A DNA stretch of 64,000 bases from sequence record OR067838.1, one strand, 5' to 3'. The translations under genes and the position numbers were made by a program. Below the pieces are notes generated by a model. That model saw only the letters and a program-made list of their open reading frames with translations. It made no database searches and had not been told where the DNA came from. Shown one piece after another: positions 1 to 64,000 of the stretch. This DNA comes from Escherichia phage KKP 3954. Positions within the stretch are counted from its first letter, which is position 1; the number at the start of each line of letters is the position of its first letter.

Positions 1-117
1 TGCTACATCATCAATACCGAACAGAGCATCAGTCCAAATCAGAACTTTAGCAGCATCGGCAGCTTCAGCTTTAGCAGCTTCAGTGTTGTCAGCTTTCAGG
101 ATAGAACCAATTTTCAT
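1..117 (-). CDS. partial CDS, candidate major capsid protein N-terminus (runs off window start)
   Basis: ATG at 117-115 (minus) open to position 1; MKIGSILKADNTEAAKAEAADAAKVLIWTDALFGIDDVA; CTG/GCT/GGT-rich codons; lies after scaffold gene in head module. Confidence 0.3.
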   Translation of the reverse strand, partial: MKIGSILKADNTEAAKAEAADAAKVLIWTDALFGIDDVA

Positions 118-242
118 GGTTGCTGTTTTAACCAGGTTAACTTCACGTATACACAGTGTCCAAGGTCAGAGCTAAACACTCCACCCAGAACCAGGTGTCC
201 GAATTCCTGGCGAGAGTTAGATAAAGTAATTCCTTTAGCCAT
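114..242 (-). CDS. small hypothetical protein (42 aa)
   Basis: AGGAGA RBS upstream of ATG at 242-240; stop overlaps next ATG (ATGA); could instead be a frame-disrupted capsid N-terminus. Confidence 0.3.
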   Translation of the reverse strand: MAKGITLSNSRQEFGHLVLGGVFSSDLGHCVYVKLTWLKQQP

Positions 243-261
243 TTAATTTAATCTCCTAAGA

Positions 262-1377
262 TTATTGTTTCTGGGCTTTTTTAAGTTCAGCAGCTTTCTG
301 ACTAATCAGTTCAGAAGAAGATTTAGCTACAGGTTGAGTATTGATCACATCAACACCACGTTCTGCTCCAAATTCTTTCTTAACTGCGTCCACTTCTGCA
401 CGTGCTTTTTCGAATGCTTTGACGATAGTTTCAGCGATATCTTTATTATCTACCAGATATTTAACGAGAGCTTCAACTTTGTCTTCTTCTACGAAAGAAT
501 AGGATTTAACAACAGTTGTATATTCTTCTTCGATACGAGCTTGTTCAGCTTTACGAAGTTCTTCTGCTTCCTGTTCTGCCTTAGCGATTTTTTCCTGTGC
601 TTCAAGTTCTGCGGCTGCACGTGCATCTGCGGCTGCTTTTTCTACAGCTTCAGCGATCTGTGCTTTCATCAGTTCTTGGAATTCAGCAGATTTCAGGAAT
701 TCTTCTTTGTTGATATTTTCCAAAGGGGTTTCTCCTTTATTGATTCCAGTTGTGTTTGCAGATTTATCACCTGCGGGGTTAGCCTCTGCATCCACAGAGT
801 TTGTATTAGCTTTAGCGTGAGCTTTCACTAAATAATCTTTAACTTGACTTTGTTTCAAGGAACTCTTAACGAGATTACTCAAAGCATCGTCTAAAACGTC
901 CTCAAAGAAATCAATGGAGATCATTACATCACCATCAACAACTTGATAATCAGTAACACGAACAACAGGTTTAGCAACCTCTTCAACTTCAACATTCAGT
1001 CCGTCAACTTTAAAGCCAACAGAGAACATACCGTTATCTGAACAGAAAATTGCAACGTTCGCATCGAAGTCAGCATCAATAACGTAAACCCAATCCCAAC
1101 CAGCTTCAAATTTTTCACGCACTTTTTCAGAGATGCGATCCATCACTTGTTGAATATAGCTTTTACGTAACTCTGTAACATCTTCTCCCATTTTAGTGAG
1201 AGCTTCTAACTTTTCAAAAGTTATGTCTGGAGATCCGTCTGACTTAAATAAAAGGGGGGTATTATAACCAGATGCCGCTCCACCTTGAAAATCAAAAGTG
1301 TAAGCAATATGAGCACCTAGTGACTCTTCCGTAGCTTTTCCTGAAAAGTCTACGTTAGTTAAATATGTATTTGCCAC
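262..1377 (-). CDS. putative head scaffolding protein
   Basis: 371 aa; C-terminal half Ala/Glu/Lys-rich coiled-coil-like (AEAVEKAAADARAAAELEAQEKIAKAEQEAEELRKAEQ); position between portal-side and capsid-side genes. Confidence 0.5.
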   Translation of the reverse strand: MANTYLTNVDFSGKATEESLGAHIAYTFDFQGGAASGYNTPLLFKSDGSPDITFEKLEALTKMGEDVTELRKSYIQQVMDRISEKVREKFEAGWDWVYVIDADFDANVAIFCSDNGMFSVGFKVDGLNVEVEEVAKPVVRVTDYQVVDGDVMISIDFFEDVLDDALSNLVKSSLKQSQVKDYLVKAHAKANTNSVDAEANPAGDKSANTTGINKGETPLENINKEEFLKSAEFQELMKAQIAEAVEKAAADARAAAELEAQEKIAKAEQEAEELRKAEQARIEEEYTTVVKSYSFVEEDKVEALVKYLVDNKDIAETIVKAFEKARAEVDAVKKEFGAERGVDVINTQPVAKSSSELISQKAAELKKAQKQ

Positions 1378-1379
1378 GA

Positions 1380-1859
1380 TTAGTCCTTCTTGACTTTAAC
1401 GCCCATTGCGCCTATACTCAAACCTTTAAGAACGCCGTCTTTACGAGCTTGATATAATTCAGGGTCGTTGAATTGGATTTTAACGAGGGGAGTTCCTTCC
1501 ACAACGAGTTCGTCACCAATGTAACAATCGACTTCATTTACCCAAGCTTTAATTGGAGAAAACTTATCGGTGTTCTTCATGTGACCAAGATTACCACTAA
1601 TGTTGGTAATATTCTCATTGAAGTTGTCAACCATCTTCCTGATTTCCAAATCAGACATGCGCTCTCCGTGGAGATCGTCTTCTTCAGGTGGACAATACAA
1701 GACCTCAATAACCTGCATCTTTTCTTCATCAAATTTATTTTGTTTGACTAAAGTTTCAGGTTTTTGAGATGGTATAGAATCTTGTTGGGATTCAGAATTC
1801 TCTTTAAAACCAGCGAAGGTTTTGAAGAGTTCCCACAGTGTATCTTTATTGAGTTCCAT
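1380..1859 (-). CDS. head-module hypothetical protein (possible prohead protease or assembly factor)
   Basis: 159 aa ORF between portal and scaffold genes, 3-nt gap to scaffold; no motif recognised. Confidence 0.4.
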   Translation of the reverse strand: MELNKDTLWELFKTFAGFKENSESQQDSIPSQKPETLVKQNKFDEEKMQVIEVLYCPPEEDDLHGERMSDLEIRKMVDNFNENITNISGNLGHMKNTDKFSPIKAWVNEVDCYIGDELVVEGTPLVKIQFNDPELYQARKDGVLKGLSIGAMGVKVKKD

Positions 1860-1952
1860 TTGAAACCTCTTAAAAACAGATATCCCATAAATCTTAGTCT
1901 ACAGGATATTTGTTGTTTTGTCAATAGAAAAATTAAAAAATATTAAATATTT

Positions 1953-3518
1953 TTAATTCGACAGGTTTTGTGCTGAAGGATCTAAAGCAGAAACAGTATC
2001 AGATGTTCCAGTCCCTGCTGTAGCTAAACCATCTCCTGATCGTGAAGTTTTGTCAGGCATATAGTTATCCATGAATTCAAAGAATTTCTCTTTATTGGCA
2101 ACAATATCGTCAGGGATGCGATATTCAAAACCAATTTTTTCAAGGAACTCGTTAATAACTTCTGGGGTTAAAGGTATTGCACCAGAGGCTACCAACTGTT
2201 GAATAGCTTTAGCATTTACTTCAATATCAGGATCACCCATTTCACCACTGACAAACTTAGGCATATCTTCATCAGAAAGGAAGATATTGTTTAGTCGTAG
2301 TGTTTGAGGGATTAGTTGAGAGTTTATAGCTTCTACAACAATATCTACATCTCGCTCAATAAAATGAGACAATAGTGTTTGTTTGTTGTCAGAAAGCGCA
2401 AAACTTCCTGCATCACCATCACCCATAATCAACACACCCGCACCAAAGCGGTTATAAATATCTAGTTTGCGTTGTTTGATTAGTGCTTGAGTGTCAAACT
2501 GTTTACCCGTGCCATCAACACCTTGGAATACAAGATCGTATTGACGCATCACTGTACCTTCATAAACGTCTGAAGGCAATACCATGTAGGCTTGCTCACC
2601 AGAGTGCAGGTTAGCGATGTTGGCTTGGAGAACTCGAAGAGATTGTGCTTCATCCCCAGCAGGATCTAAAGATGCCCTGTTTAGAATGTCACTTGGAACC
2701 TTAAGAACTGGCATACCGCCTAAATCTTTAGATACCCCAATAACCTCAAATTCCTGAATAAGAGATTTTTCACGCCAGCTACGATATACAGCTAAAAGCG
2801 GACTAACTCCTAGTGGGTTATTCTCTGTAATGTTGCTACCAACAAATAAAACTTTACTGAAAGGAATTTCTTTAATACCCGTTTCTAAAGTTGTATTACC
2901 TGGGGCTAACATTGTATTGGTGATATTCTGGTTAACAGACAAGATAGAACGTCCGTCTGCCGAATATGTAAAAGGTTGAGCCATGTGAAGAGTATCTTGT
3001 GGTCTAAAAGCCAGCTTAGTTAATCGCCAATACCCAAAGTAAGGACTCTTAGGATCTTCATCCAACTCATAAACTTTTTCTGCGAATGCAAACCCGTATT
3101 GCTTATATGTCAAAAGTGATCTAACATATTGACGTAGAGGGGCTTGCATATTACGTAACATATAATCAATAAACTTAGCAGCTTTTCTTGACTTTGCCGA
3201 GCTTACATTGTATTTTATCTTAAAATCAAAGAATGCTCTATCTACAAAGATATACGTAGCATCAAGAGCAGTAGCTACATCAGGGTCTTCACCCATCTCT
3301 TTAAAAGTTCGAATACATTCTGGGAAACGAGTCTCATAAGGCTGCATGAAATTCGTAAATGCTTTGATTGAGTTTAATCCGATCGTTCCTATTTCAGGTG
3401 ACAGGAGTAACGTTTTCTCTTTCTCTGCTTCTTTTGTTGGAGAGAGAGCAGCTTTATTTGCAGCACCTTTGTCCCAGTATTCTGACTTTTTAGTATACGT
3501 TCTTTTTCCTGTTGACAC
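1953..3518 (-). CDS. putative portal protein
   Basis: 521 aa ORF immediately downstream of large terminase; size and position typical of portal; no motif-level proof. Confidence 0.55.
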   Translation of the reverse strand: MSTGKRTYTKKSEYWDKGAANKAALSPTKEAEKEKTLLLSPEIGTIGLNSIKAFTNFMQPYETRFPECIRTFKEMGEDPDVATALDATYIFVDRAFFDFKIKYNVSSAKSRKAAKFIDYMLRNMQAPLRQYVRSLLTYKQYGFAFAEKVYELDEDPKSPYFGYWRLTKLAFRPQDTLHMAQPFTYSADGRSILSVNQNITNTMLAPGNTTLETGIKEIPFSKVLFVGSNITENNPLGVSPLLAVYRSWREKSLIQEFEVIGVSKDLGGMPVLKVPSDILNRASLDPAGDEAQSLRVLQANIANLHSGEQAYMVLPSDVYEGTVMRQYDLVFQGVDGTGKQFDTQALIKQRKLDIYNRFGAGVLIMGDGDAGSFALSDNKQTLLSHFIERDVDIVVEAINSQLIPQTLRLNNIFLSDEDMPKFVSGEMGDPDIEVNAKAIQQLVASGAIPLTPEVINEFLEKIGFEYRIPDDIVANKEKFFEFMDNYMPDKTSRSGDGLATAGTGTSDTVSALDPSAQNLSN

Positions 3519-3619
3519 TTGTTCCTCCAGTCAGGTATAAAATCGTTAAGGCAAGGCTGTATTATATACAACCTCACCTATCTAGTTATAATACACTTTA
3601 AAGTGACTTTTGTCAACAA

Positions 3620-5695
3620 TTATCTTTTACGGACACTATACGGTTGGTGAAATCCGCTGTTCATTCTACTGTATCCTGTAGGAGCATTTGTTGTTGTAGG
3701 AATAGCTACTGCCTTGAAAGTATTCTCTTTTGACAGAGTATTGAAACAAGAAGCAGCAGCATCGGGAATGTCATCTTTAATAGTGGCTGTAGATCTTTCA
3801 CCATTGAAAGATTCCAATTCTTTATAAAAGTGGGTTAGAGTTTCCACATTAGGGAAAGAATCTTCAACAATATAAACAAAACCATTTTGACACGCACTAC
3901 TAAAAGGCATAAAACGCTGAAGCTTTTTCTTGTTGCCTGGCATAGCATCTGGTTTAACAACAAAACCTTCTAGAATAAGTTTCTTTGCAGACTCTGTATA
4001 TTCTATTGTTCCAGCACCAGATGGGTCTTTAGGAAGCACTACTGTAACTTCTGGTCCATCAATCTTACATTGATTAAGAATCAGATTATCCCTTTCCCCA
4101 GGTAGTCTTCTAAACCTTCCGAAAATTTTACTTTTCTCATCCACAGCGTCATAGTCATAGTCACCAAAGATGTAGATATTACCATCCTGATCTTTACCCA
4201 TTTTGACAGACGTTGTATAGTCTGGATAACGATAAGTTTCTGTAGGAACTGAAACAGCTTTATCCCAGGCTCGCATTAGTTTAAGATTGTTAGGAACATC
4301 TTTATAAGATATTTTATGTAACCATTCACGTTGAAAGAAAGATTCTTTCTGAATACGTGCAAACCAACAACCATCCAGAAGCTGTGCTCTTTTAATTGCT
4401 GTTTGTGATTTAAGCTGTGCTAAGTAATTAGGGTTAAGCCTAATCAGTTCTGGGTTATCAAATATTGTCCCACCAATAAATACGAAAGTTTGTGGTTCAA
4501 TAACAACTGTCTCCCCTGTATTAGGGTTTTCCATGAAACAGTTTTCTGGATATTTTTCTTTCAGTTCTTCAGGTGTGTCAGCAAAAACAGGTTCATCGTT
4601 AACAATGATGAAATATTTTTGTTTACCACACATATCTTCTCTAGGATAACCACCCTCATCAAGATAAGGTAACACCCAATTCAAAACCCAACTATCTGCA
4701 TCGGGGTTACATGTGCACAACATGAAGCTTGTTTCTGATTCTGAACGCATACGTCCCAGAAGATAGAGCATTTCATATTGCGTGAAGTGGGTTAACTCGT
4801 CAAAACCTACCATTGAATACTGTATACCCTGATGGTTTGTTTCTGCTGTTACGTTATCATTTTCCAAATGGTCGAATTTGAGGGTTCCACCACCAGTGGC
4901 TTCAAAAATGATATCCATTGTACTTTCTTTTACGTGCGGTTGTAAAGGAAGATACAAACGTTTTGCTTCTGTAAACAGACCACCTGGTTTACGGTGAGCA
5001 GTGGTGTTCTTACGAAAAAGTATTCCACCAAACAAAGGATCTTTGTAGGCGTATTTTAAAGCTTTCAGCAATAGCAGACGAGACTTGCCGCTATTCCCAG
5101 TAACGAAGCAGTGATCGCCACGTCTAAAGACAATATAGCTGCTTGGAGTCTCAAAACAATATTTCTTATCATCTGTTGAAATAACCTCGTGTATTTTTAA
5201 GTAAGTGCTCTTTTTACCAGGTATGTTAAAAGGAACACGTTTACCGAATGGATTTTCTACATAACCTTGAAGGGGTTTTCCTATTTGCTGTAATGCAATA
5301 AGATCTCCTACAAGAATCTCGAAATGTTTCTTTGATTTCTTTTTCTTATAGAATACAAAACGGTGTTCCATACTAAGTTCTTGGAACAATCCTACACCAT
5401 TTGTTATTCTGTATAGGTTATCTCCATTTAAATCGTATTCTACAAAATAAGGTGTTACCAATTCTAAACGCTTATTCTTAGGATTGTATTGGTAAATATC
5501 CTCTCCTGAATATTCACTAATCTGTCTCCAACCATCTTTTGTAAGATATTCCGTTTCAGCAGAAACACATCCAGCGGCACCACCATAAATCATAACTTCT
5601 GGCATTAAATCCATTGCAAGAGTCTGTTTACCTGGTTGAGCCTTTACTTCAATATCTACTCCAGCTAAACTACCTGCTGCCTTTTTCTTTGCCAC
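3620..5695 (-). CDS. terL: terminase large subunit, intein-containing precursor
   Basis: 691 aa; Walker A split as YGGAAG / SGKS around an insert; Walker B-like VGFDELTHF; LCTCNP coupling motif; C-terminal nuclease-like region. Confidence 0.85.
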   Translation of the reverse strand: MAKKKAAGSLAGVDIEVKAQPGKQTLAMDLMPEVMIYGGAAGCVSAETEYLTKDGWRQISEYSGEDIYQYNPKNKRLELVTPYFVEYDLNGDNLYRITNGVGLFQELSMEHRFVFYKKKKSKKHFEILVGDLIALQQIGKPLQGYVENPFGKRVPFNIPGKKSTYLKIHEVISTDDKKYCFETPSSYIVFRRGDHCFVTGNSGKSRLLLLKALKYAYKDPLFGGILFRKNTTAHRKPGGLFTEAKRLYLPLQPHVKESTMDIIFEATGGGTLKFDHLENDNVTAETNHQGIQYSMVGFDELTHFTQYEMLYLLGRMRSESETSFMLCTCNPDADSWVLNWVLPYLDEGGYPREDMCGKQKYFIIVNDEPVFADTPEELKEKYPENCFMENPNTGETVVIEPQTFVFIGGTIFDNPELIRLNPNYLAQLKSQTAIKRAQLLDGCWFARIQKESFFQREWLHKISYKDVPNNLKLMRAWDKAVSVPTETYRYPDYTTSVKMGKDQDGNIYIFGDYDYDAVDEKSKIFGRFRRLPGERDNLILNQCKIDGPEVTVVLPKDPSGAGTIEYTESAKKLILEGFVVKPDAMPGNKKKLQRFMPFSSACQNGFVYIVEDSFPNVETLTHFYKELESFNGERSTATIKDDIPDAAASCFNTLSKENTFKAVAIPTTTNAPTGYSRMNSGFHQPYSVRKR
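5093..5569 (-). other. mini-intein (Hint domain) inserted in the terminase P-loop
   Basis: Residues 43-201: starts Cys (CVSAETEYLTKDGW), ends FVTGN followed by Ser; removal gives canonical GAAGSGKS; about 159 aa, too small for a homing endonuclease domain. Confidence 0.7.
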
Positions 5696-5704
5696 ATTTC
5701 CTCC

Positions 5705-6031
5705 TTATTCAGCAATAATACCTTTTTCTTGCAGTGTTTTAATATATGTTTGTAAACCTAAAACCTTTCGTCTATCTTGCTCCCAAAGAGCGTTGTTTTG
5801 AGTTTGGTTGTTAACAACTTCAGATCTACTGACCCCTTTTGCAATTTGATTTTTAGTGTATGGCACAGGTGTCGATACTTTATCCATCAAGTCTGAATCT
5901 GGACCTTTAACCTTTTCTATGGCTACAGCCTTACACTCATCAATAAGAACTGGGGAAACTTTTGTTGATGATGAACAACCCGTCATCATTAGGGGCAAAG
6001 CAAGACATACTGCCAGAATTAGTTTTTGCAT
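5705..6031 (-). CDS. o-spanin (Rz1-like outer-membrane lipoprotein)
   Basis: Signal peptide MQKLILAVCLALPLMMTGCSSS with lipobox-like TGC; overlaps the 3' end of the i-spanin gene in another frame. Confidence 0.55.
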   Translation of the reverse strand: MQKLILAVCLALPLMMTGCSSSTKVSPVLIDECKAVAIEKVKGPDSDLMDKVSTPVPYTKNQIAKGVSRSEVVNNQTQNNALWEQDRRKVLGLQTYIKTLQEKGIIAE

Positions 6032-6332
6032 AATTCGTTGTATCCTCATTGATCGTTTGTTTCTTCTTCTCTAAATCTGCTTTTAATTGTGCATTGTTTT
6101 TAGACAAGTTGTTTATTTGAGTATTTAATAATGCTCTTTCTTCATCGGCTCTTTTTTGAAGAACATCAAAATCCTGTTTTGCTTTTGCTTGGGCTGCTTG
6201 ATATAATTGCGTTTGATAGGCAACACCATCTTTGTAGCCAGACTCACGTATCTTGTTATAAGCAAACATTCCGGTAAGAATAAGAACAACAATTAAAACA
6301 AAACCTAATACAGTTTTAGTCTTTAGATTCAT
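5940..6332 (-). CDS. i-spanin (Rz-like)
   Basis: N-terminal TM helix (TVLGFVLIVVLILTGMFAY) then coiled-coil periplasmic region; overlapping partner lipoprotein ORF. Confidence 0.55.
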   Translation of the reverse strand: MNLKTKTVLGFVLIVVLILTGMFAYNKIRESGYKDGVAYQTQLYQAAQAKAKQDFDVLQKRADEERALLNTQINNLSKNNAQLKADLEKKKQTINEDTTNYAKTNSGSMSCFAPNDDGLFIINKSFPSSY

Positions 6333-6531
6333 TATCTTCTGCTTCCTCATAAAATTTTATTTTAGGAAGAGAAGGGGCATTATTAACTATCTTCTTCACT
6401 TCCATTGGTTGAGCCTCCACTAGGATCTCTTCCCACGTCTTCTCTGTCATCATAAAGTTCTTCCTCCAAGTTCCAAGCCCGTGTGTAATCATTCTTTTTA
6501 TCTTTATGATAAGAAGAACGGTTAAAATCAT
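6316..6531 (-). CDS. hypothetical protein
   Basis: 71 aa ORF in track; start uncertain. Confidence 0.3.
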   Translation of the reverse strand: MILTVLLIIKIKRMITHGLGTWRKNFMMTEKTWEEILVEAQPMEVKKIVNNAPSLPKIKFYEEAEDNESKD

Positions 6532-6693
6532 TTTTAACTACAAAATTGCGCATATTTTATCCTCCTCATATCTGATCTTATCACAAAAGGATATACAATT
6601 GCAAGCATTAAAAATAAAAAAGCCCCTAACCTTTCGGAGAGGGGTGTTAAAAATAACAAGGAGGAGGGCCAAAGCCCCAAGAGAGGAGAGGGA

Positions 6694-6990
6694 TTAGATT
6701 ACGATCTTTTTAGGAACGTCATCTGTATTCTGCACGGCAGGGGTTTCTTCTTCCATAGCTTCATAATGTTCTTCTAACCATTCTTCTACTTGCTCTTTAA
6801 TAGCTTTAGCTGCTTGGAAGCGGAGAGGTTTTGCTGCATCCTTATCATTAACAAGTTCAACAATATACCGCATAGCTTCTAAATAATGCTCTGCAAATAA
6901 TTCTTTTACACTTGCTTGCGCCGCATCCATTGCGTAAATCTGTTGCATTTCGGCTGTTGGTCTTCCACGACCACGTTTTAGTTTAGGCAT
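6694..6990 (-). CDS. hypothetical protein (possible small DNA-binding or terminase-associated protein)
   Basis: 98 aa, basic N-terminus MPKLKRGRGRP; upstream of spanins and terminase on same strand. Confidence 0.45.
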   Translation of the reverse strand: MPKLKRGRGRPTAEMQQIYAMDAAQASVKELFAEHYLEAMRYIVELVNDKDAAKPLRFQAAKAIKEQVEEWLEEHYEAMEEETPAVQNTDDVPKKIVI

Positions 6991-7007
6991 AATAAAATCC
7001 TCCTAAA

Positions 7008-7040
7008 CTTTATCTTAACATATAAAAAATAATAAGTCAA
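7008..7040 (-). promoter_or_regulatory. putative sigma70-like promoter for the 6990 gene
   Basis: Minus-strand TTGACT (rc of agtcaa 7035-7040) with AT-rich -10-like element about 17 nt downstream. Confidence 0.3.
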
Positions 7041-7057
7041 GTTTTATTCAATAGATA

Positions 7058-7081
7058 GCAAAAAGCCTCCAATAAGGAGGC
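7058..7081 (-). terminator. rho-independent terminator after the tRNA cluster
   Basis: GCCTCC-AATAA-GGAGGC hairpin followed on the minus strand by a U-tract. Confidence 0.5.
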
Positions 7082-7197
7082 CAATAAATACTGTTAATTT
7101 GAAATGCTTTATTATGATTGTGCGTTAAGGAGTCGCACCCCTCCATCTTAGAAGGAACCAGGCAAGGTCTTCAAAGATACCGCTGGCAAGCGATATT

Positions 7198-7276
7198 TGG
7201 AGGCGGGAATTGGATTTGAACCAATGATCTCCAGCATATGAAACTGGCGAGGACGACCAGACTCCTCTATCCCGCT
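7198..7276 (-). tRNA. tRNA-Met (anticodon CAT)
   Basis: Manual cloverleaf: CCA encoded, acceptor GGCGGGA/TCCCGCT, T-arm ATTGG-ATTTGAA-CCAAT, anticodon loop rc TTCATAT; long D-loop. Confidence 0.6.
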
Positions 7277-7280
7277 ATCA

Positions 7281-7352
7281 TGTATCCCGTGCTGGATTCG
7301 AACCAGCGTCACAATAAATTGTGGATCTCTTATCCTGTAAGTCTAACGGGAA
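7281..7352 (-). tRNA. tRNA-like element, no canonical anticodon arm (possible pseudo-tRNA)
   Basis: Perfect T-arm GCTGG-ATTCGAA-CCAGC and 6/7 acceptor complementarity, but no 5-bp anticodon stem found by hand. Confidence 0.25.
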
Positions 7353-7354
7353 AC

Positions 7355-7428
7355 TGGTTGTTTCGACAAGAATCGAACTTGTGTCTCACGATTATCAGTC
7401 GTGGGTTCTACCATTGAACTACGAAACA
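7355..7428 (-). tRNA. tRNA-Ile (anticodon GAT)
   Basis: CCA encoded; acceptor TGTTTCG/CGAAACA; T-arm ACAAG-AATCGAA-CTTGT; anticodon stem CACGA/TCGTG, loop rc CTGATAA. Confidence 0.7.
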
Positions 7429-7434
7429 TTTAAT

Positions 7435-7511
7435 TGGTCGGAATTGCAGGATTCGAACCTGCGACCCTACGCTCCCAAAGCGTATGCTCTACCAAACTGA
7501 GCTAAATTCCG
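7435..7511 (-). tRNA. tRNA-Pro (anticodon TGG)
   Basis: CCA encoded; acceptor CGGAATT/AATTCCG; T-arm GCAGG-ATTCGAA-CCTGC; D-arm GCTC-TACCAAACT-GAGC; anticodon stem TACGC/GCGTA. Confidence 0.75.
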
Positions 7512-7516
7512 TTATA

Positions 7517-7592
7517 TGGCTGGTCTGTCTGGATTTGAACCAAACCTACGACAGTCAAAGTGTCGTGTGCTACCGGACTACACTACAAACCA
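7517..7592 (-). tRNA. tRNA-Gln (anticodon TTG)
   Basis: CCA encoded; T-loop ATTTGAA; anticodon stem CGACA/TGTCG, loop rc CTTTGAC; one mismatch each in T-stem and acceptor. Confidence 0.6.
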
Positions 7593-7690
7593 ATAAATCA
7601 TTTAATGAAGGGCAACCAGAAGAAGTGTGAGAGAAGGAGAAAACCATGAGTAAAAGAGAAAGTTTTCTGGCAACCCTTTATTAAATAATT

Positions 7691-7764
7691 TGGAGCGTTC
7701 TACGAGGATCGAACTCGTGCCGCCGACTTGGAAGGACGGAATGCTACCGCTACACCAAGAACGC
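7691..7764 (-). tRNA. tRNA-Gly (anticodon TCC)
   Basis: CCA encoded; acceptor GCGTTCT/AGAACGC; T-arm ACGAG-GATCGAA-CTCGT; anticodon loop rc CTTCCAA; one mismatch in anticodon stem. Confidence 0.55.
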
Positions 7765-7775
7765 CCTATATATTT

Positions 7776-7805
7776 ACTATACTACATTTTACTATTTGTT
7801 GTCAA
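7776..7805 (-). promoter_or_regulatory. sigma70-like promoter upstream of tRNA-Gly
   Basis: Minus strand TTGACA-N18-TATAGT, placing the start site a few nt before tRNA-Gly. Confidence 0.4.
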
Positions 7806-8077
7806 GACTTTTATTGATTGGGACAGTGACGAGTATCCCGTTGGGTGACTAGCCCTACGTTCGGTAAGCTAACTTAAAATAATACAAAACCAAAGTCAAA
7901 TATTATTCTTCGTTGCTGTCGATGGGAGAGCCGCTTCTCATTTTGCCCCATCCAACCCTACTCCGGTCAAGTTTCGGGTGACTCTTTTTGTGATCAACAC
8001 AATACTAAGAACACTGTCTTTCGAGCAGACCTTGTGCACAGGAACGACGATCAATCACAATGCTCTTAATGTTGTGT

Positions 8078-8152
8078 TGGTGCTCCCACACTGAATCGAA
8101 CAGAGATCCACGGATTACAAAACCGTTGTAATAGCCATTATACTATAGGAGC
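8078..8152 (-). tRNA. tRNA-Thr (anticodon TGT)
   Basis: CCA encoded; acceptor GCTCCCA/TAGGAGC; T-loop AATCGAA; anticodon loop rc TTTGTAA; single mismatches in T and anticodon stems. Confidence 0.6.
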
Positions 8153-8158
8153 AATGCT

Positions 8159-8235
8159 GGGACTCGGCAGGATTCGATACCTGCAATTCCAGAAGCCTAT
8201 TGGCGACTGGGGGTTTACCTTAACTCTACAAGTCC
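8159..8235 (-). tRNA. tRNA-like element, unresolved fold
   Basis: T-arm-like GCAGG-ATTCGATA-CCTGC (8-nt loop) and acceptor-like complementarity GGACTCG/CAAGTCC; no canonical anticodon arm found by hand. Confidence 0.25.
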
Positions 8236-8242
8236 ATAATTC

Positions 8243-8328
8243 TGGCGATGAGTATAGGATTCGAACCTATATTGTTCTTTCGAACACGGATTAACAGTCC
8301 GCCGCTTAAACCGTTCAGCCAACTCATC
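8243..8328 (-). tRNA. tRNA with anticodon GTT (Asn-type) and an atypical 15-nt variable region
   Basis: CCA encoded; perfect acceptor GATGAGT/ACTCATC; T-arm ATAGG-ATTCGAA-CCTAT; anticodon stem ACGGA/TCCGC, loop rc CTGTTAA; extra GTTC-TTTC-GAAC hairpin. Confidence 0.45.
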
Positions 8329-8334
8329 TTAATT

Positions 8335-8422
8335 TGGTGGTGAGTGATGGAGTCGAACCACCCGAATCGCAATGATAACAGATTTACAGTCTGCCCCGCT
8401 ACCCCTACGGAATTAACTCACC
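8335..8422 (-). tRNA. tRNA-Tyr (anticodon GTA)
   Basis: CCA encoded; acceptor GGTGAGT/ACTCACC; T-loop AGTCGAA; long variable arm (class II); anticodon loop rc CTGTAAA. Confidence 0.7.
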
Positions 8423-8553
8423 TAAATACTAATATTTAAATTCTTTTTAAAATAGCCAGTGTTCGCACCACTAACTATGAGTTATCGGTAAGATGGTGGG
8501 GGGCTATCTTCCGAAAGTTTACTCTATTAAAGTAAGCTACATTAAAAAGAACT

Positions 8554-8639
8554 TGGCGGTAGATGTAGGACTCGAACCTACACGCCGTTTCCGACTACAG
8601 TTTAGCAAACTGTCGTGGCTACCATTTCACCAATCTACC
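8554..8639 (-). tRNA. tRNA-Ser (anticodon GCT)
   Basis: CCA encoded; acceptor GGTAGAT/ATCTACC; T-arm GTAGG-ACTCGAA-CCTAC; anticodon stem ACAGT/ACTGT, loop rc TTGCTAA; long variable arm. Confidence 0.75.
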
Positions 8640-8644
8640 TAATC

Positions 8645-8735
8645 TGGCGGAAGGAGGGAGAGTCGAACTCCCAAGGCTCTTTCAAGCTCGGCGGTTTTCA
8701 AGACCGTTTTCGTCGCCACATCGATTTGCCCTTCC
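8645..8735 (-). tRNA. tRNA-Ser (anticodon TGA)
   Basis: CCA encoded; T-arm GGGAG-AGTCGAA-CTCCC; anticodon stem GCGGT/ACCGT (G-U), loop rc CTTGAAA; long variable arm. Confidence 0.7.
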
Positions 8736-8969
8736 ATACTTATAATCTAACATAAAATAATGATTGTTGTCAATACTTTTTTAAAACATTTTACCATGAA
8801 TGGTGACTCCACCAACCCCCGTTCTCCACGAACGGTGCTCTTCGAGCATTTATGTCTTCTAATATAACCGTGGCCTTTGTTTATAATGTCTGACATACTT
8901 GCCTCATTCTCTGCCACCATGATCAGTAGTGGGTTCAAATCACTTGAGCTAATTCATGTTAAAATGTTC

Positions 8970-9044
8970 TGGTGTCTTTACAAGGAATCGAACCTTGACT
9001 AAGAGTTTAGAAGACTCCTGTGCTATCCATTACACCATAAAGAC
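8970..9044 (-). tRNA. tRNA-Arg (anticodon TCT)
   Basis: CCA encoded; acceptor GTCTTTA/TAAAGAC; T-arm CAAGG-AATCGAA-CCTTG; anticodon loop rc CTTCTAA. Confidence 0.7.
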
Positions 9045-9046
9045 GT

Positions 9047-9121
9047 TGGTGGCCCTGGCTGGTTTCGATCCAGCTACCTATCGGTTATGAGCCGACAGCT
9101 CTCCCATTGAGCTACAGGGCC
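9047..9121 (-). tRNA. tRNA with anticodon CAT (second copy; initiator Met or lysidine-Ile)
   Basis: CCA encoded; acceptor GGCCCTG/CAGGGCC; T-arm GCTGG-TTTCGAT-CCAGC; D-arm GCTC-TCCCATT-GAGC; anticodon loop rc CTCATAA. Confidence 0.7.
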
Positions 9122-9368
9122 ATAAATGTGGTAACAGAGACGCTGACGATTGTAGAGAACCGCTACATTCTCTAAGACCAAGCCCAACTTTCAGCGTAAA
9201 AGTTCTTGAGCCGAGACTATTCCTTTTCCTCTTTGGTAGCTAACCTCTGAAGAAGTAGTCTCTAACACTATCCGCAGTGCAAGCCCCTCTTAACAAAAGT
9301 CAACGACCCTGTTACCACACTTGATGAACGTATCCTAACATATGAAGGATACGTTTGTCAATAGTTAT

Positions 9369-9617
9369 TTAAGCATATTCTGCTACTTCTTCACTATCTT
9401 TCTTTTCCAGAAGAGCAACAACCAAAGCTTCTGCGTTAAAAGTATTAATTTCAAGATCCATCTCTCGCATCAGAGCCAAGAAATCAATAACTTTAACATC
9501 TTTAGTGATTACAATAGAAGTTGTACCATTGTTTTCAGATGTGTATTTTTCTGGATGGAAAAGAAAAACTGCATTGCCGTTACCATCTTCAAACACGTGT
9601 TTTTCTAATAGAGACAT
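9369..9617 (-). CDS. hypothetical protein
   Basis: Track ORF 9369..9683; AGGAGG RBS supports start at MSLLEKHVFEDG (9617). Confidence 0.5.
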   Translation of the reverse strand: MSLLEKHVFEDGNGNAVFLFHPEKYTSENNGTTSIVITKDVKVIDFLALMREMDLEINTFNAEALVVALLEKKDSEEVAEYA

Positions 9618-9625
9618 TGTTCCTC

Positions 9626-9877
9626 CTAATCTGTTAGTTGTTCGTCCTCTACCAAGTTTGACACGAGAACGTCTGTTATACATTGATGCTGATAAACCCT
9701 TTCGGGACTATCATCAAAAGCCAAACCTGTGCAAATAGAACAGAGGTCTGATTCCTTGATGACTCCATTTTTATCACGTCTGGAGTGGTTTGTCAAATGC
9801 CTATTACAAGCACGGCACCTAAAATAAAAGCTATTTTGCATATATCCTTCGAACCCCAAATGGGGAGTGATCGGCAT
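9626..9877 (-). CDS. hypothetical Cys-rich (zinc-finger-like) protein
   Basis: 83 aa; CRACNRH ... CSIC cysteine pairs. Confidence 0.4.
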   Translation of the reverse strand: MPITPHLGFEGYMQNSFYFRCRACNRHLTNHSRRDKNGVIKESDLCSICTGLAFDDSPERVYQHQCITDVLVSNLVEDEQLTD

Positions 9878-9914
9878 CTCCTCACTTCTAGTTTAGCACG
9901 AAGGATATCTTAAG

Positions 9915-10100
9915 TCAACTAGGAATAATTTTATCCCTTTTGGTTTCATAACCAGTCCAATCTAAATCCTCCCAGCCTTCATCATCGTCTAACACATTGT
10001 CATCGTCATAAGATGCAATGTTATAAATAGAACGTGGATTACAAGACATACAATCTTTAATAGGCACATGATGCCATTTGCACGGATTATCACTAATCAT
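9915..10100 (-). CDS. hypothetical protein
   Basis: 61 aa ORF; GGAGG RBS upstream on minus strand. Confidence 0.45.
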   Translation of the reverse strand: MISDNPCKWHHVPIKDCMSCNPRSIYNIASYDDDNVLDDDEGWEDLDWTGYETKRDKIIPS

Positions 10101-10577
10101 TGCACACCTCCATTCTTGTTAAGATGTTTCATGTATTGTACTTCATACTAATCTATAGATCAAGTATTATTTATAATAATTTATTATTTTAATTGATAGA
10201 AGTTGATCTATACATACCAGTTCTGATACACTGTACCTGTTTGTTAGATCTAATAATTATTTATTATTAATATTTAATAATTATTAATCTAATACGAATG
10301 ACAATATTTGAGTATGAGAGTACTACATCAACAACCTAAAACCTTAACTCGCTGCGCTCGTTAATAGATTTCTAGGGTAGCATACTTCGAACACAAAAGT
10401 CAAGTGTTTTATTAAAATTATTTTCTGTGTGCAAAAACCTTGCTTAAACAGGTAGCAATAGTATAGCCTATAACATAAGCTTCATAAGAGGCTCGTAGAG
10501 CAAGTTTACTTACTAGGTAAGGTGATTTATCATCTTATATATAAAAAGTGCGTCAGAGACGCGTTTAGGAGGCTAGA
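10101..10577. promoter_or_regulatory. AT-rich divergent intergenic control region
   Basis: 477 bp non-coding between minus and plus gene blocks; 12-bp perfect palindrome GATCTATAGATC, AT-rich direct repeats, GCGTC-AGA-GACGC hairpin before first plus-strand RBS. Confidence 0.5.
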
Positions 10578-10901
10578 ATGAGATTTACAAGACAAGAGGT
10601 GGTTGTGCTGGACGAAGCAATGACAATGATCGTCTTTTACTATGAGGATATCTTCTGTGCAGCATATCATTTAAATGACATTCAGATTGAATGGCAGCAG
10701 ATAGCATTCCTGTTGGACAAGAGTAATCATTTAGATGGCTTTGAGTATTTGGAGTGGGATGGTGCAAAGGAAGTTAAAATTGTAGGGTTAAATCACGATC
10801 AGATTGTTGACATGCAATGTAAGTTGTGTCATTATCAGTTCTCAAATAAAGTTAAACTCGAAAGGCAACTGGAGGTAGTTAAAGATGATAGCACTAATTA
10901 G
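10578..10901 (+). CDS. hypothetical protein
   Basis: 107 aa; GGAGG RBS; first gene of plus block. Confidence 0.55.
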   Translation: MRFTRQEVVVLDEAMTMIVFYYEDIFCAAYHLNDIQIEWQQIAFLLDKSNHLDGFEYLEWDGAKEVKIVGLNHDQIVDMQCKLCHYQFSNKVKLERQLEVVKDDSTN

Positions 10902-10997
10902 TGAGCATCCAATCCTGGCAACAATTGTTCTGATTTTCGCCATTTGTGTGGTTCACGATGTTCTGGTAAGCTATTTTGACAACAAAGGAGGTAAGAA

Positions 10998-11192
10998 ATG
11001 AAAGACGTTATTCAAATGGTATTCCGTGTCACCCTGGATGATATTCATGTTGTTAAAGGCACCCAGAACTACACAGAAGCGAAAGAACATTTCCTGGAAT
11101 GGGTTGAGACGTTGAAGACACAAAACGTTTCCTACAACCGTGTGACGCTCACTGGCGACCATACCCCAATCATGGAGTACGTAAAGAAATGA
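10998..11192 (+). CDS. hypothetical protein
   Basis: 64 aa; AGGAGG RBS; co-oriented packing. Confidence 0.5.
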   Translation: MKDVIQMVFRVTLDDIHVVKGTQNYTEAKEHFLEWVETLKTQNVSYNRVTLTGDHTPIMEYVKK

Positions 11193-11428
11193 GCAAATAT
11201 CCAATTACAGGTGTAACCTATTCTTGTGTATCCAAAGGTGGCTTATATACGGTCGTGGAATTTCCAAAACCTGCCGGAATATCTAAAGTGTTTGATCCTG
11301 TTGTTATCTATGAAGATCTTAGAACAGGTCAACGTTATTGGAGATTTGTGAATGACTTTTTAGATCGTATGGAGGTAGTAAGTGGCGAAAACACCGAAGA
11401 AGTTATCAAAGCCAAAGAACGTTACTAA
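11189..11428 (+). CDS. hypothetical protein
   Basis: 79 aa; ATGA start/stop overlap with upstream gene. Confidence 0.5.
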   Translation: MSKYPITGVTYSCVSKGGLYTVVEFPKPAGISKVFDPVVIYEDLRTGQRYWRFVNDFLDRMEVVSGENTEEVIKAKERY

Positions 11429-11735
11429 GAAACCGAAAAACGAGGTTCTCAAAGTAGCCAAATCAGTTCCTAAGAAAGATAAATTTGATACGGAGGCATT
11501 CGTCTTTGACACACCAATCGAGAAGATTGAAGAAGCGTTGCAACGTCTTGAGGAGCAGGAGGCAGATCCAATGGCTGAACCACTCACGGCAGACCAAATT
11601 TATTGGTGGGGAATATGGACTTTGCAACTACCAGAAGCAAAAAGAAGAGGAATGACTTCAGTTCCTACTTGCGCAAAAGAAGCGGCTGTGTTAGGTTTGT
11701 ATGAGAAATCTAAAAAGAGGAGCAAAAAGAAATGA
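11382..11735 (+). CDS. hypothetical Lys-rich basic protein (possible nucleic-acid binding)
   Basis: 117 aa; GTG start after GGAGGT; N-terminal KKLSKPKNVTKKPKN and C-terminal KKRSKKK. Confidence 0.45.
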   Translation: MAKTPKKLSKPKNVTKKPKNEVLKVAKSVPKKDKFDTEAFVFDTPIEKIEEALQRLEEQEADPMAEPLTADQIYWWGIWTLQLPEAKRRGMTSVPTCAKEAAVLGLYEKSKKRSKKK

Positions 11736-12013
11736 TCAAGACTTTCCTGAAGTGTGTAAAAGCAACAGATAATGAGTGGTACTCTGGATTATTCACTGCT
11801 GGCAAGAAATACGAGATCCTCAACGGGACAGGCAAGAAGTTTTCTCTCGTTATAAACGATGAAGGCACGAAGCAAATGGTATTTGCTGAAAGTTCTGTTT
11901 ATGGTATTTTTGAAGTAGTGCAAGAAGGCTCTCCAATGATTCTGGAGTATCATGGCACTAATAAACCATATACTGCTATGGATGTTATCAACAATAAGAG
12001 GAATGCAAAATGA
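11732..12013 (+). CDS. hypothetical protein
   Basis: 93 aa; ATGA overlap with upstream stop. Confidence 0.5.
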   Translation: MIKTFLKCVKATDNEWYSGLFTAGKKYEILNGTGKKFSLVINDEGTKQMVFAESSVYGIFEVVQEGSPMILEYHGTNKPYTAMDVINNKRNAK

Positions 12014-12192
12014 TTTTACTTTATTCCGGTAAGGCGAAATACATGCAAGGTGTTAAACGTGTAGAGGTTACTAAGACAGTAACAATCGGAAAATCTTTTA
12101 TAGTTTATTATTTCATTATTAATGGGAAGGAGTATGCTGTAGCAAAGACCTTGGTTGATAATGGTAAAACGTGGAAAGTGGAGGCACTATGA
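12010..12192 (+). CDS. hypothetical protein
   Basis: 60 aa; ATGA overlap. Confidence 0.4.
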   Translation: MILLYSGKAKYMQGVKRVEVTKTVTIGKSFIVYYFIINGKEYAVAKTLVDNGKTWKVEAL

Positions 12193-12395
12193 TCCCTGTA
12201 GCTGGGTGGGTGGTATTGGCAACACTTAATGGGAATGTTACTGTGGAGACTAAAACCATCTTCAAAGCACCAGAAGATTGCTATAACTCCTTGGTAACTT
12301 GGCCTCGTGACGAGGATGATAAGGCAGAGTATCAGTGTTTTTACATTGAGGGTAAGCCTGTAGAATTTGAGGTTAAAGTGAAGGAGGAAAAATGA
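12189..12395 (+). CDS. hypothetical protein
   Basis: Track ORF 12171..12395; GGAGG RBS supports start at MIPVAGWV. Confidence 0.45.
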   Translation: MIPVAGWVVLATLNGNVTVETKTIFKAPEDCYNSLVTWPRDEDDKAEYQCFYIEGKPVEFEVKVKEEK

Positions 12396-12862
12396 GAATT
12401 AAAGTAACTAAAGCTTACGATGATAACCCGAAGTTTATCTCTTTGAATAAGAGTTATGGTGTCGAAAACGGCGATGAGTTCGAGGTTATCGATCTTTTTG
12501 AGGACCACGGTTATATTGTCAAAGCCCCAATCACAGAGCAGGCTATTATCATCTTACGCACAGAGGCTGTTGAGGTAGGTTCTGATGAGCCTCAATATGA
12601 CAGCCCATACATGACAGAGTGGATTGTGGCTGTAGATGTTGGAGGCAGGGTTTCTGTATTGAAAGCTCCTAATCTCCATCCTAGTTTTACAGAGAACGGT
12701 AAGACAGCTTTGGATTATGGGTTGCCAGAAGATGTTGAGAATACACCGCCAGGTATGTACCGTTGGATTTGCTCTTTCCATGAAGAGAAGGATTGGGAAT
12801 CAGGGCTTGTTGATGATTGGCATTTTGAAGTGGAAAGTTCTTTTTTAATCATGCCAGCTTAA
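12392..12862 (+). CDS. hypothetical protein
   Basis: 156 aa; ATGA overlap with upstream gene. Confidence 0.55.
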   Translation: MRIKVTKAYDDNPKFISLNKSYGVENGDEFEVIDLFEDHGYIVKAPITEQAIIILRTEAVEVGSDEPQYDSPYMTEWIVAVDVGGRVSVLKAPNLHPSFTENGKTALDYGLPEDVENTPPGMYRWICSFHEEKDWESGLVDDWHFEVESSFLIMPA

Positions 12863-12872
12863 AGGAGGTTAT

Positions 12873-13217
12873 ATGAAAGTTTGGATAGATGATATGCGGA
12901 ACCCAGCCGACTATGGACAGGAAGATGCAATTTGGTTTAAAACGTCACAAGAAGCTATGGCCTTTCTCAATGATCCTGCTAAACTGTATCGAAGAGTAAC
13001 CGAGTGGTCTTTTGACAATGATTTAGGTATGGAGTCAGACCAAGATGGGTATGATGTTTTCCTGCACCTGGAAGAACTTCTGGCGTTTGGTAAACCTTGC
13101 TTTGGTTCACCTACCATTTTCGTGCATACTTCTAATCCCGCCGCTGGGGATAAATTCATGCTTGCAAAAGAATCCATGCTGCGTTATGGTATTAAAATGA
13201 TTCGTGTGCACTACTAA
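12873..13217 (+). CDS. hypothetical protein
   Basis: 114 aa; AGGAGG RBS. Confidence 0.55.
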   Translation: MKVWIDDMRNPADYGQEDAIWFKTSQEAMAFLNDPAKLYRRVTEWSFDNDLGMESDQDGYDVFLHLEELLAFGKPCFGSPTIFVHTSNPAAGDKFMLAKESMLRYGIKMIRVHY

Positions 13218-13226
13218 GGAGAGAAC

Positions 13227-13370
13227 ATGCATCATTTGGTTTGGTCGGAACAAGAAGAGGACGAAGGTTACTTTATCTACCGAGAAGAAGAGGATTGGCC
13301 CGACACAAGTAATGATCTTTTACTTCCAGACACTAGTTTTTTCGAGGATAACTTAAGAGAGGAGGATTAG
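13227..13370 (+). CDS. small acidic hypothetical protein (47 aa)
   Basis: Not in track (<60 aa); AGGAGAGAAC RBS then ATG; fills the gap between flanking genes. Confidence 0.35.
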   Translation: MHHLVWSEQEEDEGYFIYREEEDWPDTSNDLLLPDTSFFEDNLREED

Positions 13371-13376
13371 GAAACA

Positions 13377-13733
13377 ATGAGTGGTATTGAAAACAACATT
13401 TGTTACCAACCTCTTACCTGGATGGGTGAGGGTCATTATGCGCAACGTGTTATCGTCTGTGCTGCAAATAAGTATATTTTGAATAATGGTGAAGAGTTAA
13501 TTATTCCTTGTGTTCGACATGCAAATCCTGTACTATATGCACAGTTAAACGTGTTGAAAGAAGCAGGTGTAATCAACAAAACTTTGTGCACACCAGATAA
13601 TCAAGGCTTTATCGATCAGTATTACAATTGGTGGAGTCGTGCGGATGCTTACATCATCGCGGAAAATGCTGACCAGATCGACCATGAGCGTAATGGTCAC
13701 GACCATGAATTATTTAGCGAGGGATTATACTAA
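13377..13733 (+). CDS. hypothetical protein
   Basis: 118 aa; GGAGG RBS. Confidence 0.55.
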   Translation: MSGIENNICYQPLTWMGEGHYAQRVIVCAANKYILNNGEELIIPCVRHANPVLYAQLNVLKEAGVINKTLCTPDNQGFIDQYYNWWSRADAYIIAENADQIDHERNGHDHELFSEGLY

Positions 13734-14284
13734 TGTTTATTACAAGCGATTTGCATTTTATGCATAAACGTATTCGAGAGTTTGCTCCTGAATATCGTCC
13801 CTGGGAAGATATGGACCACATGACAGAAGCCTTGATCGAAGCATGGAACAAATGTGCTACTACTCCTGGTGTTAAGATGTGGCATTTGGGCGACTTCTGT
13901 TTCGGAACTGAAGAAGATACCCGTAAAATTGCTTCCCGTCTCCAAGGAGATATCACCTACTGTGTTGGGAACCATGACTACAGCAAACACCGAGAAGTGC
14001 TTGCAGAGTATGGAGAAGTGGTGTATTATGACGAAGTGAAATATCAGAAGCTGTTCTTCGTCTTAAGCCATTACCCTATGGCCTCCTGGAATAAACAAGG
14101 TCGTGGATCAATCATGCTACACGGGCATTCCCACGGATCTTTCCCTGATGAAGCTTATGGTAAAATGTTAGATGTGGGTTGGGATGCACACGGAAAAATC
14201 TTGCATTTTGATGAGATAATTTCTATGATGAGTAAACGAGATATCGTGACTGTAGACCATCACAAAATAATCAAAGGAGAGTAA
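13733..14284 (+). CDS. calcineurin-like metallophosphoesterase
   Basis: 183 aa; phosphoesterase motifs HLGDFCFG, GNHD, HGHSHG; first gene of RNA-repair-like trio. Confidence 0.65.
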   Translation: MFITSDLHFMHKRIREFAPEYRPWEDMDHMTEALIEAWNKCATTPGVKMWHLGDFCFGTEEDTRKIASRLQGDITYCVGNHDYSKHREVLAEYGEVVYYDEVKYQKLFFVLSHYPMASWNKQGRGSIMLHGHSHGSFPDEAYGKMLDVGWDAHGKILHFDEIISMMSKRDIVTVDHHKIIKGE

Positions 14285-14285
14285 T

Positions 14286-15218
14286 GTGACTAAATTTAAT
14301 TGCGACGATTTGGTTGAAAAAGGTTTAGTTCATAAGAAAACATATAAAGAAGGAGAGTATTCTGGTCTATCTGTTCTTAAGTATAAGAACAAAGTTTTCT
14401 GGGATAACTTATGGAGCATTGATTCTCGTCTTCTAGAATGTCGCGGAATCGTTGTTGATGCTGATGACAATGTTGTTATTTGGCCTTTCACTAAGATTTT
14501 TAATCGTTTTGAGAATGGCACAGATCTACCATTGGATGAACTTGTAGATGTGGTTCGTAAAGTAAATGGTTTTATGGCCTCTGTAGGTGTATATAAAGGT
14601 CAACTTATTGTATCGACAACAGGAAGCCTTGAATCAGATTTTGCAAGTATTGCAAAGAATCGTATTGTTTCAGAGTGTGATGACATAGAACATTTCATCA
14701 AATGGACAGAGAGTGCAAAAGCAACTTTCCTTTTTGAAATCTGTGATCCTTCTGATCCGCATATTGTCGAAGAAGAACCAGGTGCATACTTAATTGGTGC
14801 CAGAATTCAAAATCCTGATGGGACAAGTTTTATGTTACCTGAAGGTGCTCTTGATGGAATTGCTTCTGTCACCAAATTTAAGCGTCCTGAAGTTCATCCA
14901 ATGGTTAAGTTTTCAGATGTTGTTGAAATGTCTAAACATTGTAAACACGAAGGGTTTATTGTTCGTGAAACAAACTGTCCGTTTAACTTACTTTTAAAGA
15001 TTAAGTCACCATACTATCTTACTAAGAAGTTTCTTATGCGTGGTGGAGATAAGAAGTGGGATCTTATTTGGGATAATCCAAAAAATGCCAAACAAATTGT
15101 TGACGAAGAATATTACACTTTGTTAGAATGGATTCGAAATAATTTTACGAAGACTCAATGGGCTGCTTTAAATCAGCAAGAGCGACGTGAAGAAATCGAA
15201 AACTTCTTTGGAGGATAA
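14286..15218 (+). CDS. nucleotidyltransferase of the ligase family (RNA-ligase-like)
   Basis: 310 aa; GTG start after AGGAGAG; motif I-like KVNG, motif IV-like EGFIV, motif V-like LKIK. Confidence 0.5.
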   Translation: MTKFNCDDLVEKGLVHKKTYKEGEYSGLSVLKYKNKVFWDNLWSIDSRLLECRGIVVDADDNVVIWPFTKIFNRFENGTDLPLDELVDVVRKVNGFMASVGVYKGQLIVSTTGSLESDFASIAKNRIVSECDDIEHFIKWTESAKATFLFEICDPSDPHIVEEEPGAYLIGARIQNPDGTSFMLPEGALDGIASVTKFKRPEVHPMVKFSDVVEMSKHCKHEGFIVRETNCPFNLLLKIKSPYYLTKKFLMRGGDKKWDLIWDNPKNAKQIVDEEYYTLLEWIRNNFTKTQWAALNQQERREEIENFFGG

Positions 15219-15623
15219 ATGAAACAACTTATCATTTTACGTGGTGTTTCAGGTGCTGGTAAATCTACAGTAGCAGAAATTATTTCTGAAGGTTATTGGC
15301 CTATCTGCGAGGCAGATCAATATCATTACACAGAAAGTGGTGTTTACGATTGGAAGCCAGAAAATGTAGGTAAAGCACACGCATGGTGTCAGAGTATTGT
15401 TCGTGATGCTATGGCGTCTAATCTTAACAAGATTATTGTTTCTAACACTTCAACCACAGAGAAAGAACTTAAACCTTATCTAGCTCTTGCTGAAGAGTTT
15501 GGTTATCAAGTTATCTCTTTAGTTGTTGAAAATAGGCACGGTAATGATTCAATTCACGAGGTTCCACAATATATCCGTGATCAGCAAGAGAAACGTCTTC
15601 GTGGTTCACTTAAACTTCAATAA
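15219..15623 (+). CDS. polynucleotide 5'-kinase (P-loop, T4 Pnk kinase-domain-like)
   Basis: 134 aa; Walker A GVSGAGKST; IVSNTSTTEKE resembles the T4 Pnk IISDTN region. Confidence 0.6.
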   Translation: MKQLIILRGVSGAGKSTVAEIISEGYWPICEADQYHYTESGVYDWKPENVGKAHAWCQSIVRDAMASNLNKIIVSNTSTTEKELKPYLALAEEFGYQVISLVVENRHGNDSIHEVPQYIRDQQEKRLRGSLKLQ

Positions 15624-15632
15624 GGAGAAATA

Positions 15633-15959
15633 ATGCAGATTTATACAGATGATCGTAAATATGAGACAATTTTAGATGAAGATACTGGACGAATTACCGT
15701 TCTCCGTCACGGTGAAGAGTGGCGTGATGAAACGGGAGACAATTATATCTTGTCTCTGATTCATCTTATTGAACAAATGCGTGATGATTACGCTGAACTG
15801 CATTATGAAAATGAGGCGAATAAAGTAAAATTTGAAAATGAATTAGAAGAGAAAGAATCTGAAATGGTATATCTAAAAGAAGAGATCTCCCGTTTGGAGG
15901 AAGAGATTGATGCTCTTCAGGAAGAGATTTACGAACTCAACAGCGAACTGAATGCTTAA
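15633..15959 (+). CDS. hypothetical coiled-coil protein
   Basis: 108 aa; heptad-like C-terminus EISRLEEEIDALQEEIYELNSEL. Confidence 0.5.
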   Translation: MQIYTDDRKYETILDEDTGRITVLRHGEEWRDETGDNYILSLIHLIEQMRDDYAELHYENEANKVKFENELEEKESEMVYLKEEISRLEEEIDALQEEIYELNSELNA

Positions 15960-15968
15960 GGATGAATT

Positions 15969-16157
15969 ATGAAAAAAGATATCGTTGTTGATTGGCTGAC
16001 TTGTCCTTGTGGCAGTCATGAAATCTCTGTAAACACAGAAGGTGATAAACATTATTTGTTCTATGGTGATAAAATCACTTGCCTTTCTTGCGGACGCATT
16101 GGTATTATAGAAACAGATGATTGCTGTGTTTTTGAATCTTGGGATGAAGATGAATGA
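15969..16157 (+). CDS. hypothetical zinc-ribbon protein
   Basis: 62 aa; CPCGSHE ... CLSCGR. Confidence 0.45.
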   Translation: MKKDIVVDWLTCPCGSHEISVNTEGDKHYLFYGDKITCLSCGRIGIIETDDCCVFESWDEDE

Positions 16158-16375
16158 GTACTGCATTTTATGTTCGTAGCGGAGACGAGGATTTTCTAGC
16201 TACTTTTGATGACGGTGATCTTGAAGATATGTATGAAGATATGCTTGACTATGCCAAAGGGCAAGGTTTCACAAGCATTGATTATATGTTGGCAACATCT
16301 ACAACGTTACTCGACGCAGATTTGGATGAAGTGTGTAACAGATTGAAAATTTCAGTTTTTAAATGGGAGGACTAA
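16154..16375 (+). CDS. hypothetical acidic protein
   Basis: 73 aa; ATGA overlap. Confidence 0.45.
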   Translation: MSTAFYVRSGDEDFLATFDDGDLEDMYEDMLDYAKGQGFTSIDYMLATSTTLLDADLDEVCNRLKISVFKWED

Positions 16376-17490
16376 TGCAACAAACAAATCAAACGCTGTA
16401 TGGTAAAGATTCAAAAGGAAAACTTAAACAGTGGACAGTGTATACAGATGGTGCAGTTGTTACTGTAGCTCATGGAAGGGTAGGTGGAAAAATCACAGAA
16501 AAATCTTATACAGCAGAAGCAAAAAACATTGGTCGTTCCAATGAAACAACACCGGAAGAACAAGCTGAACTTGAAGCTTTTGCCAAATGGACAAAACAGT
16601 TAAAGAATGGCTATTATAAAACAAAAGAAGAAGCTGAAAACCATGTTCCTTCTACACCAATGAAATGCCAGGATTATAAAGATTATCCTGAAAGGGTTGT
16701 GTTCCCTGGTTATGCACAATACAAACTGAACGGGTTACGTTCTATGATTAACATGAAAGGGGAGTGTTTATCAAAAGCTGGGGAAGTGTATAACCTGCCA
16801 CCTCATTGGGAAGGTATTCCAAACTTTATTAGTGAAGTTGTTGGTCATCCTCTTGATGGTGAAGTGTTTGCTGGGTTAGGTGTCCTTAGTCTGCAACAAA
16901 TTAACAGTGCCTGGAAGAAGCATAATGCAAATACACCTTTGCTGAATTATTACGTATACGATATTCCAGTTCCAGATCTACCGTTTGAAAAACGTGTTGA
17001 TGTTCTGGCTGCTCTTAAGGCAGTAGTGGAAGATTATGGTCTTGATGAGCTTATTTGTGTAGTTCATACAGAGTATATTGAAAACCAAGAACAGTTTGAT
17101 GCTTTCTATGAAAAAGCTTTACTTGAAAAGGCTGAAGGTGTAGTATATCGTAATGCTCGCGGAGTTTACGAATTTGATAAACGTTCTTATGACGTTATTA
17201 AACGTAAGCCTCGCCACACCCTTGAAGTTAAAGTAACAAATTCAAAAAGTGATAAAAATGGCGATGGAGTGTTGACAGGTGAGATGGAAAATGGTAAAGT
17301 AGTCGAATTCTTAATGCGTAAAGATGCTCATGAGACTATCAATTATCGTAAAGCAGAGAATGCTTCTACCTTGATTAATCAGTTCGTTGAAATAGAGTAT
17401 GAAGAATTTTCAGATGAAGGTATTCCAACAAAACCTGTTGGTGTTCGTATTCGAGAAATGATCCCAGGCACTTGGGAACCAGCAGAATAA
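16375..17490 (+). CDS. ATP-dependent DNA ligase (minimal type)
   Basis: Track ORF 16363..17490; GGGAGG RBS supports MQQTNQ start; motif I KLNGLR, III LDGEVF, IV EGVVYR, V VIKRK. Confidence 0.55.
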   Translation: MQQTNQTLYGKDSKGKLKQWTVYTDGAVVTVAHGRVGGKITEKSYTAEAKNIGRSNETTPEEQAELEAFAKWTKQLKNGYYKTKEEAENHVPSTPMKCQDYKDYPERVVFPGYAQYKLNGLRSMINMKGECLSKAGEVYNLPPHWEGIPNFISEVVGHPLDGEVFAGLGVLSLQQINSAWKKHNANTPLLNYYVYDIPVPDLPFEKRVDVLAALKAVVEDYGLDELICVVHTEYIENQEQFDAFYEKALLEKAEGVVYRNARGVYEFDKRSYDVIKRKPRHTLEVKVTNSKSDKNGDGVLTGEMENGKVVEFLMRKDAHETINYRKAENASTLINQFVEIEYEEFSDEGIPTKPVGVRIREMIPGTWEPAE

Positions 17491-17499
17491 GGAGGAAAA

Positions 17500-17694
17500 A
17501 TGTTCTTAGCCATTCTAATCGTTTTCAGTGTGCTTTCTTTTTATTGTATGAATGCTTCTGAAAACTTTCCTAAGAATTCAAAGAAAAGAACCGTATGTAT
17601 TGCGATTGATTCATGTATGTCTGGAGTTGGGTATGCGGTAGTTTCTTGTTTCTTAGCTTATCATTGTGCAAAATACCTGGAGGCATTTTTATGA
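17500..17694 (+). CDS. small membrane protein
   Basis: 64 aa, hydrophobic N-terminus. Confidence 0.4.
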   Translation: MFLAILIVFSVLSFYCMNASENFPKNSKKRTVCIAIDSCMSGVGYAVVSCFLAYHCAKYLEAFL

Positions 17695-17873
17695 TAATTT
17701 TAGCAACAATTCTTATGATGTTGATAGCCATTGCTATTGTAATTCTGGCATCTTTTCCGGCGGATAAATGGTATTTCAATATTCCACGTATGCTTGTTTT
17801 CGGTTTCGCAGGAATTTACATGGGTGAGACTGTAGTAAATATTAGCAACTTTCTAGAAAGCTATTTTAAATAA
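17691..17873 (+). CDS. small membrane protein
   Basis: Track ORF 17613..17873; GGAGG RBS supports start MIILATILMM; two hydrophobic segments. Confidence 0.45.
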   Translation: MIILATILMMLIAIAIVILASFPADKWYFNIPRMLVFGFAGIYMGETVVNISNFLESYFK

Positions 17874-17882
17874 GGAGTTATA

Positions 17883-18608
17883 ATGATCGAGAATTTTTTT
17901 AAAGATATTAAATTCGATACTGAATTTTTCAAAAATGCAGCAAAGCACGTGATTGACTGGAATGCCAAAGCACGAGGTGGTGAACAACCGGAATTCACTC
18001 AAGAGCTATTTATGTCCCAAATCGGGTTCGTTCGTGAAGAGCTTAAAGAGTATGAAACAGCCGCGAAAGTAAACGATCATGTAGAACTCTTGGATGCAGC
18101 AGCGGATATTTTTGTAGTATCAAGTTATCTGACTTACATGTTCTTTGGTGAAGAACATACGATGAATTTCTTGGACTATGCTGTAGGCGATGTTTTTACT
18201 CCAACTGTGTATACTGATTTTGATGCTTTGGAACAAACATTTACAGAGCCAGTTCAAATGGCACTAATGGCTGCTGGTATTATGCGTATGTCTCGTGACA
18301 CTCTAATCCGTTCAAAATATCCAGAAAAGAAAGTTATTAAAGAGGTATTGAAAAGTAATGATTCCAAGTATCCAACTAAACAACAGTTGCTGAAAACTTG
18401 GAAAACTTCAGATATCGATTCAGCCATTGCACAAGAATGCACTGCAATTGAAGAACGAAATGCCAATCGTCCAGAAGGAGCATACACTGGTGTTCATGCT
18501 GTTTATAATGAAAAACAGAAAGTGTATGTGTTCTTTGATGATAAAGGTAAGATCATGAAACCATCGACCTTTGTCAAACCTAATATTGCAGGTATTATTA
18601 ATAAGTAA
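17883..18608 (+). CDS. putative all-alpha NTP pyrophosphohydrolase (MazG/dUTPase-like)
   Basis: 241 aa; EELKEYETA ... ELLDAAADIF resembles the MazG EExxE/ExxD metal-binding pattern; weak. Confidence 0.35.
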   Translation: MIENFFKDIKFDTEFFKNAAKHVIDWNAKARGGEQPEFTQELFMSQIGFVREELKEYETAAKVNDHVELLDAAADIFVVSSYLTYMFFGEEHTMNFLDYAVGDVFTPTVYTDFDALEQTFTEPVQMALMAAGIMRMSRDTLIRSKYPEKKVIKEVLKSNDSKYPTKQQLLKTWKTSDIDSAIAQECTAIEERNANRPEGAYTGVHAVYNEKQKVYVFFDDKGKIMKPSTFVKPNIAGIINK

Positions 18609-18664
18609 TGTTGTAAGCCGCCCTTTATGGGCGGTAATGTGAGATGTATTAAATAGGAGGAAAC

Positions 18665-19543
18665 ATGTTTGTAAAATCTTTTAAATCCGCTCTGCCTATG
18701 GTTGTTGGTGACAATGCTTCTGTAGCATCCCTTAACAGCATTACAGATATTCCTCTGGAATTTGTAACAGCAGAAGGCTCCCAGTCACACACTATCGGTC
18801 TTGTTCGTTTCGAAGATGACTCTAAATTTGTAAAAGAGTTTTCAGATCTTGAACTGCTTAATGTAGGTCAATCTGTGAAGAAGGTAGATAAAAAGAAAGT
18901 TAAACGTATTCTGAATGAACGTCTAGAAGAAATGCGTCAGGACATGGAGAGCGAAGGTAAAGAGTTTTATGTCGATAAAGAAGTAGTCAAAGCAATGAAG
19001 GAAGATATTGAATTTGCACTATTGCCTGAAACAGAACCTGAAGATTTCTTTAACTATGTTGTCTTGGATAAAACTACGAATCTTCTTTATGTTCTTAATG
19101 GAAGTAAAAAGGTTGCAGAAGAGATTACTTCTTTCCTCCGTTCCGTTCTGGGGACTTTCCCTTCGGTAGGTTTTAGTGTGCACGAAGAAGCTATTGTAAA
19201 AGGTTTTGGTGAATTGCTGGAGAATCACGAAGCAGATCGTATTACTCTCGGAAATTATATCAAAATGGAGGATAGCGAGGGCGTTGTTGTTTGGAGTAAA
19301 GAATCTCTATACGAGTCTAAAGCTGTCGAACTAAAAGAAGATGGTAAAGATGTGGTTGCAATTGGTCTTGAATATGACGGTGTTGTAGATTTTGTAGTGG
19401 ATAAAGAGTTTAAACTTTCTAAACTACGTTTTCCGAAATATTTTGCAGACGAAGAAGGTAGTATTGAAGCTTCAGTTCTTCTGTGCTTCAATGAGATTCG
19501 AGGTCTGATGGAAGATTTAACCAAAGCAACAATCCTTAAATAA
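18665..19543 (+). CDS. hypothetical protein
   Basis: 292 aa; AGGAGG RBS. Confidence 0.6.
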   Translation: MFVKSFKSALPMVVGDNASVASLNSITDIPLEFVTAEGSQSHTIGLVRFEDDSKFVKEFSDLELLNVGQSVKKVDKKKVKRILNERLEEMRQDMESEGKEFYVDKEVVKAMKEDIEFALLPETEPEDFFNYVVLDKTTNLLYVLNGSKKVAEEITSFLRSVLGTFPSVGFSVHEEAIVKGFGELLENHEADRITLGNYIKMEDSEGVVVWSKESLYESKAVELKEDGKDVVAIGLEYDGVVDFVVDKEFKLSKLRFPKYFADEEGSIEASVLLCFNEIRGLMEDLTKATILK

Positions 19544-19547
19544 GTTC

Positions 19548-19605
19548 TTGACTTGCGGGATTAGTTATGATATTATGCCTACCTACTTAATGAGGTAGGC
19601 TTTTT
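19548..19605 (+). promoter_or_regulatory. composite promoter / terminator-like hairpin
   Basis: TTGACT-N17-TATTAT directly followed by GCCTACCT-loop-AGGTAGGC hairpin plus TTTTT, then RBS of the 19616 gene. Confidence 0.4.
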
Positions 19606-19615
19606 AGGAGGCGTT

Positions 19616-19825
19616 ATGAAAAAGATTCTGACAGTCGTTCTTTTAGCTTTTAGTTTCACAGTAGCAGCAGGTCAAATTACTTTAATCTTGTCTGATTCTG
19701 AAGTTAATGGCAACACAAAATATTGCTACTATTCTAACGCTAACCAAGATGAAGTTATAGCAATCCCGAAAAGTCGTCAATGTCCGTATACTAAAACATT
19801 CTCAACAGAGGATGACGATGAATAA
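19616..19825 (+). CDS. small secreted protein
   Basis: 69 aa; signal peptide MKKILTVVLLAFSFTVAAGQ. Confidence 0.5.
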   Translation: MKKILTVVLLAFSFTVAAGQITLILSDSEVNGNTKYCYYSNANQDEVIAIPKSRQCPYTKTFSTEDDDE

Positions 19826-19837
19826 TTAGGGGGAAAT

Positions 19838-20956
19838 ATTAGCGGTTATATTTTAATTAAACCTGAAGATCTTCATTTATATGTCAACGAAGAAACAATA
19901 GCTGCAATTGATTATGATCAGATCGCTTTCCAAGCAGCGTCTGCATTAGAGAAAAGAACAATCATTGCGAAGCACATCCCTTCGGGTGCTCAAAAGGAAT
20001 TTAAAAATAAGACAGAGTTTTGGGGTAAAAGCAAGACTAAAATTGGAGGTTGGCTAGGAGATACAAATGCAGAAAGAGCCTCCAAAAACAAACGTCCCTT
20101 CACAAAGGAAGAGTTCGAAATCATTGATAAGCAATACCCGCCAGAAGATATCGGACACACCTTCCAAGCAGCTAAAACAAAAGTCTTAGGTATTCTAAAA
20201 CATCTACGTTTAGAAAAATATTGCGGAGTTATTGGCGTAGGAAAAACTTTCAGACACGCCTTCAAAATGCCCGTAGAATATAAATCTGAACGGTTAGATA
20301 TCAAACCACTTCAGCTTTCAGAAACCAAAGATTATCTTGTGGAATTCCACAATGGTGATGTTGTTACTGTAATAGAGGCTGACGATGAGTTGGAGAAATA
20401 TGGTTTCCAGGGTTATAAAGATTATAAAAGGACGGGTAAATTTTCTTATATCGTAGTGTCTATCGATAAAGATAGTTTACATACTCCTAGTATCCTTTTT
20501 AATTTCTACAAAGAAGATGGAGTCTTTAAAAACCCAGATATAATTCTTATTGATGAATCTATTGGCGACATATGGATCGTAGATAAAGGTAAAAAGAAAG
20601 AAGTTAAAGGTTGGGGCAGTTACTGGTTAGCATATCAAATGCTAATGGGAGATAAAACAGATAGTATCCGACCTTATCAAGATTTTGATATTAAGTTTGG
20701 AGATATTACTTGTTTTAATCTTCTTTCAGCTTGTAAAACTCAAGCAGAGCTTTTCCAAACAGTTAAAGATACTTACTACTCATGGTTCCCAGATGGTGTT
20801 AATTTTACTTCTTGGGATGGAGAAGAAGTCCATATGACAACAGATGAATGGATAGAAACAATTTTCCAGTTGGTATACATGAAACGCTGGGATAATGACG
20901 ATACAACATTTGAGAGTATGCTTCAGTCATACATCTCACAACAGGAGGCAGAGTGA
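19838..20956 (+). CDS. rnh: RNase H / 5'-3' exonuclease (T4 rnh-like), apparent non-AUG start
   Basis: Frame open from 19826; IAAIDYDQIA, EADDELEKYG, VVSIDKDS, LMGDKTDSI resemble T4 RNase H acidic clusters; no ATG/GTG/TTG in frame before 20267; GGGGG RBS then ATT. Confidence 0.55.
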   Translation: MSGYILIKPEDLHLYVNEETIAAIDYDQIAFQAASALEKRTIIAKHIPSGAQKEFKNKTEFWGKSKTKIGGWLGDTNAERASKNKRPFTKEEFEIIDKQYPPEDIGHTFQAAKTKVLGILKHLRLEKYCGVIGVGKTFRHAFKMPVEYKSERLDIKPLQLSETKDYLVEFHNGDVVTVIEADDELEKYGFQGYKDYKRTGKFSYIVVSIDKDSLHTPSILFNFYKEDGVFKNPDIILIDESIGDIWIVDKGKKKEVKGWGSYWLAYQMLMGDKTDSIRPYQDFDIKFGDITCFNLLSACKTQAELFQTVKDTYYSWFPDGVNFTSWDGEEVHMTTDEWIETIFQLVYMKRWDNDDTTFESMLQSYISQQEAE

Positions 20957-21603
20957 GCAGATTAACAGAAGAGCAGAAAGCAGATATCCTTAGTATGAGT
21001 GCAGAGGGTATGTCTTCTCGCAATATTGCAGCAATTGTTTTAGGTAGTCCAACAAGAAAAAGCACAGTAAATGATTTCCTTGCACGTTTCGGTGCAAGTA
21101 AACAAGAGCCAGTTAAAAAGAAACAACCAGTTATTAAAATTATTGATGTTGAAACTGCACCAGAGATTGCATATACTTTCCGTCGATTCAAAGCCTTCAT
21201 TTCTCCAGACCAGGTAATTCGTAGGGGTTATTTGTTATCTTACTCTTCTGCTGATTTGTATACAGGTGAAGTAGAAGGTAAGAACTTATCTTCTTATCCT
21301 CTTTTCGATATCGATCATACAGACGATTGGGAGCTTTGCCAAGATCTTTGGAACCTTCTGAATGAGGCAGATGTAGTTGTGGCACACAACGGGTATAAGT
21401 TTGACCGTGCATACATTAACCAACGATTTGCATATCACGATATGGCTCCTCCTTCTAATTATGTAGTTGTTGATACATTGAAGGCAGCTAAGAAACAATT
21501 TGCACTTCCTTCCAACTCCCTTAAAGAAATGGGAGCATATTTCGAAACAGAAAGTGAAAAACTGGATAACGAGGGGTTCCCCTTTATGGAAAGCATGTTG
21601 TGA
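20953..21603 (+). CDS. DEDDy-type 3'-5' exonuclease with N-terminal HTH, N-terminal part (frame-disrupted)
   Basis: Exo I IDVETAPE, Exo II VVAHNGYKFD; reading frame ends at 21603 before Exo III. Confidence 0.55.
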   Translation: MSRLTEEQKADILSMSAEGMSSRNIAAIVLGSPTRKSTVNDFLARFGASKQEPVKKKQPVIKIIDVETAPEIAYTFRRFKAFISPDQVIRRGYLLSYSSADLYTGEVEGKNLSSYPLFDIDHTDDWELCQDLWNLLNEADVVVAHNGYKFDRAYINQRFAYHDMAPPSNYVVVDTLKAAKKQFALPSNSLKEMGAYFETESEKLDNEGFPFMESML

Positions 21604-21913
21604 AGGTGATCGTGATGCTTTTGAACGTATGCAGATTTACAATGATGGCGATGTTGTTTCACTCCGTGATTTGTATATGAAAATCCTTCCGTGGATTCCA
21701 CAGCATCCTAACTTATCCGCTTATTACCCAGATGAGAAGGTCCGTTGTTCTCGTTGTGGCAGTGATCACGTTCACGTTGTTACTGGTAAACAATACCACA
21801 CTGCGGTAAGTTCTTTCGATATCATTCGTTGTGAATCTTGCGGAGGTTTGTCACGTAGTAGAGCAAACACCAGATCCAAGGATAAACGAGCAGCAACTAT
21901 CATCGGAATCTAA
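21500..21913 (+). CDS. C-terminal part of the same exonuclease in another frame
   Basis: Exo III-like YNDGD; Cys-rich zinc-ribbon tail CSRCGSDH ... CESCGG. Confidence 0.45.
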   Translation: MHFLPTPLKKWEHISKQKVKNWITRGSPLWKACCEGDRDAFERMQIYNDGDVVSLRDLYMKILPWIPQHPNLSAYYPDEKVRCSRCGSDHVHVVTGKQYHTAVSSFDIIRCESCGGLSRSRANTRSKDKRAATIIGI

Positions 21914-21919
21914 TAATAA

Positions 21920-21945
21920 GGGAGCTTCTTGCTCCCTTTTTTATT
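21920..21945 (+). terminator. rho-independent terminator
   Basis: GGGAGC-TTCTT-GCTCCC hairpin followed by TTTTTTATT. Confidence 0.6.
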
Positions 21946-21972
21946 GACAAAAATTTGATATTAGTGTATACT
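21944..21972 (+). promoter_or_regulatory. sigma70-consensus promoter
   Basis: TTGACA-N17-TATACT. Confidence 0.5.
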
Positions 21973-21999
21973 CTGCTAACCACAATAAAAGGAGGAAAT

Positions 22000-22227
22000 A
22001 TGAGCATTACATTAACAGGTAACGAAATTTTCGAACTGTTTGAAATGTTAGGTTTGAACTATACCATCGAGAAAGACCCAGATTTACTTGACGTTGAAAT
22101 AACAATTCAAGAAGATACAGCAATCTACAATGACGATGGTGATGTTATCTATCAAGGTAGGGTAGCTTATTATACAGACTACCCAGAAGAAGGCGCAGTA
22201 GGAATTCAGGAGGAAAATTATGTCTAA
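22000..22227 (+). CDS. hypothetical protein
   Basis: Track ORF 21955..22227; AGGAGG RBS supports start MSITLTGNE. Confidence 0.5.
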   Translation: MSITLTGNEIFELFEMLGLNYTIEKDPDLLDVEITIQEDTAIYNDDGDVIYQGRVAYYTDYPEEGAVGIQEENYV

Positions 22228-22615
22228 TGCTTTTGATAATCAGGTTGACGGTGATCACTACACAAAAATGGCAATGCAACCTATCGAATTAGCTTATTTG
22301 GTTGGTGGCACACCTTGTTTTTGCAAATTGGCAAAATACGCAACACGTATTAAAGGTGAGCGTCAGATTAACCTGGATAAAGCTATCCATTGTATTGAAC
22401 TGGAAAGAACGCTCATGGAAAATAACACGTATATGGTTCGTGAAAATTATCCGTCTATGACTAGTGCAGCTAAACATGATCAAGCTATGCTTCTTATCGA
22501 TTTCTTCACAAAAGATCCTTTAATCCGAGTAGCACTGAAACACATGTATAACTCTTCTTATGTAGATGCAATCGAAGCTATTAAACAACTTAAGGAACGT
22601 ATTAGTGGCGAGTAA
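22220..22615 (+). CDS. hypothetical protein
   Basis: 131 aa; ATGtctaATG overlap with upstream gene. Confidence 0.5.
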   Translation: MSNAFDNQVDGDHYTKMAMQPIELAYLVGGTPCFCKLAKYATRIKGERQINLDKAIHCIELERTLMENNTYMVRENYPSMTSAAKHDQAMLLIDFFTKDPLIRVALKHMYNSSYVDAIEAIKQLKERISGE

Positions 22616-22788
22616 TACTAAACAATATGGAGCAGGAGAAGTTTATAAAATATTCAACCGCAAAGGTGATAAACTTTTACTAACTTTGACTATTCCAGAA
22701 ACAATGTGCAAGGCGGGGTTAGACCGCCTTTTGTTTTTTAAACATAATATCCCACCAGGGGAATATACAGCTAAAAAGGTGAGCAATA

Positions 22789-23364
22789 TTGGCAGGTGAA
22801 CCAAAAATAATGTGGGGTGAAGGAACACCCTGGAAAACACAAGCTGAATTTTATACTTATCTTAGGGGATGTTTTAGAAAAGCATGGATGAGACACCCTA
22901 ATAAAATTAAGGTTATCAATGCAAGGCGTTTTAAAGTTGATCGTGTAGATAAAGACGGCAATGTAATGATAGACAAGAAAACTGGAAAACCAAAACAAGT
23001 TTGGAATTGTGAGTGTGAAATATGTGGACATAGAGGAGGAATGAAAGACTTCCAAGTGGATCATATTCACGCAGCAAAACAACTTCAATGTTTTGATGAT
23101 ATTCCTCTTTTTGTTTTCCGTTTAATCTATGTGAAAGAAGAAGATTTGCGCATGGTTTGTAAATTGTGCAACTCTATTCTTGCTTATGCAGACAAACAAG
23201 GTATATCTTTTGAAGAAGCGAAAGCTGAAAAAGAGGCGATAGCTTTGTGTAGAGCTAAGAAAGATAAAGCTTGGTTGAAGAAGCGTAAAATAGAACCTGA
23301 AAGCACAGTAGCAAAACGCCGTAAACAAATAGTCAAAATCCTATTGCAGGAAATTGAAAGTTAG
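22789..23364 (+). CDS. HNH endonuclease
   Basis: 191 aa; CECEICGH ... FQVDHIHA ... CKLCN zinc-binding HNH motif; start uncertain. Confidence 0.6.
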   Translation: MAGEPKIMWGEGTPWKTQAEFYTYLRGCFRKAWMRHPNKIKVINARRFKVDRVDKDGNVMIDKKTGKPKQVWNCECEICGHRGGMKDFQVDHIHAAKQLQCFDDIPLFVFRLIYVKEEDLRMVCKLCNSILAYADKQGISFEEAKAEKEAIALCRAKKDKAWLKKRKIEPESTVAKRRKQIVKILLQEIES

Positions 23365-23400
23365 TATAAGATAACTATACTAAAAGAGAGAGGAGGTTTT

Positions 23401-24009
23401 ATGCAGATAGTATGTGATTGGGATTTAGTTGTGGCTCCGTTAGATGTTGCTTGGTTAGAATGGTTGAATAAGATTAGTGGCCTTGGTGTTAAAATCGACA
23501 CATTCACAAAAAATGCAGATTATGATCTTACCAACTATTTTCCTGGTTTCAGGGAAGAGTTCAACATAGATCCTTACGGATTTCTGGATAATCCTCATCT
23601 CTACGATACAATGGGTTTTGTTCCAGGTATGCCAGATTTCTTAAAGTATGTTTCAAGGAAAGGTAGCAATCTTTTGATCGCGAGTGTGACAAAAGGTGGT
23701 CACTTAAGTTCTAAACATAAACATGTTTTAAGAACATTAGATACGATTGATTTTAGCAAAGGATCTGGTAACGGCTTTTTTGCTACGAAAGAAAAATACT
23801 TATTACCTTGTGATATAGCAATAGATGACAGGGCTGATAACCTATTATATTTTCCAGATGAAGTAGTTAAAATATATTTTAATACACCTTATAAAGATAA
23901 CCATCTAGAAGAACTAAAGAAAAAACCAAATGTTGTGATCACAGGTTTAGAAGATCAGTGGCTAACATGTTTGGATGTTTTTAACACTTTGAACAATTTT
24001 AAAAACTAA
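23401..24009 (+). CDS. 5'(3')-deoxyribonucleotidase (HAD superfamily)
   Basis: 202 aa; HAD motif I VCDWDLVV (DxDxV) and C-terminal AIDDRADN. Confidence 0.55.
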   Translation: MQIVCDWDLVVAPLDVAWLEWLNKISGLGVKIDTFTKNADYDLTNYFPGFREEFNIDPYGFLDNPHLYDTMGFVPGMPDFLKYVSRKGSNLLIASVTKGGHLSSKHKHVLRTLDTIDFSKGSGNGFFATKEKYLLPCDIAIDDRADNLLYFPDEVVKIYFNTPYKDNHLEELKKKPNVVITGLEDQWLTCLDVFNTLNNFKN

Positions 24010-24019
24010 GGAGAAAAAA

Positions 24020-24433
24020 ATGACAAAACAGATTTCGGCTAGTATTATTGCACATTCCATCACTGAAGACGGAAAAGAGATTGTAACTTTCGAACTTGAA
24101 TATCCACGTATTATTCATTCAGAACTGATGACTCACCGCCTGTTCAGTCGTAACGCTGCTTCTAGCCGTGCTATACCTGTTAAAACACTGATCGAAATGG
24201 TGCGAAATCAGCCTGCTCGTCCTTATCGTTTTGGTGCTAACCAACCTGGTATGCAGGACAAAGGTGTTGACCATGATGCTCTTATTGATGCAGGTTATAC
24301 TGCTCAAGAGTGGTGGGATCTTGCCGCGCTTAGCGCAGCACGTTTTGCAGAAGAATTCTCTTTGGCAGGGAATACCACAAACAAGTTGCAAACCGTCTTC
24401 TGGAACCTTTCCAACGAATTAAAACAGTTCTGA
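24020..24433 (+). CDS. ThyX-like protein, N-terminal reading frame
   Basis: THRLFSRNAASSRAIP resembles the ThyX RHRxxSxxxxSxR motif; frame ends at 24433. Confidence 0.45.
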   Translation: MTKQISASIIAHSITEDGKEIVTFELEYPRIIHSELMTHRLFSRNAASSRAIPVKTLIEMVRNQPARPYRFGANQPGMQDKGVDHDALIDAGYTAQEWWDLAALSAARFAEEFSLAGNTTNKLQTVFWNLSNELKQF

Positions 24434-24501
24434 CAGCAACAGAATATGAAAATTTCTGGTGGCTACGTGATGACAAAGAAGCCGATCCTACTATCGAAGC
24501 T

Positions 24502-25020
24502 TTGGCTAAAGAGATGCACAAAGAGTATGAAGAATCTACACCAGAAGTGCTGAAACCAGGGCAATGGCACACACCTTATGTAGACCATTTCTATGATAAT
24601 ATTGGCACAGAAGGTGACGATCATTTTGTTTTTGGTGGATACTACGTTCAAGATGAATCTGGAGAAGTTGTTGTGCTTACTTTGGAAGAAGCTAAAGCTA
24701 TTTCAGCTTCGTGTTGTGCACAGGTTAGCTATCGTCGTTTGAATGCAACTAAAGATAAAGCTTTAGATATTTATGGTCGTTTGCTAACTGGGCGCAAGGT
24801 TCATGCTTCTCCATTTGAACATCAAGCCACCCCAATGCAAGAAACATGCGAACAATACGGAGAGAACTGTTTTGAAGATTTGTTTATCAATGCTCCTTGG
24901 GATTTTAACTCTTGGGAACCAGGTATTACCCATGTAGATCGTAATGGTAAGTTTTGGTCTGGCAATTTCAAAGGTTGGATTCAACATCGTCAACTTTTAA
25001 CAAATCATACTAAATGGTGA
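24502..25020 (+). CDS. ThyX-like protein, C-terminal reading frame
   Basis: Frame open from 24334, overlapping upstream frame by about 100 nt; ENFWWLRDDKEADPTIEAL and HASPFEHQ are ThyX-like. Confidence 0.45.
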   Translation: MAKEMHKEYEESTPEVLKPGQWHTPYVDHFYDNIGTEGDDHFVFGGYYVQDESGEVVVLTLEEAKAISASCCAQVSYRRLNATKDKALDIYGRLLTGRKVHASPFEHQATPMQETCEQYGENCFEDLFINAPWDFNSWEPGITHVDRNGKFWSGNFKGWIQHRQLLTNHTKW

Positions 25021-25036
25021 TCTGTTTAAATAGTTA

Positions 25037-25064
25037 TTGACTTTAGTATTAGTTTTAGTATAAT
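25037..25064 (+). promoter_or_regulatory. sigma70-consensus promoter
   Basis: TTGACT-N16/17-TATAAT upstream of the 25119 gene. Confidence 0.5.
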
Positions 25065-25118
25065 ATAGCACAATACTGGGAGGAGGTGAGTCCTCCCATT
25101 CAAAACGAAGGAGAAAAT

Positions 25119-25529
25119 ATGTCATTAGTAAATACTACAACTTGGGCTACCGTAAGCATGTCTACTGTAATGTCTACCCCTATCTGGAAACTAGAATCAA
25201 ATAAACACAATGGCAATATCCCACACGAGAAACAAAATGCTGTTATTAGAGCGTCGCTTGTAATGCTGGGTATGGCTGAAGATTCACACTATTCTGTTGA
25301 GCGTAATGTGAATATCCGAAGCAATAACGATAAGCGAGTAGTGTTTGCAAATACAACGCTTTTCACTTTCCCTGTTTCACCTAATTGTGGTTTTAAACGA
25401 ATCTATCAAGAAAATGATATTTTTCATTTTGGTGATGAAGAATTTACAGGTTGGGGTGCGTCACATATTAAGATGGATGATTTCGGTAACTCTTATGATC
25501 CTGCGAAAGCAGATGATACTAATCAATGA
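25119..25529 (+). CDS. hypothetical protein
   Basis: Track ORF 25086..25529; AAGGAG RBS supports start MSLVNTTTW. Confidence 0.5.
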   Translation: MSLVNTTTWATVSMSTVMSTPIWKLESNKHNGNIPHEKQNAVIRASLVMLGMAEDSHYSVERNVNIRSNNDKRVVFANTTLFTFPVSPNCGFKRIYQENDIFHFGDEEFTGWGASHIKMDDFGNSYDPAKADDTNQ

Positions 25530-25780
25530 GAGGGACAATGACTGATAATAAATATGAAGGCTGTGAAATCGAAGTCTATTTTGATGAAACTGTTGGTTGT
25601 AATGTAACTGTAATTCTAGACACTTCAAAACGTTTATCTCCTAAAAGACAAGAAGCAGATCGTCGAGCAAAAGCAAAAGGGTTTGATGACATAACTCATT
25701 TTGAAGGTTTTCTATATGCTAATGGACTTTTTAATGAAATGAAGTTCGGTTATGATGTAGATGTTTTGAATATGCATTAA
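25526..25780 (+). CDS. hypothetical protein
   Basis: 84 aa; ATGA overlap. Confidence 0.5.
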   Translation: MRGTMTDNKYEGCEIEVYFDETVGCNVTVILDTSKRLSPKRQEADRRAKAKGFDDITHFEGFLYANGLFNEMKFGYDVDVLNMH

Positions 25781-25796
25781 TAATAGGGAGGAGAAG

Positions 25797-28037
25797 TTGA
25801 TTCGTTTTGTAACTAAATCTAATGGTAAGACAGAGGAGTTTAACCCAGAAAAACTTCGCAAGTGGTCTGAATTTGCAGCAGGTAAACTAAACTGGTCTGA
25901 AATTGAATTAGAAGCTGTGAAGCGGTGTTATGACGGTGTGTCTACACGTGATCTGCATAAAGCAATGATTGCAGCGTGTATTGACAAGAAAACACAAGCT
26001 TACAGTGATATGGCAGGAAGACTTCTTCTAGGTATGATTTACAAACAGGCTCATGGGGGATACCACAGTATCCCTTCACTGAATACCTTTTATCATGATA
26101 TGGTAGAACGTGGACACTGGGCTAAAATGGATTATACTGATGAAGAGATCAAAGAAATCGGTAAGATTGTAAAGCATAATAAAAATCTAACTTATGGTTA
26201 TTCTGTTTTACGTCAGATGGTAGATAAATATCTTATTCGAGATGCAGTAAACGATGTGGTGCATGAGTCTCCACAGTTTCTTTTCATTGGTATCGCAATG
26301 AAGGTTATGGAGATCCAACCAAAAGAACGCCGTATAGAAGATATTAAAAAACTTTATACTTATGTTAGCGATCTTAAGATTAATCTGCCATCGCCGTATC
26401 TGACAACTCTACGAACTCCAATCAAAGGAAGTGCGTCTTGTTGTTTATTCCGTGCAGATGATACGGCAGAGTCTTTAGCCATTGCTAATTACTTAGCTCA
26501 TGAGTATACATTGAATAACGCAGGTATTGGTGTTAATCTTCAAACTCGTGCCACAGGTCAAGGTGTTAAGAATAATCGTATTATTCACGGTGGTCTTCTT
26601 CCGTATCTGAAATGGATGGAAGATAGTGTTGGAGCTTCAAAGCAAGCAAGCCGTGGAGGTAGTGCTACAGTTACCTTTACCATACTTGAACCAGACTTCG
26701 ACGATCTGATTCGACTGAAGAATCCAACAACACCTATAGATAAACGAGTGGATAAACTAGATTATTCTATTGTTGTTAACCGTTCGTTCTTGCGTCGAGC
26801 AGCAAAAAACGAAGACTGGATGTTAGTTAGTTGTGATGATGCTCCTGAACTTTATGAAGCTTTATATAAAAGTGAAGAAGAGTTTGATGCAGTTTATGAC
26901 AAAGTAAGTCGTCGTCGCATTAAGAAAAAATTTGTTAAGGCTCGTGATCTTCTGACAGAGATTATTGTTCAACGTGCAGAAACAGGACGTATTTACATGT
27001 TCTTTGCTGACAACGTTAACAACCATACACCTTTCTTGGATACGGTGTATCAATCAAACCTGTGTCAAGAGATCTTCTTGCCAACTAAAGCTTTCCACAG
27101 TATGCCGGATCTCTTTACTGGTGAGAATACAGAAGATCAAGAATTGGCTTTATGCTTCTTATCTTCTATTGTTGCTGGTCGTGTATTACCTGAAGAATAT
27201 GAGGATGTTGCATACTACACTGTATTGACAATTGACAACGTTATTGAAACAATGGATTATCCATTTAAACATAACGAAATAACTGCTAAAGCACGTAGAT
27301 CTATTGGTGTAGGTATTACAAACTTAGCGCATTACTTGGCAAGTAATTTTGTAAATTATTCAGATGCTTATGCTAAAAAATTAATGCATGAACTTGCAGA
27401 ACGTCATTACTTTTGGTTGGCAAAAGCCTCTCTGCGTCTGGCTAAGGAAAAAGGTAATGCGGAATGGATCGATAAGACAAAATGGCCTCAAGGTTGGCTA
27501 CCAATTGACACCTATGCTAAAACAGTAGATAGTATCGGTAATTTTGATCTTAAAATGGACTGGGAAGGCTTACGTGCTGAAATCATTGAACAAGGTGGTA
27601 TCCGTAACAGTGTATTGGCTGCTATTGCACCTAATGAGTCCAGCAGTTTGGTAAGCAATACTACTAACTCTCTGTATCCTGTTCGTGATACCATTATGTA
27701 TAAACAAAGTCAGAAAGGTAGTGTATTATTTATTGTTCCAGACTACGAAAAACTGAAAATGTTCTACCAATCTGCCTGGGATACTCCGGCTAAAGACCTT
27801 GCAGAAATGTATGGTATCTTTACCAAGTTTACTGACCAAGGAATTTCTTGTGATTCTTGGCTAGATTATTCTAAATTGGTAGGTGGACGTTTATCCGTGA
27901 AAGCTGAGATGCAGTTTATTTTGAATTTTGCTAGACTGGGTGGCAAATCATTGTATTACCTTAATAGTAGAACAAAATCAGCAGACTCTTTAGCACAAGA
28001 AGATTCTGATGGTGGTTGTGAAGCTTGCAAGATGTGA
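25797..28037 (+). CDS. nrdA: ribonucleotide reductase class Ia alpha subunit
   Basis: 746 aa; TTG start after GGAGGAG; N-terminal ATP-cone VTKSNGKTEEFNPEKL; active-site SNLCQEI; C-terminal CEACKM. Confidence 0.85.
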   Translation: MIRFVTKSNGKTEEFNPEKLRKWSEFAAGKLNWSEIELEAVKRCYDGVSTRDLHKAMIAACIDKKTQAYSDMAGRLLLGMIYKQAHGGYHSIPSLNTFYHDMVERGHWAKMDYTDEEIKEIGKIVKHNKNLTYGYSVLRQMVDKYLIRDAVNDVVHESPQFLFIGIAMKVMEIQPKERRIEDIKKLYTYVSDLKINLPSPYLTTLRTPIKGSASCCLFRADDTAESLAIANYLAHEYTLNNAGIGVNLQTRATGQGVKNNRIIHGGLLPYLKWMEDSVGASKQASRGGSATVTFTILEPDFDDLIRLKNPTTPIDKRVDKLDYSIVVNRSFLRRAAKNEDWMLVSCDDAPELYEALYKSEEEFDAVYDKVSRRRIKKKFVKARDLLTEIIVQRAETGRIYMFFADNVNNHTPFLDTVYQSNLCQEIFLPTKAFHSMPDLFTGENTEDQELALCFLSSIVAGRVLPEEYEDVAYYTVLTIDNVIETMDYPFKHNEITAKARRSIGVGITNLAHYLASNFVNYSDAYAKKLMHELAERHYFWLAKASLRLAKEKGNAEWIDKTKWPQGWLPIDTYAKTVDSIGNFDLKMDWEGLRAEIIEQGGIRNSVLAAIAPNESSSLVSNTTNSLYPVRDTIMYKQSQKGSVLFIVPDYEKLKMFYQSAWDTPAKDLAEMYGIFTKFTDQGISCDSWLDYSKLVGGRLSVKAEMQFILNFARLGGKSLYYLNSRTKSADSLAQEDSDGGCEACKM

Positions 28038-28045
28038 TGAAACTA

Positions 28046-28067
28046 GGGGCTTCGGCCCCTTTTTATT
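28046..28067 (+). terminator. terminator hairpin GGGGC-UUCG-GCCCC plus U-tract
   Basis: Perfect 5-bp GC stem with UUCG tetraloop then TTTTTATT, right after nrdA stop. Confidence 0.55.
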
Positions 28068-28081
28068 GAGGAGAATTTTAA

Positions 28082-29170
28082 ATGGCAGCAATTAATTTAC
28101 ACAATGAAGTTTACAAAACAGGAAAATATCCAGTATTTTTAGGGGAACAATTAGGGATCTTTGATTCTGTTAACGTAACTTATCCAGAGATGCACAAACT
28201 CTACAAACTTCAAAAAGCACAAGATTGGGATGAGAATGAAGTCAATCTGGATCAGACACGTAAAGATTTCGTAGCTTGTTCTAAAAACAACTATGATGTT
28301 ATGATTAAAAACTTATCGTTCCAATGGGAAAATGATTCTCTTGCAAAATCAATCATCACTTTGTTCTCTCCATTCTTGAGTAACAATGAAGCCTGTGCTA
28401 TGATGATGAAGCAGAGTGAAATGGAAGTTCTCCATGCGTTAACGTATTCTGAAATAATCCGTCAATGTACTCCAGATCCAATCGAAGTCATCAATCAGAT
28501 TATGATTAATGATAAAATTTTCAATCGTATGGGTATCATTGCTGATATCATGGGTCAGTTGGAAGAAGCTGGTCATAAGTATGCTCTAGGATTGATTGAA
28601 GCTAACGATGAACTTCGACTGCTGATTCTTAAAGGGATGGTAGCCCTGATTGGATTAGAAGGTATTCAGTTTATATCTTCCTTCTCTGCTACTTTTGCTA
28701 TGGCAGAACAACAACTGTTTGTTGGGGCTTGTAAACTGATCCAGAAAATTATGCTAGATGAAATCTTGCATGTTAAGATGGATTATGCTGTAATTGATGC
28801 ATTGATGCATGACCCAATTTGGCGTAAAATTTACGAAGACAATATTGAAGAGTTGACTTTGATCCTCGACACTGTTGTTGAACAAGAGGAACAGTGGTGT
28901 GACTACCTGTTTAGTGAAGGTCGTTTTATTGTAGGTCTTAACGCCGAATTGTCTAAACAGTGGGTTTATTTCAATGCTGCTCCTATTTATCGTCGATTGA
29001 AAATGAAAGCCAAGTTTAAAGCACCTAAACATAGCCCTTTAGCTTGGATGGAAAAATGGTTGAATCCTGATTTGATTCAGTCAGCAGCCCAAGAGATTCA
29101 GTTAACTAACTACAAATTGAATTCAGCTAACAAAGATCTCTCTGATGATGAGGAGCTTGACTTCGAATGA
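28082..29170 (+). CDS. nrdB: ribonucleotide reductase class Ia beta subunit
   Basis: 362 aa directly downstream of nrdA; ferritin-like helical protein with conserved Glu/His spacing. Confidence 0.75.
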   Translation: MAAINLHNEVYKTGKYPVFLGEQLGIFDSVNVTYPEMHKLYKLQKAQDWDENEVNLDQTRKDFVACSKNNYDVMIKNLSFQWENDSLAKSIITLFSPFLSNNEACAMMMKQSEMEVLHALTYSEIIRQCTPDPIEVINQIMINDKIFNRMGIIADIMGQLEEAGHKYALGLIEANDELRLLILKGMVALIGLEGIQFISSFSATFAMAEQQLFVGACKLIQKIMLDEILHVKMDYAVIDALMHDPIWRKIYEDNIEELTLILDTVVEQEEQWCDYLFSEGRFIVGLNAELSKQWVYFNAAPIYRRLKMKAKFKAPKHSPLAWMEKWLNPDLIQSAAQEIQLTNYKLNSANKDLSDDEELDFE

Positions 29171-29376
29171 TTTTGAAATGTGTTGGTATAATCGACACAT
29201 TCAAAGACGTTTTTGATAAAGGGGCTTCTTATGAAGCCTCTGAAATGAAGAATGGTTTTTGTGATGTATTCGGTAAACGCCTGAAGAAAAACGGCGATCC
29301 TTGGCTAGGAGTTATGTCTTGTGGTCATATTATTGTAAATGGTGTTGCCAAATTTGAAATAATTAAGGAGGAATAG
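29167..29376 (+). CDS. hypothetical protein
   Basis: 69 aa; ATGA overlap with nrdB stop. Confidence 0.45.
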   Translation: MILKCVGIIDTFKDVFDKGASYEASEMKNGFCDVFGKRLKKNGDPWLGVMSCGHIIVNGVAKFEIIKEE

Positions 29377-29528
29377 TGGCTGAAAAACTTATTTTTTGTC
29401 CTGTGTGCGGTGGGACGGGACAGATGGAAGTGGAAATTATGGTAACATTTCCTTGCCTGAATTGTCATGGTGAGGGACGAGTAGTAGTCTTTGAAAAAGA
29501 AGGGTTGGAGGTAGAAGATGGAGAGTGA
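29376..29528 (+). CDS. small zinc-ribbon protein (about 50 aa)
   Basis: GTG start after AGGAGG; CPVCGG ... CLNCHG; not in track. Confidence 0.35.
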   Translation: MAEKLIFCPVCGGTGQMEVEIMVTFPCLNCHGEGRVVVFEKEGLEVEDGE

Positions 29529-29682
29529 AAAAGAGTATGTCCGCATTCCACGAGAATTAACAGATCACATTGCAGAAGCAATAGCTTTCGAAGCTAGATG
29601 TTGTGGAGGTATTGCTTACGATATTTATGAAGCAATTATTAAAGCTGCTCAAGAAGAGGAGGAGATGAATAATGGGTATTGA
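29518..29682 (+). CDS. small hypothetical protein (54 aa)
   Basis: ATG overlapping upstream gene end; not in track. Confidence 0.3.
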   Translation: MESEKEYVRIPRELTDHIAEAIAFEARCCGGIAYDIYEAIIKAAQEEEEMNNGY

Positions 29683-29998
29683 TATCGAATGGCGTATGTT
29701 ACAGGGTGCACCATATGATAAATGGAAAGAAATATTTGGAGACGACCCACAAGTTGAAGACCAGTTCGATGGGGACTTTAATTGGTTTCTCTGCGAAGGT
29801 TTGGGCTTGGAAAACATTTCCCCGTGGTACGATGCAGATCCTGAAGATTGTGTCTTCGGTGTCAAGCTGTGTAGCGGTTGTGGTGCTTGTGCCATAGACC
29901 TCACAAGCTTAAATAAAAAAGCAAATGAGATCTATTTTGAACTACTTAATAAGTATAATATTGAAACTGAAACATTAGTGTCACAAAACGTCTGGTAA
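29672..29998 (+). CDS. hypothetical protein
   Basis: 108 aa; GGAGGAG RBS. Confidence 0.5.
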   Translation: MGIDIEWRMLQGAPYDKWKEIFGDDPQVEDQFDGDFNWFLCEGLGLENISPWYDADPEDCVFGVKLCSGCGACAIDLTSLNKKANEIYFELLNKYNIETETLVSQNVW

Positions 29999-30007
29999 GG
30001 AGAACTG

Positions 30008-30493
30008 ATGCGCTATCTGGTAACAGGTGGTCTTGGTTTTATTGGGAGCGCCGTGGTGCGCTCTCTTTGTCAAGATCCTAATAACGAAGTTTTTATCATT
30101 GATAAAATGGGTTATGCAGCAGACATTGAGAATGTAGGTGATATCACTCACGCTAAACTAAGCATGACAGATTTGGCAAACGAAGCCCAGGTCAAAAGTT
30201 TAGTAGTAGAGTGCAATCCCGATTTCATCATTCACTTAGCGGCAGAGAGCCATGTGGATAATTCTATCAAGAATCCACGAGCTTTCATCGACTCCAATAT
30301 TATTGGTACATACAATTTATTGGAAGCTGCAAGGCTCCTCCCAAAGAATAAACTGAAGATGTTCATACACGTCTCCACAGACGAAGTGTATACGGTGATA
30401 TGGCAGACTCTGGCGTTCCCTTTACCGAAGAGACAGCTTATGCCCCTTCAAGCCCGTACAGTGCGTCTAAGGCAGCATCTGACCATCTTGTGA
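30008..30493 (+). CDS. rmlB: dTDP-glucose 4,6-dehydratase, N-terminal part (frame-disrupted)
   Basis: VTGGLGFIGS Rossmann motif; HVSTDEVY then frame loss. Confidence 0.65.
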   Translation: MRYLVTGGLGFIGSAVVRSLCQDPNNEVFIIDKMGYAADIENVGDITHAKLSMTDLANEAQVKSLVVECNPDFIIHLAAESHVDNSIKNPRAFIDSNIIGTYNLLEAARLLPKNKLKMFIHVSTDEVYTVIWQTLAFPLPKRQLMPLQARTVRLRQHLTIL

Positions 30494-31002
30494 AAGCTTG
30501 GCACCGTACCTACGATTTACCTGTTGTGATAACCAACTGCTCCAATAACTTTGGACCCTATCAACATCCAGAAAAGCTGATCCCAAAAATCATCACAAGT
30601 ATCTTGACGAATAAAGAGATTCCGGTGTATGGTAAAGGCGATCAGGTGCGAGACTGGCTTTTTGTTGAGGATCATGCGCGAGCTATTCTTCAAGTGGCAA
30701 CAGGTGGAGAACCAGGTAAAACGTATAATGTGGGAACACGTAATCCCAAAACCAATATGGAGATCATCTATATGGTTTGTGACTACATGGATGCTGTACA
30801 TCCAGAAGCAGGAACCTACCCTTCTTCCAACTTGATAACTTTTGTTGAAGATCGTAAAGGGCATGACTTGCGTTATGAAATCAATCCTTCTAAGATAGAG
30901 TTTGAACTGGGTTGGAGTGCAAACTCTACATTTGAACAAGATCTCTACTCAACGATTGAATGGTACTTAAACAACCCTCAATGGTGGAGTGGGAAGATTT
31001 AA
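30400..31002 (+). CDS. rmlB: dTDP-glucose 4,6-dehydratase, C-terminal part in second frame
   Basis: [32 protein letters not shown] (catalytic YxxxK region) open from about 30388; about 2 nt extra at GTGTATACGG. Confidence 0.65.
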
Positions 31003-31010
31003 GGAGGGCT

Positions 31011-31889
31011 ATGAAAGGTATTATTTTGGCGGGAGGAAGTGGAACCCGCCTTCATCCGGTAACACGCAGTGTGAGCAAGCAATTGCTCCCTGTGTATGAC
31101 AAACCCATGATCTACTACCCTTTATCGGTATTGATGTTGGCTGACATTAAGGATATCTTAATCATTACCACACCAGGCGATCAGGAAGACTTTGAGTATC
31201 TTCTCGGAGATGGGTCTATGTTTGGGATAAAACTCACTTACGCAATCCAATCCGAGCCACGAGGTCTTGCGGACGCTTTCATCATCGGTAAAGATTTTAT
31301 CGGAGAAGACTCTGTTGCTCTTATTTTAGGTGACAACCTATTCTTCGGACAAAGCTTTGGTAAACTACTGATTAACGCCAGTGAGATGGTAGATGTTTGT
31401 GGCGGAGCTTGTATCTTCGGGTATTTGGTGAAAGATCCTGAACGATTCGGTGTGGTTGAATTTGGGAGTAATCGTCAAGCTATTTCTATTGAAGAGAAAC
31501 CTGAAAATCCTAAATCAGATTATGCTGTCACAGGTTTGTATTTCTATGATAACTCTGTTGTTCAACGTGCATTAGAAGTAACCCCTTCCGCGCGTGGAGA
31601 ACTGGAGATCACAGATATCAATCGCAGCTACCTCGAAGACAGGAAGTTACAAGTGGAAGTTCTCGGACGAGGATTTACTTGGCTTGACACAGGAACACAC
31701 GCCAGTCTGATGGAAGCTGGTCAATTCGTGCAGACTATTGAGAACCGTCAAGGATTGAAGATTGCGTGCCTGGAAGAAATTGCTTTCAAAAAAGGGTGGA
31801 TTTCTTTAGAGACTTTGTTGTATCATGGAAACTCACTGAAGAAAACAGAATACGGGCAATACCTACTCAAATTAGCGGAGAGAAAATGA
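31011..31889 (+). CDS. rmlA: glucose-1-phosphate thymidylyltransferase
   Basis: Track ORF 30960..31889; AGGAGGG RBS supports start [14 protein letters not shown]. Confidence 0.8.
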
Positions 31890-32452
31890 AAGTAGAAAAA
31901 ACAAAAATTGAAGGTGCGGTAATTATCAAACCAGACGTTTATAAAGATGATCGTGGTTTCTTTTTAGAAACATATAATGAACAAAAATACGAAGATATCA
32001 TTGGTAGACAAACTTTCGTTCAAGATAACATGTCTAAATCAAACTTCGGTGTTTTGCGAGGAATGCACTTTCAAACAAATAATCCGCAAGGTAAGCTTGT
32101 TCGTTGTGTAAGTGGGGAAGTATTGGATTTCGCTGTAGACCTACGTAAAGATAGTCCTACTTACGGTGCTTGGGACGGTGTTGTTCTTCGTGCACGACAC
32201 CATACACAGTTCTGGCTTCCACCTGGTTTGGCACATGGTTTTATAGTGCTGAGTATGGATGCTATCTTCGAATACAAATGCACAACTCCATACGACCCTT
32301 CCAGCGAACAAAGTTTACGTTGGGATGATCCTGATATAGGGATTGATTGGGGCTTCGATATGATTTTTGACGAAGATTTTAAACCTATCTTATCAACAAA
32401 AGATGCAATGGCTAAGTCTTTTCAACAGCTACGTAGCGAGGGTGTATGCTAA
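31886..32452 (+). CDS. rmlC: dTDP-4-dehydrorhamnose 3,5-epimerase
   Basis: Track ORF 31766..32452; start [10 protein letters not shown] overlaps rmlA stop (ATGA); cupin-type motifs DDRGFF and RGMHFQ. Confidence 0.75.
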
Positions 32453-33288
32453 CATATCTGGTATTGGGTGGTAATGGACAACTGGGACAAGCTTTACGTA
32501 AAGTGGCTCCTTCAAATGTGTCTTTAATTTATCCTAAAGAACGTGTAGATATTACAAATTTTGAAGCTGTGCGAAACGCTATTGTTGAAGATTATGTAGA
32601 TGGTGTTATTAATTGCGCTGCTTATACGGCTGTAGATAAAGCAGAACATGATTTTGCTACTGCTTTGGCTGTTAATGCCTATGGCCCTGCAAATACTGCG
32701 GCAGTGTGCAGCAAACTTAAAATTGATTTTGTGCATATTTCTACAGACTATATTTTTAATTATTCTCATCCTATTTTTGAAGATACTACACCTAACCCAA
32801 TAAACAATTATGGGTATACGAAAGAACTTGGTGAAAAAATGGTGCGAGGAGTTAACCCAAATGCATATATTATTCGAACAGCCTCGGTATATAGCGAATT
32901 TGGAAATAACTTTCTAAAAACCATGTTGTCTCGCTATAATGATGGACAACGTGATTTTATTATTGTTGCTGATCAGTTCTCTTGTCCAACATATGCCCCA
33001 GATTTAGCAGAAGCTATTTTTGAAGTATTAAAAACAGGTTGGTCAAGATCTGTAAAGACTTACCATTTTGCAGGAAGCCATCTTATTTCTTGGGCGGAGT
33101 TTGCGGAAAAGATCTTGACACAGATGCCAGAACCTGTTAAGATATCGGCGGTATCAGCTTCAACCTATAATGCTCCAGCAGCACGTCCGGTGAAGTCACA
33201 ATTAGTAACCAGTCACTATCTTACAAAATCAGATTTAAATAAAGGTATTGAACGGTCTTTAGCAGTATTACTTAATAAGGAGAGGTAA
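32446..33288 (+). CDS. rmlD: dTDP-4-dehydrorhamnose reductase
   Basis: 280 aa; N-terminal LGGNGQLG Rossmann motif; completes B-A-C-D order. Confidence 0.75.
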   Translation: MLTYLVLGGNGQLGQALRKVAPSNVSLIYPKERVDITNFEAVRNAIVEDYVDGVINCAAYTAVDKAEHDFATALAVNAYGPANTAAVCSKLKIDFVHISTDYIFNYSHPIFEDTTPNPINNYGYTKELGEKMVRGVNPNAYIIRTASVYSEFGNNFLKTMLSRYNDGQRDFIIVADQFSCPTYAPDLAEAIFEVLKTGWSRSVKTYHFAGSHLISWAEFAEKILTQMPEPVKISAVSASTYNAPAARPVKSQLVTSHYLTKSDLNKGIERSLAVLLNKER

Positions 33289-33548
33289 TGGAATTTGTAA
33301 TTTTTGGTAAACCTAACTGTCAATTTTGCGAAATGTCAAAACAACTATTAACCATGCGCAATAAACAGTTTGAATATTTAAGTCTTGACCAAGACTACGA
33401 TTTAGAATCAATGACTAAAACAGTTGTTGATCTTACCGGAGTTCCTCCACGCACATTTCCACAAATTCTGTCTGAAGTGAACGGGGAGGTAACATACGTA
33501 GGCGGTTTTACCGAACTGCGTGATCTCATGGCTCAAATTGCGGAGTAA
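33288..33548 (+). CDS. glutaredoxin / NrdH-like thioredoxin (T4 NrdC-like)
   Basis: 86 aa; CQFC active site near N-terminus; ATGA overlap with rmlD. Confidence 0.7.
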   Translation: MEFVIFGKPNCQFCEMSKQLLTMRNKQFEYLSLDQDYDLESMTKTVVDLTGVPPRTFPQILSEVNGEVTYVGGFTELRDLMAQIAE

Positions 33549-33553
33549 CAATT

Positions 33554-33703
33554 ATGAAAAGTAAACAGAAACGTAAGATCTTTTCTCGTGCTTTGGCAAA
33601 TGAGCTGAAGTCCAACATAAAGAAAACGAAACCAAAACGTGAAACTTCTCCAGAACACCTGTTGTTTAACGAGTTGGATCACGGAGTAGGAGACGACGAA
33701 TAG
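33554..33703 (+). CDS. small basic hypothetical protein (49 aa)
   Basis: Not in track; weak RBS; MKSKQKRKIFSR. Confidence 0.25.
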   Translation: MKSKQKRKIFSRALANELKSNIKKTKPKRETSPEHLLFNELDHGVGDDE

Positions 33704-33710
33704 GAAGTAA

Positions 33711-34211
33711 ATGGCTAAAGTAGTAGATGAGTTTGATATGCTACGAGTCGATGAAGGACTGAAGCTTACTGTTTATCAAGACCATCTTGGTTATTGGACA
33801 GTCGGCATAGGACACCTTCTGACTAAAATAAAAGATAAAGCAAAGGCTATTCAAATCTTAGATAATCTCCTTGGTCGTAAGACCAATGGAGTTATCACAG
33901 AAAAAGAAGCCCGTCAAATCTTTGCTGACGATGTTGCAAAAGTGAAGAGAGACATAAAAAACAGTGCTATCTTATCACCAATCTATGATAAGGTGAGTGA
34001 TACTCGTAAATTGGGAATAATCAACATGGTTTTCCAGTTGGGGTTAAAAGGTGCTGAAGGGTTTCAAAATAGCTTGACTTTAATCAGCAATGCATATTAT
34101 ACTCAAGCAGGTAAAAACATGCGTAAAAGCCGATGGTATAGCCAGACGCCAAACCGTGCTGAACGAGTAATTAAAGTTCTGACTTCTGGAACTTTAGATG
34201 CTTACAACTAA
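33711..34211 (+). CDS. T4-type lysozyme (endolysin)
   Basis: 166 aa; EGLKLTVYQDHLGYWTVGIGHLLTK (catalytic Glu/Asp region), NGVITE, INMVFQLG, SRWYSQTPNRAERVI all T4 lysozyme-like. Confidence 0.9.
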   Translation: MAKVVDEFDMLRVDEGLKLTVYQDHLGYWTVGIGHLLTKIKDKAKAIQILDNLLGRKTNGVITEKEARQIFADDVAKVKRDIKNSAILSPIYDKVSDTRKLGIINMVFQLGLKGAEGFQNSLTLISNAYYTQAGKNMRKSRWYSQTPNRAERVIKVLTSGTLDAYN

Positions 34212-34215
34212 TAAA

Positions 34216-34229
34216 GGGGCTTCGGCCCC
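34216..34229 (+). terminator. GGGGC-UUCG-GCCCC hairpin (weak U-tract)
   Basis: Same 14-nt hairpin as at 28046 and 46308, right after lysozyme stop. Confidence 0.4.
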
Positions 34230-34248
34230 TTCTAAAAGGAGTGCTACT

Positions 34249-35007
34249 ATGGGAAATAAAACCGCAGCTAAAACACAACGGCAGAAACTGGCTAATTCAG
34301 CAAAGATTGAAAGCCGTTATGCAGCAAAAGCGGTAGGTAATGACGATTACCGTTTAGATGAATTTATGCCTGAAGGGGACCAAAATAAGATTGTTCAAAG
34401 CATGATTTGGAATGATCTGACTGTTGTAAATGCTCCGGCAGGGACTGGTAAAACCTCTGTTGCTTTATGGAAAGCTTTGCAGATGCTTCGTTCAGGAGAC
34501 TTCCGTAAACTACTTTTTATCAAGAACCCTACTGAAGTCGGAGATGATCAGATTGGTTTCTTGTCTGGGGATAAAACAGATAAACTAGCAGCACACTATG
34601 AATCTACAAAACGTATTTTCCAGCAATTCATGACAGCCAACAAATTGGAAAACGATATTGGATCAGGTAAGATCGAATTGAATATTCCTAACTATTTGTT
34701 GGGAGCTACCCTGGATAATACAATTGTCATTATTGACGAAGCACAACTTATGTCAACAGAAACACTTAAACTTCTTATTGAACGTGCAGGTATTAATACG
34801 CATGTTATTGTATTAGGCGATGTTCGCCAGACATATGCAATTAAAAAACGTAGCAATGGTCTGCATCAAATTTTGGAACTTTTATATCCAGAAAATGAAG
34901 AAGGTGTTCGTGAGCCAATTGTAGATTTTATTGGATATGTTGAACTGACAACGGACGATAATAAACGTGGACGTTTGTCTAAACTGATTACTGAAGTGTT
35001 TATTTAA
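34249..35007 (+). CDS. phoH: PhoH-like ATPase
   Basis: Track ORF 34198..35007; AAGGAG RBS supports start MGNKTAAK; Walker A NAPAGTGKTSVAL; Walker B VIIDEAQL. Confidence 0.8.
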   Translation: MGNKTAAKTQRQKLANSAKIESRYAAKAVGNDDYRLDEFMPEGDQNKIVQSMIWNDLTVVNAPAGTGKTSVALWKALQMLRSGDFRKLLFIKNPTEVGDDQIGFLSGDKTDKLAAHYESTKRIFQQFMTANKLENDIGSGKIELNIPNYLLGATLDNTIVIIDEAQLMSTETLKLLIERAGINTHVIVLGDVRQTYAIKKRSNGLHQILELLYPENEEGVREPIVDFIGYVELTTDDNKRGRLSKLITEVFI

Positions 35008-35039
35008 TAACGTGGCAGGGAAGCCATTTATAAGGAGGA

Positions 35040-35543
35040 TTGATGGGTGTAGCAACAATAGCTATCGGAAGAAGCGGTATAGATGAGTGCTATCAAACGG
35101 GACTCGTAAAACCTAACGAATTTCGTCAAATTTGTGTAAACCATATTGAAAAAGAGATTGCTCTTACTTTAGAGAATATGACCCTCCGAGATAAACTGGA
35201 AATGTTTAAATGTTGGTGTCTAGGAGAAGATTGGCTTTTAAACCATTTTCAAGAACTTTCTGATAGTAAAGAAAGCTTGTTTGATTGTATAATAGGAATA
35301 GCTGGCTCCGATCCTAGCCTTCTGCACATAACAGAAGAAGAGGCGAAGTTACTGTTCTTAAGTAATTTGTTTAATAAGAAAGCACTGCTTGTTCGTGATT
35401 GCAGTGATCTTCTTAATAACCCGCTCGCAACGTCTGATCAAATTTTTGTTGACAAAGAGACACTACGTGCGATAGAATACATCTGCAAATATGTGAATGG
35501 CGGGAAAGCGGTTCTTAAAACATTAACAGAGGAGGAAGAATAG
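35040..35543 (+). CDS. hypothetical protein
   Basis: 167 aa; AGGAGG RBS. Confidence 0.55.
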   Translation: MMGVATIAIGRSGIDECYQTGLVKPNEFRQICVNHIEKEIALTLENMTLRDKLEMFKCWCLGEDWLLNHFQELSDSKESLFDCIIGIAGSDPSLLHITEEEAKLLFLSNLFNKKALLVRDCSDLLNNPLATSDQIFVDKETLRAIEYICKYVNGGKAVLKTLTEEEE

Positions 35544-36235
35544 TGACGACAATTATTGCAACCAAAAATAAGATTTTGAGTGACGGTAAGGTAACTTTTG
35601 GTGGACGTGTAGATTCTATTAATTTCAAAAAGGTCCGAAAAATTGGAGATTACCTTGTAGGTGGTGCTGGTCGTCTGACCTCCGTGCTTTCTTTCTTTCA
35701 ATGGTTTGAACAAAATCTACAGTGCGAAGCAGCACGTGATGCTGTCCCTGGTTTGATGATTCACTCTGATCCAGATAAAGAAGATGAAGAGTTTATTGCA
35801 CTTGTTGTTCATCCTGACGGACGTATTTTCCTGCACGAAGGTAACAACCCAACACGTGCATATCCGATTGATGAAGAATATTATGCGGTAGGAAGCGGGT
35901 CAGACTTTGCTTTAGCTGCTCTTGATGCAGGGGCAACACCAGAACAGGCTATGGAAGTAGCTAAAAAGCGAGATGCTTTTTCTGGTGGTGAAACATTTGT
36001 TGAAGAACAAGATGAGATTATTGAATTAACAGACGATGATTTAGAAAACTTCTCCAAAGAAGAATTGATCAATCTTTTGAAATTCGGTAATCCCTACGGT
36101 GAAGAAGAACCTCGTAACGTGGCAGGTAACGAGGCGGATACTGAAGAAAAATCTGTTGCAGAAAACAACTTGACTTCTAAATCTGAAAATATTAATCTCG
36201 TAAATGTGGCGGATTTCGAAGGAACCGCTATTTAA
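35543..36235 (+). CDS. HslV-like (proteasome beta-type, Ntn-hydrolase) peptidase
   Basis: 230 aa; GTG start giving M-TTIIA (N-terminal Thr nucleophile); GGAGRLTS and AVGSGSDFALAALDAG resemble HslV; acidic C-terminal extension. Confidence 0.6.
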   Translation: MTTIIATKNKILSDGKVTFGGRVDSINFKKVRKIGDYLVGGAGRLTSVLSFFQWFEQNLQCEAARDAVPGLMIHSDPDKEDEEFIALVVHPDGRIFLHEGNNPTRAYPIDEEYYAVGSGSDFALAALDAGATPEQAMEVAKKRDAFSGGETFVEEQDEIIELTDDDLENFSKEELINLLKFGNPYGEEEPRNVAGNEADTEEKSVAENNLTSKSENINLVNVADFEGTAI

Positions 36236-36241
36236 CAAACT

Positions 36242-36255
36242 GCCCCTTCGGGGGC
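36242..36255 (+). terminator. GCCCC-UUCG-GGGGC hairpin
   Basis: Stem-inverted variant of the recurrent UUCG hairpin, right after the HslV-like gene. Confidence 0.4.
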
Positions 36256-36280
36256 ATTTCTTAAACATAGGAGATTAATA

Positions 36281-36716
36281 ATGTTACAAGTTCCTGCTAA
36301 GTTTGTTGAAGGCGCTATCCACTCTTACCGTCAAACATGTAAGAGGGCAAGAAACTGTTTAGATGGTCTGGTGGCAAAAACCTATACTGTTGAAAAAGAA
36401 AAAACGTTGGTTTGGCAAAGATGTTTACGAAGTTAATATTTTTGGTGAACATAAACTAAACCACGATACTCCTGAAAACATGTTAGAAATATTTCTAAGA
36501 GATGACAAAATATCTCCTATGGATTACCAACTTTTAAAATTTTATGATTCTTCTTTGGCTATTGATAAGTTTGTTGAAGATATTCTGTCTAGAAAAACAG
36601 ATAAAAACACTTATCCTCTAGAGGCTGATCAAATAGGATTATTAAACGAGATTTCATCCTTTAAAGAGTTGGATAATATTACAAAAGAGGAGATTTTAGA
36701 TGGCATTAGATTATGA
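36281..36716 (+). CDS. hypothetical protein, frame-disrupted at a poly(A) run
   Basis: Strong RBS TAGGAGATTAATA-ATG at 36281 (frame open to about 36436); track ORF 36363..36716 in another frame; frames overlap across AAAAAGAAAAAA. Confidence 0.45.
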
Positions 36717-37209
36717 TCGCCCAACGAGCGATTATTATCCGACACCGCAAAAAGCAATCAACAGTTTGTTTAGTGTTATAGATTTCAAAAATCTAAAGGA
36801 AGAAGGTTGGGTTTTTGCAGAACCTTGTAGAGGTGAAGCTGAAGCGATTTATCGCCATTTTCCTGAAGGTTCAGAATATTGTGAACTTGAAGAAGGTAAA
36901 GATTATTTTAGTCATGAATGGGAAAATCGTCCCGACATTATAATCACAAATCCTCCATTCAAGTTAGCAATGGAGTTCTTGGAAAAGAGCTTAAAAGAGG
37001 CGGATGTTTGTATTTATCTTCTTCGGTTGGGCTTCTTGGAGTCAAAGAAACGACGAGAGTTCCATCAAAAGAATCCACCAACAAACCTTATAGTCCTTTC
37101 AGAACGGCCTTCGTTTGTTGCAGGTGGAACAGATAAGACAGCATACGCTTGGTATGTATACGACCCAAAGAATCGTTTGGGCCTCTCTCAACCATTTTAT
37201 TTTGTTTAA
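36700..37209 (+). CDS. DNA N6-adenine methyltransferase (small phage Dam-like)
   Basis: 169 aa; catalytic IIITNPPF (NPPF motif IV); AGAGGAG RBS. Confidence 0.55.
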   Translation: MALDYDRPTSDYYPTPQKAINSLFSVIDFKNLKEEGWVFAEPCRGEAEAIYRHFPEGSEYCELEEGKDYFSHEWENRPDIIITNPPFKLAMEFLEKSLKEADVCIYLLRLGFLESKKRREFHQKNPPTNLIVLSERPSFVAGGTDKTAYAWYVYDPKNRLGLSQPFYFV

Positions 37210-37221
37210 GGAGTGTGAACT

Positions 37222-37458
37222 ATGGGTAAACTAATTATGACAGTGGCTATTGATTTTGATGAAGTAGATGAAAGCCTCAACCTTTCACTTTCTACTGATG
37301 TAGAGGGTGAAATGGATAATATTGAAGCAGCTACTGCTCTTTTCTTCAAAAAGGCCATTGAAGTTTATGCCGAACATGCTGCAAATCAGGCAGTAGATTA
37401 CGGTGGTATCGTGCGAGCTTTGGTTCACTCTACCGAGGACAATGACTGGGAAGACTAA
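37222..37458 (+). CDS. hypothetical acidic protein
   Basis: 78 aa. Confidence 0.5.
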   Translation: MGKLIMTVAIDFDEVDESLNLSLSTDVEGEMDNIEAATALFFKKAIEVYAEHAANQAVDYGGIVRALVHSTEDNDWED

Positions 37459-37661
37459 TGGCTTACAATTATTACTGCATTTATGCACATGAAAAGAAGA
37501 AAGGTGACACTGGGACTAACGTTTATGCGGAGTCTGAATCTCATGCAAAAGAGATTGGTGCTATCCTTTTATCACGCTGGACTGGAAATAATTACAGTGC
37601 AGAAGATATGTTTGCAGAAGTGGATTCTAGTATCCAAGAAGGCAACATAACAACTACGTGA
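37458..37661 (+). CDS. hypothetical protein
   Basis: 67 aa; ATGA overlap. Confidence 0.45.
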   Translation: MAYNYYCIYAHEKKKGDTGTNVYAESESHAKEIGAILLSRWTGNNYSAEDMFAEVDSSIQEGNITTT

Positions 37662-37707
37662 TATACTTATACTCCCTTCTCGGAGGGAGTATTTTTAAGG
37701 AGGGATT

Positions 37708-37902
37708 ATGCAGAGCGGAGAAGAACTTTTAGAGAAACAATTCTCAACGCGTCAACAAGCTTTAAGTTATATGGTTTTTCTAAGCAATCTTGATGTGAAT
37801 GAGATACTTTTACGGCGCGAAGGTAATTTCTGGAGCGTTAAATACCATGCAACAAGATCTGTAATCTACCTAGAAGAGGCGGAATTCTCTTTGGTAGAAT
37901 GA
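37708..37902 (+). CDS. hypothetical protein
   Basis: 64 aa; AGGAGGG RBS; preceded by hairpin plus T-run. Confidence 0.45.
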   Translation: MQSGEELLEKQFSTRQQALSYMVFLSNLDVNEILLRREGNFWSVKYHATRSVIYLEEAEFSLVE

Positions 37903-37916
37903 TCCGAGGAGTAGTT

Positions 37917-38489
37917 ATGCGTTCAACTTTCACTGGCAAAATAAACGCTGGTTTAATTTTTACCGCAGTAAGCATTCTTAGCAAAAAGTTTAAAGTTGTT
38001 AACTTACCTGTGTGTGTCGATTTCGATCATGTCTTTGATCCTTCGAACCCCACTCGTTGCATAGTAAGGAGTAATGTTGAAAACCCAACAGAAAATCTTT
38101 TTTATGTAACAAAACCATCTCAAAGCATACTTAACCAGGTTGAGGCGAAATTGATACCTAACGGTAAATATTACTCCTTTTTACCTTGCAAGTCGGTTGA
38201 AGTAGAGAATAGCAATACTTTCGCTAACAACTTGTCTGTATTCGTTTTCTTTGTTTCGCACGAAGATGAAACAGATGAAATGGTAGCAACAGTGAGATCA
38301 CTTTATGACTCTTTAGGGGTTGTTTATAGACAACAAGTGTGCGAAAATAATAAAGCTTGTGTAGATTTCATTATCAACGGTATTTGTGTTTGTAGAGTAG
38401 AATCTTTTTGGCTGCACGATACATATGTGACTGTAGCAGAGGTTATATCTGAACCAAAATTTAGTCATGCGGTTTCGTTAATAATTTGA
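37917..38489 (+). CDS. hypothetical protein
   Basis: Track ORF 37899..38489; GAGGAG RBS supports start MRSTFTGK. Confidence 0.5.
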   Translation: MRSTFTGKINAGLIFTAVSILSKKFKVVNLPVCVDFDHVFDPSNPTRCIVRSNVENPTENLFYVTKPSQSILNQVEAKLIPNGKYYSFLPCKSVEVENSNTFANNLSVFVFFVSHEDETDEMVATVRSLYDSLGVVYRQQVCENNKACVDFIINGICVCRVESFWLHDTYVTVAEVISEPKFSHAVSLII

Positions 38490-38499
38490 GGAGGAAGGA

Positions 38500-38829
38500 A
38501 TGGAAATTACTACAGAACAAGCCCTTATCGACGAGGGTCGTAAAATCTTAGAAAAGCATTTAGGGGAGATTCATAAAACTCCTGGCTATTTGGGTTGGAG
38601 AATTGTTGAAGCTGTAGATTTCCTTCCTCGTAACAGTAAAAGCGTCGAAATGCGATCTCTTTTCTTATTAGTAAAGGTGGATGGGGATACACCTTTTAAA
38701 GATGCCGCAGAGCATATTGAAAAAGTTGAAGAGAAAGCTTATGCAGAATTTGCCGATCTTGTTTTAGAACAAAAGATTGAAGGAAAGGTGAATATTTTTA
38801 TTTTCTTAGATTTTGAGGAGGATAAGTGA
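38500..38829 (+). CDS. hypothetical protein
   Basis: 109 aa; GGAGGAAGG RBS. Confidence 0.55.
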   Translation: MEITTEQALIDEGRKILEKHLGEIHKTPGYLGWRIVEAVDFLPRNSKSVEMRSLFLLVKVDGDTPFKDAAEHIEKVEEKAYAEFADLVLEQKIEGKVNIFIFLDFEEDK

Positions 38830-39569
38830 TCATACATAGAGAAATTACTGTTAAAAGCGATCAAGATCTTTTTATAATTGGAGATCTACACGGTTGTTAT
38901 AATTTGTATGAAAAAGGAAAGGCAAAGTTAGGTATCCGAGATACAGATGTAGTTGTATCTTTAGGAGATCTTACTGACCGTGGAAAGCAAAACTTTCGTT
39001 GTGTTTTAGAATTTACTCGTAAACACAATCGCTACGCTATTCGTGGAAATCATGAAGACATGATGATTAAAGGTATGCTGGAAGGAGATCGTAGCTACTT
39101 CGAGTGTTGGTATCAAAATGGAGGATATACAGTCCTTGAAGAATGTGGTGAAGAAGGAGCTACAGCCTTAGCAATGATGACAGAAGATTTACCTGTTGTT
39201 CTCATTGTTAACTACAGAGGCATGAAACTTGCGTTTATTCATGGTGGGTATCCATCTTCTTTGGAATATCTCCCTGTAACAGATATTCCAGAATACACTT
39301 TGAAGATGACAAAAACACAGGAAAACCGTTTTGCTGAAGCACTTATGTGGGACAGAGATATGGTGGACTGTGCTAAAGAGGGAATGAAACTTCCTGTTGT
39401 GATGGGTGTGGACTATGTGTTTCATGGACACTCTTATGTAAAAACACCTATTATCAATGCGAATCGTGTTTATATGGATACTGGATCTGTGTTCAATAAT
39501 AACTTAACATTTGCTTATTTCGATATGGACGGTGGTCTTCAATTTTATTCAACTCTTGAGGAGGATTAA
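38826..39569 (+). CDS. Ser/Thr protein phosphatase (PPP family, lambda-phosphatase-like)
   Basis: 247 aa; GTG start; motifs GDLHG, GDLTDRG, RGNHE. Confidence 0.75.
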   Translation: MIIHREITVKSDQDLFIIGDLHGCYNLYEKGKAKLGIRDTDVVVSLGDLTDRGKQNFRCVLEFTRKHNRYAIRGNHEDMMIKGMLEGDRSYFECWYQNGGYTVLEECGEEGATALAMMTEDLPVVLIVNYRGMKLAFIHGGYPSSLEYLPVTDIPEYTLKMTKTQENRFAEALMWDRDMVDCAKEGMKLPVVMGVDYVFHGHSYVKTPIINANRVYMDTGSVFNNNLTFAYFDMDGGLQFYSTLEED

Positions 39570-39877
39570 TGTATAAGATTACAATTATTCAAAGTGTAGG
39601 TAATATCCGTAAAGAAGTTATCTTAGAAACAGAAGATGTTAATCTTGTTCGTGAGATTGTTTTTAAGGAAGATAACCTGCAAGCTGTAGAATCGGATGCA
39701 CCGAATCTTATGGTGGATCAAGAATATTCTGAACTTCGTCGTATTTTTGAAGAGATTCAGAAGAAAGAAACACAACCTACCATAAAACCTTTTGGTCCTT
39801 ATGATCCGAGCAATCCTAGCAGTCCTTGGATCATGAGAAATACAGAACCATATACACCTTTTGAAATTACTTGCTGA
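39569..39877 (+). CDS. hypothetical protein
   Basis: 102 aa; ATGA-type overlap. Confidence 0.5.
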   Translation: MYKITIIQSVGNIRKEVILETEDVNLVREIVFKEDNLQAVESDAPNLMVDQEYSELRRIFEEIQKKETQPTIKPFGPYDPSNPSSPWIMRNTEPYTPFEITC

Positions 39878-39884
39878 GGTGTTT

Positions 39885-40466
39885 ATGGCAGAATTGTTTT
39901 ATACGGGAGTTGGAAGTAGAGACATCTCCGAAGAAGAGTGGGCTTTGATGGTAGGCATAGGGAAATGGCTTTCCAACCTTGGGTTTAAATTAAGGTCTGG
40001 GAAGGCAGAGGGTAGTGATTCTGCTTTTGAAACAGGTGTCCAAGAGTCTGAAAATCCTACTAACAAGGAGATTTATGTTCCTTGGGAAAATTTCAAAGGT
40101 AATCAGATTCCAGGTGATGTTATTGTTCTTGCAAAACCAGATACAATGAACTATGCTATCTCTGTGCAATGGATCAAAGATGTTCACCCAGCTTATGAAA
40201 AGCTTAAGCAGGGTGCTAGAAAATTGCACCAACGTAATGTGCATCAGGTGTTAGGTAAAGATTTGGAGAATCCTGCTCCATCATGTTTCTTGTTGGCTTG
40301 TGCCGATACTGATAAACACGGAGATGCAAAAGGCGGAACAGCTACGGCTTGGAAGATAGCTAAAGCAAATAATGTTCCTTGTTTAAACATTCGTGGGAGA
40401 ACAAAACAAGAGATTTATGATTTTCTACGACCTTTGGTAATGAGGGCAATAACAAGTGATTCCTAA
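39885..40466 (+). CDS. DprA/SLOG-like Rossmann-fold protein
   Basis: Track ORF 39861..40466; GAGGTG RBS supports start MAELFYTG; YTGVGSRD then LRSGKAEGSDSAFETG resembles DprA/Smf. Confidence 0.4.
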   Translation: MAELFYTGVGSRDISEEEWALMVGIGKWLSNLGFKLRSGKAEGSDSAFETGVQESENPTNKEIYVPWENFKGNQIPGDVIVLAKPDTMNYAISVQWIKDVHPAYEKLKQGARKLHQRNVHQVLGKDLENPAPSCFLLACADTDKHGDAKGGTATAWKIAKANNVPCLNIRGRTKQEIYDFLRPLVMRAITSDS

Positions 40467-40968
40467 ACGTAAACGTGGTGAACAAAGAACAAACTTGGCA
40501 GAAATCTTAGATTACAACATGGTTAATGATGTGACAAAAGAAATTCTCCCTGTTGTAGAAGATATTCTTCGTAGAGGGTTACGATTCTGCTCGGATCGGG
40601 TGCATTTCATGTGGACACATAAAAGTGATTCCGCTTTGAATTTCTATCCTTTAGACTACACTCTGAACAATGCAGAGATGAAAGATATTAACAAATATTT
40701 AATGGGGTATAAAGATATAACCGAAACTGTTCTTGGAGAATTGGCAGAAATCTTGGCTAACGATATCCTTAGAAATATTAATAAGGCTCTTGACAGAAGC
40801 CCAGAAGGAGTAGTAGTATCTTTTGCTGTGCCAGATATGGTTAAATATGAGTCTACAATACCTAATAAAGCTTATGCCTTTCTTCGGAGAGACGTTCGTG
40901 GAAATGTGTTGGAGATGGAGTCAAACTACAAGATTGAGGAGGTTTTATGGCAGAGTTCGGATCAGTAA
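40456..40968 (+). CDS. hypothetical protein
   Basis: 170 aa. Confidence 0.5.
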   Translation: MIPKRKRGEQRTNLAEILDYNMVNDVTKEILPVVEDILRRGLRFCSDRVHFMWTHKSDSALNFYPLDYTLNNAEMKDINKYLMGYKDITETVLGELAEILANDILRNINKALDRSPEGVVVSFAVPDMVKYESTIPNKAYAFLRRDVRGNVLEMESNYKIEEVLWQSSDQ

Positions 40969-41237
40969 CAAGTTTTGAAAGTAACTTCGTTACAGCTTGG
41001 GAAGCTTGGGATGAAATGGGTGTTGGGGAACTTTATTTTTACAATGTAACATTACGTCCAGAGTATGCTTACCTGGTACCAGAAGGAACAGTTCAAATTG
41101 GCATGTATTTGTCTTCTCAAGACGGTGTTGTTCAATTTGAGTTTTATTCGAACACAACGGACAACGAATTTACATATCGTGCATTTCATGTCACCATGTC
41201 TTTAGGAGAGGAGAAATTTTATGACGACCAAGTTTAA
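40947..41237 (+). CDS. hypothetical protein
   Basis: 96 aa. Confidence 0.45.
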   Translation: MAEFGSVTSFESNFVTAWEAWDEMGVGELYFYNVTLRPEYAYLVPEGTVQIGMYLSSQDGVVQFEFYSNTTDNEFTYRAFHVTMSLGEEKFYDDQV

Positions 41238-41418
41238 AACAGTAGAAGAAGCCGTAAAAGCAGCTTATGAGGCTTTAGCGGAAGCAGAGCAGTTAGCAGA
41301 TGAGACTGGTAAAGGTTTCCGTTTCTCCCCTGAATATGGGATGGGTGGCTATTATGATCCAGAAGATGAAAATGAGAATACTGGAACAAATTGGCATCCA
41401 TCTTCTTTAAGTTGTTAA
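41221..41418 (+). CDS. small protein, C-terminal W-x-SS-x-C family member 1
   Basis: 65 aa ending NWHPSSLSC. Confidence 0.5.
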   Translation: MTTKFKTVEEAVKAAYEALAEAEQLADETGKGFRFSPEYGMGGYYDPEDENENTGTNWHPSSLSC

Positions 41419-41429
41419 TAGGAGGTAAA

Positions 41430-41705
41430 GTGGGAATCGAAGATATCAAAGGTTATAAGGCGCATACTGACGATAAGATTGGCAAGGTTAACGCTATTAA
41501 AGATGCAGAAGAGCGTTTAGGTTTAATCTTCAAAGCTTTAGAGGAAGAGTATTGTGAAGCATATCATGGGTCTTTTGACGGCACAGAAAAAGAATTAGAT
41601 CTTGCATACGAACGTATTGATCAAATCCGTTGTGCTATTAAACATTTAAAAGAAGCTAGTATGTGGGCTTGTCGTTCAGTTTTCCAACCAGAGGAGAAAT
41701 ACTAA
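41430..41705 (+). CDS. hypothetical protein
   Basis: Track ORF 41391..41705; TAGGAGG RBS supports GTG start at 41430. Confidence 0.45.
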   Translation: MGIEDIKGYKAHTDDKIGKVNAIKDAEERLGLIFKALEEEYCEAYHGSFDGTEKELDLAYERIDQIRCAIKHLKEASMWACRSVFQPEEKY

Positions 41706-41923
41706 TGAGTGATCGTAATGTTGAAGAATTAACTGAAAAAGCCCAAGCTATTATGGCTTTAGTGGACGAACTTACAAAAGAAGCTGAAGATGCTGGTTTT
41801 GGTCTTAGTTTAGAAAATGACGCAATCTGTTTTGAAGATTGGCAATCCTCTTCTTGTTATGGTGAAGGTGATGATGGTTTCGTCGTTAATTCTCAAGGCG
41901 TTTGGCACAGTAGTAGCTGTTAA
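41705..41923 (+). CDS. small protein, C-terminal W-x-SS-x-C family member 2
   Basis: Track ORF 41663..41923; GAGGAG RBS supports start MSDRNVEEL; ends GVWHSSSC. Confidence 0.5.
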   Translation: MSDRNVEELTEKAQAIMALVDELTKEAEDAGFGLSLENDAICFEDWQSSSCYGEGDDGFVVNSQGVWHSSSC

Positions 41924-41932
41924 GGAGAGATT

Positions 41933-42205
41933 GTGGAGTCTGAAGGCGAACTGCTGATAAAAAAGAAAGTTAAAGAGATGGAACAAGCACAAAGAAAGTT
42001 TCGTAAGGAGATTGAAGAACTTTGTGAACAGTTTCAGGAACAAGCTTGGATAGGTGACTACGGTAACGGAGAAACTTATTACCCTACAGGAACGCCAGCC
42101 GCAGATCACTATATTGATTTCATTTGTGAAGATTATGGTGTAGAGTTGGATGAAAATGGTTTAACCACAAGAGGTGTTTGGATCTCTTCTTCCTCAATGT
42201 GTTAG
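41933..42205 (+). CDS. small protein, C-terminal W-x-SS-x-C family member 3
   Basis: 90 aa; GTG start after AAGGAG; ends GVWISSSSMC. Confidence 0.5.
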   Translation: MESEGELLIKKKVKEMEQAQRKFRKEIEELCEQFQEQAWIGDYGNGETYYPTGTPAADHYIDFICEDYGVELDENGLTTRGVWISSSSMC

Positions 42206-42215
42206 TAAATAATAA

Positions 42216-42239
42216 CCCGCTTCGGCGGGTTTTTTTATT
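42216..42239 (+). terminator. rho-independent terminator
   Basis: CCCGC-UUCG-GCGGG hairpin followed by TTTTTTTATT. Confidence 0.65.
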
Positions 42240-42266
42240 GACAGGAATCTGGAAGCTTGATAAACT
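42238..42266 (+). promoter_or_regulatory. sigma70-consensus promoter
   Basis: TTGACA-N17-TAAACT. Confidence 0.5.
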
Positions 42267-42296
42267 TAACCTATCAACCAATAGAGGAGAAATATT

Positions 42297-43240
42297 ATGG
42301 TGTTAATTGGTAGCCGTGCATTGCAAATTCATGCTATGGACATGGGAAAAGACTTGTATCGCCCTTGTGTAGATTTAGATTACCTGTGTATACAGAACAA
42401 GAGTGGGAAGAATTATCAAAAATGTTCTCTCAAGAGGAGTTTGTTGAACTTGTAGAACGTAAAGGAAACAAAGGCCATGTCAAAATGATAGCTGGTGCAC
42501 ATTTGGAATACGATATTGCTTCTCAAGGAGATAGCACAGAAGCTTTGATTAGTTATTGTGAAGATTCTGATGATGTTCGTCGAACTTACGCTGGACATGT
42601 TGTTGCTCCTTTAGATGTGCTCTACCTTCTTAAAATGAGTCATCGTTTTAAAAAGGATAGTCCTCACTTCTTTAAAACTATGAAAGATATTCATTTCATG
42701 CGATCACTAGGTGCAAAGATCCCAGAAAATCTTAAGAGTATTTATGAGTTGCGTGAGAAAGAAACATACACTTACTCTCATCCAAACTTAAACGTGAGAA
42801 GTAAAGACTTCTTTAAAGGTGATGAGGTTCCGTATGTTTATGATCATGACTCTATTCATGAAGCAATCGCAGTAATGGATGCTCCAGCATATAAATCTTA
42901 TATGAAAGATGGAAGTGAAGTTATGACCAGCAAAGAAAAGTTTTTTGCTCAACCAAAACATGTGCGCCTGTTAGGTGTTTATGAAGAAGCGTGCGTTTTG
43001 GCTTTGGAACGTTCACAAATTCCTTTCGGTGAAGAGATCGGAGGTCCAACCCCTAAGCAAAGTTTTATGATGGCTTTATCTAAAGTTTGCACATCTATCA
43101 CTAGTGGTTGGTTTAGGGAATATGCTTGGGAGAACTTTTATATTGTTACTAAACTATATGAAAACATGGGTGAAAACGACTATGTTGAACGTTTTAAAGC
43201 TAATCAACATGTAGTTAAGCCTTTTGAAGGAGGTTATTAA
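42297..43240 (+). CDS. hypothetical protein, frame-disrupted near its 5' end
   Basis: Strong RBS AGAGGAGAAATATT-ATG at 42297 (frame 0, about 52 codons); main 291-aa ORF 42365..43240 in another frame, open from 42314. Confidence 0.45.
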
Positions 43241-43637
43241 TATGTGTGGATATCTTTCAGAAAGTTATTTCAAAGTGACGCATGAGGATTTAGAAAAAGC
43301 ACGATTGAAATTGACAGCTATTATTGAATACTCTAATACTGTTGATCACAGATTAAAGACTACTAAAGTATCTGTTCCTTGTTGGTTAGGTTTACGGCAT
43401 AAAACAATGTCTCAACATGATCATGTTGTTCGAGAGATGCATGGTTGGTGTTGGTTTCACGATGTGGCTTTGCATTTTGGTTATATTACAGAAGAAGAAC
43501 ATAGATTCTGTGAACTAACGTATCGTATTCCAACCCTTCACGATCTAGATTTGTGGAAGAAAGCAAACGAGATTTTTCTTACAGAAAGTGATTGGCGTAA
43601 AGTTATGGCTTGTCTTGAATGGAGGGGTAATGAGTAA
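43224..43637 (+). CDS. hypothetical protein
   Basis: 137 aa; GGAGG RBS. Confidence 0.5.
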   Translation: MKEVINMCGYLSESYFKVTHEDLEKARLKLTAIIEYSNTVDHRLKTTKVSVPCWLGLRHKTMSQHDHVVREMHGWCWFHDVALHFGYITEEEHRFCELTYRIPTLHDLDLWKKANEIFLTESDWRKVMACLEWRGNE

Positions 43638-44313
43638 AACAGTTTTGTCTATGTTTGACGGATCTGGGATCATGGTGTTACGTTATGCCGAAGCAGGTCA
43701 CAAGTGTTTTTGTGTAAACGCTGATGAAGGGGACCACGGTAAATACGAGGTTAGGATGGAGCACCCAAACATAACCTATGTGAATGCTTGGATAGATTCT
43801 ACATTCAACCCTGAAGATCATGGAATACCTAAACCCGATATTATTTTTGGATTTCCACCTTGCACTATGTTAGCAGGTAGTGGTAGCAAACACGAACGCA
43901 GCACAGAGGAATTAGATGAAGCTTTAGCTAATATTCGTGTAGTGGAAGCTTTGGGTAACAAATACAATGTTCCTTGGATGATTGAGAACCCAGTAGGTAA
44001 ACTTTCAACCTTATGGCGTAAACCCGATTTTTACTTTGATCCTTATGAGTATGGTGGGTATTTGTTTGAAGAGGAAGGAAGCTTTCATCCTAAAATGCCT
44101 ACCCGTGATGGGTATACAAAGAAAACTTGTATTTGGCACGGGAATGGTTTTGTTCAACCAGTGAAGAAACCAGTAGATCATATAGGCTGTTTCTGGGGTT
44201 GGAAAAGCTTAGGCGGAGCTAGTGCAAAAACAAAACAACTTAGATCACTAACCGCACGTGGTTTTGCTCGTGCAGTGTTTTTGTCTAACAATCTTCTAGA
44301 TAAGGAGAAATAA
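43630..44313 (+). CDS. DNA (cytosine-5)-methyltransferase-like protein
   Basis: Track ORF 43588..44313; GGAGGGG RBS supports start MSKTVL; motif I-like SMFDGSG, motif IV FGFPPC, motif VI ENP. Confidence 0.55.
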   Translation: MSKTVLSMFDGSGIMVLRYAEAGHKCFCVNADEGDHGKYEVRMEHPNITYVNAWIDSTFNPEDHGIPKPDIIFGFPPCTMLAGSGSKHERSTEELDEALANIRVVEALGNKYNVPWMIENPVGKLSTLWRKPDFYFDPYEYGGYLFEEEGSFHPKMPTRDGYTKKTCIWHGNGFVQPVKKPVDHIGCFWGWKSLGGASAKTKQLRSLTARGFARAVFLSNNLLDKEK

Positions 44314-44966
44314 TGTCAAATTCAAAACCAGTAGTTGCTTATCAAGTAGATCGTAATGATGGTGAAGGAAGTGTTGTTATTTTCAGCACACACGGTCTTG
44401 AGGCTCGTCGAAAAGGTGCGTATCGTTTAGAATGTGAGTTTGAAGACTGCACAAGCCACCGTGTCAAACAATTTGATCAATATGCTGATAAAGGCTTCGT
44501 CCCTATCAAAGCTTTACTGGAAGATGGTTGGTGGGTATATTCTGCTTTTGATTACTCAAAACTGGAAGAGTCAGCTTCGTGCGCCTCCGAGATCGAATAT
44601 GATGATTACTATGACACTCTCTACCTTCCAGAATGGCTTGTCTTTTCCCCTGATGAGAGAAGCGTCTGGAAAACTTGGGAAGAAATGGAGAGACATGCAT
44701 ATAGCATCAATGAAGCCTTAGATCGTAAAGCTTGGTTTATTGAGGCAGTAAAGGCGGCATACCCTCAATTTTCATTCTGTGATTTCACTGGTGGCCCAGG
44801 GTACATTACACATACAGCCTCTTTTGAGTTCCCTGGTTCACGTTATAAAGGTAACGTTTATTGGGATTGGGATGAAAATAAACAACCTTCGGCTCAAGAC
44901 TTCCGTTGCTATGTTTGTCAAGGTGATCAAGAAGCCCTTGACAAATACCTACAAAGTCTGGTATAG
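44313..44966 (+). CDS. hypothetical protein
   Basis: 217 aa; ATGA overlap. Confidence 0.55.
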   Translation: MSNSKPVVAYQVDRNDGEGSVVIFSTHGLEARRKGAYRLECEFEDCTSHRVKQFDQYADKGFVPIKALLEDGWWVYSAFDYSKLEESASCASEIEYDDYYDTLYLPEWLVFSPDERSVWKTWEEMERHAYSINEALDRKAWFIEAVKAAYPQFSFCDFTGGPGYITHTASFEFPGSRYKGNVYWDWDENKQPSAQDFRCYVCQGDQEALDKYLQSLV

Positions 44967-45024
44967 TGCCAACATCTGAACAAAGCTTCCTGTTTCAGGG
45001 GGCTTTTCTTTTATAGGAGGGAAT

Positions 45025-45498
45025 ATGTTTCAAGTAAATATCAATGTGCATAATAGTTACTCTGATTGTGAAACGTGTGGCTATAATTCATCTAATGTTG
45101 TTCGTATTAGTGGCGATTTAGGAGAAGCTTCTTTTGGAGAAGAAGCAAGTTGCTTTAGTGGTATGGATGCAGAATGGAATGATATTGCACATTGGTTGGT
45201 GAGCAAACTAAAAGAAAAAGAGAAACCATTTCCTACTCTGCTTGATCGTTCTCTTGTAGAAGATGCAGGTAAAGCATATGCAGACTATGCGTATGCAGAC
45301 GGGAAATATTTGGAAGATGATAAGGCTAACCATTTGCTTTATGTTTACTATGAAGCTGAATCTGCCTACGATAATTATTATAGCATGTCTAACATCCTCC
45401 GTCTATTTGCAGAGTTTGATATTTATTTCGAAGTAGAATTTTCAGAAGACGATACTTACGAATATGATTCTTATGATCCATTTGAGGAGGACGAATAA
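45025..45498 (+). CDS. hypothetical acidic protein
   Basis: 157 aa; GGAGGG RBS. Confidence 0.5.
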   Translation: MFQVNINVHNSYSDCETCGYNSSNVVRISGDLGEASFGEEASCFSGMDAEWNDIAHWLVSKLKEKEKPFPTLLDRSLVEDAGKAYADYAYADGKYLEDDKANHLLYVYYEAESAYDNYYSMSNILRLFAEFDIYFEVEFSEDDTYEYDSYDPFEEDE

Positions 45499-46298
45499 TG
45501 CCAAGACGTGTATATTTTATTAGTGGTGCGGGACTAAGTGCTGACAGCGGAATCCAAACATTTCGCACAGAAACAGATTCTGGAAAGGCATTATGGGATG
45601 AATATGATTTAACAGAAGTCTGTGACATTTTCAACTTCCGTGACGGTTATCAGCAAGAACAGGGTATTCCTGATGCTATGGGTGGCTTAGATGTGGAAGG
45701 ATATAACCTCTACCGTAAAACTCACGACTTCTACAATAAACGTCGCGTGGAATTAGAGAAAGTTGACCCGAATCCAGCACATCTTCAGATTGGAGAATGG
45801 TTCGAAAAATACGGTGCAGAAAGGATTATTAACATTACTACTAACGTTGACGATCTATTAGAACGCGCTGGAATCGATAGAGAAGAAATATTGCACGTTC
45901 ATGGTTTCTTGCCAGAAGTTGTTGTTGATAACAAAATTATCAAAGATGTGGGTTACGCAGCTATTGATGTAGACGATTACAAATATGTGAAGCCTAATGT
46001 GGTGTTTTTTGGTGAGAATGCACCACTCTACACAGACATGTATCACAAACTGGATCAACTAACATCACAAGATATGGTTATCGTTGTAGGCTGCTCTAAC
46101 CAAGTAATCAACTTCAACTGGGAACTCTTCCCTGCCCTGAATATTGGGGTTAAGATGGTTGTAGTTAACCCAGGTTTGAATTTTGTAGAACAAACTCTCT
46201 ACGAAGAACGTGGAGTGCTTGTCTACCGAGAGAAAGCAGGAACAGTCTTCAGTGATGAAGGCTTTATCAAAATGGTTGAAGACCATTTAAACAAATAA
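45498..46298 (+). CDS. sirtuin-like (SIR2 family) NAD-dependent protein without zinc ribbon
   Basis: 266 aa; FISGAGLSADSGIQTFR, NPAH, TTNVDDL, HVHG, VVFFGE, VVGCS in SIR2 order; no Cys4 module. Confidence 0.6.
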   Translation: MPRRVYFISGAGLSADSGIQTFRTETDSGKALWDEYDLTEVCDIFNFRDGYQQEQGIPDAMGGLDVEGYNLYRKTHDFYNKRRVELEKVDPNPAHLQIGEWFEKYGAERIINITTNVDDLLERAGIDREEILHVHGFLPEVVVDNKIIKDVGYAAIDVDDYKYVKPNVVFFGENAPLYTDMYHKLDQLTSQDMVIVVGCSNQVINFNWELFPALNIGVKMVVVNPGLNFVEQTLYEERGVLVYREKAGTVFSDEGFIKMVEDHLNK

Positions 46299-46307
46299 AC
46301 CACTCAA

Positions 46308-46327
46308 GGGGCTTCGGCCCCTTTCTT
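46308..46327 (+). terminator. GGGGC-UUCG-GCCCC hairpin plus T-rich tract
   Basis: Third copy of the identical 14-nt hairpin, right after the sirtuin-like gene. Confidence 0.45.
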
Positions 46328-46341
46328 ATTAGGAGAATAAA

Positions 46342-46614
46342 ATGACTGAAGAAATCCGTGATTACTACCTTGCACATTACGTTTACTACTTTGCTAATGC
46401 TACACAAAAAGGGGAAGGTAATCTTTACTTGGCAACAGGACATGGAACAGGTGTTAGGAAATCAAATATTGATAATGCCTTGGCTCAAGTGGCTGCTGGG
46501 CTAGAAGATAAACTTCAAACGCCTGTAGTTGTAGTGATGCAAAATATAAGTTACCTAGCAAGTTGTACTGAAACCGAATTTAACGCATCTGAAACGCAAT
46601 CTAACGAAGAATAA
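46342..46614 (+). CDS. hypothetical protein
   Basis: 90 aa; AGGAG RBS; last plus-strand gene before strand switch. Confidence 0.5.
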   Translation: MTEEIRDYYLAHYVYYFANATQKGEGNLYLATGHGTGVRKSNIDNALAQVAAGLEDKLQTPVVVVMQNISYLASCTETEFNASETQSNEE

Positions 46615-46620
46615 AACAAA

Positions 46621-46649
46621 GGCACCCAAGTGGGTGCCTTTTCTATTTT
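46621..46649. terminator. bidirectional terminator at convergent gene junction
   Basis: GGCACCC-AAGT-GGGTGCC hairpin with T-runs on both sides. Confidence 0.55.
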
Positions 46650-46683
46650 AGAGCGTCTCTGTTCGATTTAGGTGGGTTCTAGC

Positions 46684-46914
46684 TTACTTGTGTAGTGCTC
46701 TCTCGTATAACTCAATGATCAATTCATCCTCTACTGTAATACGCGCCATTTGATCCGTCTTAAGTATTGTTGGTTGGTAGTAGTGCATTTCGCTATTGAT
46801 ACTACAATCCCATTCGTCATTACCTAAATACTCTCCTACATGGATCTTAACCATAAACGGAAACGGGTTATCTACCAAAAATGCCATACAACCTTCTTCG
46901 ATTTTATTTAACAC
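46684..46914 (-). CDS. hypothetical protein
   Basis: 76 aa; track ORF. Confidence 0.45.
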   Translation of the reverse strand: MLNKIEEGCMAFLVDNPFPFMVKIHVGEYLGNDEWDCSINSEMHYYQPTILKTDQMARITVEDELIIELYERALHK

Positions 46915-47005
46915 ACGACCTCCTATTGCTACAGATATGAAAAAACCCGCCGAAGCGGGTTCTATTGCTACGATAGAATCACTATCCTATAGTATTGTTT
47001 CTGTG

Positions 47006-47287
47006 TCAAGCCTTAGCGTAGAAAAACTTCTCATATTCAGCTTTTGTTACGATTGTGGGGCAACCTTTTGTTCCATCCTCGATAACAGGGGCTTCTACCA
47101 TTCTGGTGTTGAATAAGCAATAAGTTCCACGCATATAAATACCCAGTTTTGTTTGTACAATGTGCTCTTTACTTACGCTTGAAAACTTAATCTCACCATC
47201 GGAGTCTCTTATAGCAATAAGCGCATGTTCGGGCCAATCTTTTCCTTTTGCTCCTAAAGCATTATACAGTTCTTGAACGAGTTCCAT
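47006..47287 (-). CDS. hypothetical protein
   Basis: 93 aa; GGAGG RBS on minus strand. Confidence 0.5.
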   Translation of the reverse strand: MELVQELYNALGAKGKDWPEHALIAIRDSDGEIKFSSVSKEHIVQTKLGIYMRGTYCLFNTRMVEAPVIEDGTKGCPTIVTKAEYEKFFYAKA

Positions 47288-47299
47288 ATTACCTCCTTA

Positions 47300-47476
47300 T
47301 TAAATAACAAATTTTTCTTCTTCTTCTGGTTTATCGTAATCTGGAGAATAAACATGTGCGGGATTAAAACCTTTAAAATTTCCGCGACCTTTACGTGGAC
47401 AATTGAATGTGCGAGCTTGATGATCCCCAAAAGATTTCCCACAATGCATACATTTAAAATCAGTGCGTTTAGTCAT
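47300..47476 (-). CDS. small zinc-ribbon protein
   Basis: Track ORF 47300..47503; AAGGAGA RBS supports start MTKRTDF; CMHCG ... CPRKG. Confidence 0.45.
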   Translation of the reverse strand: MTKRTDFKCMHCGKSFGDHQARTFNCPRKGRGNFKGFNPAHVYSPDYDKPEEEEKFVI

Positions 47477-47639
47477 GCCGTATCTCCTTTTAAAAGGCTG
47501 CACCTATTGAAGATGCAGCTTTGATAGATTATTTAGATGAGTCTAAAATGTCTTTTACTTTTGCCGTGATAACGTCTTGATATTTGTTAATAAGATAGCC
47601 TACAACTACACCTACGATAAATGAAACCATTATTTCTCC

Positions 47640-48248
47640 TTACTTAAGTGGTGAGAGAACAATCTCTCGGTTTTTTAAGAACCAAAGCATGTCATCTTGA
47701 TCATAATCTGATCCCTCTGTAGTAGAATTTTTGATAGAATCAAAAAACCAACGAGGTATACCAAAACAACTTCCAGATGACTGCATGTCTTTCTGCGACA
47801 TTTTAAATGTGATTGGAAAATCACAATTATCAATCTCTCGGATATCTGCTGAAGATAAGATTGTAACTTCAACCAGTTCGTCGTTAGATGTAGTATCGTT
47901 GTCTTCCTGAATAATGTCAAATGCTTTTTGCACATCTTTTGCATCTAATGTTAAACCTGTGGCTTTCTGAAAAGCCGAGACAAAAATTAGAGCTTCTTCA
48001 GAGCAAGGGGCTTCCAGCAAATGAGCCATAATAGGTGACAAGCAAATGTTAAGATCTTTGTCATACCAACGAACAATCCACACAGGCGTTGCTCCGTTTT
48101 GTTTGTCACGAGCCAAAATTGTAACGTGCTGACCTTCTTCTGGTATATGATACAAACCAGAAAAACCAGGACCTGTAGTAGATTTTTTGACACGCGCTAC
48201 GTGTCCAACTTCTAAAGGATCTTTACCATCCCAAATCTTCTCTTCCAT
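47640..48248 (-). CDS. hypothetical protein
   Basis: 202 aa; GGAGG RBS. Confidence 0.55.
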   Translation of the reverse strand: MEEKIWDGKDPLEVGHVARVKKSTTGPGFSGLYHIPEEGQHVTILARDKQNGATPVWIVRWYDKDLNICLSPIMAHLLEAPCSEEALIFVSAFQKATGLTLDAKDVQKAFDIIQEDNDTTSNDELVEVTILSSADIREIDNCDFPITFKMSQKDMQSSGSCFGIPRWFFDSIKNSTTEGSDYDQDDMLWFLKNREIVLSPLK

Positions 48249-48256
48249 ATAACCTC

Positions 48257-48520
48257 CTAAATAACATCTTTGAAATAGTGAATCACTTCAATATTATGGT
48301 ACAAAGTGCTTCGCTCTTTTGTATACTCTGTTTTAGTAACAAACACTTTTGCAATACCGTATTTATGCGCTGGTAGATTTGGATTGGTTTGCATAATTTC
48401 TTTCACTACACTTATAGTTTCGTGCTCGGATTCCCAATAAGTGAAGTAACCCTCACTATCAACGATTAAAGACTCGTTTTCAAGATCTACAAAACAGAAA
48501 AATATTGACGGATGGCTCAT
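48257..48520 (-). CDS. hypothetical protein
   Basis: 87 aa. Confidence 0.5.
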   Translation of the reverse strand: MSHPSIFFCFVDLENESLIVDSEGYFTYWESEHETISVVKEIMQTNPNLPAHKYGIAKVFVTKTEYTKERSTLYHNIEVIHYFKDVI

Positions 48521-48680
48521 TCTTTTTCTTCAACCTTCCTCAAAGCTTTTTGATCGAATATAGCGTGTTGCAACTCCCCGTTTTCATCAAACCAAGTTAC
48601 TTTACAAGATTCGCCATAACTTTCTATTACTGTCATTTGTTTGTTTGCACCTTTAAGACAAACCACATCACCTACTTGCA

Positions 48681-49130
48681 TCATGATTGAGTTCCTTTTT
48701 GTTTTTCAATAGCTGCACGAATTTCTGCTAAAGGTTCTGCTACCAGATCTTCAACTTCTTGGATTTGTTCATTCATTACGTCACGAACCATTTGAATCCG
48801 CTCTTCAAGGGAAACAGCAAGTTCATCTGCATAAGCCATATTAAGAACGTGGTAGAAATTTTCTTGTGCACTTAAAGCACCAGATAACAAATAATCCTGA
48901 TCTTCCTCTGGTAAAAGCATGTGTTGCTCATATTCAGCAAAAGTGTTTTTGTTAATCTCAAGCAAAGCACCCATCATAACATCATACTGATAATCTTTAT
49001 GACCAGGGTTGTTTAAAATAACATCTTCAAAGATATTAAGAAGAATCTTAGTAACAAAAGCATTGTTTTCGGCACCTTCCATCTGACGGATTACCGTGAT
49101 TACTTCTTTTTCTTTAGCGTTTTGGCTCAT
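48681..49130 (-). CDS. hypothetical protein
   Basis: 149 aa. Confidence 0.55.
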   Translation of the reverse strand: MSQNAKEKEVITVIRQMEGAENNAFVTKILLNIFEDVILNNPGHKDYQYDVMMGALLEINKNTFAEYEQHMLLPEEDQDYLLSGALSAQENFYHVLNMAYADELAVSLEERIQMVRDVMNEQIQEVEDLVAEPLAEIRAAIEKQKGTQS

Positions 49131-49320
49131 AGTGTTTCTCCTCTGATTCTATTTGGATATAACCTGTGGTTTTGCACGGGTTACACTCGTAAATTTGACC
49201 TACATCCGCCATAACATATCCTGCACCACCACAATAGGGACAAGGCATAGGAGGACAAGGTATGGACGTAGTGATTGTTACGACATTATCAATTTCCAAC
49301 ATTTTCGCCATTATTACCAT
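49114..49320 (-). CDS. small Cys-rich protein (CxxCxGxG zinc-finger-like)
   Basis: 68 aa; CPYCGGAGYV ... CNPCKTTGYI. Confidence 0.45.
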   Translation of the reverse strand: MVIMAKMLEIDNVVTITTSIPCPPMPCPYCGGAGYVMADVGQIYECNPCKTTGYIQIESEEKHYEPKR

Positions 49321-49562
49321 TCCGCTATTAACGTCAAACCAAGTGCATCGTTAAAACGCTCAACATTTGAGTATAGATATGGAGGGGTTATTTGCTCTAA
49401 AATTTGTGCTGCTTCCACTTGGTGTTCTATGTTTTGAGAAGTTCGGGCATAAACTAAGACGCCCATTTTATTCAAAATAAAAACAGAATCAGACCCATCC
49501 AGCTTATCAACGGCTGCATACATTTTAGTCATATTTTCTCCTGGATTACCATTCAGCAACAA
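49314..49562 (-). CDS. hypothetical protein
   Basis: 82 aa. Confidence 0.45.
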   Translation of the reverse strand: MLLNGNPGENMTKMYAAVDKLDGSDSVFILNKMGVLVYARTSQNIEHQVEAAQILEQITPPYLYSNVERFNDALGLTLIAEW

Positions 49563-49761
49563 GACTAGGATTCATAGCAAAAGCTTTGAAAGTTGTTATG
49601 TCATGACTAACATTAAAACTAACACCTTTTACTTTCTCTAGTATTTGAACTTTCGTCTCTCCGTCCCACGGTAGGATGATAACACCATCTACTGTGATCA
49701 ACCACCAATGGTTCTCTCCATCTCGTGAATCTTTTGCTTTGTATAGAAAATTGGAACTCAT
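49546..49761 (-). CDS. hypothetical protein
   Basis: 71 aa; GGAGGAAGA RBS. Confidence 0.45.
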   Translation of the reverse strand: MSSNFLYKAKDSRDGENHWWLITVDGVIILPWDGETKVQILEKVKGVSFNVSHDITTFKAFAMNPSLVAEW

Positions 49762-50121
49762 TCTTCCTCCTGTTCGGTATTATTCACCTGTGAGACACAA
49801 TGTAACACAAGCTTTGTGAGTTTGTCAAGGATCTAATTACATTCTACAGAAGAAGATGGTTAATAACTATAGGAATAGTCTTACTATAGGTGCAATACTA
49901 GTTAAGAGTTAGATTGATAGGTAAGACTTATCTTAAACAGATAATTGATAGGTGAGTCAGCATTGACTTTTTCAAAAAAATATGGTACCCTAAACATATG
50001 TTTACGAGCGATAGCGAGTAGTAGATTTCTATATAATAATGTTTCATGTTACTCACGATAGTGAGGTATGAAACGTAAGTGAAGGTAGATAAACTATGAT
50101 CATCTATCTACCATCTATTAA
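49762..50121. promoter_or_regulatory. intergenic region rich in inverted and direct repeats
   Basis: 360 bp non-coding inside minus gene block; TTGATAGGT x2, ACTATAGG x2, GGTAGATA-N13-TATCTACC, GTTTCAT ... ATGAAAC palindrome. Confidence 0.4.
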
Positions 50122-50331
50122 TCAATATAGATCTAATGTTAGACTAACAGTTATCCAACAAACAATAGCAGTCCATATAACAAGTAATGATCTACAAACT
50201 ACATCCCATTCAAATACATTGTATGTTAACCATTCTCCCATCACAACAGAAGAACCCAACCAACATCCAACAACAACTATAATCCAATAAAAGAATCCTA
50301 CAGTAGAGTATACAGCAAAAGCTTTTAACAT
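50122..50331 (-). CDS. small membrane protein
   Basis: 69 aa, two hydrophobic segments; GGAGGA RBS. Confidence 0.45.
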   Translation of the reverse strand: MLKAFAVYSTVGFFYWIIVVVGCWLGSSVVMGEWLTYNVFEWDVVCRSLLVIWTAIVCWITVSLTLDLY

Positions 50332-50744
50332 CTTTCCTCCAGAAGTTGTTCAACAGTTTGACGAGTATGATTGTCCCAGTAAACCTTAGTGAAGTCAAGA
50401 GTTCCTTGTTCGTTTCTCTTAGTTTCGAAGAAGTATCCGCCTTCTCTTTCTACTCTGTCTCTAATGTGCTCTATGAGGTGCTTCTTACAAGATGCTGATA
50501 AACAGTGGTCATACTCCCCACGAAGTAACGCTATAGCTGCAAGTCTGTTATCACCAACTTGAGATATTGTCCAAGAAAGCATACTACCTTCTATACCTAA
50601 AGGTGTTTGTCGAATGGAATATCCACCATGCCGACTGATAGAAATTATGGCAAGTGGTTCTCCTGTTAGAGATCTTCCTAATGCACCTTCTGTTGGACTT
50701 CCTTCAACAATACGTTTGAAAAAAGCTTTGATCTTACCTAACAT
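50325..50744 (-). CDS. hypothetical protein
   Basis: 139 aa. Confidence 0.5.
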   Translation of the reverse strand: MLGKIKAFFKRIVEGSPTEGALGRSLTGEPLAIISISRHGGYSIRQTPLGIEGSMLSWTISQVGDNRLAAIALLRGEYDHCLSASCKKHLIEHIRDRVEREGGYFFETKRNEQGTLDFTKVYWDNHTRQTVEQLLEERC

Positions 50745-50761
50745 AAGTCCCCCTTAAAAAT

Positions 50762-50896
50762 TTACTTGTTTAAAGTATCTCTTACTTGTTCTGCTTGACG
50801 TTTAGTAATAAAAGTCCCAACCGAAACGTTAAACTCATTGACTACAGAGAACGATCCATCACGGTTCTCACGAATATTAAACAATTTCTTACTCAT
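50762..50896 (-). CDS. small hypothetical protein (44 aa)
   Basis: Not in track; GGAGG RBS then ATG; MSKKLFNIRENRDG. Confidence 0.3.
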   Translation of the reverse strand: MSKKLFNIRENRDGSFSVVNEFNVSVGTFITKRQAEQVRDTLNK

Positions 50897-51092
50897 TTCT
50901 ACCTCCTTCAATGCTTTGTGCCATATCATCCCAAGCCATTAGAATGTTTTCCAATAGTTCACGAGGCTCTTTAAACCAAACTTCCATTTCATCAAGAATC
51001 TCGTCCGTGTCGTAAGTATAACCTGGAACACCAAGTTCACATTTCTTAATATAACTTTCTAACCAACGATGATAAGTCTTAGCCCCATTCAT
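50889..51092 (-). CDS. hypothetical protein
   Basis: 67 aa. Confidence 0.45.
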   Translation of the reverse strand: MNGAKTYHRWLESYIKKCELGVPGYTYDTDEILDEMEVWFKEPRELLENILMAWDDMAQSIEGGRNE

Positions 51093-51465
51093 ACTGTGCT
51101 ACCTTTTCTTTTACCCAATCTACGCGATCTTTGTCATAATGTTGAGTGCCAAGGAAAAGACCATTGTGGAAACTTTCCTCACCGAAAGGATAAATTGGAT
51201 CTAAACCATCTTCTTCAAACAACATTTTTAATCTGTTTGATGTAGATTTCTTAGTTTCTGAATTGTAGTTTGTGGTTATAAGCCAATCTTCCAAACAACG
51301 ACACAAGCCTTGACGAGAATCCCAAGGAAAAACACAATCTCCGACAGGAGCTTGTTCCGCCCATTTCAACCAACCTTTAAAAAAGTTATACAGTATATAG
51401 TCTTCAGTGTAATACATTAGCTCCTCCTTTACATATACAATAACACCCCGCAGAACGGGGTGCAA
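51079..51465 (-). CDS. paralog family A member 1 (GLC / PF / WVKDR motifs)
   Basis: 128 aa; FFKGWLKWA, GLCRCL, PIYPFGE, RVDWVKEKV. Confidence 0.55.
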   Translation of the reverse strand: MHPVLRGVIVYVKEELMYYTEDYILYNFFKGWLKWAEQAPVGDCVFPWDSRQGLCRCLEDWLITTNYNSETKKSTSNRLKMLFEEDGLDPIYPFGEESFHNGLFLGTQHYDKDRVDWVKEKVAQYEWG

Positions 51466-51468
51466 CTA

Positions 51469-52080
51469 TTATTTAATCTGTTTAAAAATTTCGTTTGGAA
51501 CGGTACCGTTTAAAATACCTTCTACGATCTCTTGTGCAGATGTGTAAGAGAGTCCAAAAGAAGCTACGCCTAAAATTGCCTCCTTCAAAGGATCTGGTAA
51601 GGGTTCAAAATTACCTGCAACAAATCCTCCCGCACAAGCAGCACCTTCATCATCCCAGAAAACAACTGCTACTTCATTACCATGTGAAGTTGTGCGATGT
51701 GCAAGAACTTCAACTTCAGTACCTTCTTTAGGAATAGAATAAGAGGTGTCCCAGGAGTATCTTTCTAAATCGGGGACAAAAATAACCTTCTCACCTACTG
51801 GCGGCAGTTCACAACGATAATACCAAGAATTTTTTTCGTTCATTGTTTTATTTTCCTCCACGTCTTCAAAAGTAACGATCCAATCGTAGCCGTAAGAAAA
51901 CGGATATTTTAGATCTAAAGAATAAGTTTGACCTAGATCGTCCTCAACAAGAACCATCCTGTCAAAGTTTGCGATGTTAGGATTATGTTTAATGACAGGG
52001 TATGTTTCCCCTACAGTAAATTGTCCCAAATGGTAAAGTTCGTCTCTCCAAGTGATTTTGATACGAGTGCATTGAATCAT
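51469..52080 (-). CDS. hypothetical protein
   Basis: 203 aa. Confidence 0.55.
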   Translation of the reverse strand: MIQCTRIKITWRDELYHLGQFTVGETYPVIKHNPNIANFDRMVLVEDDLGQTYSLDLKYPFSYGYDWIVTFEDVEENKTMNEKNSWYYRCELPPVGEKVIFVPDLERYSWDTSYSIPKEGTEVEVLAHRTTSHGNEVAVVFWDDEGAACAGGFVAGNFEPLPDPLKEAILGVASFGLSYTSAQEIVEGILNGTVPNEIFKQIK

Positions 52081-52084
52081 AAAA

Positions 52085-52327
52085 TTACCCCCAAGAAATA
52101 GCTATGTATCTTACAATGTTTGCACTGTCTAAAGCCATGTTTGCACCACACCCACGCTCGCGCCAGTAACTAACAATACCTTCACAAATACTCTCTTGTA
52201 TCTTCTTATCATTTGGCATTTCTAATATAAGACTTGGGTTGTGGATGTTTATGTTATAATATCCTTCCTCTGCGGCTTGAGCTACCAATTTACTCACTTT
52301 TTCAAAATACAGGGGAATTAGTGGCAT
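52085..52327 (-). CDS. hypothetical protein (YWRxxGC motif, possible family C)
   Basis: 80 aa; IVSYWRERGCGAN. Confidence 0.45.
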   Translation of the reverse strand: MPLIPLYFEKVSKLVAQAAEEGYYNINIHNPSLILEMPNDKKIQESICEGIVSYWRERGCGANMALDSANIVRYIAISWG

Positions 52328-52357
52328 CTGCTATTGTTTTTAAGGTTTGTCTATCCA

Positions 52358-52756
52358 TTATTCTGCCTCATCATAGAAGAAATCCAACTCTTGTTCCAGT
52401 TGTTTAACTCGATCCTTAACCCACTGTACACGTTTTTCATTAAACATGCAACGTTTTTCCTTACACTCTTGCTCAAAAGATTTTGCTGTGTTAAATGGGA
52501 AAGTTGTATCTAAGCCAGCGTTTTCAAAACTGGCTAATTGCATACCATAAACAGAATATGCTAAAGAATGCTCGGCCCGAAATTCATCACTTATATACAT
52601 ACGTAGACCTCGGCATAAGCCAACATCAGCGTAACCACTTTCTCTTGGAAAGAGACGGAGGTGTTCTAACCAATTATTATAGAAATCTAAAAGAATCCTC
52701 TTACACTTCAAATCGATTGTCATAAAAAGTTTCTCCTTCATCGAACAAGTTGGCAA
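52358..52756 (-). CDS. paralog family A member 2
   Basis: 132 aa; FYNNWLEHL, GLCRGL, TFPFN, RVQWVKDRV. Confidence 0.55.
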   Translation of the reverse strand: MPTCSMKEKLFMTIDLKCKRILLDFYNNWLEHLRLFPRESGYADVGLCRGLRMYISDEFRAEHSLAYSVYGMQLASFENAGLDTTFPFNTAKSFEQECKEKRCMFNEKRVQWVKDRVKQLEQELDFFYDEAE

Positions 52757-53123
52757 GATTGTTCACGGCAATCTGGGTGGAAAGAAGACAACTGTTTGCA
52801 GACACATAAGCACGAGCTATTTTGTAAACATAGGCTTTCGTATTACAATTGTCTAGGATCGGAAGACTTTCGTCGATAGCATCTATAACACTAAACATCA
52901 CATCTAAAACTTTAATGGTGAGTGTTGTATTTGTATCTTCGTAACCTTTTTCAATCCGACCTGAATAGAAAGCATAGTCCTCAACAGTTCGTCGTTTAAA
53001 CTGGCGCATAAAATCGGAACCATCTGTAGCAGAATTGAACAAATTTTCAAAAAATACCTCCCATCCGGCAAAAAGGGCTGACAGCATGATTAAGTGATCT
53101 ACAGATTCATTTTCTTGTTTCAT
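52701..53123 (-). CDS. hypothetical protein
   Basis: 140 aa. Confidence 0.5.
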   Translation of the reverse strand: MKQENESVDHLIMLSALFAGWEVFFENLFNSATDGSDFMRQFKRRTVEDYAFYSGRIEKGYEDTNTTLTIKVLDVMFSVIDAIDESLPILDNCNTKAYVYKIARAYVSANSCLLSTQIAVNNLANLFDEGETFYDNRFEV

Positions 53124-53131
53124 ATCCTCTC

Positions 53132-53809
53132 CTATTTAATGTTCAATCTAGCACACAAGCGAGAAACAGTTTTAGCATCCCACTTACCACCACGTGCTGT
53201 TGCGATTTTCTTACTATTGAATTTTTCAGCAATAGTTTTGTAAGGTGTATTTAAATCTCTAAGGATTTCTAAGCGTTCACGGAATGTCTCTGCAAAAGCG
53301 TCTGCTTTAACAGAATTGTATTCCATTTTTCCTTTTCTACGTGCAGCAGCAGTTTTAGGATTAGCACTGCCTAATAAAACACCTTTGCTTTTTGCTACAG
53401 CAAGACCCTTTTTAATACGATCAGCAATACCTCTAACTTCTTGTTCAGCCAGAACAGACAGAAGCTGTATAACCATTTTATCTGCGTCTGGCATGATGGC
53501 TATCTTAACATCGATCATTTCTAGAAGAGTTGCTACGGAGGCGTTGTTACGACCCAAGCGGTCAACTTTAGCTACCAATAAAGTTGCTCCGGTAGCTTTA
53601 CACATTTCAACCGCTTTAACCAGTTCCTTACGTTGCTTCCAATCGCCCTTACCCGAATAGTATTCAGAAAATTGACCAATAACTTCCGCATCAGGTACAG
53701 AGTCTAAGAAGTAACGGATATCGTTCTCTTGGCTCTCCATACCATATTGTGCCTCACCTTTTTTCTGTTTAGAAAGACGACTGTAAACAACAAACTTTTT
53801 CATAACCAC
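53132..53809 (-). CDS. small serine recombinase (resolvase/invertase family)
   Basis: 225 aa; catalytic VYSRLSKQ ... SQ, VAKVDRLGRN, C-terminal HTH-like region. Confidence 0.7.
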   Translation of the reverse strand: MVMKKFVVYSRLSKQKKGEAQYGMESQENDIRYFLDSVPDAEVIGQFSEYYSGKGDWKQRKELVKAVEMCKATGATLLVAKVDRLGRNNASVATLLEMIDVKIAIMPDADKMVIQLLSVLAEQEVRGIADRIKKGLAVAKSKGVLLGSANPKTAAARRKGKMEYNSVKADAFAETFRERLEILRDLNTPYKTIAEKFNSKKIATARGGKWDAKTVSRLCARLNIK

Positions 53810-53873
53810 TCCTAAACCATTGCTGTATTCTCACTTTACAAAACGAATAAACACTTGTCAAGGTATTTATTAT

Positions 53874-54086
53874 TTACAGCCATTCTACTCTTAAGCAGTA
53901 TTCCTCGACATGTTGTTTACGCTTGTTTTTGTCTATGTAAGTGTATTCAACAAATGTCCCAAGATAGTCCTTGTCTACATTGTGTGGGCTATTGATTGGA
54001 CATTTAGTACGACAAACCCGTTGCCACTGACGAAGAATTACGGCTTTGTTTTTAGGATCAAACGGATGAGGGTAATGTACCTTCAT
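53874..54086 (-). CDS. hypothetical protein
   Basis: 70 aa. Confidence 0.45.
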   Translation of the reverse strand: MKVHYPHPFDPKNKAVILRQWQRVCRTKCPINSPHNVDKDYLGTFVEYTYIDKNKRKQHVEEYCLRVEWL

Positions 54087-54410
54087 TCACGCCCCCTGTT
54101 TTAGTCGAAAAATATTTTGAATAACTAGAGATGTATAGTTATCACTTAGTCCCATAAGTTCTACTTCCAAGTTTCGAATATCTTCCACCGTAGGAGGATA
54201 TGTTGGTAAAAATGCTTGAGCATTGCCAGATCCAACCTCATTGCTGTAAGCAGTTGTAAAATTGTAAGATACAAAACATGAAACACCTTTTTGTCGGTAC
54301 CCGATTAATCGACGAATACACCAGATAAGAGCCAAACCTATGAGAACACCTCCTAAACCAGCTAACAAGAAGGATAAGTTTATAATAGCTTCGTTAACAA
54401 CTGCTTGCAT
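54087..54410 (-). CDS. hypothetical membrane protein
   Basis: 107 aa; N-terminal TM segment LAGLGGVLIGLALIW. Confidence 0.5.
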   Translation of the reverse strand: MQAVVNEAIINLSFLLAGLGGVLIGLALIWCIRRLIGYRQKGVSCFVSYNFTTAYSNEVGSGNAQAFLPTYPPTVEDIRNLEVELMGLSDNYTSLVIQNIFRLKQGA

Positions 54411-54420
54411 TCTTTTCTCC

Positions 54421-54720
54421 TTAGTTATGTAAACCCAAATGTGCTACAACTTCTCTACGATAAGATAACTGCATAGCAATTTTATAGCCAGGATGAAAAC
54501 CATTTACATCAATATCATCAAACCAAACCTCAAACGAACCGTGCTTAAGAGTCATTAAATTGATATACCATTCAATAGTATAATGATCGTCGGCAATACC
54601 TTCGATGTAAAATTCTCGGCAACAGTGAGATAAGTCTTCACTTGTTTCACGTTTCCAATCCTTAATAGCCCCTTTCTCTTTGGCTTTGTTCAGAATGTTG
54701 ATCAGGTCTTCAACTTGCAT
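54421..54720 (-). CDS. hypothetical protein
   Basis: 99 aa. Confidence 0.5.
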   Translation of the reverse strand: MQVEDLINILNKAKEKGAIKDWKRETSEDLSHCCREFYIEGIADDHYTIEWYINLMTLKHGSFEVWFDDIDVNGFHPGYKIAMQLSYRREVVAHLGLHN

Positions 54721-54773
54721 ATCTATCTCCTTTGTGGTTAATCTTTATATTTTAAATATTATACCGTCTTCTA

Positions 54774-55226
54774 TCAAATAGCCTCTTTCTCTAAAACAAC
54801 TCTTTGGATCACAACATCTTCAATGTTTGCCAAACAATGACCCAAAGTCAATCCTGCTTTGAAAGGTGCTTGTAGTTTGGACTCAGCTTCTACGCGAATA
54901 GAATGTTCCGCTCCGCACATGGTGTAATCTACACGGTAAACGTTTAAACCTAAGAACATAGATTCTTCTTCCTCACAACAAGGATTGAGTTCAGCCCATT
55001 CCCAAGCATCTCCTTCTAAAGCAAACGGGGTGTTGTAATTGAAGAAAGTGCAGCGCGGATACTCCCCGTTGAAAGAATCTTTCAACAAGATATATTTCTT
55101 ACCGTTTGCGTGGAAGAGTTCTCCTTTGATAACCTTGCCTACAAGGATATCACTGTTAGTAGAACGGGTGCAGATAAACTTTTTCATGATTTTCTCCTCT
55201 TTGTTTTGATGAGATGAGTATGACAA
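54774..55226 (-). CDS. hypothetical protein
   Basis: 150 aa. Confidence 0.5.
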   Translation of the reverse strand: MSYSSHQNKEEKIMKKFICTRSTNSDILVGKVIKGELFHANGKKYILLKDSFNGEYPRCTFFNYNTPFALEGDAWEWAELNPCCEEEESMFLGLNVYRVDYTMCGAEHSIRVEAESKLQAPFKAGLTLGHCLANIEDVVIQRVVLEKEAI

Positions 55227-55249
55227 AGACAGATCCTTCTGTCAACGAT

Positions 55250-55489
55250 TTATTTCCACTCGCCTTGATGTTCTTTGATCTCGTAAGAGTAGTATTCGAA
55301 CATGCTCATACAAACCACACCTGCCATTTCTAAACAAAAAGGTTTGTCATTATAGAAGGCACTTACTGCTCTTCCTGCTTTATGTGCTGCTTCTTCGGAA
55401 TCACAACCGCAAACGTTATGCACCCAAGGATCAGGGCCATCATATTTAAGACGTACAATCCACATGATCATTCTTCCATCTCGAACCAT
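55250..55489 (-). CDS. hypothetical protein
   Basis: 79 aa. Confidence 0.45.
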   Translation of the reverse strand: MVRDGRMIMWIVRLKYDGPDPWVHNVCGCDSEEAAHKAGRAVSAFYNDKPFCLEMAGVVCMSMFEYYSYEIKEHQGEWK

Positions 55490-55695
55490 TCAGGGAACAC
55501 TTTGTGGAAGACACGTGTTGTTTCTAAGAGAAATTCCAACTCTTTTTCCAAATCTGCGTTCCAACCGTTTATTTTAACACGGATTGCCAATGCACTTGCA
55601 CGGCGACTCAATTCTTGACAGATTGGATCACGCAGAACTATTGAGTCATAAAACTGACAAACAGCCTCAAGTTCATACCAGTTATAATCCGACAT
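55468..55695 (-). CDS. hypothetical protein
   Basis: 75 aa. Confidence 0.45.
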   Translation of the reverse strand: MSDYNWYELEAVCQFYDSIVLRDPICQELSRRASALAIRVKINGWNADLEKELEFLLETTRVFHKVFPEWFEMEE

Positions 55696-56021
55696 TATTC
55701 ATCCTCCTCTGCAATACGATCTCTTACCCAATTAATCCTGTCCACGTTCAGGTGACATACCTTTGCATCTGATTCTAAGACATATGCATCGTAGTTCTCA
55801 TTGAAAGGGAGTTCTTGACTCAACCCTTTGTGGTAAAACTGTGCGTGCATTTCATCTGACAAGGTTGTTATAATGGGGTTGTAATTACCTCTGTGCACAT
55901 AATCGAACAAGTTGGCACACAAACCACAATCCCGCCGAAAAGGTTTACCATCAGGAGCACCAACATCAATCCATGCTAGATAAATTTTATAAAACTCCAT
56001 CAAATCTTTACTTGTTTTCAT
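55695..56021 (-). CDS. paralog family A member 3
   Basis: 108 aa; FYKIYLAWI, GLCANL, ELPFNE, RINWVRDRI. Confidence 0.55.
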   Translation of the reverse strand: MKTSKDLMEFYKIYLAWIDVGAPDGKPFRRDCGLCANLFDYVHRGNYNPIITTLSDEMHAQFYHKGLSQELPFNENYDAYVLESDAKVCHLNVDRINWVRDRIAEEDE

Positions 56022-56092
56022 TATTTTACCTCGATCACGTTGATAAATACATCTTCACGACAATCTTTATCGTCCCCGTAGATTTGACCTAA

Positions 56093-56437
56093 TCATACAC
56101 ATGCGTTAAAGGCGGATTTTGCGGGAATTTGATATTTACGGACAGGACCATTGTCTTTTGTGTAGGAAACCTCAAAGAGACGAATAGTGTCATCCTCAAT
56201 TACATGAAACCGACCACAATCCATAATCAAAGAGATACACAGGGTATCCCCTTCTTCGTCTGTAATATAAAACAAACCTGGATTATCTATAACTTGGGAA
56301 GCTAGATACTGCTTACCCTCTTTAAGGAACTCGACAGAAGACTCTGCACATAAAAGTTTAATCATTTTTCTCCTCCTTATCTGTGTTGATAATGTATGTA
56401 TACCATACATAAAAGAAATGTCAAGGTTTATCGACAC
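56093..56437 (-). CDS. hypothetical protein
   Basis: 114 aa. Confidence 0.5.
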   Translation of the reverse strand: MSINLDISFMYGIHTLSTQIRRRKMIKLLCAESSVEFLKEGKQYLASQVIDNPGLFYITDEEGDTLCISLIMDCGRFHVIEDDTIRLFEVSYTKDNGPVRKYQIPAKSAFNACV

Positions 56438-56628
56438 AGATAGTTGTAACGATCCGCTTTATCCTCTGCTTCAGCAAAGTCAGCAATCAAGGAAGTTTTG
56501 AGTTCTTCCAACTCTTTCACCCAAGAGTCGTAATCGTTCTGTGTTTCTCCAATAGTTTGGAGAAAACAATCGTCGTAGCCAATAGACATGGCTAACTCGA
56601 TAATACGTTCCAGTTTTTCTTCCATCAC
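56428..56628 (-). CDS. hypothetical protein
   Basis: 66 aa. Confidence 0.45.
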   Translation of the reverse strand: MMEEKLERIIELAMSIGYDDCFLQTIGETQNDYDSWVKELEELKTSLIADFAEAEDKADRYNYLCR

Positions 56629-56987
56629 TTCTCTCCTTCTACAGACTTCTGTTTAACATAAAAGTAAGCACCACGAGCAAGATACAAATCATGTTCAATA
56701 TCGCTCACAGGAAAACCATCTGGATTTTTAAAACCATCTTCTACAGCCAAAATGAGAGATCGTAAACTGATAGCTAACAACTCCATTTGATCTTGTAGTT
56801 TTCTATTTTCTGCATAAAGGTTTTTGCATTTTTGTTCTGCATTTTTCCATTGTTCTAATGCGTGATCATAGTTTCGCATAAGAATAGCTTTTTCTTGTTC
56901 ACGTTTAAAGGTTTCTTCACAAATGAAACCTGTGCCTAAACCAGTTTCTTCATCTTTGACAAACATTTCAACAAAATCTTTAGACAT
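56625..56987 (-). CDS. hypothetical coiled-coil protein
   Basis: Track ORF 56625..57119; AGGAGA RBS supports start MSKDFVEMF. Confidence 0.45.
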   Translation of the reverse strand: MSKDFVEMFVKDEETGLGTGFICEETFKREQEKAILMRNYDHALEQWKNAEQKCKNLYAENRKLQDQMELLAISLRSLILAVEDGFKNPDGFPVSDIEHDLYLARGAYFYVKQKSVEGEK

Positions 56988-56988
56988 A

Positions 56989-57252
56989 TTATCTCCTATT
57001 TGCTTTTGGATACTCCCAACCCTCTGGGAGATCTTCTTTACACATCCACTCAAAAGGCCAGCGACAATAACTGTGCCACTTTCCATCGAGATACAAGCAA
57101 TCTTCATCCACTGGTCCACATGGGTTGATAACTACAACACACCCTTTCGCTCGCCAATATTGAACTATTTCAGGGTAAAAACAAGAAACGTCGGTCCACT
57201 CCCAAATACGCTCATCATTCAAACGATATGCTGCTGGCAATGTTTCTTCCAT
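56989..57252 (-). CDS. hypothetical protein (YWRxxGC motif, possible family C)
   Basis: 87 aa; IVQYWRAKGCVVV. Confidence 0.45.
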   Translation of the reverse strand: MEETLPAAYRLNDERIWEWTDVSCFYPEIVQYWRAKGCVVVINPCGPVDEDCLYLDGKWHSYCRWPFEWMCKEDLPEGWEYPKANRR

Positions 57253-57256
57253 ATTA

Positions 57257-57703
57257 TTAAACCTCTGTCAAAGAGAAACGCCAATCCTTACTACTACCTA
57301 CGCCAAGGAAGATATAGTCTCCGGTACTAACGGAAATACGCCAAGCGGGAATCCAATCAGGAATCTCTGGCTTATGGCTGTAACCATAACGATCACCATT
57401 CGAGTCTGTTGCAATATAATTAACAAATTCAGGAACATCTAAAGTTTCACCTTGATACTCTACACGCTTGAAGCCATCTTCCACTTCTTTCTCACCTTCT
57501 ACCAGACAAGCAAGAAGTTTGATGTGAGGGCAAGTGAAATCTTGTCCTGGATAACGTGAACGGATATCAGTTAACAATGCGATTACAGCATCCGATAACT
57601 CTTTATAATCCTCATATCTTACAAATGTGCCTTCTGTCGGATCATCAGGACACAAACGCCAAGCATCGTTGCAGTTTACAGCGTAATGCCTCACTTTAGT
57701 CAT
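57257..57703 (-). CDS. hypothetical protein
   Basis: 148 aa. Confidence 0.5.
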   Translation of the reverse strand: MTKVRHYAVNCNDAWRLCPDDPTEGTFVRYEDYKELSDAVIALLTDIRSRYPGQDFTCPHIKLLACLVEGEKEVEDGFKRVEYQGETLDVPEFVNYIATDSNGDRYGYSHKPEIPDWIPAWRISVSTGDYIFLGVGSSKDWRFSLTEV

Positions 57704-57713
57704 AAATCCCCCC

Positions 57714-58112
57714 TTATCGTTGCGTACAATCAGCTTCTAGAGTAAGAACATTCGTTATTGTTTTATCATTTTTTAGAAATGCAAACCAAGCTAAAGTATC
57801 TCGATACTCTGTGCGCATCATCACAACTTCGGTAGTGCCAATAAACTGCTGTGAACCGTACATAGAACTTCCATCTTTACTCTTTCCTCCTGTGTTTTGA
57901 AGAATACCGCTCATCAAAGCACCACCCGAATTTTTAAGGATAAAGGAGTTGTCTTTATTAATGACAACAGAAGCCATTTTCTTAGGACCAGAAATCACTT
58001 CACCTTTCAGATTTTTAACAACTACGTCTGATACACACTCATAAACTTGAGATGCATTCGCTGTTCCAAGAGATGCAATGAGTAACAATAAACCTACGAT
58101 AATCTTTTTCAT
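57714..58112 (-). CDS. secreted/periplasmic hypothetical protein
   Basis: 132 aa; signal peptide MKKIIVGLLLLIASLGTANA; followed by hairpin plus T-run. Confidence 0.55.
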   Translation of the reverse strand: MKKIIVGLLLLIASLGTANASQVYECVSDVVVKNLKGEVISGPKKMASVVINKDNSFILKNSGGALMSGILQNTGGKSKDGSSMYGSQQFIGTTEVVMMRTEYRDTLAWFAFLKNDKTITNVLTLEADCTQR

Positions 58113-58207
58113 ATAAACTCTCCTCTTTATTTACCCGACGCGCCCCTGTTGGGCGGAAAGGGTTATACGCAAAATTTTTAGCTCCAATCGTCGGGTGTCC
58201 CGACTCC

Positions 58208-58414
58208 TTACGCTTTTAATGTTTTAACAGAATGACAAGCTTTGCAAACCATAACTGGAACAAGTTCATCTCCATTATCCGCATAAATCACTGTTTTCTT
58301 CATTCTGCTACCACATGAACAATACACTGTATGATCTACTGGAATATTAAATATTCCGTAATCACTTTCATACTGTTTCTTACACATGGATACTGCTTTT
58401 GTAAAACAAGACAT
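58208..58414 (-). CDS. small Cys-rich protein
   Basis: 68 aa; CSCGSR ... CKACH. Confidence 0.45.
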   Translation of the reverse strand: MSCFTKAVSMCKKQYESDYGIFNIPVDHTVYCSCGSRMKKTVIYADNGDELVPVMVCKACHSVKTLKA

Positions 58415-58416
58415 AC

Positions 58417-58638
58417 CTACTCCGCAAGAACATTCACTTCGTCAGAGAAAAATACGTAATCACAACCTTCCCAAACATCTTCTTCAAACCACTCCCATCC
58501 CTCAACTTTGGACATTTCTTCTATCGTAACAAAGAATGTTGCCATATCCTCACTAACAAGATGTGCTTCAACAACAAAAGGAATCTGAACATTCTCAAAA
58601 CCAACATAACCCAATACATCACAAACTCTAATTTTCAT
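58417..58638 (-). CDS. paralog family B member 1
   Basis: 73 aa; EWFEEDVWEGCDYVFFSDE. Confidence 0.5.
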   Translation of the reverse strand: MKIRVCDVLGYVGFENVQIPFVVEAHLVSEDMATFFVTIEEMSKVEGWEWFEEDVWEGCDYVFFSDEVNVLAE

Positions 58639-58639
58639 A

Positions 58640-58840
58640 TTATGCTCCTTTGTAGATTATGTTGGTGCGTTCACACTCTGCCACCAGCAAGCGATTAGCA
58701 ATGTTGTCCATAGGAACATCAATCTCTACGCTCCAGGCGTTGATATACACTTCTTCAATCTTTGCTCCAAGCATTTGTGCGATCAAGGCAACAGCCCCAG
58801 CATATTCAAGTTTAATCTCAATTACCATTTTGCACCTCAA
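58640..58840 (-). CDS. hypothetical protein
   Basis: 66 aa. Confidence 0.45.
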   Translation of the reverse strand: MRCKMVIEIKLEYAGAVALIAQMLGAKIEEVYINAWSVEIDVPMDNIANRLLVAECERTNIIYKGA

Positions 58841-58842
58841 GG

Positions 58843-59079
58843 TTATTTATCTTGCTTGTATCTTACAAGGCGATCACACTCCAGGTCAAGAAATTTCTCC
58901 GCATTTCGTTCATGTTTGAGCACAATACATTGTTCTTTCAAGTCTGTAGCTCTTTGCTGCGCGGCTCCTGGGTCAAAATCCCAAAGCCATGCAGCGAAAA
59001 GAACCACCATAACAATTGCCAAGAAAACAAACACTATAGGCATTGCACATCCTCCTGTGTGGCATGATCTTTTACCCAT
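58843..59079 (-). CDS. hypothetical membrane protein
   Basis: 78 aa; TM segment IVFVFLAIVMVVLFAAWLW. Confidence 0.45.
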   Translation of the reverse strand: MGKRSCHTGGCAMPIVFVFLAIVMVVLFAAWLWDFDPGAAQQRATDLKEQCIVLKHERNAEKFLDLECDRLVRYKQDK

Positions 59080-59348
59080 TTTATACGAGCAGCATTCAAA
59101 TGTAGCAGCCCGTTTCTTTGTGCAAAATCATATTTAAACCAATCCCCATCATCAAACGGGTATTCTTCAGACAAACCTGCTTCGCGGAATTGCATTTGCA
59201 TTTCATAATTTAGGTCATCATAACCACCAGACCAAAGATATAGGCAGCTACATAACCCTTTATCATGCCAGAAAGGATTATTATCTGGAGCACCAGCTAA
59301 CAGCCAGTTATGATATGCCTGATAAAATTCTTTAAGTTCCTCTGACAT
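59034..59348 (-). CDS. paralog family A member 4
   Basis: 104 aa; FYQAYHNWL, GLCSCL, EYPFDD, RIKWVKDH. Confidence 0.55.
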   Translation of the reverse strand: MSEELKEFYQAYHNWLLAGAPDNNPFWHDKGLCSCLYLWSGGYDDLNYEMQMQFREAGLSEEYPFDDGDWFKYDFAQRNGLLHLNAARIKWVKDHATQEDVQCL

Positions 59349-59591
59349 TTAACCTCCTGTGTGCAGTGTTGAAAGATACACAGCAAAAGCATTCTCGGCT
59401 GTTTTCACCTCCTCTTCAAGATCTTCACGCTCTGCTGGTGTTAGTGCATTTCGCACAGCAGCGTCTGCTTCTCGGATTTTTCTTACTAAACGTGAAACAT
59501 CTTTCAGTTGTTGAAAAGTAGCCATAATCTTTCTCCTGGAATCTCTGTGATCTCCCCTTTGCGGGTTTCGAAGATGGTATCCCCTTTTCAA
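59349..59591 (-). CDS. hypothetical protein
   Basis: 80 aa. Confidence 0.45.
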   Translation of the reverse strand: MKRGYHLRNPQRGDHRDSRRKIMATFQQLKDVSRLVRKIREADAAVRNALTPAEREDLEEEVKTAENAFAVYLSTLHTGG

Positions 59592-59806
59592 TTAGTCGGA
59601 TTTTCATATCGTGCTTCCTTCAATGCGAGTAATGCGTTCACCAGATTATCAACACCTTGATCATCCAGTGCGATAACATCGAAGTTAAACCCTGTATCAG
59701 TTGGGACTTTACGTTTTATGGTGTAATAGTCTCCTTCATGACGTTCAACATACGCGTATGGGTAACTGCTGTTTGGATCATGTTTCACGCGAATAGATGT
59801 TTTCAT
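59588..59806 (-). CDS. hypothetical protein
   Basis: 72 aa. Confidence 0.45.
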   Translation of the reverse strand: MKTSIRVKHDPNSSYPYAYVERHEGDYYTIKRKVPTDTGFNFDVIALDDQGVDNLVNALLALKEARYENPTN

Positions 59807-59821
59807 GTTTTGTTCTCCTCT

Positions 59822-60121
59822 TTAGTCAAACCAGTCGTATTCAGAAGGGTAACGAGCGTAGTTTGGCTTATACCCCAGTCTTTTCATCTTAACAGACATA
59901 CGAGTGAAGCCAAAGGTTGTTTTGCCCTTAGACATAAACTTCTTCCCGCTCTTCATTGGCTTCTTAGGGTTTTTGATCGTCTGGTGTAACGCTCGCGCAA
60001 GCCACAGAGTGTATGCGCTCGGCACTTGATTAACTTTCATCTTGTTACCTTTCATCGAAACCTCCTTAGTGAACTTCGTGCCAAGTGCCAAACTCTTCTG
60101 CTGATACTTTAGGAACGGCAT
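59822..60121 (-). CDS. hypothetical basic protein
   Basis: 99 aa, Lys-rich. Confidence 0.45.
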   Translation of the reverse strand: MPFLKYQQKSLALGTKFTKEVSMKGNKMKVNQVPSAYTLWLARALHQTIKNPKKPMKSGKKFMSKGKTTFGFTRMSVKMKRLGYKPNYARYPSEYDWFD

Positions 60122-60293
60122 GAGTTTCTCGGTATTTGTTTAAAGCTTTCTCAACGGCTGTAGCAAAAACATCTTGTGATTTATGAGGCATATAATAAGA
60201 GCGCCCCATATATGCTACTGCATCACGTAATTCTTCTGCTTGCTCTTGTGTAACTGTCAATGTGATAGTAACCATTATTTCACCTCCGACCAA
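60066..60293 (-). CDS. hypothetical protein
   Basis: 75 aa. Confidence 0.4.
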   Translation of the reverse strand: MVGGEIMVTITLTVTQEQAEELRDAVAYMGRSYYMPHKSQDVFATAVEKALNKYRETHAVPKVSAEEFGTWHEVH

Positions 60294-60574
60294 TCAATAG
60301 TGATCCACTCGTATGCCCCATTCAGATCCATTTCTTTATAAACAATAAGCCCACGCTCACGAAGAATTGCTACTGCTTCATCCATCCACTTCACCTGATT
60401 GTAGATCGCCCCTGGGTGGGTAGGGGAATTATCCAGACCAAAATCAGATGGCGTGAAATTTCTTGAAGAGTTTCCCGCTCGTGCTTCAGCAAAACATGTC
60501 TCGATCACTTCTTCAACAGGGAAGTTGAAGGAAGCTTCTTTTGCAATACGGCGTAACTGTTCGGTCAGATTCAT
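60275..60574 (-). CDS. hypothetical protein
   Basis: 99 aa. Confidence 0.5.
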   Translation of the reverse strand: MNLTEQLRRIAKEASFNFPVEEVIETCFAEARAGNSSRNFTPSDFGLDNSPTHPGAIYNQVKWMDEAVAILRERGLIVYKEMDLNGAYEWITIDWSEVK

Positions 60575-60601
60575 CTTATTCTCCTTTCGTTGTGCGAAAC
60601 A

Positions 60602-61039
60602 TTATAACAGATCTAATGCTTTCAATTCTTCTTTCAATGATTCAGGCAAGTCACATTCAATGTCAATCAGGGATAACAAGTGACCAACAATGCCTTCCAG
60701 ATGTTGATACTCACTATAACTTATAAATTCAGAATTGTAAACAGAAACATCCTTAGTTTCTTTCACAACTTCCCCCGCAGACACGCACATAAAAAAGTTA
60801 CGCTCTCCGCGAGCTAACAATATCTCCCAACTTCTGAACGGATACTGTCCAGCTTCAATAATATCTCCGCTGTCCAATAAAGTCAATGAGCAAACAGACC
60901 CTGATTCACTAACATCTTCGACGCGGAAACAAGACCCTTCAATCAAAGCTGCCATTTTGAAATTTTCATCAGAGATCATAGAGAAAGCTTCACAGGCAGC
61001 TTTAGTTTTGAAACAGTAAACAGCATTAACTTTAAACAT
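60602..61039 (-). CDS. hypothetical protein
   Basis: 145 aa. Confidence 0.5.
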   Translation of the reverse strand: MFKVNAVYCFKTKAACEAFSMISDENFKMAALIEGSCFRVEDVSESGSVCSLTLLDSGDIIEAGQYPFRSWEILLARGERNFFMCVSAGEVVKETKDVSVYNSEFISYSEYQHLEGIVGHLLSLIDIECDLPESLKEELKALDLL

Positions 61040-61051
61040 AACATTCCCCTT

Positions 61052-61510
61052 TTAAACAAAAGATACGCCGATGGTAGCAACAACCAAACGTTTATAAACT
61101 TCAACCTCTTCTGTAGGATTAGCCATTTTATGCTCTGCTGCTTCTTTCAAAGCTTCTTCATAACTTTGAGATCCAGAGATACAGGTGTCACCAGTCATTA
61201 CAACATACCACTCTTCTTTTGTTGTATCAACAGGCTCTTCTTGGGGTTTTCCACGACCACCACGAACACCGCCGTCAACAAAATAATCTATATGAGCAGA
61301 ATTGATTATGTAACGATCCCCATCGCCAGCAGTGATAATACCGTCCCTCATACCTATCACAACCATTGACAAGATATTACCATTTGTATCAGTGCTCAAC
61401 ACCTCGAAAAAATTCTCTCCGATGATAGCTGCAATACTGTTATCAAAGGTAGAATATAGTCGCATATAATCCTCATCCTGGAAACGGTAGACATGACCTT
61501 CTTTAAACAT
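61052..61510 (-). CDS. hypothetical protein
   Basis: 152 aa. Confidence 0.5.
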   Translation of the reverse strand: MFKEGHVYRFQDEDYMRLYSTFDNSIAAIIGENFFEVLSTDTNGNILSMVVIGMRDGIITAGDGDRYIINSAHIDYFVDGGVRGGRGKPQEEPVDTTKEEWYVVMTGDTCISGSQSYEEALKEAAEHKMANPTEEVEVYKRLVVATIGVSFV

Positions 61511-61964
61511 TGTTCTCTCCTCCTAACCCATCATACCATTTCAAAGCGTCTTTTGGAAGCATACCAAAATCTTCTTTCAGTTCTTTTTCAATCTCTTCTT
61601 GCATTTCCATCAGCATTTTCAATTGACGAACTTTTTTGTGCATAGCCACATTCCTTTCATTAAGGTTTGTCACTACATTATTTGCACGACTCGGTGGAAA
61701 CGACAAAGGTTTCACGGGAAGATAATCTTCGATATTATCTAGCGCGTTACGAAAATTATGATCCAAGAAACGCACATCTACACGATTGTAATCGGCAGCT
61801 ACAACAGTGAACACTTTAAACGGCACATTGGATAAAGTATGTTGCACACAGACAATACCCATATTGCCTTCAATTTTACTATTAACTTCCAGCAAACCTG
61901 TATGAGCACTAACATAATCGTGAACACATTGCACATAAGCTGCCAGTATAGAGAATTGTCTCAT
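61503..61964 (-). CDS. hypothetical protein
   Basis: 153 aa. Confidence 0.5.
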   Translation of the reverse strand: MRQFSILAAYVQCVHDYVSAHTGLLEVNSKIEGNMGIVCVQHTLSNVPFKVFTVVAADYNRVDVRFLDHNFRNALDNIEDYLPVKPLSFPPSRANNVVTNLNERNVAMHKKVRQLKMLMEMQEEIEKELKEDFGMLPKDALKWYDGLGGENNV

Positions 61965-62182
61965 TTTCTACCTCCCCATAATGCTAACATTTTATTGAAA
62001 ATGGAAACGCGTCGTGCGCGAGATGCCATATCATAATTCATTCTTTCCGTCTCTGCAAGAAATTGATCTACTGTAATCAACGCTTCTGTCTTCTCTTTCA
62101 GAGTTTGCATATTCATCCATTCACATTCAGAAGTACCAATTATCGAAATACAAACTATCGAGAAGATCCATTGCTGCTTCAT
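61961..62182 (-). CDS. hypothetical protein
   Basis: 73 aa. Confidence 0.45.
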   Translation of the reverse strand: MKQQWIFSIVCISIIGTSECEWMNMQTLKEKTEALITVDQFLAETERMNYDMASRARRVSIFNKMLALWGGRK

Positions 62183-62213
62183 TCTGTTGTGGTGTGATCA
62201 TTGCACACAACCC

Positions 62214-62444
62214 TTAATAGACAATTTCATATTCGTGAGGAAAGAAAACATAATCTTCCCCTTCTCGTGCATCTATCTCGTCCCAAAACCATTCCTGCAC
62301 TTCCATCATCTTCGAGAATCGCACATGAGCAAGCCCACTGTATTCCACAGTAGCTTCCAACACAAGTGGAAATTTTGCATGTGCCAATCCTTTATAACCA
62401 CCATCATTCTCAATACGAATTTTCATGCGTTTCATGTTATGCAT
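62214..62444 (-). CDS. paralog family B member 2
   Basis: 76 aa; EWFWDEIDAREGEDYVFFPHE. Confidence 0.5.
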   Translation of the reverse strand: MHNMKRMKIRIENDGGYKGLAHAKFPLVLEATVEYSGLAHVRFSKMMEVQEWFWDEIDAREGEDYVFFPHEYEIVY

Positions 62445-62646
62445 CCTTCAGACCCTTAATAAAGTAACGACCAACCAGATTCCCTCGGAAGTATTCGTTA
62501 ATGAAATCGATAACACACGTTTCACTGCCTGTCACAACGGACGGCTTAAAGTTTTGGAATTCTACAGCTACACGGCTGGCTTTAGCCAGTGCTTGCACAC
62601 GTGTAGGATCAGTCAAGAACATTGTGACAGTTTTCAAATTCTTCAT
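62437..62646 (-). CDS. hypothetical protein
   Basis: 69 aa. Confidence 0.45.
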   Translation of the reverse strand: MKNLKTVTMFLTDPTRVQALAKASRVAVEFQNFKPSVVTGSETCVIDFINEYFRGNLVGRYFIKGLKDA

Positions 62647-62695
62647 TTCATCTCCTCATTGGCTATCTGTTATGTCATCCATTATACAAACATCT

Positions 62696-63079
62696 TTATT
62701 CAATGCAAGCATTATTTACATCTTCAATCCGATCTTTCACCCACTGAAGACGTAACGTGTTGGTATGACACGCCAAGTTTATACACTCTGAAAGGTAATC
62801 CATGCAATCCACATTGAACGGAAGATTGTAGTCCAGCCCTGCACATGTAAATTGTTTCCTCATTTCATATTTCAAACGGTCCAACAAATGATCACGCCAT
62901 TTTCTATCTTCTTCTCTAGGTGTCTCACCAACAAAATCATCTACATAATCTACCAGACAACCACATAAGCCACTCGTTGTGCGATTCATTGCAGGATAGT
63001 TGGCAATCCATGCTTTATAGAAGCGAAGCAATGTTGCACTGCTCAACGGAATACTATTTGTCATCTTTCTCTCCTTCAT
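62696..63079 (-). CDS. paralog family A member 5
   Basis: 127 aa; FYKAWIANY, GLCGCL, NLPFNVD, RLQWVKDRI. Confidence 0.55.
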   Translation of the reverse strand: MKERKMTNSIPLSSATLLRFYKAWIANYPAMNRTTSGLCGCLVDYVDDFVGETPREEDRKWRDHLLDRLKYEMRKQFTCAGLDYNLPFNVDCMDYLSECINLACHTNTLRLQWVKDRIEDVNNACIE

Positions 63080-63398
63080 AATCTTGAATTCTATCTAGCA
63101 CCCATTGTATACGATGTTTGTTTTTATGGCAAATATGTTTTTTATGTTCAAAGGTGTATTCCTCATAACCACCTTCATTAAACGGGAAATTGTAATCCAA
63201 TCCTGCACCAATAAACTGTGATTTCATCTCCTGTTGTAGACGAGGTAACAGTTCATCAGGGTATGTTCCCTCTACATACTTAATCAAACATATGCACAAA
63301 CCACTCGTTGTGTGACCTTCTACCTCACCAGCAAGCCAAGCTTTGTAAAACTTCATTAGACGTAAACTACTTAACGGAACATTTTTACTCTCTTGCAT
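63054..63398 (-). CDS. paralog family A member 6
   Basis: 114 aa; FYKAWLAGE, GLCICL, NFPFNEG, RIQWVLDRI; overlaps member 5 by 26 nt. Confidence 0.55.
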   Translation of the reverse strand: MQESKNVPLSSLRLMKFYKAWLAGEVEGHTTSGLCICLIKYVEGTYPDELLPRLQQEMKSQFIGAGLDYNFPFNEGGYEEYTFEHKKHICHKNKHRIQWVLDRIQDYEGEKDDK

Positions 63399-64000
63399 GA
63401 TAATCTCCTCTCATCGTTAGCTATCTTTCATGGCAATCATCAATCACCAACATCATACGATCAATCTTAGGGAATTACAATCGAATTATCATAGGGGATT
63501 CCTATCAATTATCCCATATATACCGATTATTTTTGACACCCCACTCTTGTATAAAAAGTAACCCAAAATATCTACGGGAAGAGATTATTTCGACACACCC
63601 TGTTTCATGGCAAGCATGGCAAGAATATCTAATAGAATCAATATCATATGGCAAAAATCATGGCGCATACGTAAGAAGTGCTTAACGCGAATTTTCGGGC
63701 CGTCAGGTCCACGCAGCGACAATTCCCAAATATCATGAGAATGAGAATAATTATCATTCGTATTCAATGACTTATGCAAGGCTCATGCCAACATAGCGAC
63801 AAGGTGGCCCACCTGATTATAAATCACACAAACACTTATTTATCAATGGCTTGGCAACTTCATCATATGACGGAACAATGTCAACTGATCCCGCCCATGA
63901 CAAGCAGACTATTATTTATATGAGAATGATTATTATTTAAACGTTTATTAGCATATAAACTAAAATAAATCAAGAATTTTCTGATTTTATTTACGTTTAA
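63399..64000. repeat. non-coding region with CATGGCAA-type repeats
   Basis: About 600 bp without convincing ORF; TCATGGCAATC, tandem CATGGCAAG-CATGGCAAG, TCATGGCGC, CCCATGACAAGC; AT-rich tail to window end. Confidence 0.4.

Follow-up and report, generated by a model that had tools for sequence, protein, structure and literature searches.

Two small minus-strand genes of the window (the 64,000-nucleotide stretch of Escherichia phage KKP 3954 analysed here), located at 58417-58638 (copy A) and 62214-62444 (copy B), encode members of a single phage-specific domain family, acidic and about 70 residues long. The reading preferred here, to which a probability of about 0.75 is assigned, is that these two proteins are anciently diverged members of the family and putative binding modules, and that two further proteins proposed as a second pair, encoded at 52085-52327 and 56989-57252, are unrelated to each other. 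With one pair real but ancient and the other a chance motif match, the observation of two small paralog pairs in the same block is largely an ordinary one.

The window is about 97% identical to vB_Ec-G1 and other Phapecoctavirus members (megablast), an identity by which the phage is assigned to Phapecoctavirus as a phAPEC8-like phage of E. coli. The minus strand carries all four ORFs at the coordinates given, and each has a counterpart annotated as a CDS in vB_Ec-G1. The interval 52085-62444 lies within a minus-strand block of small genes of this Phapecoctavirus, presumed to be early from gene order and strand. A scan for the sigma-70 consensus gave 57 sites against 52.5 expected, with no enrichment, and the sole feature that stood out of the promoter and terminator scan is a bidirectional hairpin at 46618-46641, at the edge of the block. 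The search for DNA repeats joining paralogs and for repeated intergenic elements returned only short matches of chance size. For the four proteins, nothing above noise was obtained from Pfam, NCBIfam and PADLOC, nor anything significant from a sequence search of the PDB; the literature search on phAPEC8 paralogs and on PF26882 found nothing relevant.

Copy A is a stand-alone protein of 73 aa with a net charge of -14; copy B, of 76 aa, belongs to the same domain family, characterized by the pattern MKIRL..GYxGL..FPV..VEA, and to a different subclade. BLASTP aligns the two over 71 of the 73 residues with 27 identities (37-38%, E 1e-13), E being 7e-12 in an all-against-all comparison of the 55 ORFs of the block, and their Smith-Waterman score of 114 compares with a maximum of 71 across 100 shuffled proteomes. 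Both proteins match phrog_15322 over the full length (copy A with residues 1-73, E 6.6e-44; copy B with residues 7-76, E 2.1e-41) and, more weakly, phrog_13367, and an HMM of the domain recovers both at about 1e-30, with no other window protein near. Their description as a paralog pair is thus borne out, the similarity being far above chance in BLASTP, in the shuffles and in the common PHROG. The motif EG-x-DYVFF-x-x-E is indeed common to both; the EWF motif also noted in the preliminary description is present in the two sequences, but the optimal alignment offsets it by one residue, pairing the tryptophans of WEWFEE in copy A and QEWFWD in copy B.

This family becomes visible only in profile searches. 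A single-sequence search of a 5.8-billion-protein database returned just 4 clusters for the pair (and 1 for the protein at 52085-52327), whereas a profile search of 1.84 billion representatives collected 48 proteins with the domain at E<=1e-3. In most of the 48 the full domain (1-72) is matched by the N-terminal part, and lengths of 110-250 aa with a shared tail are frequent. Proteins of this size from related uncultured phages have the module at the N-terminus and end in a conserved helical tail (...KMIEEGV); this tail domain was sought in the window and is absent from it. Tandem two-domain forms also exist (P0020, P0030 and P0039). Metagenomic relatives, including tail-bearing and tandem forms, match phrog_15322 and phrog_13367 as well, and neither PHROG carries a functional label. 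Justusliebigvirus alia has one stand-alone copy and the Klebsiella phage phi1_175008 two copies side by side; some Phapecoctavirus records lack copy B, and in one of the records there are three places. The phage analysed here has two tail-less, stand-alone versions. A third, divergent copy is probably present, with moderate support from profile comparison, at 47658-47879 on the minus strand, where it would make up the C-terminal domain (residues about 124-197) of a protein of 202 aa encoded at 47640-48248: the hhalign comparison of A10 with A2 covers the whole domain in 67 columns (probability 56%, E 1e-4), a local hhalign run gives 66-71%, and the domain HMM gives E 0.0026 on the alia ortholog and 0.26 on the window protein.

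The nearest relatives of copy A are P0003 (71% identity) and the tail-bearing P0006 (58%), those of copy B are P0009 (66%) and P0011 and P0012 (51%), and each copy ranks only 10th or 14th of 39 by identity to the other. A neighbour-joining tree of about 70 columns, without bootstrap, places the two in separate clades or deep subclades, and no DNA repeat or similarity between them was found; the different deep subclades and the lack of DNA similarity argue that their divergence is old, not recent. The closer similarity of each copy to metagenomic-phage proteins than to the other copy would also agree with a separate acquisition of the two genes by recombination with other phages, instead of a duplication in this lineage. 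The patchy presence of copy B among Phapecoctavirus records points in the same direction, as do the chimeric genes of relatives (P0024 and P0086), from which recombination between block genes is known to happen. However, the nearest relatives seem to belong to the same phage group, so that the subclades could be old, vertically inherited paralogs of the Stephanstirmvirinae; phi1_175008, with its adjoining copies, resembles the phage studied here in having two, and trees of this kind are too short for a decision. Separate acquisition is a less likely candidate, with odds of roughly one in three.

The AlphaFold2 model of copy A (pLDDT 95.9, pTM 0.83) contains five strands and one short helix, with two long conserved loops that bear GYxGL..FP and G...D..G. 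In BFVD it superposes on A0A2Z4QD94, the ZCKP1 ortholog of copy B (TM 0.84, rmsd 1.8 A, E 6e-6); the BFVD matches as a group have TM 0.65-0.84 and come from ZCKP1, RB49, Merlin, Sf20, T1-like phages and VpV262, none of the proteins being characterised. The predicted fold, modelled with high confidence, is a small SH3-like barrel of five strands; when the model is compared with the PDB by Foldseek, SH3 domains rank first, although weakly (E 0.07-0.6, best 0.066; TM 0.4-0.5). No model of Pfam or NCBIfam covers the domain. Over the first 75 residues, 39 of the 40 aligned family sequences are acidic (net charge -2 to -15), the sole non-acidic one (net +1) being the chimera P0024.

As a binding module, the domain would be made early and would dock onto a protein partner of the host or of the phage, for host takeover or counter-defence, and the two copies would have diverged toward different partners. 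The strong negative charge of the family, which amounts to -14 in the 73 residues of copy A and to -4 to -15 in most members, together with the position of the genes within the early accessory block, could also suit acidic nucleic-acid mimics or decoys, directed for instance at restriction or other DNA-binding defence proteins. This explanation is rather unlikely: the net charge of copy B is only -5, the conserved signal is largely made of hydrophobic residues and glycines and reads as core plus loops, and the fold searches of PDB and BFVD returned no likeness to known DNA mimics. A broader extension of the binding-module reading, speculative at present, is that the domain (MKIRL..GYxGL..FPV.VEA...G..D..G.Y.F..EVEVV) could be an undescribed, widespread and modular domain of phages, whose copies might neutralise different host or defence factors. 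Its forms would be the domain alone, in tandem and fused to the helical tail, and its range would cover Stephanstirmvirinae and, judged from structure, T1-like and T4-like phages; if this were true, differences in copy number among close phages would reflect an arms race.

A different outcome was obtained for the proteins encoded at 52085-52327 and 56989-57252. Both sequences do contain the motif V-x-YWR-x-x-GC, letter for letter, as described before; their proposal as a paralog pair is rejected, since the similarity lies within chance, the PHROGs are different and the motif is not kept in the orthologs. The alignment has just 11 identities in 27 positions (E 6e-4 as a single pair, 0.039 in the all-against-all comparison), and the Smith-Waterman score of 48 ranks 21 among 1485 pairs. 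This score is reached on average by 1.14 pairs per shuffled proteome, with at least one such pair in 68% of the shuffles; because shuffled proteomes reach it, the pair is not above chance. The first protein belongs to phrog_24570 and the second to phrog_27881, and no family is common to both. At the place of the motif, orthologs of the first have DK(L/F)RSQGC and those of the second YWSDKGC, YWKSKGAT, YYMEKGIS and similar sequences, so that only the G of YWR..GC is conserved in both families. The two would be separate, lineage-restricted small proteins that share a short helix-end motif by chance. That they are instead very remote homologs keeping an ancestral helix-loop-strand element (h-x-YWR-x-x-GC) is highly improbable, since the identities and the single-pair E value given above, the top rank of the motif among the hhalign alignments between the two profiles and its position at a predicted helix end in both proteins (with low confidence for the first) are outweighed by a score expected once per shuffled proteome, by hhalign probabilities of 16% over 17 columns and 34% over 11 columns, by the different PHROGs and by the loss of YW in orthologs of the first protein and of R and C in those of the second.

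The ORF at 52085-52327 (minus strand, 80 aa) belongs to a family restricted to this lineage, with diverged orthologs that are 37-41% identical; among the matches listed (30 of 70 records), relatives match residues 7-80 only. DNA alignment with vB_Ec-G1 revealed a 1-nt insertion near 52312 in the window, so that the ancestral frame, opened at 52356-52358, is closed by a TGA after 18 codons; the listed ORF begins anew at an ATG in another frame. A relationship with the protein at 60275-60574, suggested by a shared LRERG...W C-terminus, is not taken as established: a local hhalign probability of 72% over 42 columns compares with 10% on curated alignments. The proteins at 52085-52327 and 56989-57252 were folded jointly as one chain by AlphaFold2; pLDDT is low, 39-63, in the half corresponding to the former and 81-97 in the other half.

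The latter protein (minus strand, 87 aa) defines a separate domain family, with the pattern ETLPAAYR..YPEI..YW..KG..PCGPVDEDCLYL.GKW.SYCR.P.EW..PKAK.RR and 33 homolog clusters, some of them fused to other N-terminal domains. Within phrog_27881, the window protein shares 92% identity with P0078 and 58% with P0079. Its model consists of helices, a three-stranded sheet and a short helix, with no fold match in the PDB (best E 1.3). Some homologs, including P0079, bear the label PF26882.1 in precomputed Pfam annotation; a Pfam-A search with the window protein and P0079 at E<=10 gave no PF26882 match. Zinc binding, suggested by C38, C45, C52, H60 and C63, was rejected, because only C45 and C63 are conserved, C38, C52 and H60 being replaced in P0079/L009 and other homologs. 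A C-type lectin-like nature, for which a conserved C-terminal Cys pattern (EDC...W.D..C...C) would be expected, was also rejected: the DC-SIGN PDB profile matches have E values of 0.1-0.7 only, there is no fold match, and C52 and C71 are not conserved.

The preliminary description had placed at least ten of about fifty ORFs of the block in duplicated families; the statement holds with different members, as 12 of about 55 ORFs, all on the minus strand, belong to such families. Six form family A (51079-51465, 52358-52756, 55695-56021, 59034-59348, 62696-63079 and 63054-63398), in which all 15 pairs reach 100% in hhalign and BLASTP E values go down to 7e-31; of these, 55695-56021 and 63054-63398 were scanned against the PHROGs, and both match phrog_2510. 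Two are copies A and B, and two are the adjacent, previously unlisted paralogs 60602-61039 and 61052-61510, which have in common an N-terminal domain of about 80 aa (hhalign 99%, residues 1-83 and 1-77) and both match phrog_3710, phrog_622 and phrog_5804. The homolog of 60602-61039 is labelled goF in vB_Ec-G1, and no match backing this label was found in Pfam and NCBIfam. The last two are the tandem genes 49314-49562 and 49546-49761, which hhalign aligns at 96.9% over 69 columns and BLASTP at just 24% identity (E 0.033). The paralog census of the block is corrected in this way: one pair leaves it, two unlisted pairs enter it, and the acidic domain probably has a third copy.

The same block had been described as accessory and fast-evolving. 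Its accessory character is supported by fewer homologs: Justusliebigvirus alia has homologs for 25 of the 55 block ORFs (45%), at a median identity of 39%, and for 81-85% of the ORFs in the rest of the window, at 65-74% identity. In alignments with members of the genus, the block breaks into 3-7 pieces with 92-98% coverage, and a stretch of replication genes of equal length stays in 1 piece with 100% coverage. The paralogs, however, give no sign of recent or rapid duplication, and the duplicated families are better regarded as old and modular. The domain of copies A and B, about 70 aa long, uncharacterised and confidently foldable, could be the subject of a family description seeded by the 40-sequence alignment and the model.

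Compared with known systems, the domain resembles SH3-like barrels (eukaryotic SH3; PDB 4fss, 8hlo, 7pvq and others) in size, in its five short strands, in the short helical turn before strand 4 and in the long loops between strands 1-2 and 3-4; with rmsd of 5-7 A, identities of 5-17% and no sequence relationship found, the resemblance is one of fold class only. Structural counterparts are also small proteins of T1-like phages (Tls gp04, SRT8, pSf-1 and CS01), of T4-like phages (RB49, Merlin and Sf20) and of other phages, whose predicted structures match the domain with TM 0.65-0.8, although the sequence identity of these uncharacterised proteins is just 14-27%; the N-terminal half of copy B also matches ORFs of T1-like phages in tblastn, with E of about 1e-2 to 1e-3. 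As for the block as a whole, multigene families occur in the accessory early regions of large lytic phages, and it is like these regions in its many short ORFs on the same strand, its several small paralog families, its presence/absence differences between close relatives and its gene fusions, a pattern that is ordinary and expected for regions of this kind.

Megablast comparison of positions 52000-62500 matched 92 phage records, the best of which belong to Phapecoctavirus (phAPEC8-like, Stephanstirmvirinae); among these, vB_Ec-G1 shows 97.5% identity with 97% of the query covered. From about 46.6 to 64 kb, GC skew and ORF orientation indicate a block read wholly on the minus strand, whose counterpart in vB_Ec-G1 is annotated as a series of short 'hypothetical protein' genes together with one DNA invertase. 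The four ORFs considered here, 58417-58638 (copy A, 73 aa), 62214-62444 (copy B, 76 aa), 52085-52327 (2a, 80 aa) and 56989-57252 (2b, 87 aa), all on the minus strand, have annotated CDS counterparts in that phage (as a set, EcG1_255, 240, 236 and 222). At the block edge, where plus- and minus-strand genes converge, a GC-rich, perfect hairpin of 10 bp (46618-46641), with T-runs on each strand, looks like a bidirectional terminator. A serine recombinase (53132-53809, minus strand), labelled DNA invertase/resolvase in relatives, lies within the small early genes; its homolog in Justusliebigvirus alia is 57% identical and is found in another neighbourhood, on the opposite strand relative to the block. 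The minus-strand ORF 57714-58112 encodes a 132-aa protein with a signal-peptide-like N-terminal segment, MKKIIVGLLLLIASLGTANA; the other phages compared yielded no diverged homolog of this protein. Elsewhere in the window, a minus-strand cluster of ten tRNAs is present at 7198-9121 (Met x2, Ile, Pro, Gln, Gly, Thr, Asn, Ser, Arg).

Copy A and copy B are paralogs, as proposed in the preliminary description: BLASTP aligns 71 of 73 residues at 38% identity (E 1e-13), and the pair has an E of 7e-12 in an all-against-all comparison of the 55 minus-strand ORFs of the block. Their Smith-Waterman score is 114, against a maximum of 71 for any pair in 100 rounds of composition-preserving shuffling of all 55 block proteins, and both proteins match phrog_15322 end to end (E 7e-44 and 2e-41). 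Concerning the motifs reported for them, EG-x-DYVFF-x-x-E is exact, and EWF is shifted by one residue once the two proteins are optimally aligned.

Searching 5.8 billion proteins with a single sequence returned only four clusters of close relatives; with a profile built from copies A and B, 1.84 billion representatives yielded 48 hits at E<=1e-3, of which two are spurious repeat proteins. The family consensus is MKIxLxxxGGYxGLxxVxFPVxVEA...V...G...D...G..Y.F...EVEVV, where P20 is invariant and M1, V37, G47, Y61, F63 and E67 are nearly so. Roughly half of the relatives consist of the module alone, at about 70 aa; the remaining ones, of 110-250 aa, have the module at the N-terminus followed by a conserved helical C-terminal tail ending ...KMIEEGV, and two module copies are found in the homologs P0020, P0030 and P0039. 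Named members carry no label beyond 'hypothetical protein' and lie on metagenomic contigs reaching about 157 kb, a length characteristic of this phage group. The domain has no match in Pfam, NCBIfam or PADLOC, nor by sequence in the PDB.

Copy A is 71% identical to one homolog (P0003) and 58% to a tail-bearing one (P0006); for copy B the figures are 66% with P0009 and 51% with P0011 and P0012. Identity between the two copies is 37%, which places them only 10th and 14th of 39 in each other's ranking. A neighbour-joining tree places them in separate deep clades, and no DNA repeat joining copy A to copy B was found. Copy number varies as well: a single stand-alone copy is present in J. alia, two adjacent tail-bearing ones occur in Klebsiella phage phi1_175008, Shigella phage SF1-1 has the family in three places, and copy B is absent from some Phapecoctavirus. 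Because the copies are nearer to proteins of other phages, lie in separate clades, are joined by no DNA repeat and differ in number among phages, the pair is, as judged from the sequences, an old divergence with continuing gain and loss and not a recent duplication. That the two genes were separately acquired, and not duplicated, is a plausible but less likely alternative.

A third copy of the domain is probably present at about residues 124-197 of the 202-aa product of 47640-48248. This C-terminal part aligns to the whole domain (hhalign 56%, E 1e-4; 66-71% in local runs), and the J. alia ortholog is matched by the domain HMM with an E of 0.0026, its domain sequence, EVILLNDGMFSGLASVDFPITL, being near the consensus. 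In addition, residues 2-65 of the same protein resemble residues 82-146 of 51469-52080 (hhalign 86.6%; BLASTP 31% over 64 aa), so that 47640-48248 looks like a two-domain mosaic, with this N-terminal likeness and a C-terminal domain like that of copies A and B.

The second proposed pair, 2a and 2b, did not hold up: the YWR..GC motif is present in both, yet their similarity is not above chance. Of 27 alignment columns 11 are identical, with a gap of 5 residues, and their E of 0.039 in the block-wide comparison is equalled or bettered by other, unrelated pairs; a Smith-Waterman score as high as theirs (48) occurs on average in 1.14 pairs of each shuffled proteome, and 68% of shuffles yield one or more. 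Diverged orthologs were available for 2a from PsgM04F, phiWec179 and an IMG/VR contig (37-41% identity), and for 2b from Klebsiella phage 05F01, an IMG/VR contig and 33 database clusters. The motif region of the 2a family is DK(L/F)RSQGC, where Y and W are not conserved, and the 2b family keeps YW and G while R and C vary (YWSDKGC, YWKSKGAT, YYMEKGIS); glycine is the only motif residue common to both. Profile-profile comparison gave 16% over 17 columns and 34% over 11 columns, and the two proteins fall in different PHROGs (phrog_24570 and phrog_27881, respectively). With a chance-level score, different PHROGs, a low profile match and a motif that is not conserved, homology is not supported.

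The 2b domain forms a compact family that occurs alone or behind one of three N-terminal parts, namely a domain of 68 aa, a zinc-finger-like CxxCxGxG segment or, in P0086, the first half of a homolog of the gene next to 2b, 57257-57703. In Klebsiella phage 05F01 the 2b homolog, 158 aa long as annotated, has a 68-aa N-terminal domain and lies directly upstream of a tail-bearing member of the copy A/copy B family (3967-4847 of that locus). When 2a and 2b were folded jointly in a single chain, using homologs of 2b, the part belonging to 2b reached a pLDDT of 81-97 and, besides short helices, has a helix spanning YPEIVQYWR, three strands and another short helix; confidence for the 2a part is low (pLDDT 39-63). 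No fold match to 2b was found in the PDB (best E 1.3); zinc binding and a C-type-lectin-like nature were both rejected, since the cysteines are not conserved. The 2a protein is restricted to the phAPEC8-like phage group. Compared with vB_Ec-G1 its gene has a 1-nt insertion near 52312 (CCCC-G to CCCCTG, within 52300-52360, minus strand), a genuine frameshift or else an error of sequencing; reading from the ancestral ATG (52356-52358) meets a TGA after 18 codons, and the listed 80-aa ORF begins at an out-of-frame ATG at 52327. Residues 7-80 are the sole matching part in all relatives listed (30 of 70 matching records). For a possible relationship of 2a to 60275-60574 hhalign gave conflicting values, 72% and 10%, and none is claimed here.

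A profile-based all-against-all comparison of the block, with alignments from six related loci, gave 100% for all pairs within family A (six paralogs between 51079 and 63398) and likewise for 58417-58638 and 62214-62444. The adjacent minus-strand ORFs 60602-61039 and 61052-61510 have in common an N-terminal domain, about 80 aa long (MFK..VY.F...; hhalign 99%), in agreement with the matches of both to phrog_3710, phrog_622 and phrog_5804; the 5' end of 50122-50331 resembles them at the DNA level (repeat D1) and may also belong here. The vB_Ec-G1 homolog of 60602-61039 is labelled 'goF mRNA metabolism modulator', and in that phage an extra 786-nt gene with the same label, absent from the window, sits between the two homologs. 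The overlapping minus-strand ORFs 49314-49562 and 49546-49761 are remote tandem paralogs (hhalign 96.9% over 69 columns; BLASTP 24%, E 0.033). Thus, the estimate that at least ten of about fifty block ORFs belong to duplicated families stands: excluding 2a and 2b, 12 of about 55 are well supported.

The reading of the block as accessory is broadly right, for different reasons; the observation behind it was half right. Homologs in J. alia were found for 45% of block ORFs at a median identity of 39%, compared with 81% and 65% in the plus-strand region of replication and nucleotide-metabolism genes and 85% and 74% in 1-10.3 kb. The comparison covered J. alia outside 50-70 kb, a gap that could make the non-block percentages too low but not too high. 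Among phages of the genus, alignment of the block breaks into 3-7 pieces with 92-98% coverage (92 records), while a replication stretch of equal length aligns in one piece with 100% coverage (141 records). Gene fusions in metagenomic relatives show the manner in which the block is reshuffled: P0024 joins a copy-B-like N-terminal 54 aa to a C-terminus like that of 61052-61510, and P0086 joins its 57257-57703-like half to a 2b homolog, the two genes fused in P0086 being neighbours. Overall, the result is unremarkable for a large lytic phage.

Only the definition of the copy A/copy B domain, an uncharacterised, well-folding phage family, is of somewhat wider use. Established here are the family's homology and domain architecture, its predicted fold and acidity, and how it is distributed and varies in copy number; the copy A and copy B proteins may be early-made modules that bind host or phage partners. 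Almost all aligned members (39 of 40) are acidic over the first 75 residues, and the 73 residues of copy A carry a net charge of -14; a role as nucleic-acid mimics is nevertheless quite improbable. The AlphaFold2 model of copy A, from a 40-sequence alignment (pLDDT 95.9, pTM 0.83), has predicted strands at 2-5, 21-24, 34-37, 61-64 and 68-72 and a short helix at 39-42. The only fold matches in the PDB are weak ones to SH3 domains (best E 0.066, TM 0.4-0.5). Among predicted viral structures, the best match is the copy B ortholog of phage ZCKP1 (TM 0.84), and below it, at TM 0.65-0.8, come small uncharacterised proteins from RB49, Merlin, Sf20, several T1-like phages and VpV262.

Follow-up and report, generated by a model that had tools for sequence, protein, structure and literature searches.

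A conserved small serine recombinase of phAPEC8-like Escherichia phages and its possible roles in lytic infection

A site-specific recombinase in a phage genome is usually taken as a sign of lysogeny. The described systems closest to the gene considered here are the large serine recombinases of 450-700 aa (Bxb1, phiC31, SPbeta SprA/YokA, TP901-1 and the Listeria A118 type), the small resolvases and invertases (gamma-delta/Tn3, Sin, beta and RP4 ParA; Hin, Gin and Cin), and the transposase TnpA of IS607, a serine recombinase which can be the only protein that an element needs for moving. A functional analogue only is Cre/loxP of phage P1, in which a tyrosine recombinase of a temperate plasmid-prophage acts alone on one site per genome and cyclises or monomerises the phage DNA. 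Identical or orthologous proteins of the one described here are deposited as 'DNA invertase' (phi92 gene_053), 'resolvase' (ESCO13) and 'serine recombinase' (UP17), all of which are homology-based guesses. A role in 'keeping concatemers as single genomes' has been speculated upon (PMC10282059), and the ESCO5 paper overlooks the gene in stating 'no recombinase-coding genes predicted' (PMC10269720). No functional study of the recombinase or of its subfamily was found in the literature searched.

Here, the gene was analysed in a 64,000-nt stretch of DNA (hereafter, the window) of Escherichia phage KKP 3954 (OR067838.1), which is a Phapecoctavirus, phAPEC8-like, that is, a virulent E. coli myovirus of ~150 kb. 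A sequence-only reading had already pointed to a small serine recombinase among early-type genes, and the features now located are collected in Table 1.

Gene and domain structure

The recombinase gene is carried by the minus strand, where an open reading frame spans 53132..53809, while the plus-strand translation is riddled with stops. The 225-aa frame described earlier is thus real and of resolvase/invertase size, but its strand is minus and its true start is the ATG at 53803, 6 nt downstream of the GTG at 53809, which gives 223 aa. The ATG is preferred because the AGGAG motif overlaps the GTG and sits 5 nt before the ATG, and because public records start there too. The gap 5' of the gene measures 64 nt and is filled by a putative promoter. 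Promoter hits in this region occur at chance level in the scan, and support for this one rests instead on its recurrence across lineages: TTGACA/TTGACT-16/17-TAnnnT or CATACT is also found before the orthologous genes of phiWec181, phi92, a Klebsiella phage, Vibrio phage 1.170.O and ICP1, so that the gene has a promoter of its own in six lineages, and the promoter region has zero substitutions in nieznany and vB_Ec-G1. The recombinase gene therefore appears to be a self-contained transcription unit, which we infer to be expressed early. As the sequence-only reading had it, the gene is embedded among early-type genes: it lies in the terminal-repeat-proximal arm, ~10 kb from the equivalent of the phi92-type terminal repeat at the window's right end, and is surrounded by ~60 small genes of early type.

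Table 1. Positions, in window coordinates, of the recombinase gene, its signals and domains, and related sites
Feature	Position	Strand	Basis or remark
gp54-like gene, left of the empty site	37458-37661		
'Empty site', 46-nt spacer with terminator hairpin (ACTCCCTtctcggAGGGAGT + T-run)	37662..37707	+	Synteny, tblastn, junction sequences
gp52-like gene, right of the empty site	37708-37902		
Inverted pair I1, left arm	52105..52139		Weak, candidate only
Serine recombinase CDS (223 aa plus stop)	53132..53803	-	ORF list, Pfam, PHROG, public annotations
C-terminal four-helix DNA-binding domain, ~77 residues	53135..53365	-	Profile and structure comparison
Catalytic domain and long helix E, residues 1-146	53366..53803	-	Invariant residues, AlphaFold model, fold matches
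Ser11 nucleophile codon	53771-53773	-	
Shine-Dalgarno AGGAG, 5 nt 5' of the ATG	53809..53813	-	Read from the sequence
Putative own promoter of the recombinase gene, sigma-70 type, TTGACA-17 nt-TAAAGT	53833..53861	-	Promoter scan, 10/12
Inverted pair I1, right arm	54239..54273		Weak, candidate only

The catalytic core claimed for the protein is borne out by several lines of evidence. The motifs VYSRLSKQ, ESQ and VAKVDRLGRN are all found in it, with YSRLS fitting the Y-x-R-x-S nucleophile motif near the N terminus, and the Pfam Resolvase profile (PF00239) scores 65.9 bits over residues 7-144 (E=5.4e-18), where 23.3 bits would suffice. The PHROG_125 family 'DNA invertase' is matched with E=1.1e-32, and these matches greatly exceed chance; PHROG_95 'integrase' is a secondary match. 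Across 40 aligned family sequences, no variation occurs at Y7, R9, S11, Q25, D81, R82 and R85, and conservation is at least 90% at R58, E120, E122 and R129, which indicates that the nucleophile and its supporting residues are intact; the catalytic serine, whose replacement, along with a lack of recombination sites in the genome, had been named as what would speak against the assignment, is unchanged in every sequence. The AlphaFold model (mean pLDDT 92) has a beta-alpha core and a helix at 109-139, and the catalytic domain, which begins at residue 5 and is followed by a C-terminal DNA-binding domain, matches the folds of Sin, gamma-delta and TP901-1, and also of IS607 TnpA, its best sequence matches being Gin, Tn3 and gamma-delta. 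Judged from its sequence, the protein is a member of the serine recombinase superfamily with a complete set of catalytic residues. In addition, an extended loop separates the nucleophile motif from the conserved S-Q (YSRLSKQKKGEAQYGMESQ), as in the large serine recombinases.

The C-terminal part had been described as HTH-like, which stands insofar as a putative helical DNA-binding domain is present, but the domain is related to PF07508 and is not HTH_7. HTH_7 matched neither the protein itself in Pfam nor any of 40 relatives (0/40), while PF07508 (Recombinase) was matched at E<0.01 by 26 of the 40 family members; in the protein itself, residues 189-218 match profile positions 19-48 of 102 with E=0.003 and 18.2 bits, below the cutoff of 21.1. 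Among PDB entries searched by profile, only the SPbeta integrase aligns through the C-terminal region, to residue 217, and the longest structural alignments are those to Bxb1 and SPbeta, while small resolvases align over the catalytic domain only. On these profile and structural comparisons, the C-terminal module of ~75 aa is akin to a truncated 'Recombinase' domain, of which it corresponds to the opening part in large serine recombinases, and the protein is best seen as a stand-alone enzyme of a short, 'large-serine-recombinase-like' subfamily. Neither Pfam nor the model gave a zinc ribbon or a coiled coil, no Cys cluster is present, and the protein ends at residue 223. Accordingly, the earlier statement that it is not a large serine integrase is true by size and fails for the ancestry of its DNA-binding module.

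Conservation, relocation and homologues

The gene was found in 132 records, compared with ~129 full-length terminase matches, and is thus present in essentially all of the ~130 Stephanstirmvirinae records. From these sequence comparisons, it is near-universal and under strong selection. Some ~60 Phapecoctavirus records share a protein that is 100% identical. Values of dN/dS are 0.000-0.015 inside this genus and 0.13-0.19 from one genus to another, and all 18 nucleotide differences between nieznany and the window gene are synonymous. The reading frame is intact in 62/64 records, phAPEC8 included. The Schickermooser record has seven small deletions within the 5' 300 nt of the gene, but taking it as a pseudogene, and hence as proof of dispensability, was rejected because the deletions are clustered like sequence-quality problems and phAPEC8 is intact. 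The low dN/dS, the identity among genomes and the universal presence in the subfamily refute the suggestion that the gene might be what is left of a mobile element, as far as a remnant is meant. Carriers in the phage collection are all phages of 130-160 kb, the identical protein is shared by phages whose isolation hosts range widely over E. coli, Shigella and Klebsiella, and the family diverges to ~30% identity with the catalytic residues still invariant. A search for other contexts of the exact protein gave a single assembly context, identical to the window.

In sister genera, the promoter and the recombinase gene are found as a unit of ~740 bp at different loci with clean boundaries. The unit lies between the gp54 and gp52 genes in phi92 and Klebsiella phages, as seen by synteny and tblastn, while in the window it adjoins a gp013-like (DUF7202) gene and the position filled in phi92 and its Klebsiella relatives is an empty site (Table 1). 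In ESCO13, the breakpoints of mosaicism coincide with the gene's 5' edge, with the whole flank replaced and the protein identical, and the ICP1 homologue is located within an accessory cassette replacing GP31-GP40 (ICP1 isolate 2017_DRC_82). Each major lineage has one position for the gene. The junction sequences revealed no terminal repeats or shared end sequences at the cassette borders, and no conserved partner gene was found, the neighbours being PHROGs of unknown function and DUF7202. On this synteny, the recombinase gene is best described as behaving like a relocatable cassette of promoter and gene.

Complete genomes of E. coli, 5,426 in number, had no match to the gene and its flanks in chromosomes or plasmids, and the phage genomes examined showed no integrase associated with lysogeny. 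On 109 plasmids, homologues occur over the full length (35-40% identity, 95-99% coverage), and 92 of these plasmids are non-mobilizable; they include replicons of 5.8-7.3 kb, among them a 5.8-kb Klebsiella plasmid and a Marinovum plasmid, on which, apart from the recombinase, genes are annotated for replication, for a ParA-like protein and for a few hypothetical proteins. Such homologues on small non-mobilizable plasmids favour a resolvase-type role on a single-copy site. Moreover, in a prophage, a homologue with 43% identity is enclosed in a segment bounded by a 19-nt, 95%-complementary inverted pair, and inversion of that segment keeps both reading frames, of 215 and 186 aa, open; this homologue looks like an invertase in sequence, which suggests that the recombinase family is functionally versatile.

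Recombination sites and possible roles

No recombination site of the recombinase was identified in the window, in the repeat and dyad screens of the complete genome or in the terminal repeat. The earlier remark that no large inverted repeats lie nearby holds across the whole 64-kb window and also for the complete 151-kb genome of a 98%-identical relative, in which no inverted pair of at least 22 nt at 88% identity or more was found besides terminators. The window has a weak inverted pair, I1, that is not conserved. The long inverted and direct repeats of the window and of a complete genome comprised only terminators and, in the right arm, direct repeats of ~45 nt that are likely elements of promoters or 5' hairpins, and bracketing inverted pairs compared in six lineages followed no consistent pattern. 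In a genome-wide screen, no dyad of 24-32 bp recurs, and the three dyads shared between genera are a terminator, a box resembling that of Fur and a palindrome within a baseplate gene, where the sequence is conserved locally; a single-copy site would fit the lack of any dyad or repeat that recurs in the genome. There is no res-like region of multiple subsites beside the gene, where the 64-nt gap is taken by the promoter and the palindrome is imperfect. This promoter palindrome, AATAAATAC-N8-GTGTTTATT, was rejected as a res-like site, its right arm being unconserved in phiWec181 and its flank replaced in ESCO13, and the res-like motifs sought upstream of the small-plasmid homologues gave nothing transferable. 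A site in the terminal repeat, following the Cre-lox idea, was also rejected, the conserved palindromes there resembling Fur boxes, as was a 4.6-kb indel relative to nieznany as a resolvase product, its endpoints sharing only 11-nt microhomology.

Among the roles proposed earlier, namely driving an invertible segment, resolving replication multimers or being a remnant, the resolution of replication multimers is the most plausible, and we tentatively suggest a resolvase-type monomerisation or cyclisation of the phage replicative DNA at a putative single-copy site. Soon after infection, recombinase dimers would bind one short dyad-type site, with one copy per phage genome, and a resolvase-type deletion between two directly repeated copies of this site on one molecule would leave the replicative DNA monomerised or cyclised; the plasmid homologues presumably do likewise for plasmid multimers. 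Both the substrate and the direction of recombination are what we infer. Several points count against a resolvase. The searches gave no site anywhere, and none of res type beside the gene as in classical resolvases, and a virulent phage that packages concatemers and has short terminal repeats has no obvious need for monomerisation, Cre itself being dispensable for P1 lytic growth. Furthermore, the argument from plasmids is indirect, no experimental test of any plasmid member having been found in the literature searched, and the 43%-identical prophage homologue looks invertase-like. That the recombinase instead acts in trans on DNA other than that of the phage (host chromosome, prophage, satellite, plasmid or co-infecting phage), where it would cut or rearrange a target site in takeover or against competitors, seems rather unlikely, although a gene among small early genes behind a promoter for the host RNAP, with no site detectable in the phage genome itself, would suit such a function. 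The accessory cassette of ICP1 is a typical arms-race locus, and serine recombinases can be exploited in conflicts between satellites and phages (PMC9638900). However, no partner gene is conserved, and an identical protein over such different hosts would require an equally universal host target. A little less probable still is a selfish, self-mobilising cassette of promoter and recombinase, comparable to IS607-type transposases or free-standing homing genes and of no benefit to the phage. The different loci with clean boundaries, the empty site in the window, the breakpoints at the gene's edge in ESCO13 and the accessory location in ICP1 would all be expected of it, but the gene is not patchy, being carried by essentially every member of the subfamily at a single position per major lineage, its borders are without terminal repeats or shared ends, and ordinary phage mosaicism explains the relocation equally well.

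A DNA invertase operating a switch is improbable. The candidate segments are two, of which the first is bracketed by I1, a 2.1-kb segment containing the recombinase gene, with arms complementary at 27/35 positions, as good as which none of 300 composition-matched resamples was. However, in other genomes the pair reaches 26/35, ESCO13 lacks the right arm despite an identical recombinase, and inversion would shorten a 107-aa open reading frame to 54 aa; I1 is probably not functional as a site. The second, outside the window, is a real inversion polymorphism of ~1.2-1.5 kb among Stephanstirmvirinae at a divergent promoter region, in which phi92 differs from PD114, VEcB and all Phapecoctavirus. 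Its flanks are 95-97% identical and the segment itself 89-93%, its junctions are non-reciprocal, with differing RBS/linker sequences and an extra gene, and inverted cores of 10 nt or more are absent from its breakpoints, which together point to old alleles and not to a live switch. The prophage homologue within its inverted pair also speaks for an invertase, while the lack of longer inverted pairs in the complete genome speaks against one, and no flipped arrangement around the gene exists in 61 related genomes, so that the invertible segment proposed in the sequence-only reading is not supported. Very improbable is a DNA-binding regulator built on a recombinase fold that controls its own expression through promoter dyads, with recombination secondary or lost. 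The dyad in the window overlaps the -35 box and, in a Klebsiella phage, two arms of 10 nt that pair perfectly (ATGAAGAGTA/TACTCTTCAT) span the spacer and -10, but these dyads vary in position and sequence by lineage and are absent in phiWec181 and ESCO13, and a pure DNA binder would not need catalytic residues that stay invariant down to ~30% identity. Least probable of all is an integrase for lysogeny or pseudolysogeny, or a decaying mobile-element remnant, as the secondary match to PHROG_95, the DNA-binding module akin to that of serine integrases and the deletions in Schickermooser might suggest. Against this, the zinc-ribbon and coiled-coil domains which serine integrases use for att-site selection are lacking, dN/dS is close to zero with a frame intact in nearly all records, and the lesions in Schickermooser look like a matter of sequence quality. 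With no segment bounded by inverted repeats, and with the gene and its flanks absent from the complete E. coli genomes, invertase and integrase roles are both unsupported.

The conserved gene suggests that lytic growth has an as yet unexplained requirement for site-specific recombination. Phage-therapy pipelines screen for site-specific recombinases (PMC10282059). As this one is selected and universal, with no sign of integration, its presence alone should not disqualify a virulent group widely proposed for therapy. Proteins of ~220 aa in which a catalytic domain of resolvase type is combined with a DNA-binding module of integrase type form a large class, with thousands of clusters at 50% identity. 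It is rather unlikely that this strictly virulent lineage employs its core early, minimal recombinase for a task that no lytic phage is known to need, either Cre-like cyclisation or monomerisation of a genome with short terminal repeats at a cryptic single-copy site or site-specific attack on host, prophage or satellite DNA in takeover or against competitors. If true, site-specific recombination would thereby gain a role not previously described in lytic infection, and a very large uncharacterised recombinase subfamily its first function; if active on simple sites, these proteins might also serve as compact genome-engineering tools.

Comparison with known systems

With the large serine recombinases, the phage protein shares the catalytic domain, helix E and a helical DNA-binding module related to the start of PF07508, whereas at 223 aa it is without what follows in that domain and has neither zinc ribbon nor coiled coil, and its gene has no attP/attB, no match in the E. 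coli genomes that would indicate lysogeny and no directionality factor nearby. The relocation of the phage cassette is reminiscent of IS607, but TnpA has an N-terminal MerR-like DNA-binding domain, in the reverse order to the phage protein, and the ends of the phage element are undefined. Cre resembles the phage protein in its proposed action only, and no lox-like site was found in the phage genome. The small resolvases and invertases have the same size, catalytic domain and active-site residues as the phage protein, but differ from it in that its C-terminal domain is not HTH_7, no multi-subsite res adjoins its gene and no segment is flanked by inverted crossover sites; with the plasmid enzymes, the phage protein may have a resolution-type role in common.

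Gene call, genomic setting and conservation

The open reading frame that the sequence-only reading placed at 53132-53809 exists, and the motifs quoted for it are present in the minus-strand ORF, while plus-strand translation of the same interval meets stops throughout. The strand is therefore minus, and the start is corrected from GTG 53809 to ATG 53803, which lies 5 nt downstream of an AGGAG ribosome-binding site and is the start used in public records; since both favour this codon, the coding sequence is taken as 53132-53803 (223 aa).

Coordinates of the features discussed (window positions unless another genome is named; L-numbers denote comparison loci with their own local coordinates)
Feature	Position	Strand	Remark
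Ribosome-binding site AGGAG	53813-53809	minus	overlaps the GTG taken as start in the sequence-only reading
Sigma-70-type promoter TTGACA-17-TAAAGT	53861-53833	minus	promoter scan
I1 inverted pair	52105-52139 / 54239-54273		brackets the recombinase gene; top-ranked inverted pair in the window
Empty site	37662-37707		46-nt spacer between gp54-like 37458-37661 and gp52-like 37708-37902
Equivalent of the phi92 343-bp terminal repeat	about 63,683-64,000	minus-strand reading	last ~320 bases of the window
Fur-box-like palindrome GAGAATGAGAATAATTATC	63737-63755		3 mismatches to consensus; chance ~0.07 per window
Fur-box-like palindrome AAATAATAATCATTCTCAT	near 63920-63938
Inversion segment, vB_Ec-G1	114.0-115.5 kb (L019 14000-15520)		outside the window
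Inversion segment, phi92	131.07-132.35 kb (L015 31070-32350)		outside the window
Inversion segment, further copy in PD114	L020 2142-3786
Inversion segment, further copy in VEcB	L021
Prophage inverted pair	L010 7534-7552 and 9177-9195		arms in a baseplate-domain gene and an opposed ORF

The window region is 97-98% identical to genomes of Phapecoctavirus (among them vB_Ec-G1, nieznany, ESCO5 and phAPEC8). Members of this genus are virulent E. coli myoviruses with genomes of ~150 kb and belong to the Stephanstirmvirinae. Phage phi92 of the sister genus Justusliebigvirus has annotated 343-bp direct terminal repeats, whose two copies were verified as identical; because the equivalent of this repeat ends the window, the right end lies close to the physical genome end and the recombinase gene ~10 kb inside the terminal-repeat-proximal arm. 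Its location in this arm of small minus-strand genes fits the earlier description of early-type genes. At least five paralogous small early proteins are encoded in the window (51079-51465, 52358-52756, 55695-56021, 62696-63079 and 63054-63398; all minus), sharing the C-terminal signature ...GLD..(L/F)PFN....R(I/V)(Q/N/D)WV(K/R/L)(D/E)(R/K)(I/V)... and matching nieznany genes annotated VOG7392 and phi92 gp006/gp010; two of the five lie within ~2 kb of the recombinase gene, one on each side.

A consensus-like sigma-70 promoter was found directly 5' of the recombinase gene in 6/6 lineages examined. The promoter scan count in the region was at chance level, so support comes from recurrence across lineages and zero substitutions in the promoter region rather than from the count. 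Expression from this dedicated promoter-like element, which is conserved across lineages, would be early and host-RNAP-dependent.

About 60 Phapecoctavirus records encode exactly the same protein (100% identity), and all 18 nucleotide differences between the nieznany and window genes are synonymous. Within the genus, dN/dS was 0.000-0.015; in comparisons with phiWec181, phi92 and a Klebsiella relative it was 0.13-0.19. Nucleotide search recovered the gene in 132 phage records, compared with about 129 full-length matches for the terminase gene, and it is therefore essentially universal in the subfamily. Such strong purifying selection, near-universality in a virulent subfamily and protein identity speak against the suggestion of a mobile-element remnant; as judged by sequence comparison, the recombinase is a selected core gene of virulent Stephanstirmvirinae, not a remnant. 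The 5' half is free of length change in 62 of 64 records, phAPEC8 included. In the one outlier, Schickermooser (comparison locus L016, 1501-2223), seven small deletions (1-7 nt) all fall in the first ~300 nt, with the remaining 400 nt in frame and nearly identical, which may reflect a local sequencing or assembly problem rather than true decay.

Protein architecture and relatives

Pfam Resolvase matches residues 7-144 (E=5.4e-18), and PHROG_125 'DNA invertase' also matches the protein (E=1.1e-32). Across a 40-member family alignment, Y7, R9, S11, G21, Q25, D81, R82 and R85 are invariant and R58, E120, E122 and R129 are at least 90% conserved, and the active site is accordingly complete. In the confident AlphaFold model (pLDDT 92), the beta-alpha catalytic core is joined by a long helix E (109-139), and four helices make up the C-terminal domain. 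The C-terminal region had been described as HTH-like, but the HTH_7 domain of resolvases/invertases is excluded, with 0/40 relatives matching it. Pfam Recombinase (PF07508) gives a sub-threshold match in the protein itself and is matched by 26 of the 40 relatives, and in a profile search the SPbeta large serine integrase was the only PDB sequence aligning through residue 217. Neither a zinc ribbon nor a coiled coil was found in the protein. It is a short serine recombinase, 'integrase-flavoured' in that its DNA-binding module is of the integrase type. This short architecture is abundant: a full HMMER scan returned 6,026 cluster representatives at E<=1e-3, of which 2,542 reached E<=1e-10. Among the top 150, nearly all have lengths of 209-260 aa and align from end to end.

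Full-length homologues (35-40% identity, 95-99% coverage) are carried by 109 plasmids, 92 of them non-mobilizable. Examples include 5.8-7.3 kb replicons of Klebsiella, Marinovum, Synechococcus and Phaeobacter. Besides the recombinase, these are annotated with genes for a replication protein and a ParA-like protein, plus a few hypothetical ones. Other plasmid resolvases are multimer-resolution enzymes, and the lone serine recombinase of these small plasmids would most plausibly act likewise. Further homologues occur in prophages and on a small primase-carrying element. In one prophage, a large serine integrase adjoins the short homologue, which is therefore not the integrase there. This prophage homologue (43% identical), on a contig from Logan run ERR14228542, is the same protein, P0071, as on NCBI assembly GCA_049170095.1 (locus L011). 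The 1.6-kb segment that contains it has at its ends the arms of a 19-nt inverted pair, 95% complementary (chance expectation estimated about 0.005); upon in-silico inversion, both hybrid ORFs stay open (215 and 186 aa), and the segment is plausibly a protein-swapping inversion switch. The family is thus probably versatile, its members acting as resolvases in certain settings and as invertases elsewhere. More distant homologues, at 30-39% identity, are encoded by 130-kb Vibrio phages and by ICP1 isolate 2017_DRC_82, where the gene belongs to an accessory cassette substituting for GP31-GP40. This eight-gene block without earlier GP numbers, between GP30 and GP41 (locus L007, 245-4357), is a variable accessory locus of an otherwise well-studied phage; none of six neighbours tested had a Pfam match.

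Public databases already list the window protein, variously as DNA invertase, resolvase or serine recombinase. In a number of GenBank and RefSeq entries, among them phAPEC8_ev052, Mt1B1_P17, AV125 and 10C3_SA_NWU, it is wrongly called 'methionine ABC transporter ATP-binding protein', and in nieznany the neighbouring 70-aa DUF7202 gene is labelled ABC-transporter; these labels look like propagated mis-annotations. PMC10282059 does no more than speculate on the role of the recombinase, and PMC10269720 overlooks it. The literature searched yielded neither experimental work on the short-recombinase subfamily nor a study of this architecture in virulent phages.

Recombination sites, inversions and cassette mobility

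The earlier remark that no large inverted repeats lie nearby extends to the whole window, where none was convincing. The weak pair I1 reaches a complementarity of 27/35, attained by 0/300 resamples; it is probably not functional, being 26/35 in other genomes and lacking its right arm in ESCO13, and its inversion would only truncate a 107-aa ORF. Among inverted pairs of at least 22 nt at >=88% identity, the complete, reconstructed 151-kb genome of vB_Ec-G1 contains terminator hairpins only. No inverted arrangement around the gene was seen in any related genome compared, and the exact protein is recorded in a single assembly context, the same as in the window.

A genome-wide screen for 24-32 bp dyads gave 31 in vB_Ec-G1 and 40 in phi92 versus about 15 in shuffled sequence, with none recurring within either genome. 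Three are common to both genera: one in a conserved baseplate-gene stretch, a terminator and a Fur-box-like element. The sequence inside the baseplate-protein gene, AAGATAGATCAggcaaTGATCTATCTT, is a perfect 11+5+11 palindrome that is identical in both genera, where its surroundings are also highly conserved (vB_Ec-G1 68270, L018 18270-18296; phi92 84457, L014 34457). The terminal-repeat palindromes, with a TTGACA -35-like box between them, look similar to E. coli Fur boxes, and this weakens the case for a Cre-lox-like site there. A 4.6-kb stretch of small minus-strand genes (58692-63326) is missing from nieznany; its endpoints share only an 11-nt direct microhomology, CACCAGCAAGC, which makes it an illegitimate deletion rather than a site-specific product.

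Outside the window, vB_Ec-G1 and phi92 depart from collinearity in a single place, a ~1.2-1.5 kb segment at a divergent promoter region. Justusliebigvirus includes both orientations (one in phi92, the opposite one in PD114 and VEcB), and the flanking sequences are 95-97% identical. Inversion flips p214-p216 and fuses or splits p217: phi92 encodes a fused 183-aa protein, and in PD114, VEcB and all Phapecoctavirus its N and C parts are separate. Three observations speak against a switch still operated by the recombinase: the junctions are non-reciprocal (each orientation has its own RBS/linker, and PD114 an extra gene), the breakpoints have no inverted core of at least 10 nt, and the segment (89-93% identical) is more diverged than its flanks. 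The polymorphism has the appearance of two long-standing alleles that homologous recombination has spread, and may stem from an ancient recombinase-mediated event.

Other non-coding elements were observed in the same genomes. In vB_Ec-G1 (121.5-129.5 kb; L019 21500-29500; outside the window), a family of ~45-nt direct repeats with a GC hairpin, TATCAC[A/G]TAGGGCGGC...GCCGCTCA, precedes many small right-arm genes, probably as repeated promoter or 5'-UTR elements. The non-coding region beside the right terminal repeat (L019 31480-31630; L015 47830-47980; outside the window) holds conserved hairpins, one with compensatory changes between genera (AGCCTATG...CATAGGCG versus CGCTACG...CGTAGCG), and a 19-bp near-perfect palindrome, GCTTGCAAyAATTGCAAGC; all of these may have a part in packaging or serve as origin or terminator.

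Promoter and recombinase lie between gp54 and gp52 in phi92 and Klebsiella relatives, within a block HslV-MTase-...-HisRS-like-NinI-DprA. This block is found on the window's plus strand as well, where the corresponding empty site holds only a terminator hairpin, ACTCCCTtctcggAGGGAGT, followed by a T-run; its own recombinase unit adjoins a gp013-like DUF7202 gene in the other arm. Between phi92-type and window genera, backbone proteins are 57-85% identical and the recombinase 57%. In ESCO13, a mosaic breakpoint falls exactly at the recombinase start codon. The different loci in sister genera and this breakpoint therefore indicate a relocatable promoter-plus-gene cassette, or 'moron'; no repeats or shared ends were found at its borders.

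Possible functions

On the most economical reading, the enzyme would act like a resolvase on replicating DNA of the phage itself, at a site present in one copy. This is favoured tentatively and at clearly less than an even chance, because it fits both the plasmid homologues and the lack of any site that recurs. Against it, searches of the window and related complete genomes found no such site, and it is not obvious why a virulent phage that packages from concatemers would need to make monomers. Action in trans on host or competitor DNA is unlikely, and self-mobilisation of the cassette somewhat more so: the unit's different loci in sister genera favour the latter, but its borders bear no trace of shared ends. 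That the enzyme drives an invertible segment, as had been suggested, is improbable, with no inverted pair of at least 22 nt besides terminators in the 151-kb genome and no related genome flipped around the gene. A regulator would be very improbable. Least probable is an integrase or remnant, as a search of 5,426 complete E. coli genomes with the gene plus flanks gave no match and there is thus no evidence of integration.

The enzyme belongs to an ordinary class and apparently has an important role in lytic phages. Compared with known systems, the recombinase differs from the canonical small resolvase/invertase family, and also from the large serine integrases, in defining features of each.

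Follow-up and report, generated by a model that had tools for sequence, protein, structure and literature searches.

A probable genome terminus with a direct terminal repeat in the gene-free tail of a phAPEC8-like phage sequence

Positions 63399–64000 of the 64,000-nt stretch of DNA analysed here (the window) very probably form the right-hand physical end of a phAPEC8-like virion genome, composed of a leader (63399–63682) and a direct terminal repeat (DTR; 63683–64000 plus 11 bp). Sequence matches to 94 phage records, the best of which are Phapecoctavirus genomes that are 96–98% identical, identify the source of the window as a Phapecoctavirus (phAPEC8-like, ~150 kb; Stephanstirmvirinae). A terminal repeat is already known as a feature of this phage group. 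In the sequence comparisons, the region is homologous to DTRs that have been determined experimentally or bioinformatically, and its boundaries are identical in two genera. An earlier sequence-only reading had suggested, among other possibilities, that this end of the window could be a genome terminus or packaging site. That suggestion is supported, in that the exact terminal duplications of relatives map to window positions 63683/4–'64011'. The features discussed below are collected in Table 1.

Table 1. Features of the terminal region and the large terminase gene, in window coordinates (a slash marks the cut position)
Feature	Position	Strand	Remarks
Large terminase subunit	3620–5695	−	Pfam Terminase_6N, E = 7.9e-17; expected to cut at the repeat boundaries
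First (terminus-proximal) gene	63054–63398	−	114 aa; heads a leftward block of small early-type genes
Unique non-coding leader	63399–63682	−	284 bp, separating the repeat from the start codon of the first gene (63398); no conserved ORF
Repeat zone	63429–63654	+	CATGGCAA at 63429, 63606 and 63615; TATGGCAA at 63647
Candidate sigma-70 promoter of the first gene, TTGTAA-17-TATGAT	63452–63480	−	Score 9.4; best conserved; putative
Most conserved leader block, ATTCCTATCAATTATCCCATATATACCG-TTATTTTTGACACCC	63498–63541		Includes TTGACA; candidate promoter or regulator site
Inner boundary octamer, TGCT/TAAC	63679–63686	+	Cut between 63682 and 63683; candidate terminase cleavage motif
Direct terminal repeat (DTR)	63683–64000		318 of 329 bp; final 11 bp (GAGAAnnTGCT) just past the window end
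Box 1, 7-1-7 inverted repeat TGAGAAT-A-ATTATCA	63742–63756		One mismatch to TGATAAT-N-ATTATCA
Candidate promoter, TTGCAT-18-GATAAT	63750–63779	−	Score 6.9; right half of box 1 forms the −10
Box 2, 7-1-7 inverted repeat TGAGAAT-G-ATTATTA	63921–63935		Homologous place in phi92 is the perfect consensus TGATAATGATTATCA
AT-rich imperfect palindrome	63956–63999		Arms 63956–63976 and 63979–63999; 21 nt, 76% complementary

Boundaries of the terminal repeat

The sequence-only reading had found no convincing ORF in the last 600 bp, and this is correct: the start codon of the last real gene lies at 63398 on the minus strand. Nine ORFs of 30–64 aa can be drawn in 63399–64000, but none is conserved in other genera, where every one of the nine has lost its start codon, gained stops or been frameshifted. 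Curated relatives have no annotated feature in the homologous region, and Rfam covariance models, run against both the stretch and the whole gap in a relative, gave nothing at or above the gathering score; the best match (sR11, 20 bits versus a threshold of 39, E = 0.6–0.7) is sub-threshold and attributable to chance. A structured RNA downstream of the third Fur-box-like site described below was considered and is unsupported (covariation term −0.76, most columns invariant). The first gene is a paralogue of its neighbour at 62696–63079, both matching phrog_2510, and it has annotated homologues in ESCO25 and in Schickermooser_00001 and phAPEC8_0018 (from the ORF list and the records of relatives). 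In relatives, the gene-free zone continues beyond the position corresponding to 64000, for a total of ~1.46 kb (ESCO25 L001 4800–6261). The AT-rich tail noted earlier is present, with a GC content of 18.8% in 63900–64000 as compared with 38.5% for the whole window.

Comparison with the genome ends of related phages, which had been proposed as a check, revealed the same repeat boundaries in close relatives, in phi92 and in BME3. Exact duplications at both ends are found in the records of Schickermooser (329 bp) and of Mt1B1_P17, BI-EHEC and WPEC1 (328 bp), which are independent and come from four laboratories in four countries. Positions 63683–64000 are 95–98% identical to the repeats of relatives; over the full 63399–64000 segment, identity is 96.5% to Schickermooser and ~58%, with conserved blocks, to phi92. 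The genomes of Stephanstirmvirinae have been described as ending in DTRs, with published lengths in the subfamily of 328–342 bp, including 328 bp for Schickermooser (Korf et al. 2019). In the phi92 record (FR775895.2), 343-bp DTR-L and DTR-R features are annotated; the BLAST match to the stretch covers the left repeat, and the inner boundary of the repeat aligns with phi92 position 343. The BME3 record has a 342-bp terminal duplication with boundaries homologous to those of phi92 and the window, in agreement with the published 342-bp DTR of this phage, whose termini were determined by PhageTerm. Conservation of the boundary blocks extends to genera in which the DTR is otherwise only 58–66% identical.

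The window contains one repeat copy minus 11 bp, and exactness at both ends is seen in the records of the relatives; the duplication is not visible in the window itself because the window ends 11 bp before the outer boundary. Two points count against this placement of the ends: (i) records of the PhageTerm type put the inner end 1 nt further in (GCTT/AACGCG) and (ii) some records may start at this coordinate simply through re-orientation to a reference; no termini method is given, for instance, in the O177 phage paper.

Could the duplications of the relatives instead be assembly overlaps or conventions, in phages that package by the headful mechanism and have a long intergenic regulatory region, and no physical terminus, at this position? 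Many relatives' records are indeed circularly permuted, with the region internal, and the Pfam match of the terminase is to a T4-type N-terminal domain. We nevertheless regard this alternative as extremely improbable, given that the 328/329-bp boundaries are identical in the records from the four laboratories and that homologous boundaries are provided by the DTR-L/R features of phi92 and the PhageTerm termini of BME3. Overlaps left by assemblers usually have lengths tied to the k-mer, not a constant 328/342 bp with a conserved octamer at the borders.

It is also very unlikely that the stretch is all or part of a replication origin, a second possibility raised by the sequence-only reading. An origin would fit the AT-rich tail (18.8% GC) and also the surroundings: the gene-free zone to which the stretch belongs spans 1.46 kb, has numerous short repeats and, past the end of the window, includes a low-complexity, T/G-rich tract. 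However, none of the 26 DnaA-box matches in the window (at most one mismatch) falls in the stretch, and its tandem repeats are small, two-copy arrangements with no iteron array. The turns in GC skew within the window coincide with switches in transcription direction and not with 63399–64000, and the repeat boundaries, together with the boxes described below, already explain the conserved blocks.

At the favored terminus, the two repeat boundaries have a short sequence in common. The octamer at the outer boundary, which lies 11 bp beyond the window, is TGCT/CAAC, so that both boundaries conform to TGCT/YAAC. With their flanks, the Phapecoctavirus boundaries read ...GTGCT/TAACGCGA (inner) and ...TGCT/CAACA (outer), and those of phi92 and BME3 read ...GGTGCT/TAACGCGA (inner) and ...AGGCT/CAACAAA (outer). 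TGCTYAAC occurs five times in 68 kb, counting both strands, and two of the five occurrences are the repeat boundaries. The block around the inner boundary (63678–63695) is conserved across genera and invariant among close relatives. When the two boundaries are aligned locally with their ±25-bp surroundings, the score is 11, a value reached by 64–74% of random pairs; because the wider flanks are no more alike than random pairs, the cut-site motif is limited to the 7–8 bp at the cut. On this sequence evidence, TGCT/YAAC is shared by both predicted cut positions and is a candidate terminase recognition site. The gene for the large terminase subunit adjoins that of a Mu-type portal at 1953–3518. 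A second candidate element, the AT-rich palindrome located 12–55 bp inside the outer cut, contains the conserved block AATAAATCAAGAA and may be a terminase-binding or bending site.

The leader and its short repeats

The motifs to which the sequence-only reading had drawn attention are present: TCATGGCAATC at 63428–63438, two tandem copies of CATGGCAAG at 63606–63623 (Tandem Repeats Finder: period 9, 2.0 copies, 100% match), TCATGGCGC at 63658–63666, CCCATGACAAGC at 63894–63905 and the promoter-like TTGACA at 63534–63539. Treating TCATGGCGC and CCCATGACAAGC as the same element as the CATGGCAA repeats is unsupported. On the gene-sense (minus) strand, the repeats at 63429–63654 read TTGCCA(T) and are −35-like, with an acceptable −10 for just one or two copies. 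The proposed test for motif enrichment gives a mixed result. The exact 8-mer CATGGCAA is at the level of chance over the window (3 observed versus 2.3 expected), but there is a strand-specific local cluster: the core hexamer TGGCAA is found five times on the plus strand of 63399–64000 and not at all on the minus strand, the three exact CATGGCAA copies all lie inside 194 bp, and the leader is the densest 300-bp TGGCAA cluster in the whole 64 kb.

The idea that these repeats mark the terminus did not survive comparison with relatives. They do not define it because the CATGGCAA cluster lies in the unique leader, outside the DTR, because the copies vary among close relatives that are 96–98% identical and because they are replaced or missing in other genera; the Wec lineage has three to four copies of ATCGGCAA on the same strand in place of CATGGCAA, and phi92 has neither. 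We also consider it unlikely that the CATGGCAA-type array is the functional core of the region, providing sites for a packaging-recognition protein (small terminase/pac) or for some other phage protein. Its strand-specific clustering and its location within 260 bp of the inner cut would be consistent with such a role, and the co-varying ATCGGCAA of the Wec lineage is the pattern expected from co-evolution with a lineage-specific protein. Yet phi92 lacks the array and cuts at the homologous place, and both the differences in copies among close relatives and the chance-level count of the exact 8-mer argue against the proposal, as does the presence of the array at one genome end only, which results from its being outside the repeat.

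The promoter(s) and 5′ UTR of the leftward early genes are expected in the leader. The most conserved leader block is shared by five lineages, is unique in the window and overlaps the second copy of a tandem repeat with a 24-bp period (63464–63513). The top minus-strand promoter candidates are 63480–63452, 63613–63584 and 63846–63816. Of these, 63480–63452 alone has a counterpart in another lineage, Wec, where the hexamers are TTGTAA and TAAGAT. Promoter-like sites are not enriched in consensus and weight-matrix scans (10 versus 7.4 ± 2.8 in shuffles) and none of those in the stretch is conserved across all genera. Transcript-level data for the subfamily were not found in the literature.

Fur-box-like sites in the terminal repeat

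A third possibility raised by the sequence-only reading, a cluster of protein-binding sites, is unlikely to apply to the CATGGCAA repeats but may hold for the boundary octamers and for conserved 7-1-7 inverted repeats that resemble Fur boxes. Extended to the 19-mer GAGAATGAGAATAATTATC at 63737, box 1 matches the Fur consensus at 16 of 19 positions; it is the best Fur-like match in the 64-kb window and is conserved in Wec188, Wec179, PsgM04F and phi92. Box 2 is identical to the core of the E. coli fhuA operator, CGAGAATGATTATTA, at 14 of 15 positions and falls in a block (63920–63939) that is conserved across genera and invariant in close relatives. A third 7-1-7 site (box 3) is located ~590 bp further on, outside the window (L001 5997), where it overlaps the −10 of a TTGCAT-18-GATAAT promoter whose conservation reaches to phi92. 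For box 1, the corresponding overlap, with the −10 of a minus-strand TTGCAT-18-GATAAT, exists only in Phapecoctavirus proper; this sequence is a weak promoter candidate that has the same architecture as the box 3 promoter and a −35 kept only within Phapecoctavirus proper. There is no promoter conserved across genera around box 2.

The boxes differ from the Fur consensus at 1–2 positions as 15-mers and at 3–4 positions as 19-mers, as compared with 1–3 and 3–6 for six operator regions of E. coli K-12. Fur-like sites with two or fewer mismatches number 5 in the window, where 0.97 are expected, and under a local-composition null the DTR has 2 boxes versus 0.014 expected (P < 2e-4). Within the genus, the boxes and the boundary show 0–1 variable sites versus a background of ~8%, a difference that is too weak to count with only seven sequences. 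Two other matches were set aside: a Fur-like site at 48988 is inside an ORF, and a match to TTTTTAACACCCC at 6641 is a terminator stem. A scan of viral contigs with ATGAGAATRATTATYATT returned mostly chance AT-rich matches, and a protein-anchored search via the far-side gene yielded three loci, none of them containing the terminal region.

One interpretation is that the conserved boxes, including the third, are operators for E. coli Fur, such that the earliest transcription or the processing of concatemers follows the iron status of the host. This is compatible with a terminus at this position and competes with other explanations only for the role of the conserved internal elements. We offer it tentatively. 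The boxes fit the Fur consensus within the range of the K-12 operators, they exceed chance expectation both in the window and in the DTR, and their positions are conserved in four lineages; the similarity of box 2 to the fhuA core, the perfect TGATAATGATTATCA in the phi92 DTR and the classic repressor layout of box 3, over the −10 of a conserved promoter, all point in the same direction. In addition, the phage has a gene for a class I ribonucleotide reductase, and enzymes of this class are typically iron-dependent. On the other side, the half-site is consistently TGAGAAT, with G in place of the consensus T, in Stephanstirmvirinae and in the non-coding box of rV5; a site of this form could just as well belong to the small terminase or to a dimeric regulator encoded by the phage. 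No promoter near box 1 or box 2 is retained from genus to genus, and the literature offered no support. Fur boxes are known in phages from the moron genes of temperate phages, e.g. sitABCD in lambdoid phages; we found no description of them in the termini of virulent phages. It is possible, though doubtful, that the DTR and adjoining non-coding zone of virulent Stephanstirmvirinae, and perhaps the rV5 box, carry at least three conserved Fur operators.

If Fur does bind here, a strictly lytic phage would tie its very first transcription to the iron status of its host, and many phage copies might also titrate Fur. Alternatively, iron status may act on the processing of genome ends or, past the end of the window, on a putative non-coding transcript controlled by Fur, for which the interval of ~240 nt on the plus strand from box 3 to a bidirectional terminator (ESCO25 L001 ~6010–6255) is a candidate. 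Fur-like operators in the DTR of a virulent phage, if confirmed, would connect lytic infection to host iron status in a novel way.

Packaging model and comparison with known systems

By analogy to T7-type phages with short DTRs, replication would produce concatemers with a single repeat copy between genomes, and the large terminase would cut sequence-specifically at both repeat boundaries. The repeat would then be duplicated by DNA synthesis to leave a copy at both ends of each packaged genome. Since the terminus-proximal genes point inward, promoters for host RNA polymerase in the leader and repeat would most likely be the first to fire after injection. The conserved 7-1-7 inverted repeats in the DTR are predicted to bind protein, serving either as Fur-like operators or as targets of a phage protein. 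The CATGGCAA copies lie outside the terminus signal; they are elements of the leader that differ from lineage to lineage and probably represent −35-like hexamers (TTGCCA) in gene-sense orientation.

For annotation, these results fix the most likely start and end of the linear genome, which is best opened at TGCT/YAAC and deposited with a repeat of ~329 bp at both ends, and they explain the odd gene-free tail as a terminal repeat plus early leader. A terminus call of this kind is routine but useful, because many relatives have been deposited in circularly permuted form or with misplaced repeat features. The octamer and the Fur-like boxes, if confirmed, could be of greater importance than the terminus call. 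If correct, TGCT/YAAC would give the group its first defined cut-site motif for a terminase. Once confirmed, the octamer, conserved in two genera, would be a terminase recognition site open to direct testing in phages that have a broad host range and are popular for therapy.

Packaging of the T7/T3/SP6 type proceeds from concatemers and yields short exact terminal repeats. The phage analysed here would resemble these systems in having a short (10^2-bp scale), exact, non-permuted repeat and early genes at one end that are transcribed inward, and site-specific ends would imply sequence-specific cutting by terminase and duplication of the repeat. Unlike T7, however, it belongs to a group of 150-kb myoviruses, its large terminase has a T4-type N-terminal Pfam domain and is unrelated in sequence to that of T7, and the phAPEC8-like junction is not known to carry a promoter for a phage RNA polymerase. 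The group also has the same octamer at both boundaries, which to our knowledge is not a feature of T7.

Compared with E. coli Fur operators (19-bp consensus GATAATGATAATCATTATC; 7-1-7 form TGATAAT-N-ATTATCA; fhuA, fiu and fepB-entC), the boxes match the consensus equally well or better. They share the inverted-repeat symmetry, box 2 has GAGAATGATTATTA in common with the fhuA operator and box 3 lies over a −10 hexamer. The boxes differ in being located in the terminal repeat of a virulent phage, rather than at an iron-uptake gene, and in keeping the G of the TGAGAAT half-site.

A 2.6-kb 'non-coding' box has been described in rV5, of the Vequintavirinae (Kropinski et al. 2013). Like the region analysed here, it is a large gene-free zone beside a homologous flanking gene (phAPEC8_0017 / rV5 ORF164, ~92% identical), and it contains elements of the TGAGAAT-N-NTTATCA type. 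In contrast, it has no overall sequence similarity to the stretch and its flanking genes are convergent. The terminal duplication, and with it a boundary at which to look for the cut-site motif, is absent from the one rV5-like record tested (bov11CS3).

The closest counterparts are the DTRs of other Stephanstirmvirinae. Although phi92 has a different leader and lacks the CATGGCAA copies as well as genes one to five, the DTRs of phi92, Schickermooser and BME3 are homologous in sequence and have the same inner and outer boundaries (GCT/TAACGCGA... and ...GCT/CAACA), the same position beside the first leftward early genes and the same internal 7-1-7 boxes.

Probable terminal repeat and unique leader

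Small minus-strand genes are tightly packed as far as 63398, whereas from 63399 to the window end only short ORFs of 30–64 aa are found. None of these is kept in other genera, where starts are lost or stops and frameshifts occur, and an Rfam scan of 63399–64000 gave no match. The sequence elements listed in the sequence-only reading are all present in this stretch: TCATGGCAATC at 63428, tandem CATGGCAAG (two copies) at 63606–63623, TCATGGCGC at 63658, CCCATGACAAGC at 63894, TTGACA at 63534 and an AT-rich tail (18.8% GC). Its observation, a non-coding stretch with these elements, is therefore confirmed. The last two genes (the terminal gene and 62696–63079, minus, overlapping by 26 bp) are paralogues, both matching phrog_2510 (E~1e-25), and each of the eight terminal genes tested falls into a PHROG family of unknown function.

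Curated relatives show the gene-free zone extending past the window end to a length of ~1.46 kb (4800–6261 of the reverse-complemented ESCO25 locus), with the terminator of the following minus-strand operon as its far limit. Much of this zone is occupied by a T/G-rich low-complexity tract of ~300–500 bp with TTGTTGT-type repeats (ESCO25 locus 5700–5960; A/C-rich on the gene-sense strand), which lies beyond the window end, between the terminal repeat and that terminator.

The stretch is 96–98% identical to ~60 Phapecoctavirus genomes (phAPEC8-like, Stephanstirmvirinae), each roughly 150 kb. Near-identical genomes among the matches are labelled as Campylobacter, Acinetobacter, Pseudomonas and Klebsiella phages; since they are 96–97% identical to coliphages, several of the host names look doubtful and may reflect a contaminant or the propagation host.

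Several relatives' records begin or end exactly 11 bp past the window's last base. Schickermooser has an exact 329-bp duplication at both record ends, and Mt1B1_P17 (France), BI-EHEC (Indonesia) and WPEC1 (Thailand) have exact duplications of 328 bp at the same boundaries; in PhageTerm-type records the inner end lies 1 base further in. The repeat runs from 63683/4 to "64011" in window coordinates, so that the window contains 318 of 329 bp and ends (64000) exactly 11 bp before the outer boundary. Korf et al. (2019) describe for Schickermooser "a terminal repeat of 328 bp", a 2025 paper reports that direct terminal repeats (DTRs) end Stephanstirmvirinae genomes, and a 342-bp repeat was determined by PhageTerm for BME3, a member of the phi92 genus. 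The phi92 record is annotated with DTR-L and DTR-R (343 bp), the left repeat lying under the BLAST match to the stretch. When three genus-level lineages are aligned, the inner boundary of phi92 occupies the same column as that of Phapecoctavirus, and phi92's boundaries are reproduced by the BME3 record ends. We note that the 'DTR-L' feature of the BME3 record PP239276 (146957–147298; 558–899 of the BME3 locus) is misplaced, being offset by ~72 bp from the actual 342-bp duplication, which occupies both record ends (1–342 and 147030–147371).

From the relatives' duplications and the homologous phi92 and BME3 boundaries, we assign 63399–63682 to a unique leader and 63683–64000 to the terminal repeat. 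It is unlikely that the stretch contains no real terminus, as independent laboratories and methods gave identical boundaries in two genera. Transcription of the genes to the left runs from the physical end inward. Since the stretch belongs by homology to published Stephanstirmvirinae terminal repeats, this main feature is already known. The sequence-only interpretation is partly supported, namely as to a genome terminus. The alternative of a replication origin is not supported: the stretch has no DnaA boxes or iterons, and the skew turns elsewhere.

Coordinates of genes and conserved elements
Feature	Position	Strand	Remarks
Mu-type portal	1953–3518	minus	
Large terminase, 691 aa	3620–5695	minus	~200 N-terminal residues ahead of Terminase_6N match
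Class I ribonucleotide reductase large subunit	25797–28037	plus	
Terminal gene	63054–63398	minus	Start at 63398; strong ribosome-binding site
Conserved leader block	63498–63541		Cross-genus conservation; unique in window; overlaps 24-bp ×2 tandem repeat
Conserved segment	63726–63775		Cross-genus conservation
Conserved segment	63920–63939		Cross-genus conservation
Conserved segment	63964–63976		Cross-genus conservation
Inner and outer boundaries			Also picked out by cross-genus conservation

Putative cut boundaries and leader repeats

The inner boundary reads GCT/TAACGCGA and the outer GCT/CAACA in both genera (slash, boundary), and in Phapecoctavirus both are TGCT/YAAC. Counting both strands, 68 kb contain only five copies of TGCTYAAC; the boundaries account for two of them, on the same strand and in the same register. 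Few segments are conserved between lineages that are otherwise 58–66% identical in the DTR, and the boundary blocks belong to these. Beyond the octamer the two flanks are no more alike than expected by chance, and we therefore restrict the claim to the octamer; a common octamer at both cuts was not found in the literature searched. For T7-type short-repeat phages, a scheme of concatemers, terminase cutting and repeat duplication is established. By analogy, concatemers would carry one repeat copy per junction, the large terminase would cut at both octamers and the repeat would then be duplicated through DNA synthesis.

The CATGGCAA repeats, in our reading, do not determine the terminus. With three exact copies in 64 kb against 2.3 expected, CATGGCAA is no more frequent than by chance, but all three copies lie inside 194 bp. 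Its core, TGGCAA, is present five times on the plus strand of the stretch and never on the minus strand, and nowhere in the window is it clustered more densely than in the leader. We rejected CATGGCAA as a terminus signal because the repeats (i) sit in the unique leader, outside the DTR, (ii) vary between relatives that are 96–98% identical, (iii) are replaced in the Wec lineage by 3–4 copies of ATCGGCAA, all on one strand, and (iv) are absent from phi92, which has neither motif yet is cut at the homologous place. On the gene-sense strand CATGGCAA reads TTGCCA(T), which is −35-like, with an acceptable −10 for only one or two copies. In our view these repeats are leader elements specific to a lineage, which may be associated with promoters or bind a fast-evolving protein. 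Candidate promoters within the stretch are plausible; promoter-like sites are not enriched there. A literature search for transcript data on this phage group found none.

The leader also contains an imperfect inverted repeat (63400–63419 and 63569–63588; 20 nt, 75% complementary), conserved in the lineages of Wec188 and PsgM04F and not in Wec179 or phi92. In a leader transcript, the first gene's Shine–Dalgarno region (GAGAGGAG) could pair with upstream CUCUUCCC, a possible translational control element. The second unit of a 24-bp tandem repeat (63464–63513, 2.1 copies; ATCTTAGGGAATTACAATCGAATT / ATCATAGGGGATTCCTATCAATT) reaches into the block of the leader that is most conserved; the Wec lineage shows a comparable duplication.

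Fur-box-like inverted repeats

Two of the cross-genus conserved elements are copies of ATGAGAATRATTATYATT. Box 1 (TGAGAAT-A-ATTATCA at 63742) and box 2 (TGAGAAT-G-ATTATTA at 63921) are one and two positions, respectively, from the Fur-box consensus TGATAAT-N-ATTATCA. With up to two mismatches, five such sites are observed in the window against 0.97 expected, and two in the repeat against 0.014 (local-composition null, P<2e-4). There is also a third box, TGATAATGGTTATCA, ~590 bp past the window end (ESCO25 locus 5997). Wec188, Wec179 and PsgM04F have all three boxes at conserved positions; phi92 keeps both DTR boxes, one as a perfect consensus, and has TAAGAATGATTATCA in place of box 3. The phage boxes match the consensus at least as well as do six genuine K-12 Fur-regulated regions (fepA-fes, fepD-entS, fepB-entC, fhuA, cirA and fiu), and box 2 is identical to the fhuA operator core at 14 of 15 bases.

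The boxes bear a strong sequence resemblance to Fur operators. They could equally be sites of a phage-encoded dimeric binder, as the G in TGAGAAT is systematic and is present also in the non-coding box of rV5. Fur-responsive genome ends or early transcription is a tentative proposal that we consider less likely than not. The literature searched held no report of Fur-like boxes in virulent phages, nor of conserved Fur-box-like operators in or beside a terminal repeat.

Box 3 and the −10 of a candidate plus-strand promoter (TTGCAT-18-GATAAT) overlap; the promoter's −35, ATTGCATA, shows no variation all the way from Phapecoctavirus to phi92. On the minus strand box 1 is arranged likewise, though only in Phapecoctavirus proper. 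In the region around box 3 (ESCO25 locus 5970–6262, ~570–860 bp past the window end), the box is followed by a ~130-nt block of highly conserved sequence and then a bidirectional terminator. A 17–32-aa ORF behind a strong ribosome-binding site in this downstream part is not conserved. The region could specify a Fur-controlled non-coding transcript, for which RNA covariation is weak.

The gene bordering the gene-free zone on its far side (ESCO25 locus 6262–6681, a phAPEC8_0017 homologue; rV5 locus 3501–3920) has 90–93% protein identity between Stephanstirmvirinae and rV5-like Vequintavirinae. Set against phAPEC8/rV5 protein sharing put at only ~18% by one paper, this points to a recent exchange or to very strong constraint. 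The rV5 copy of the gene adjoins a 2.6-kb 'non-coding' box, which likewise has TGAGAAT-N-NTTATCA elements.
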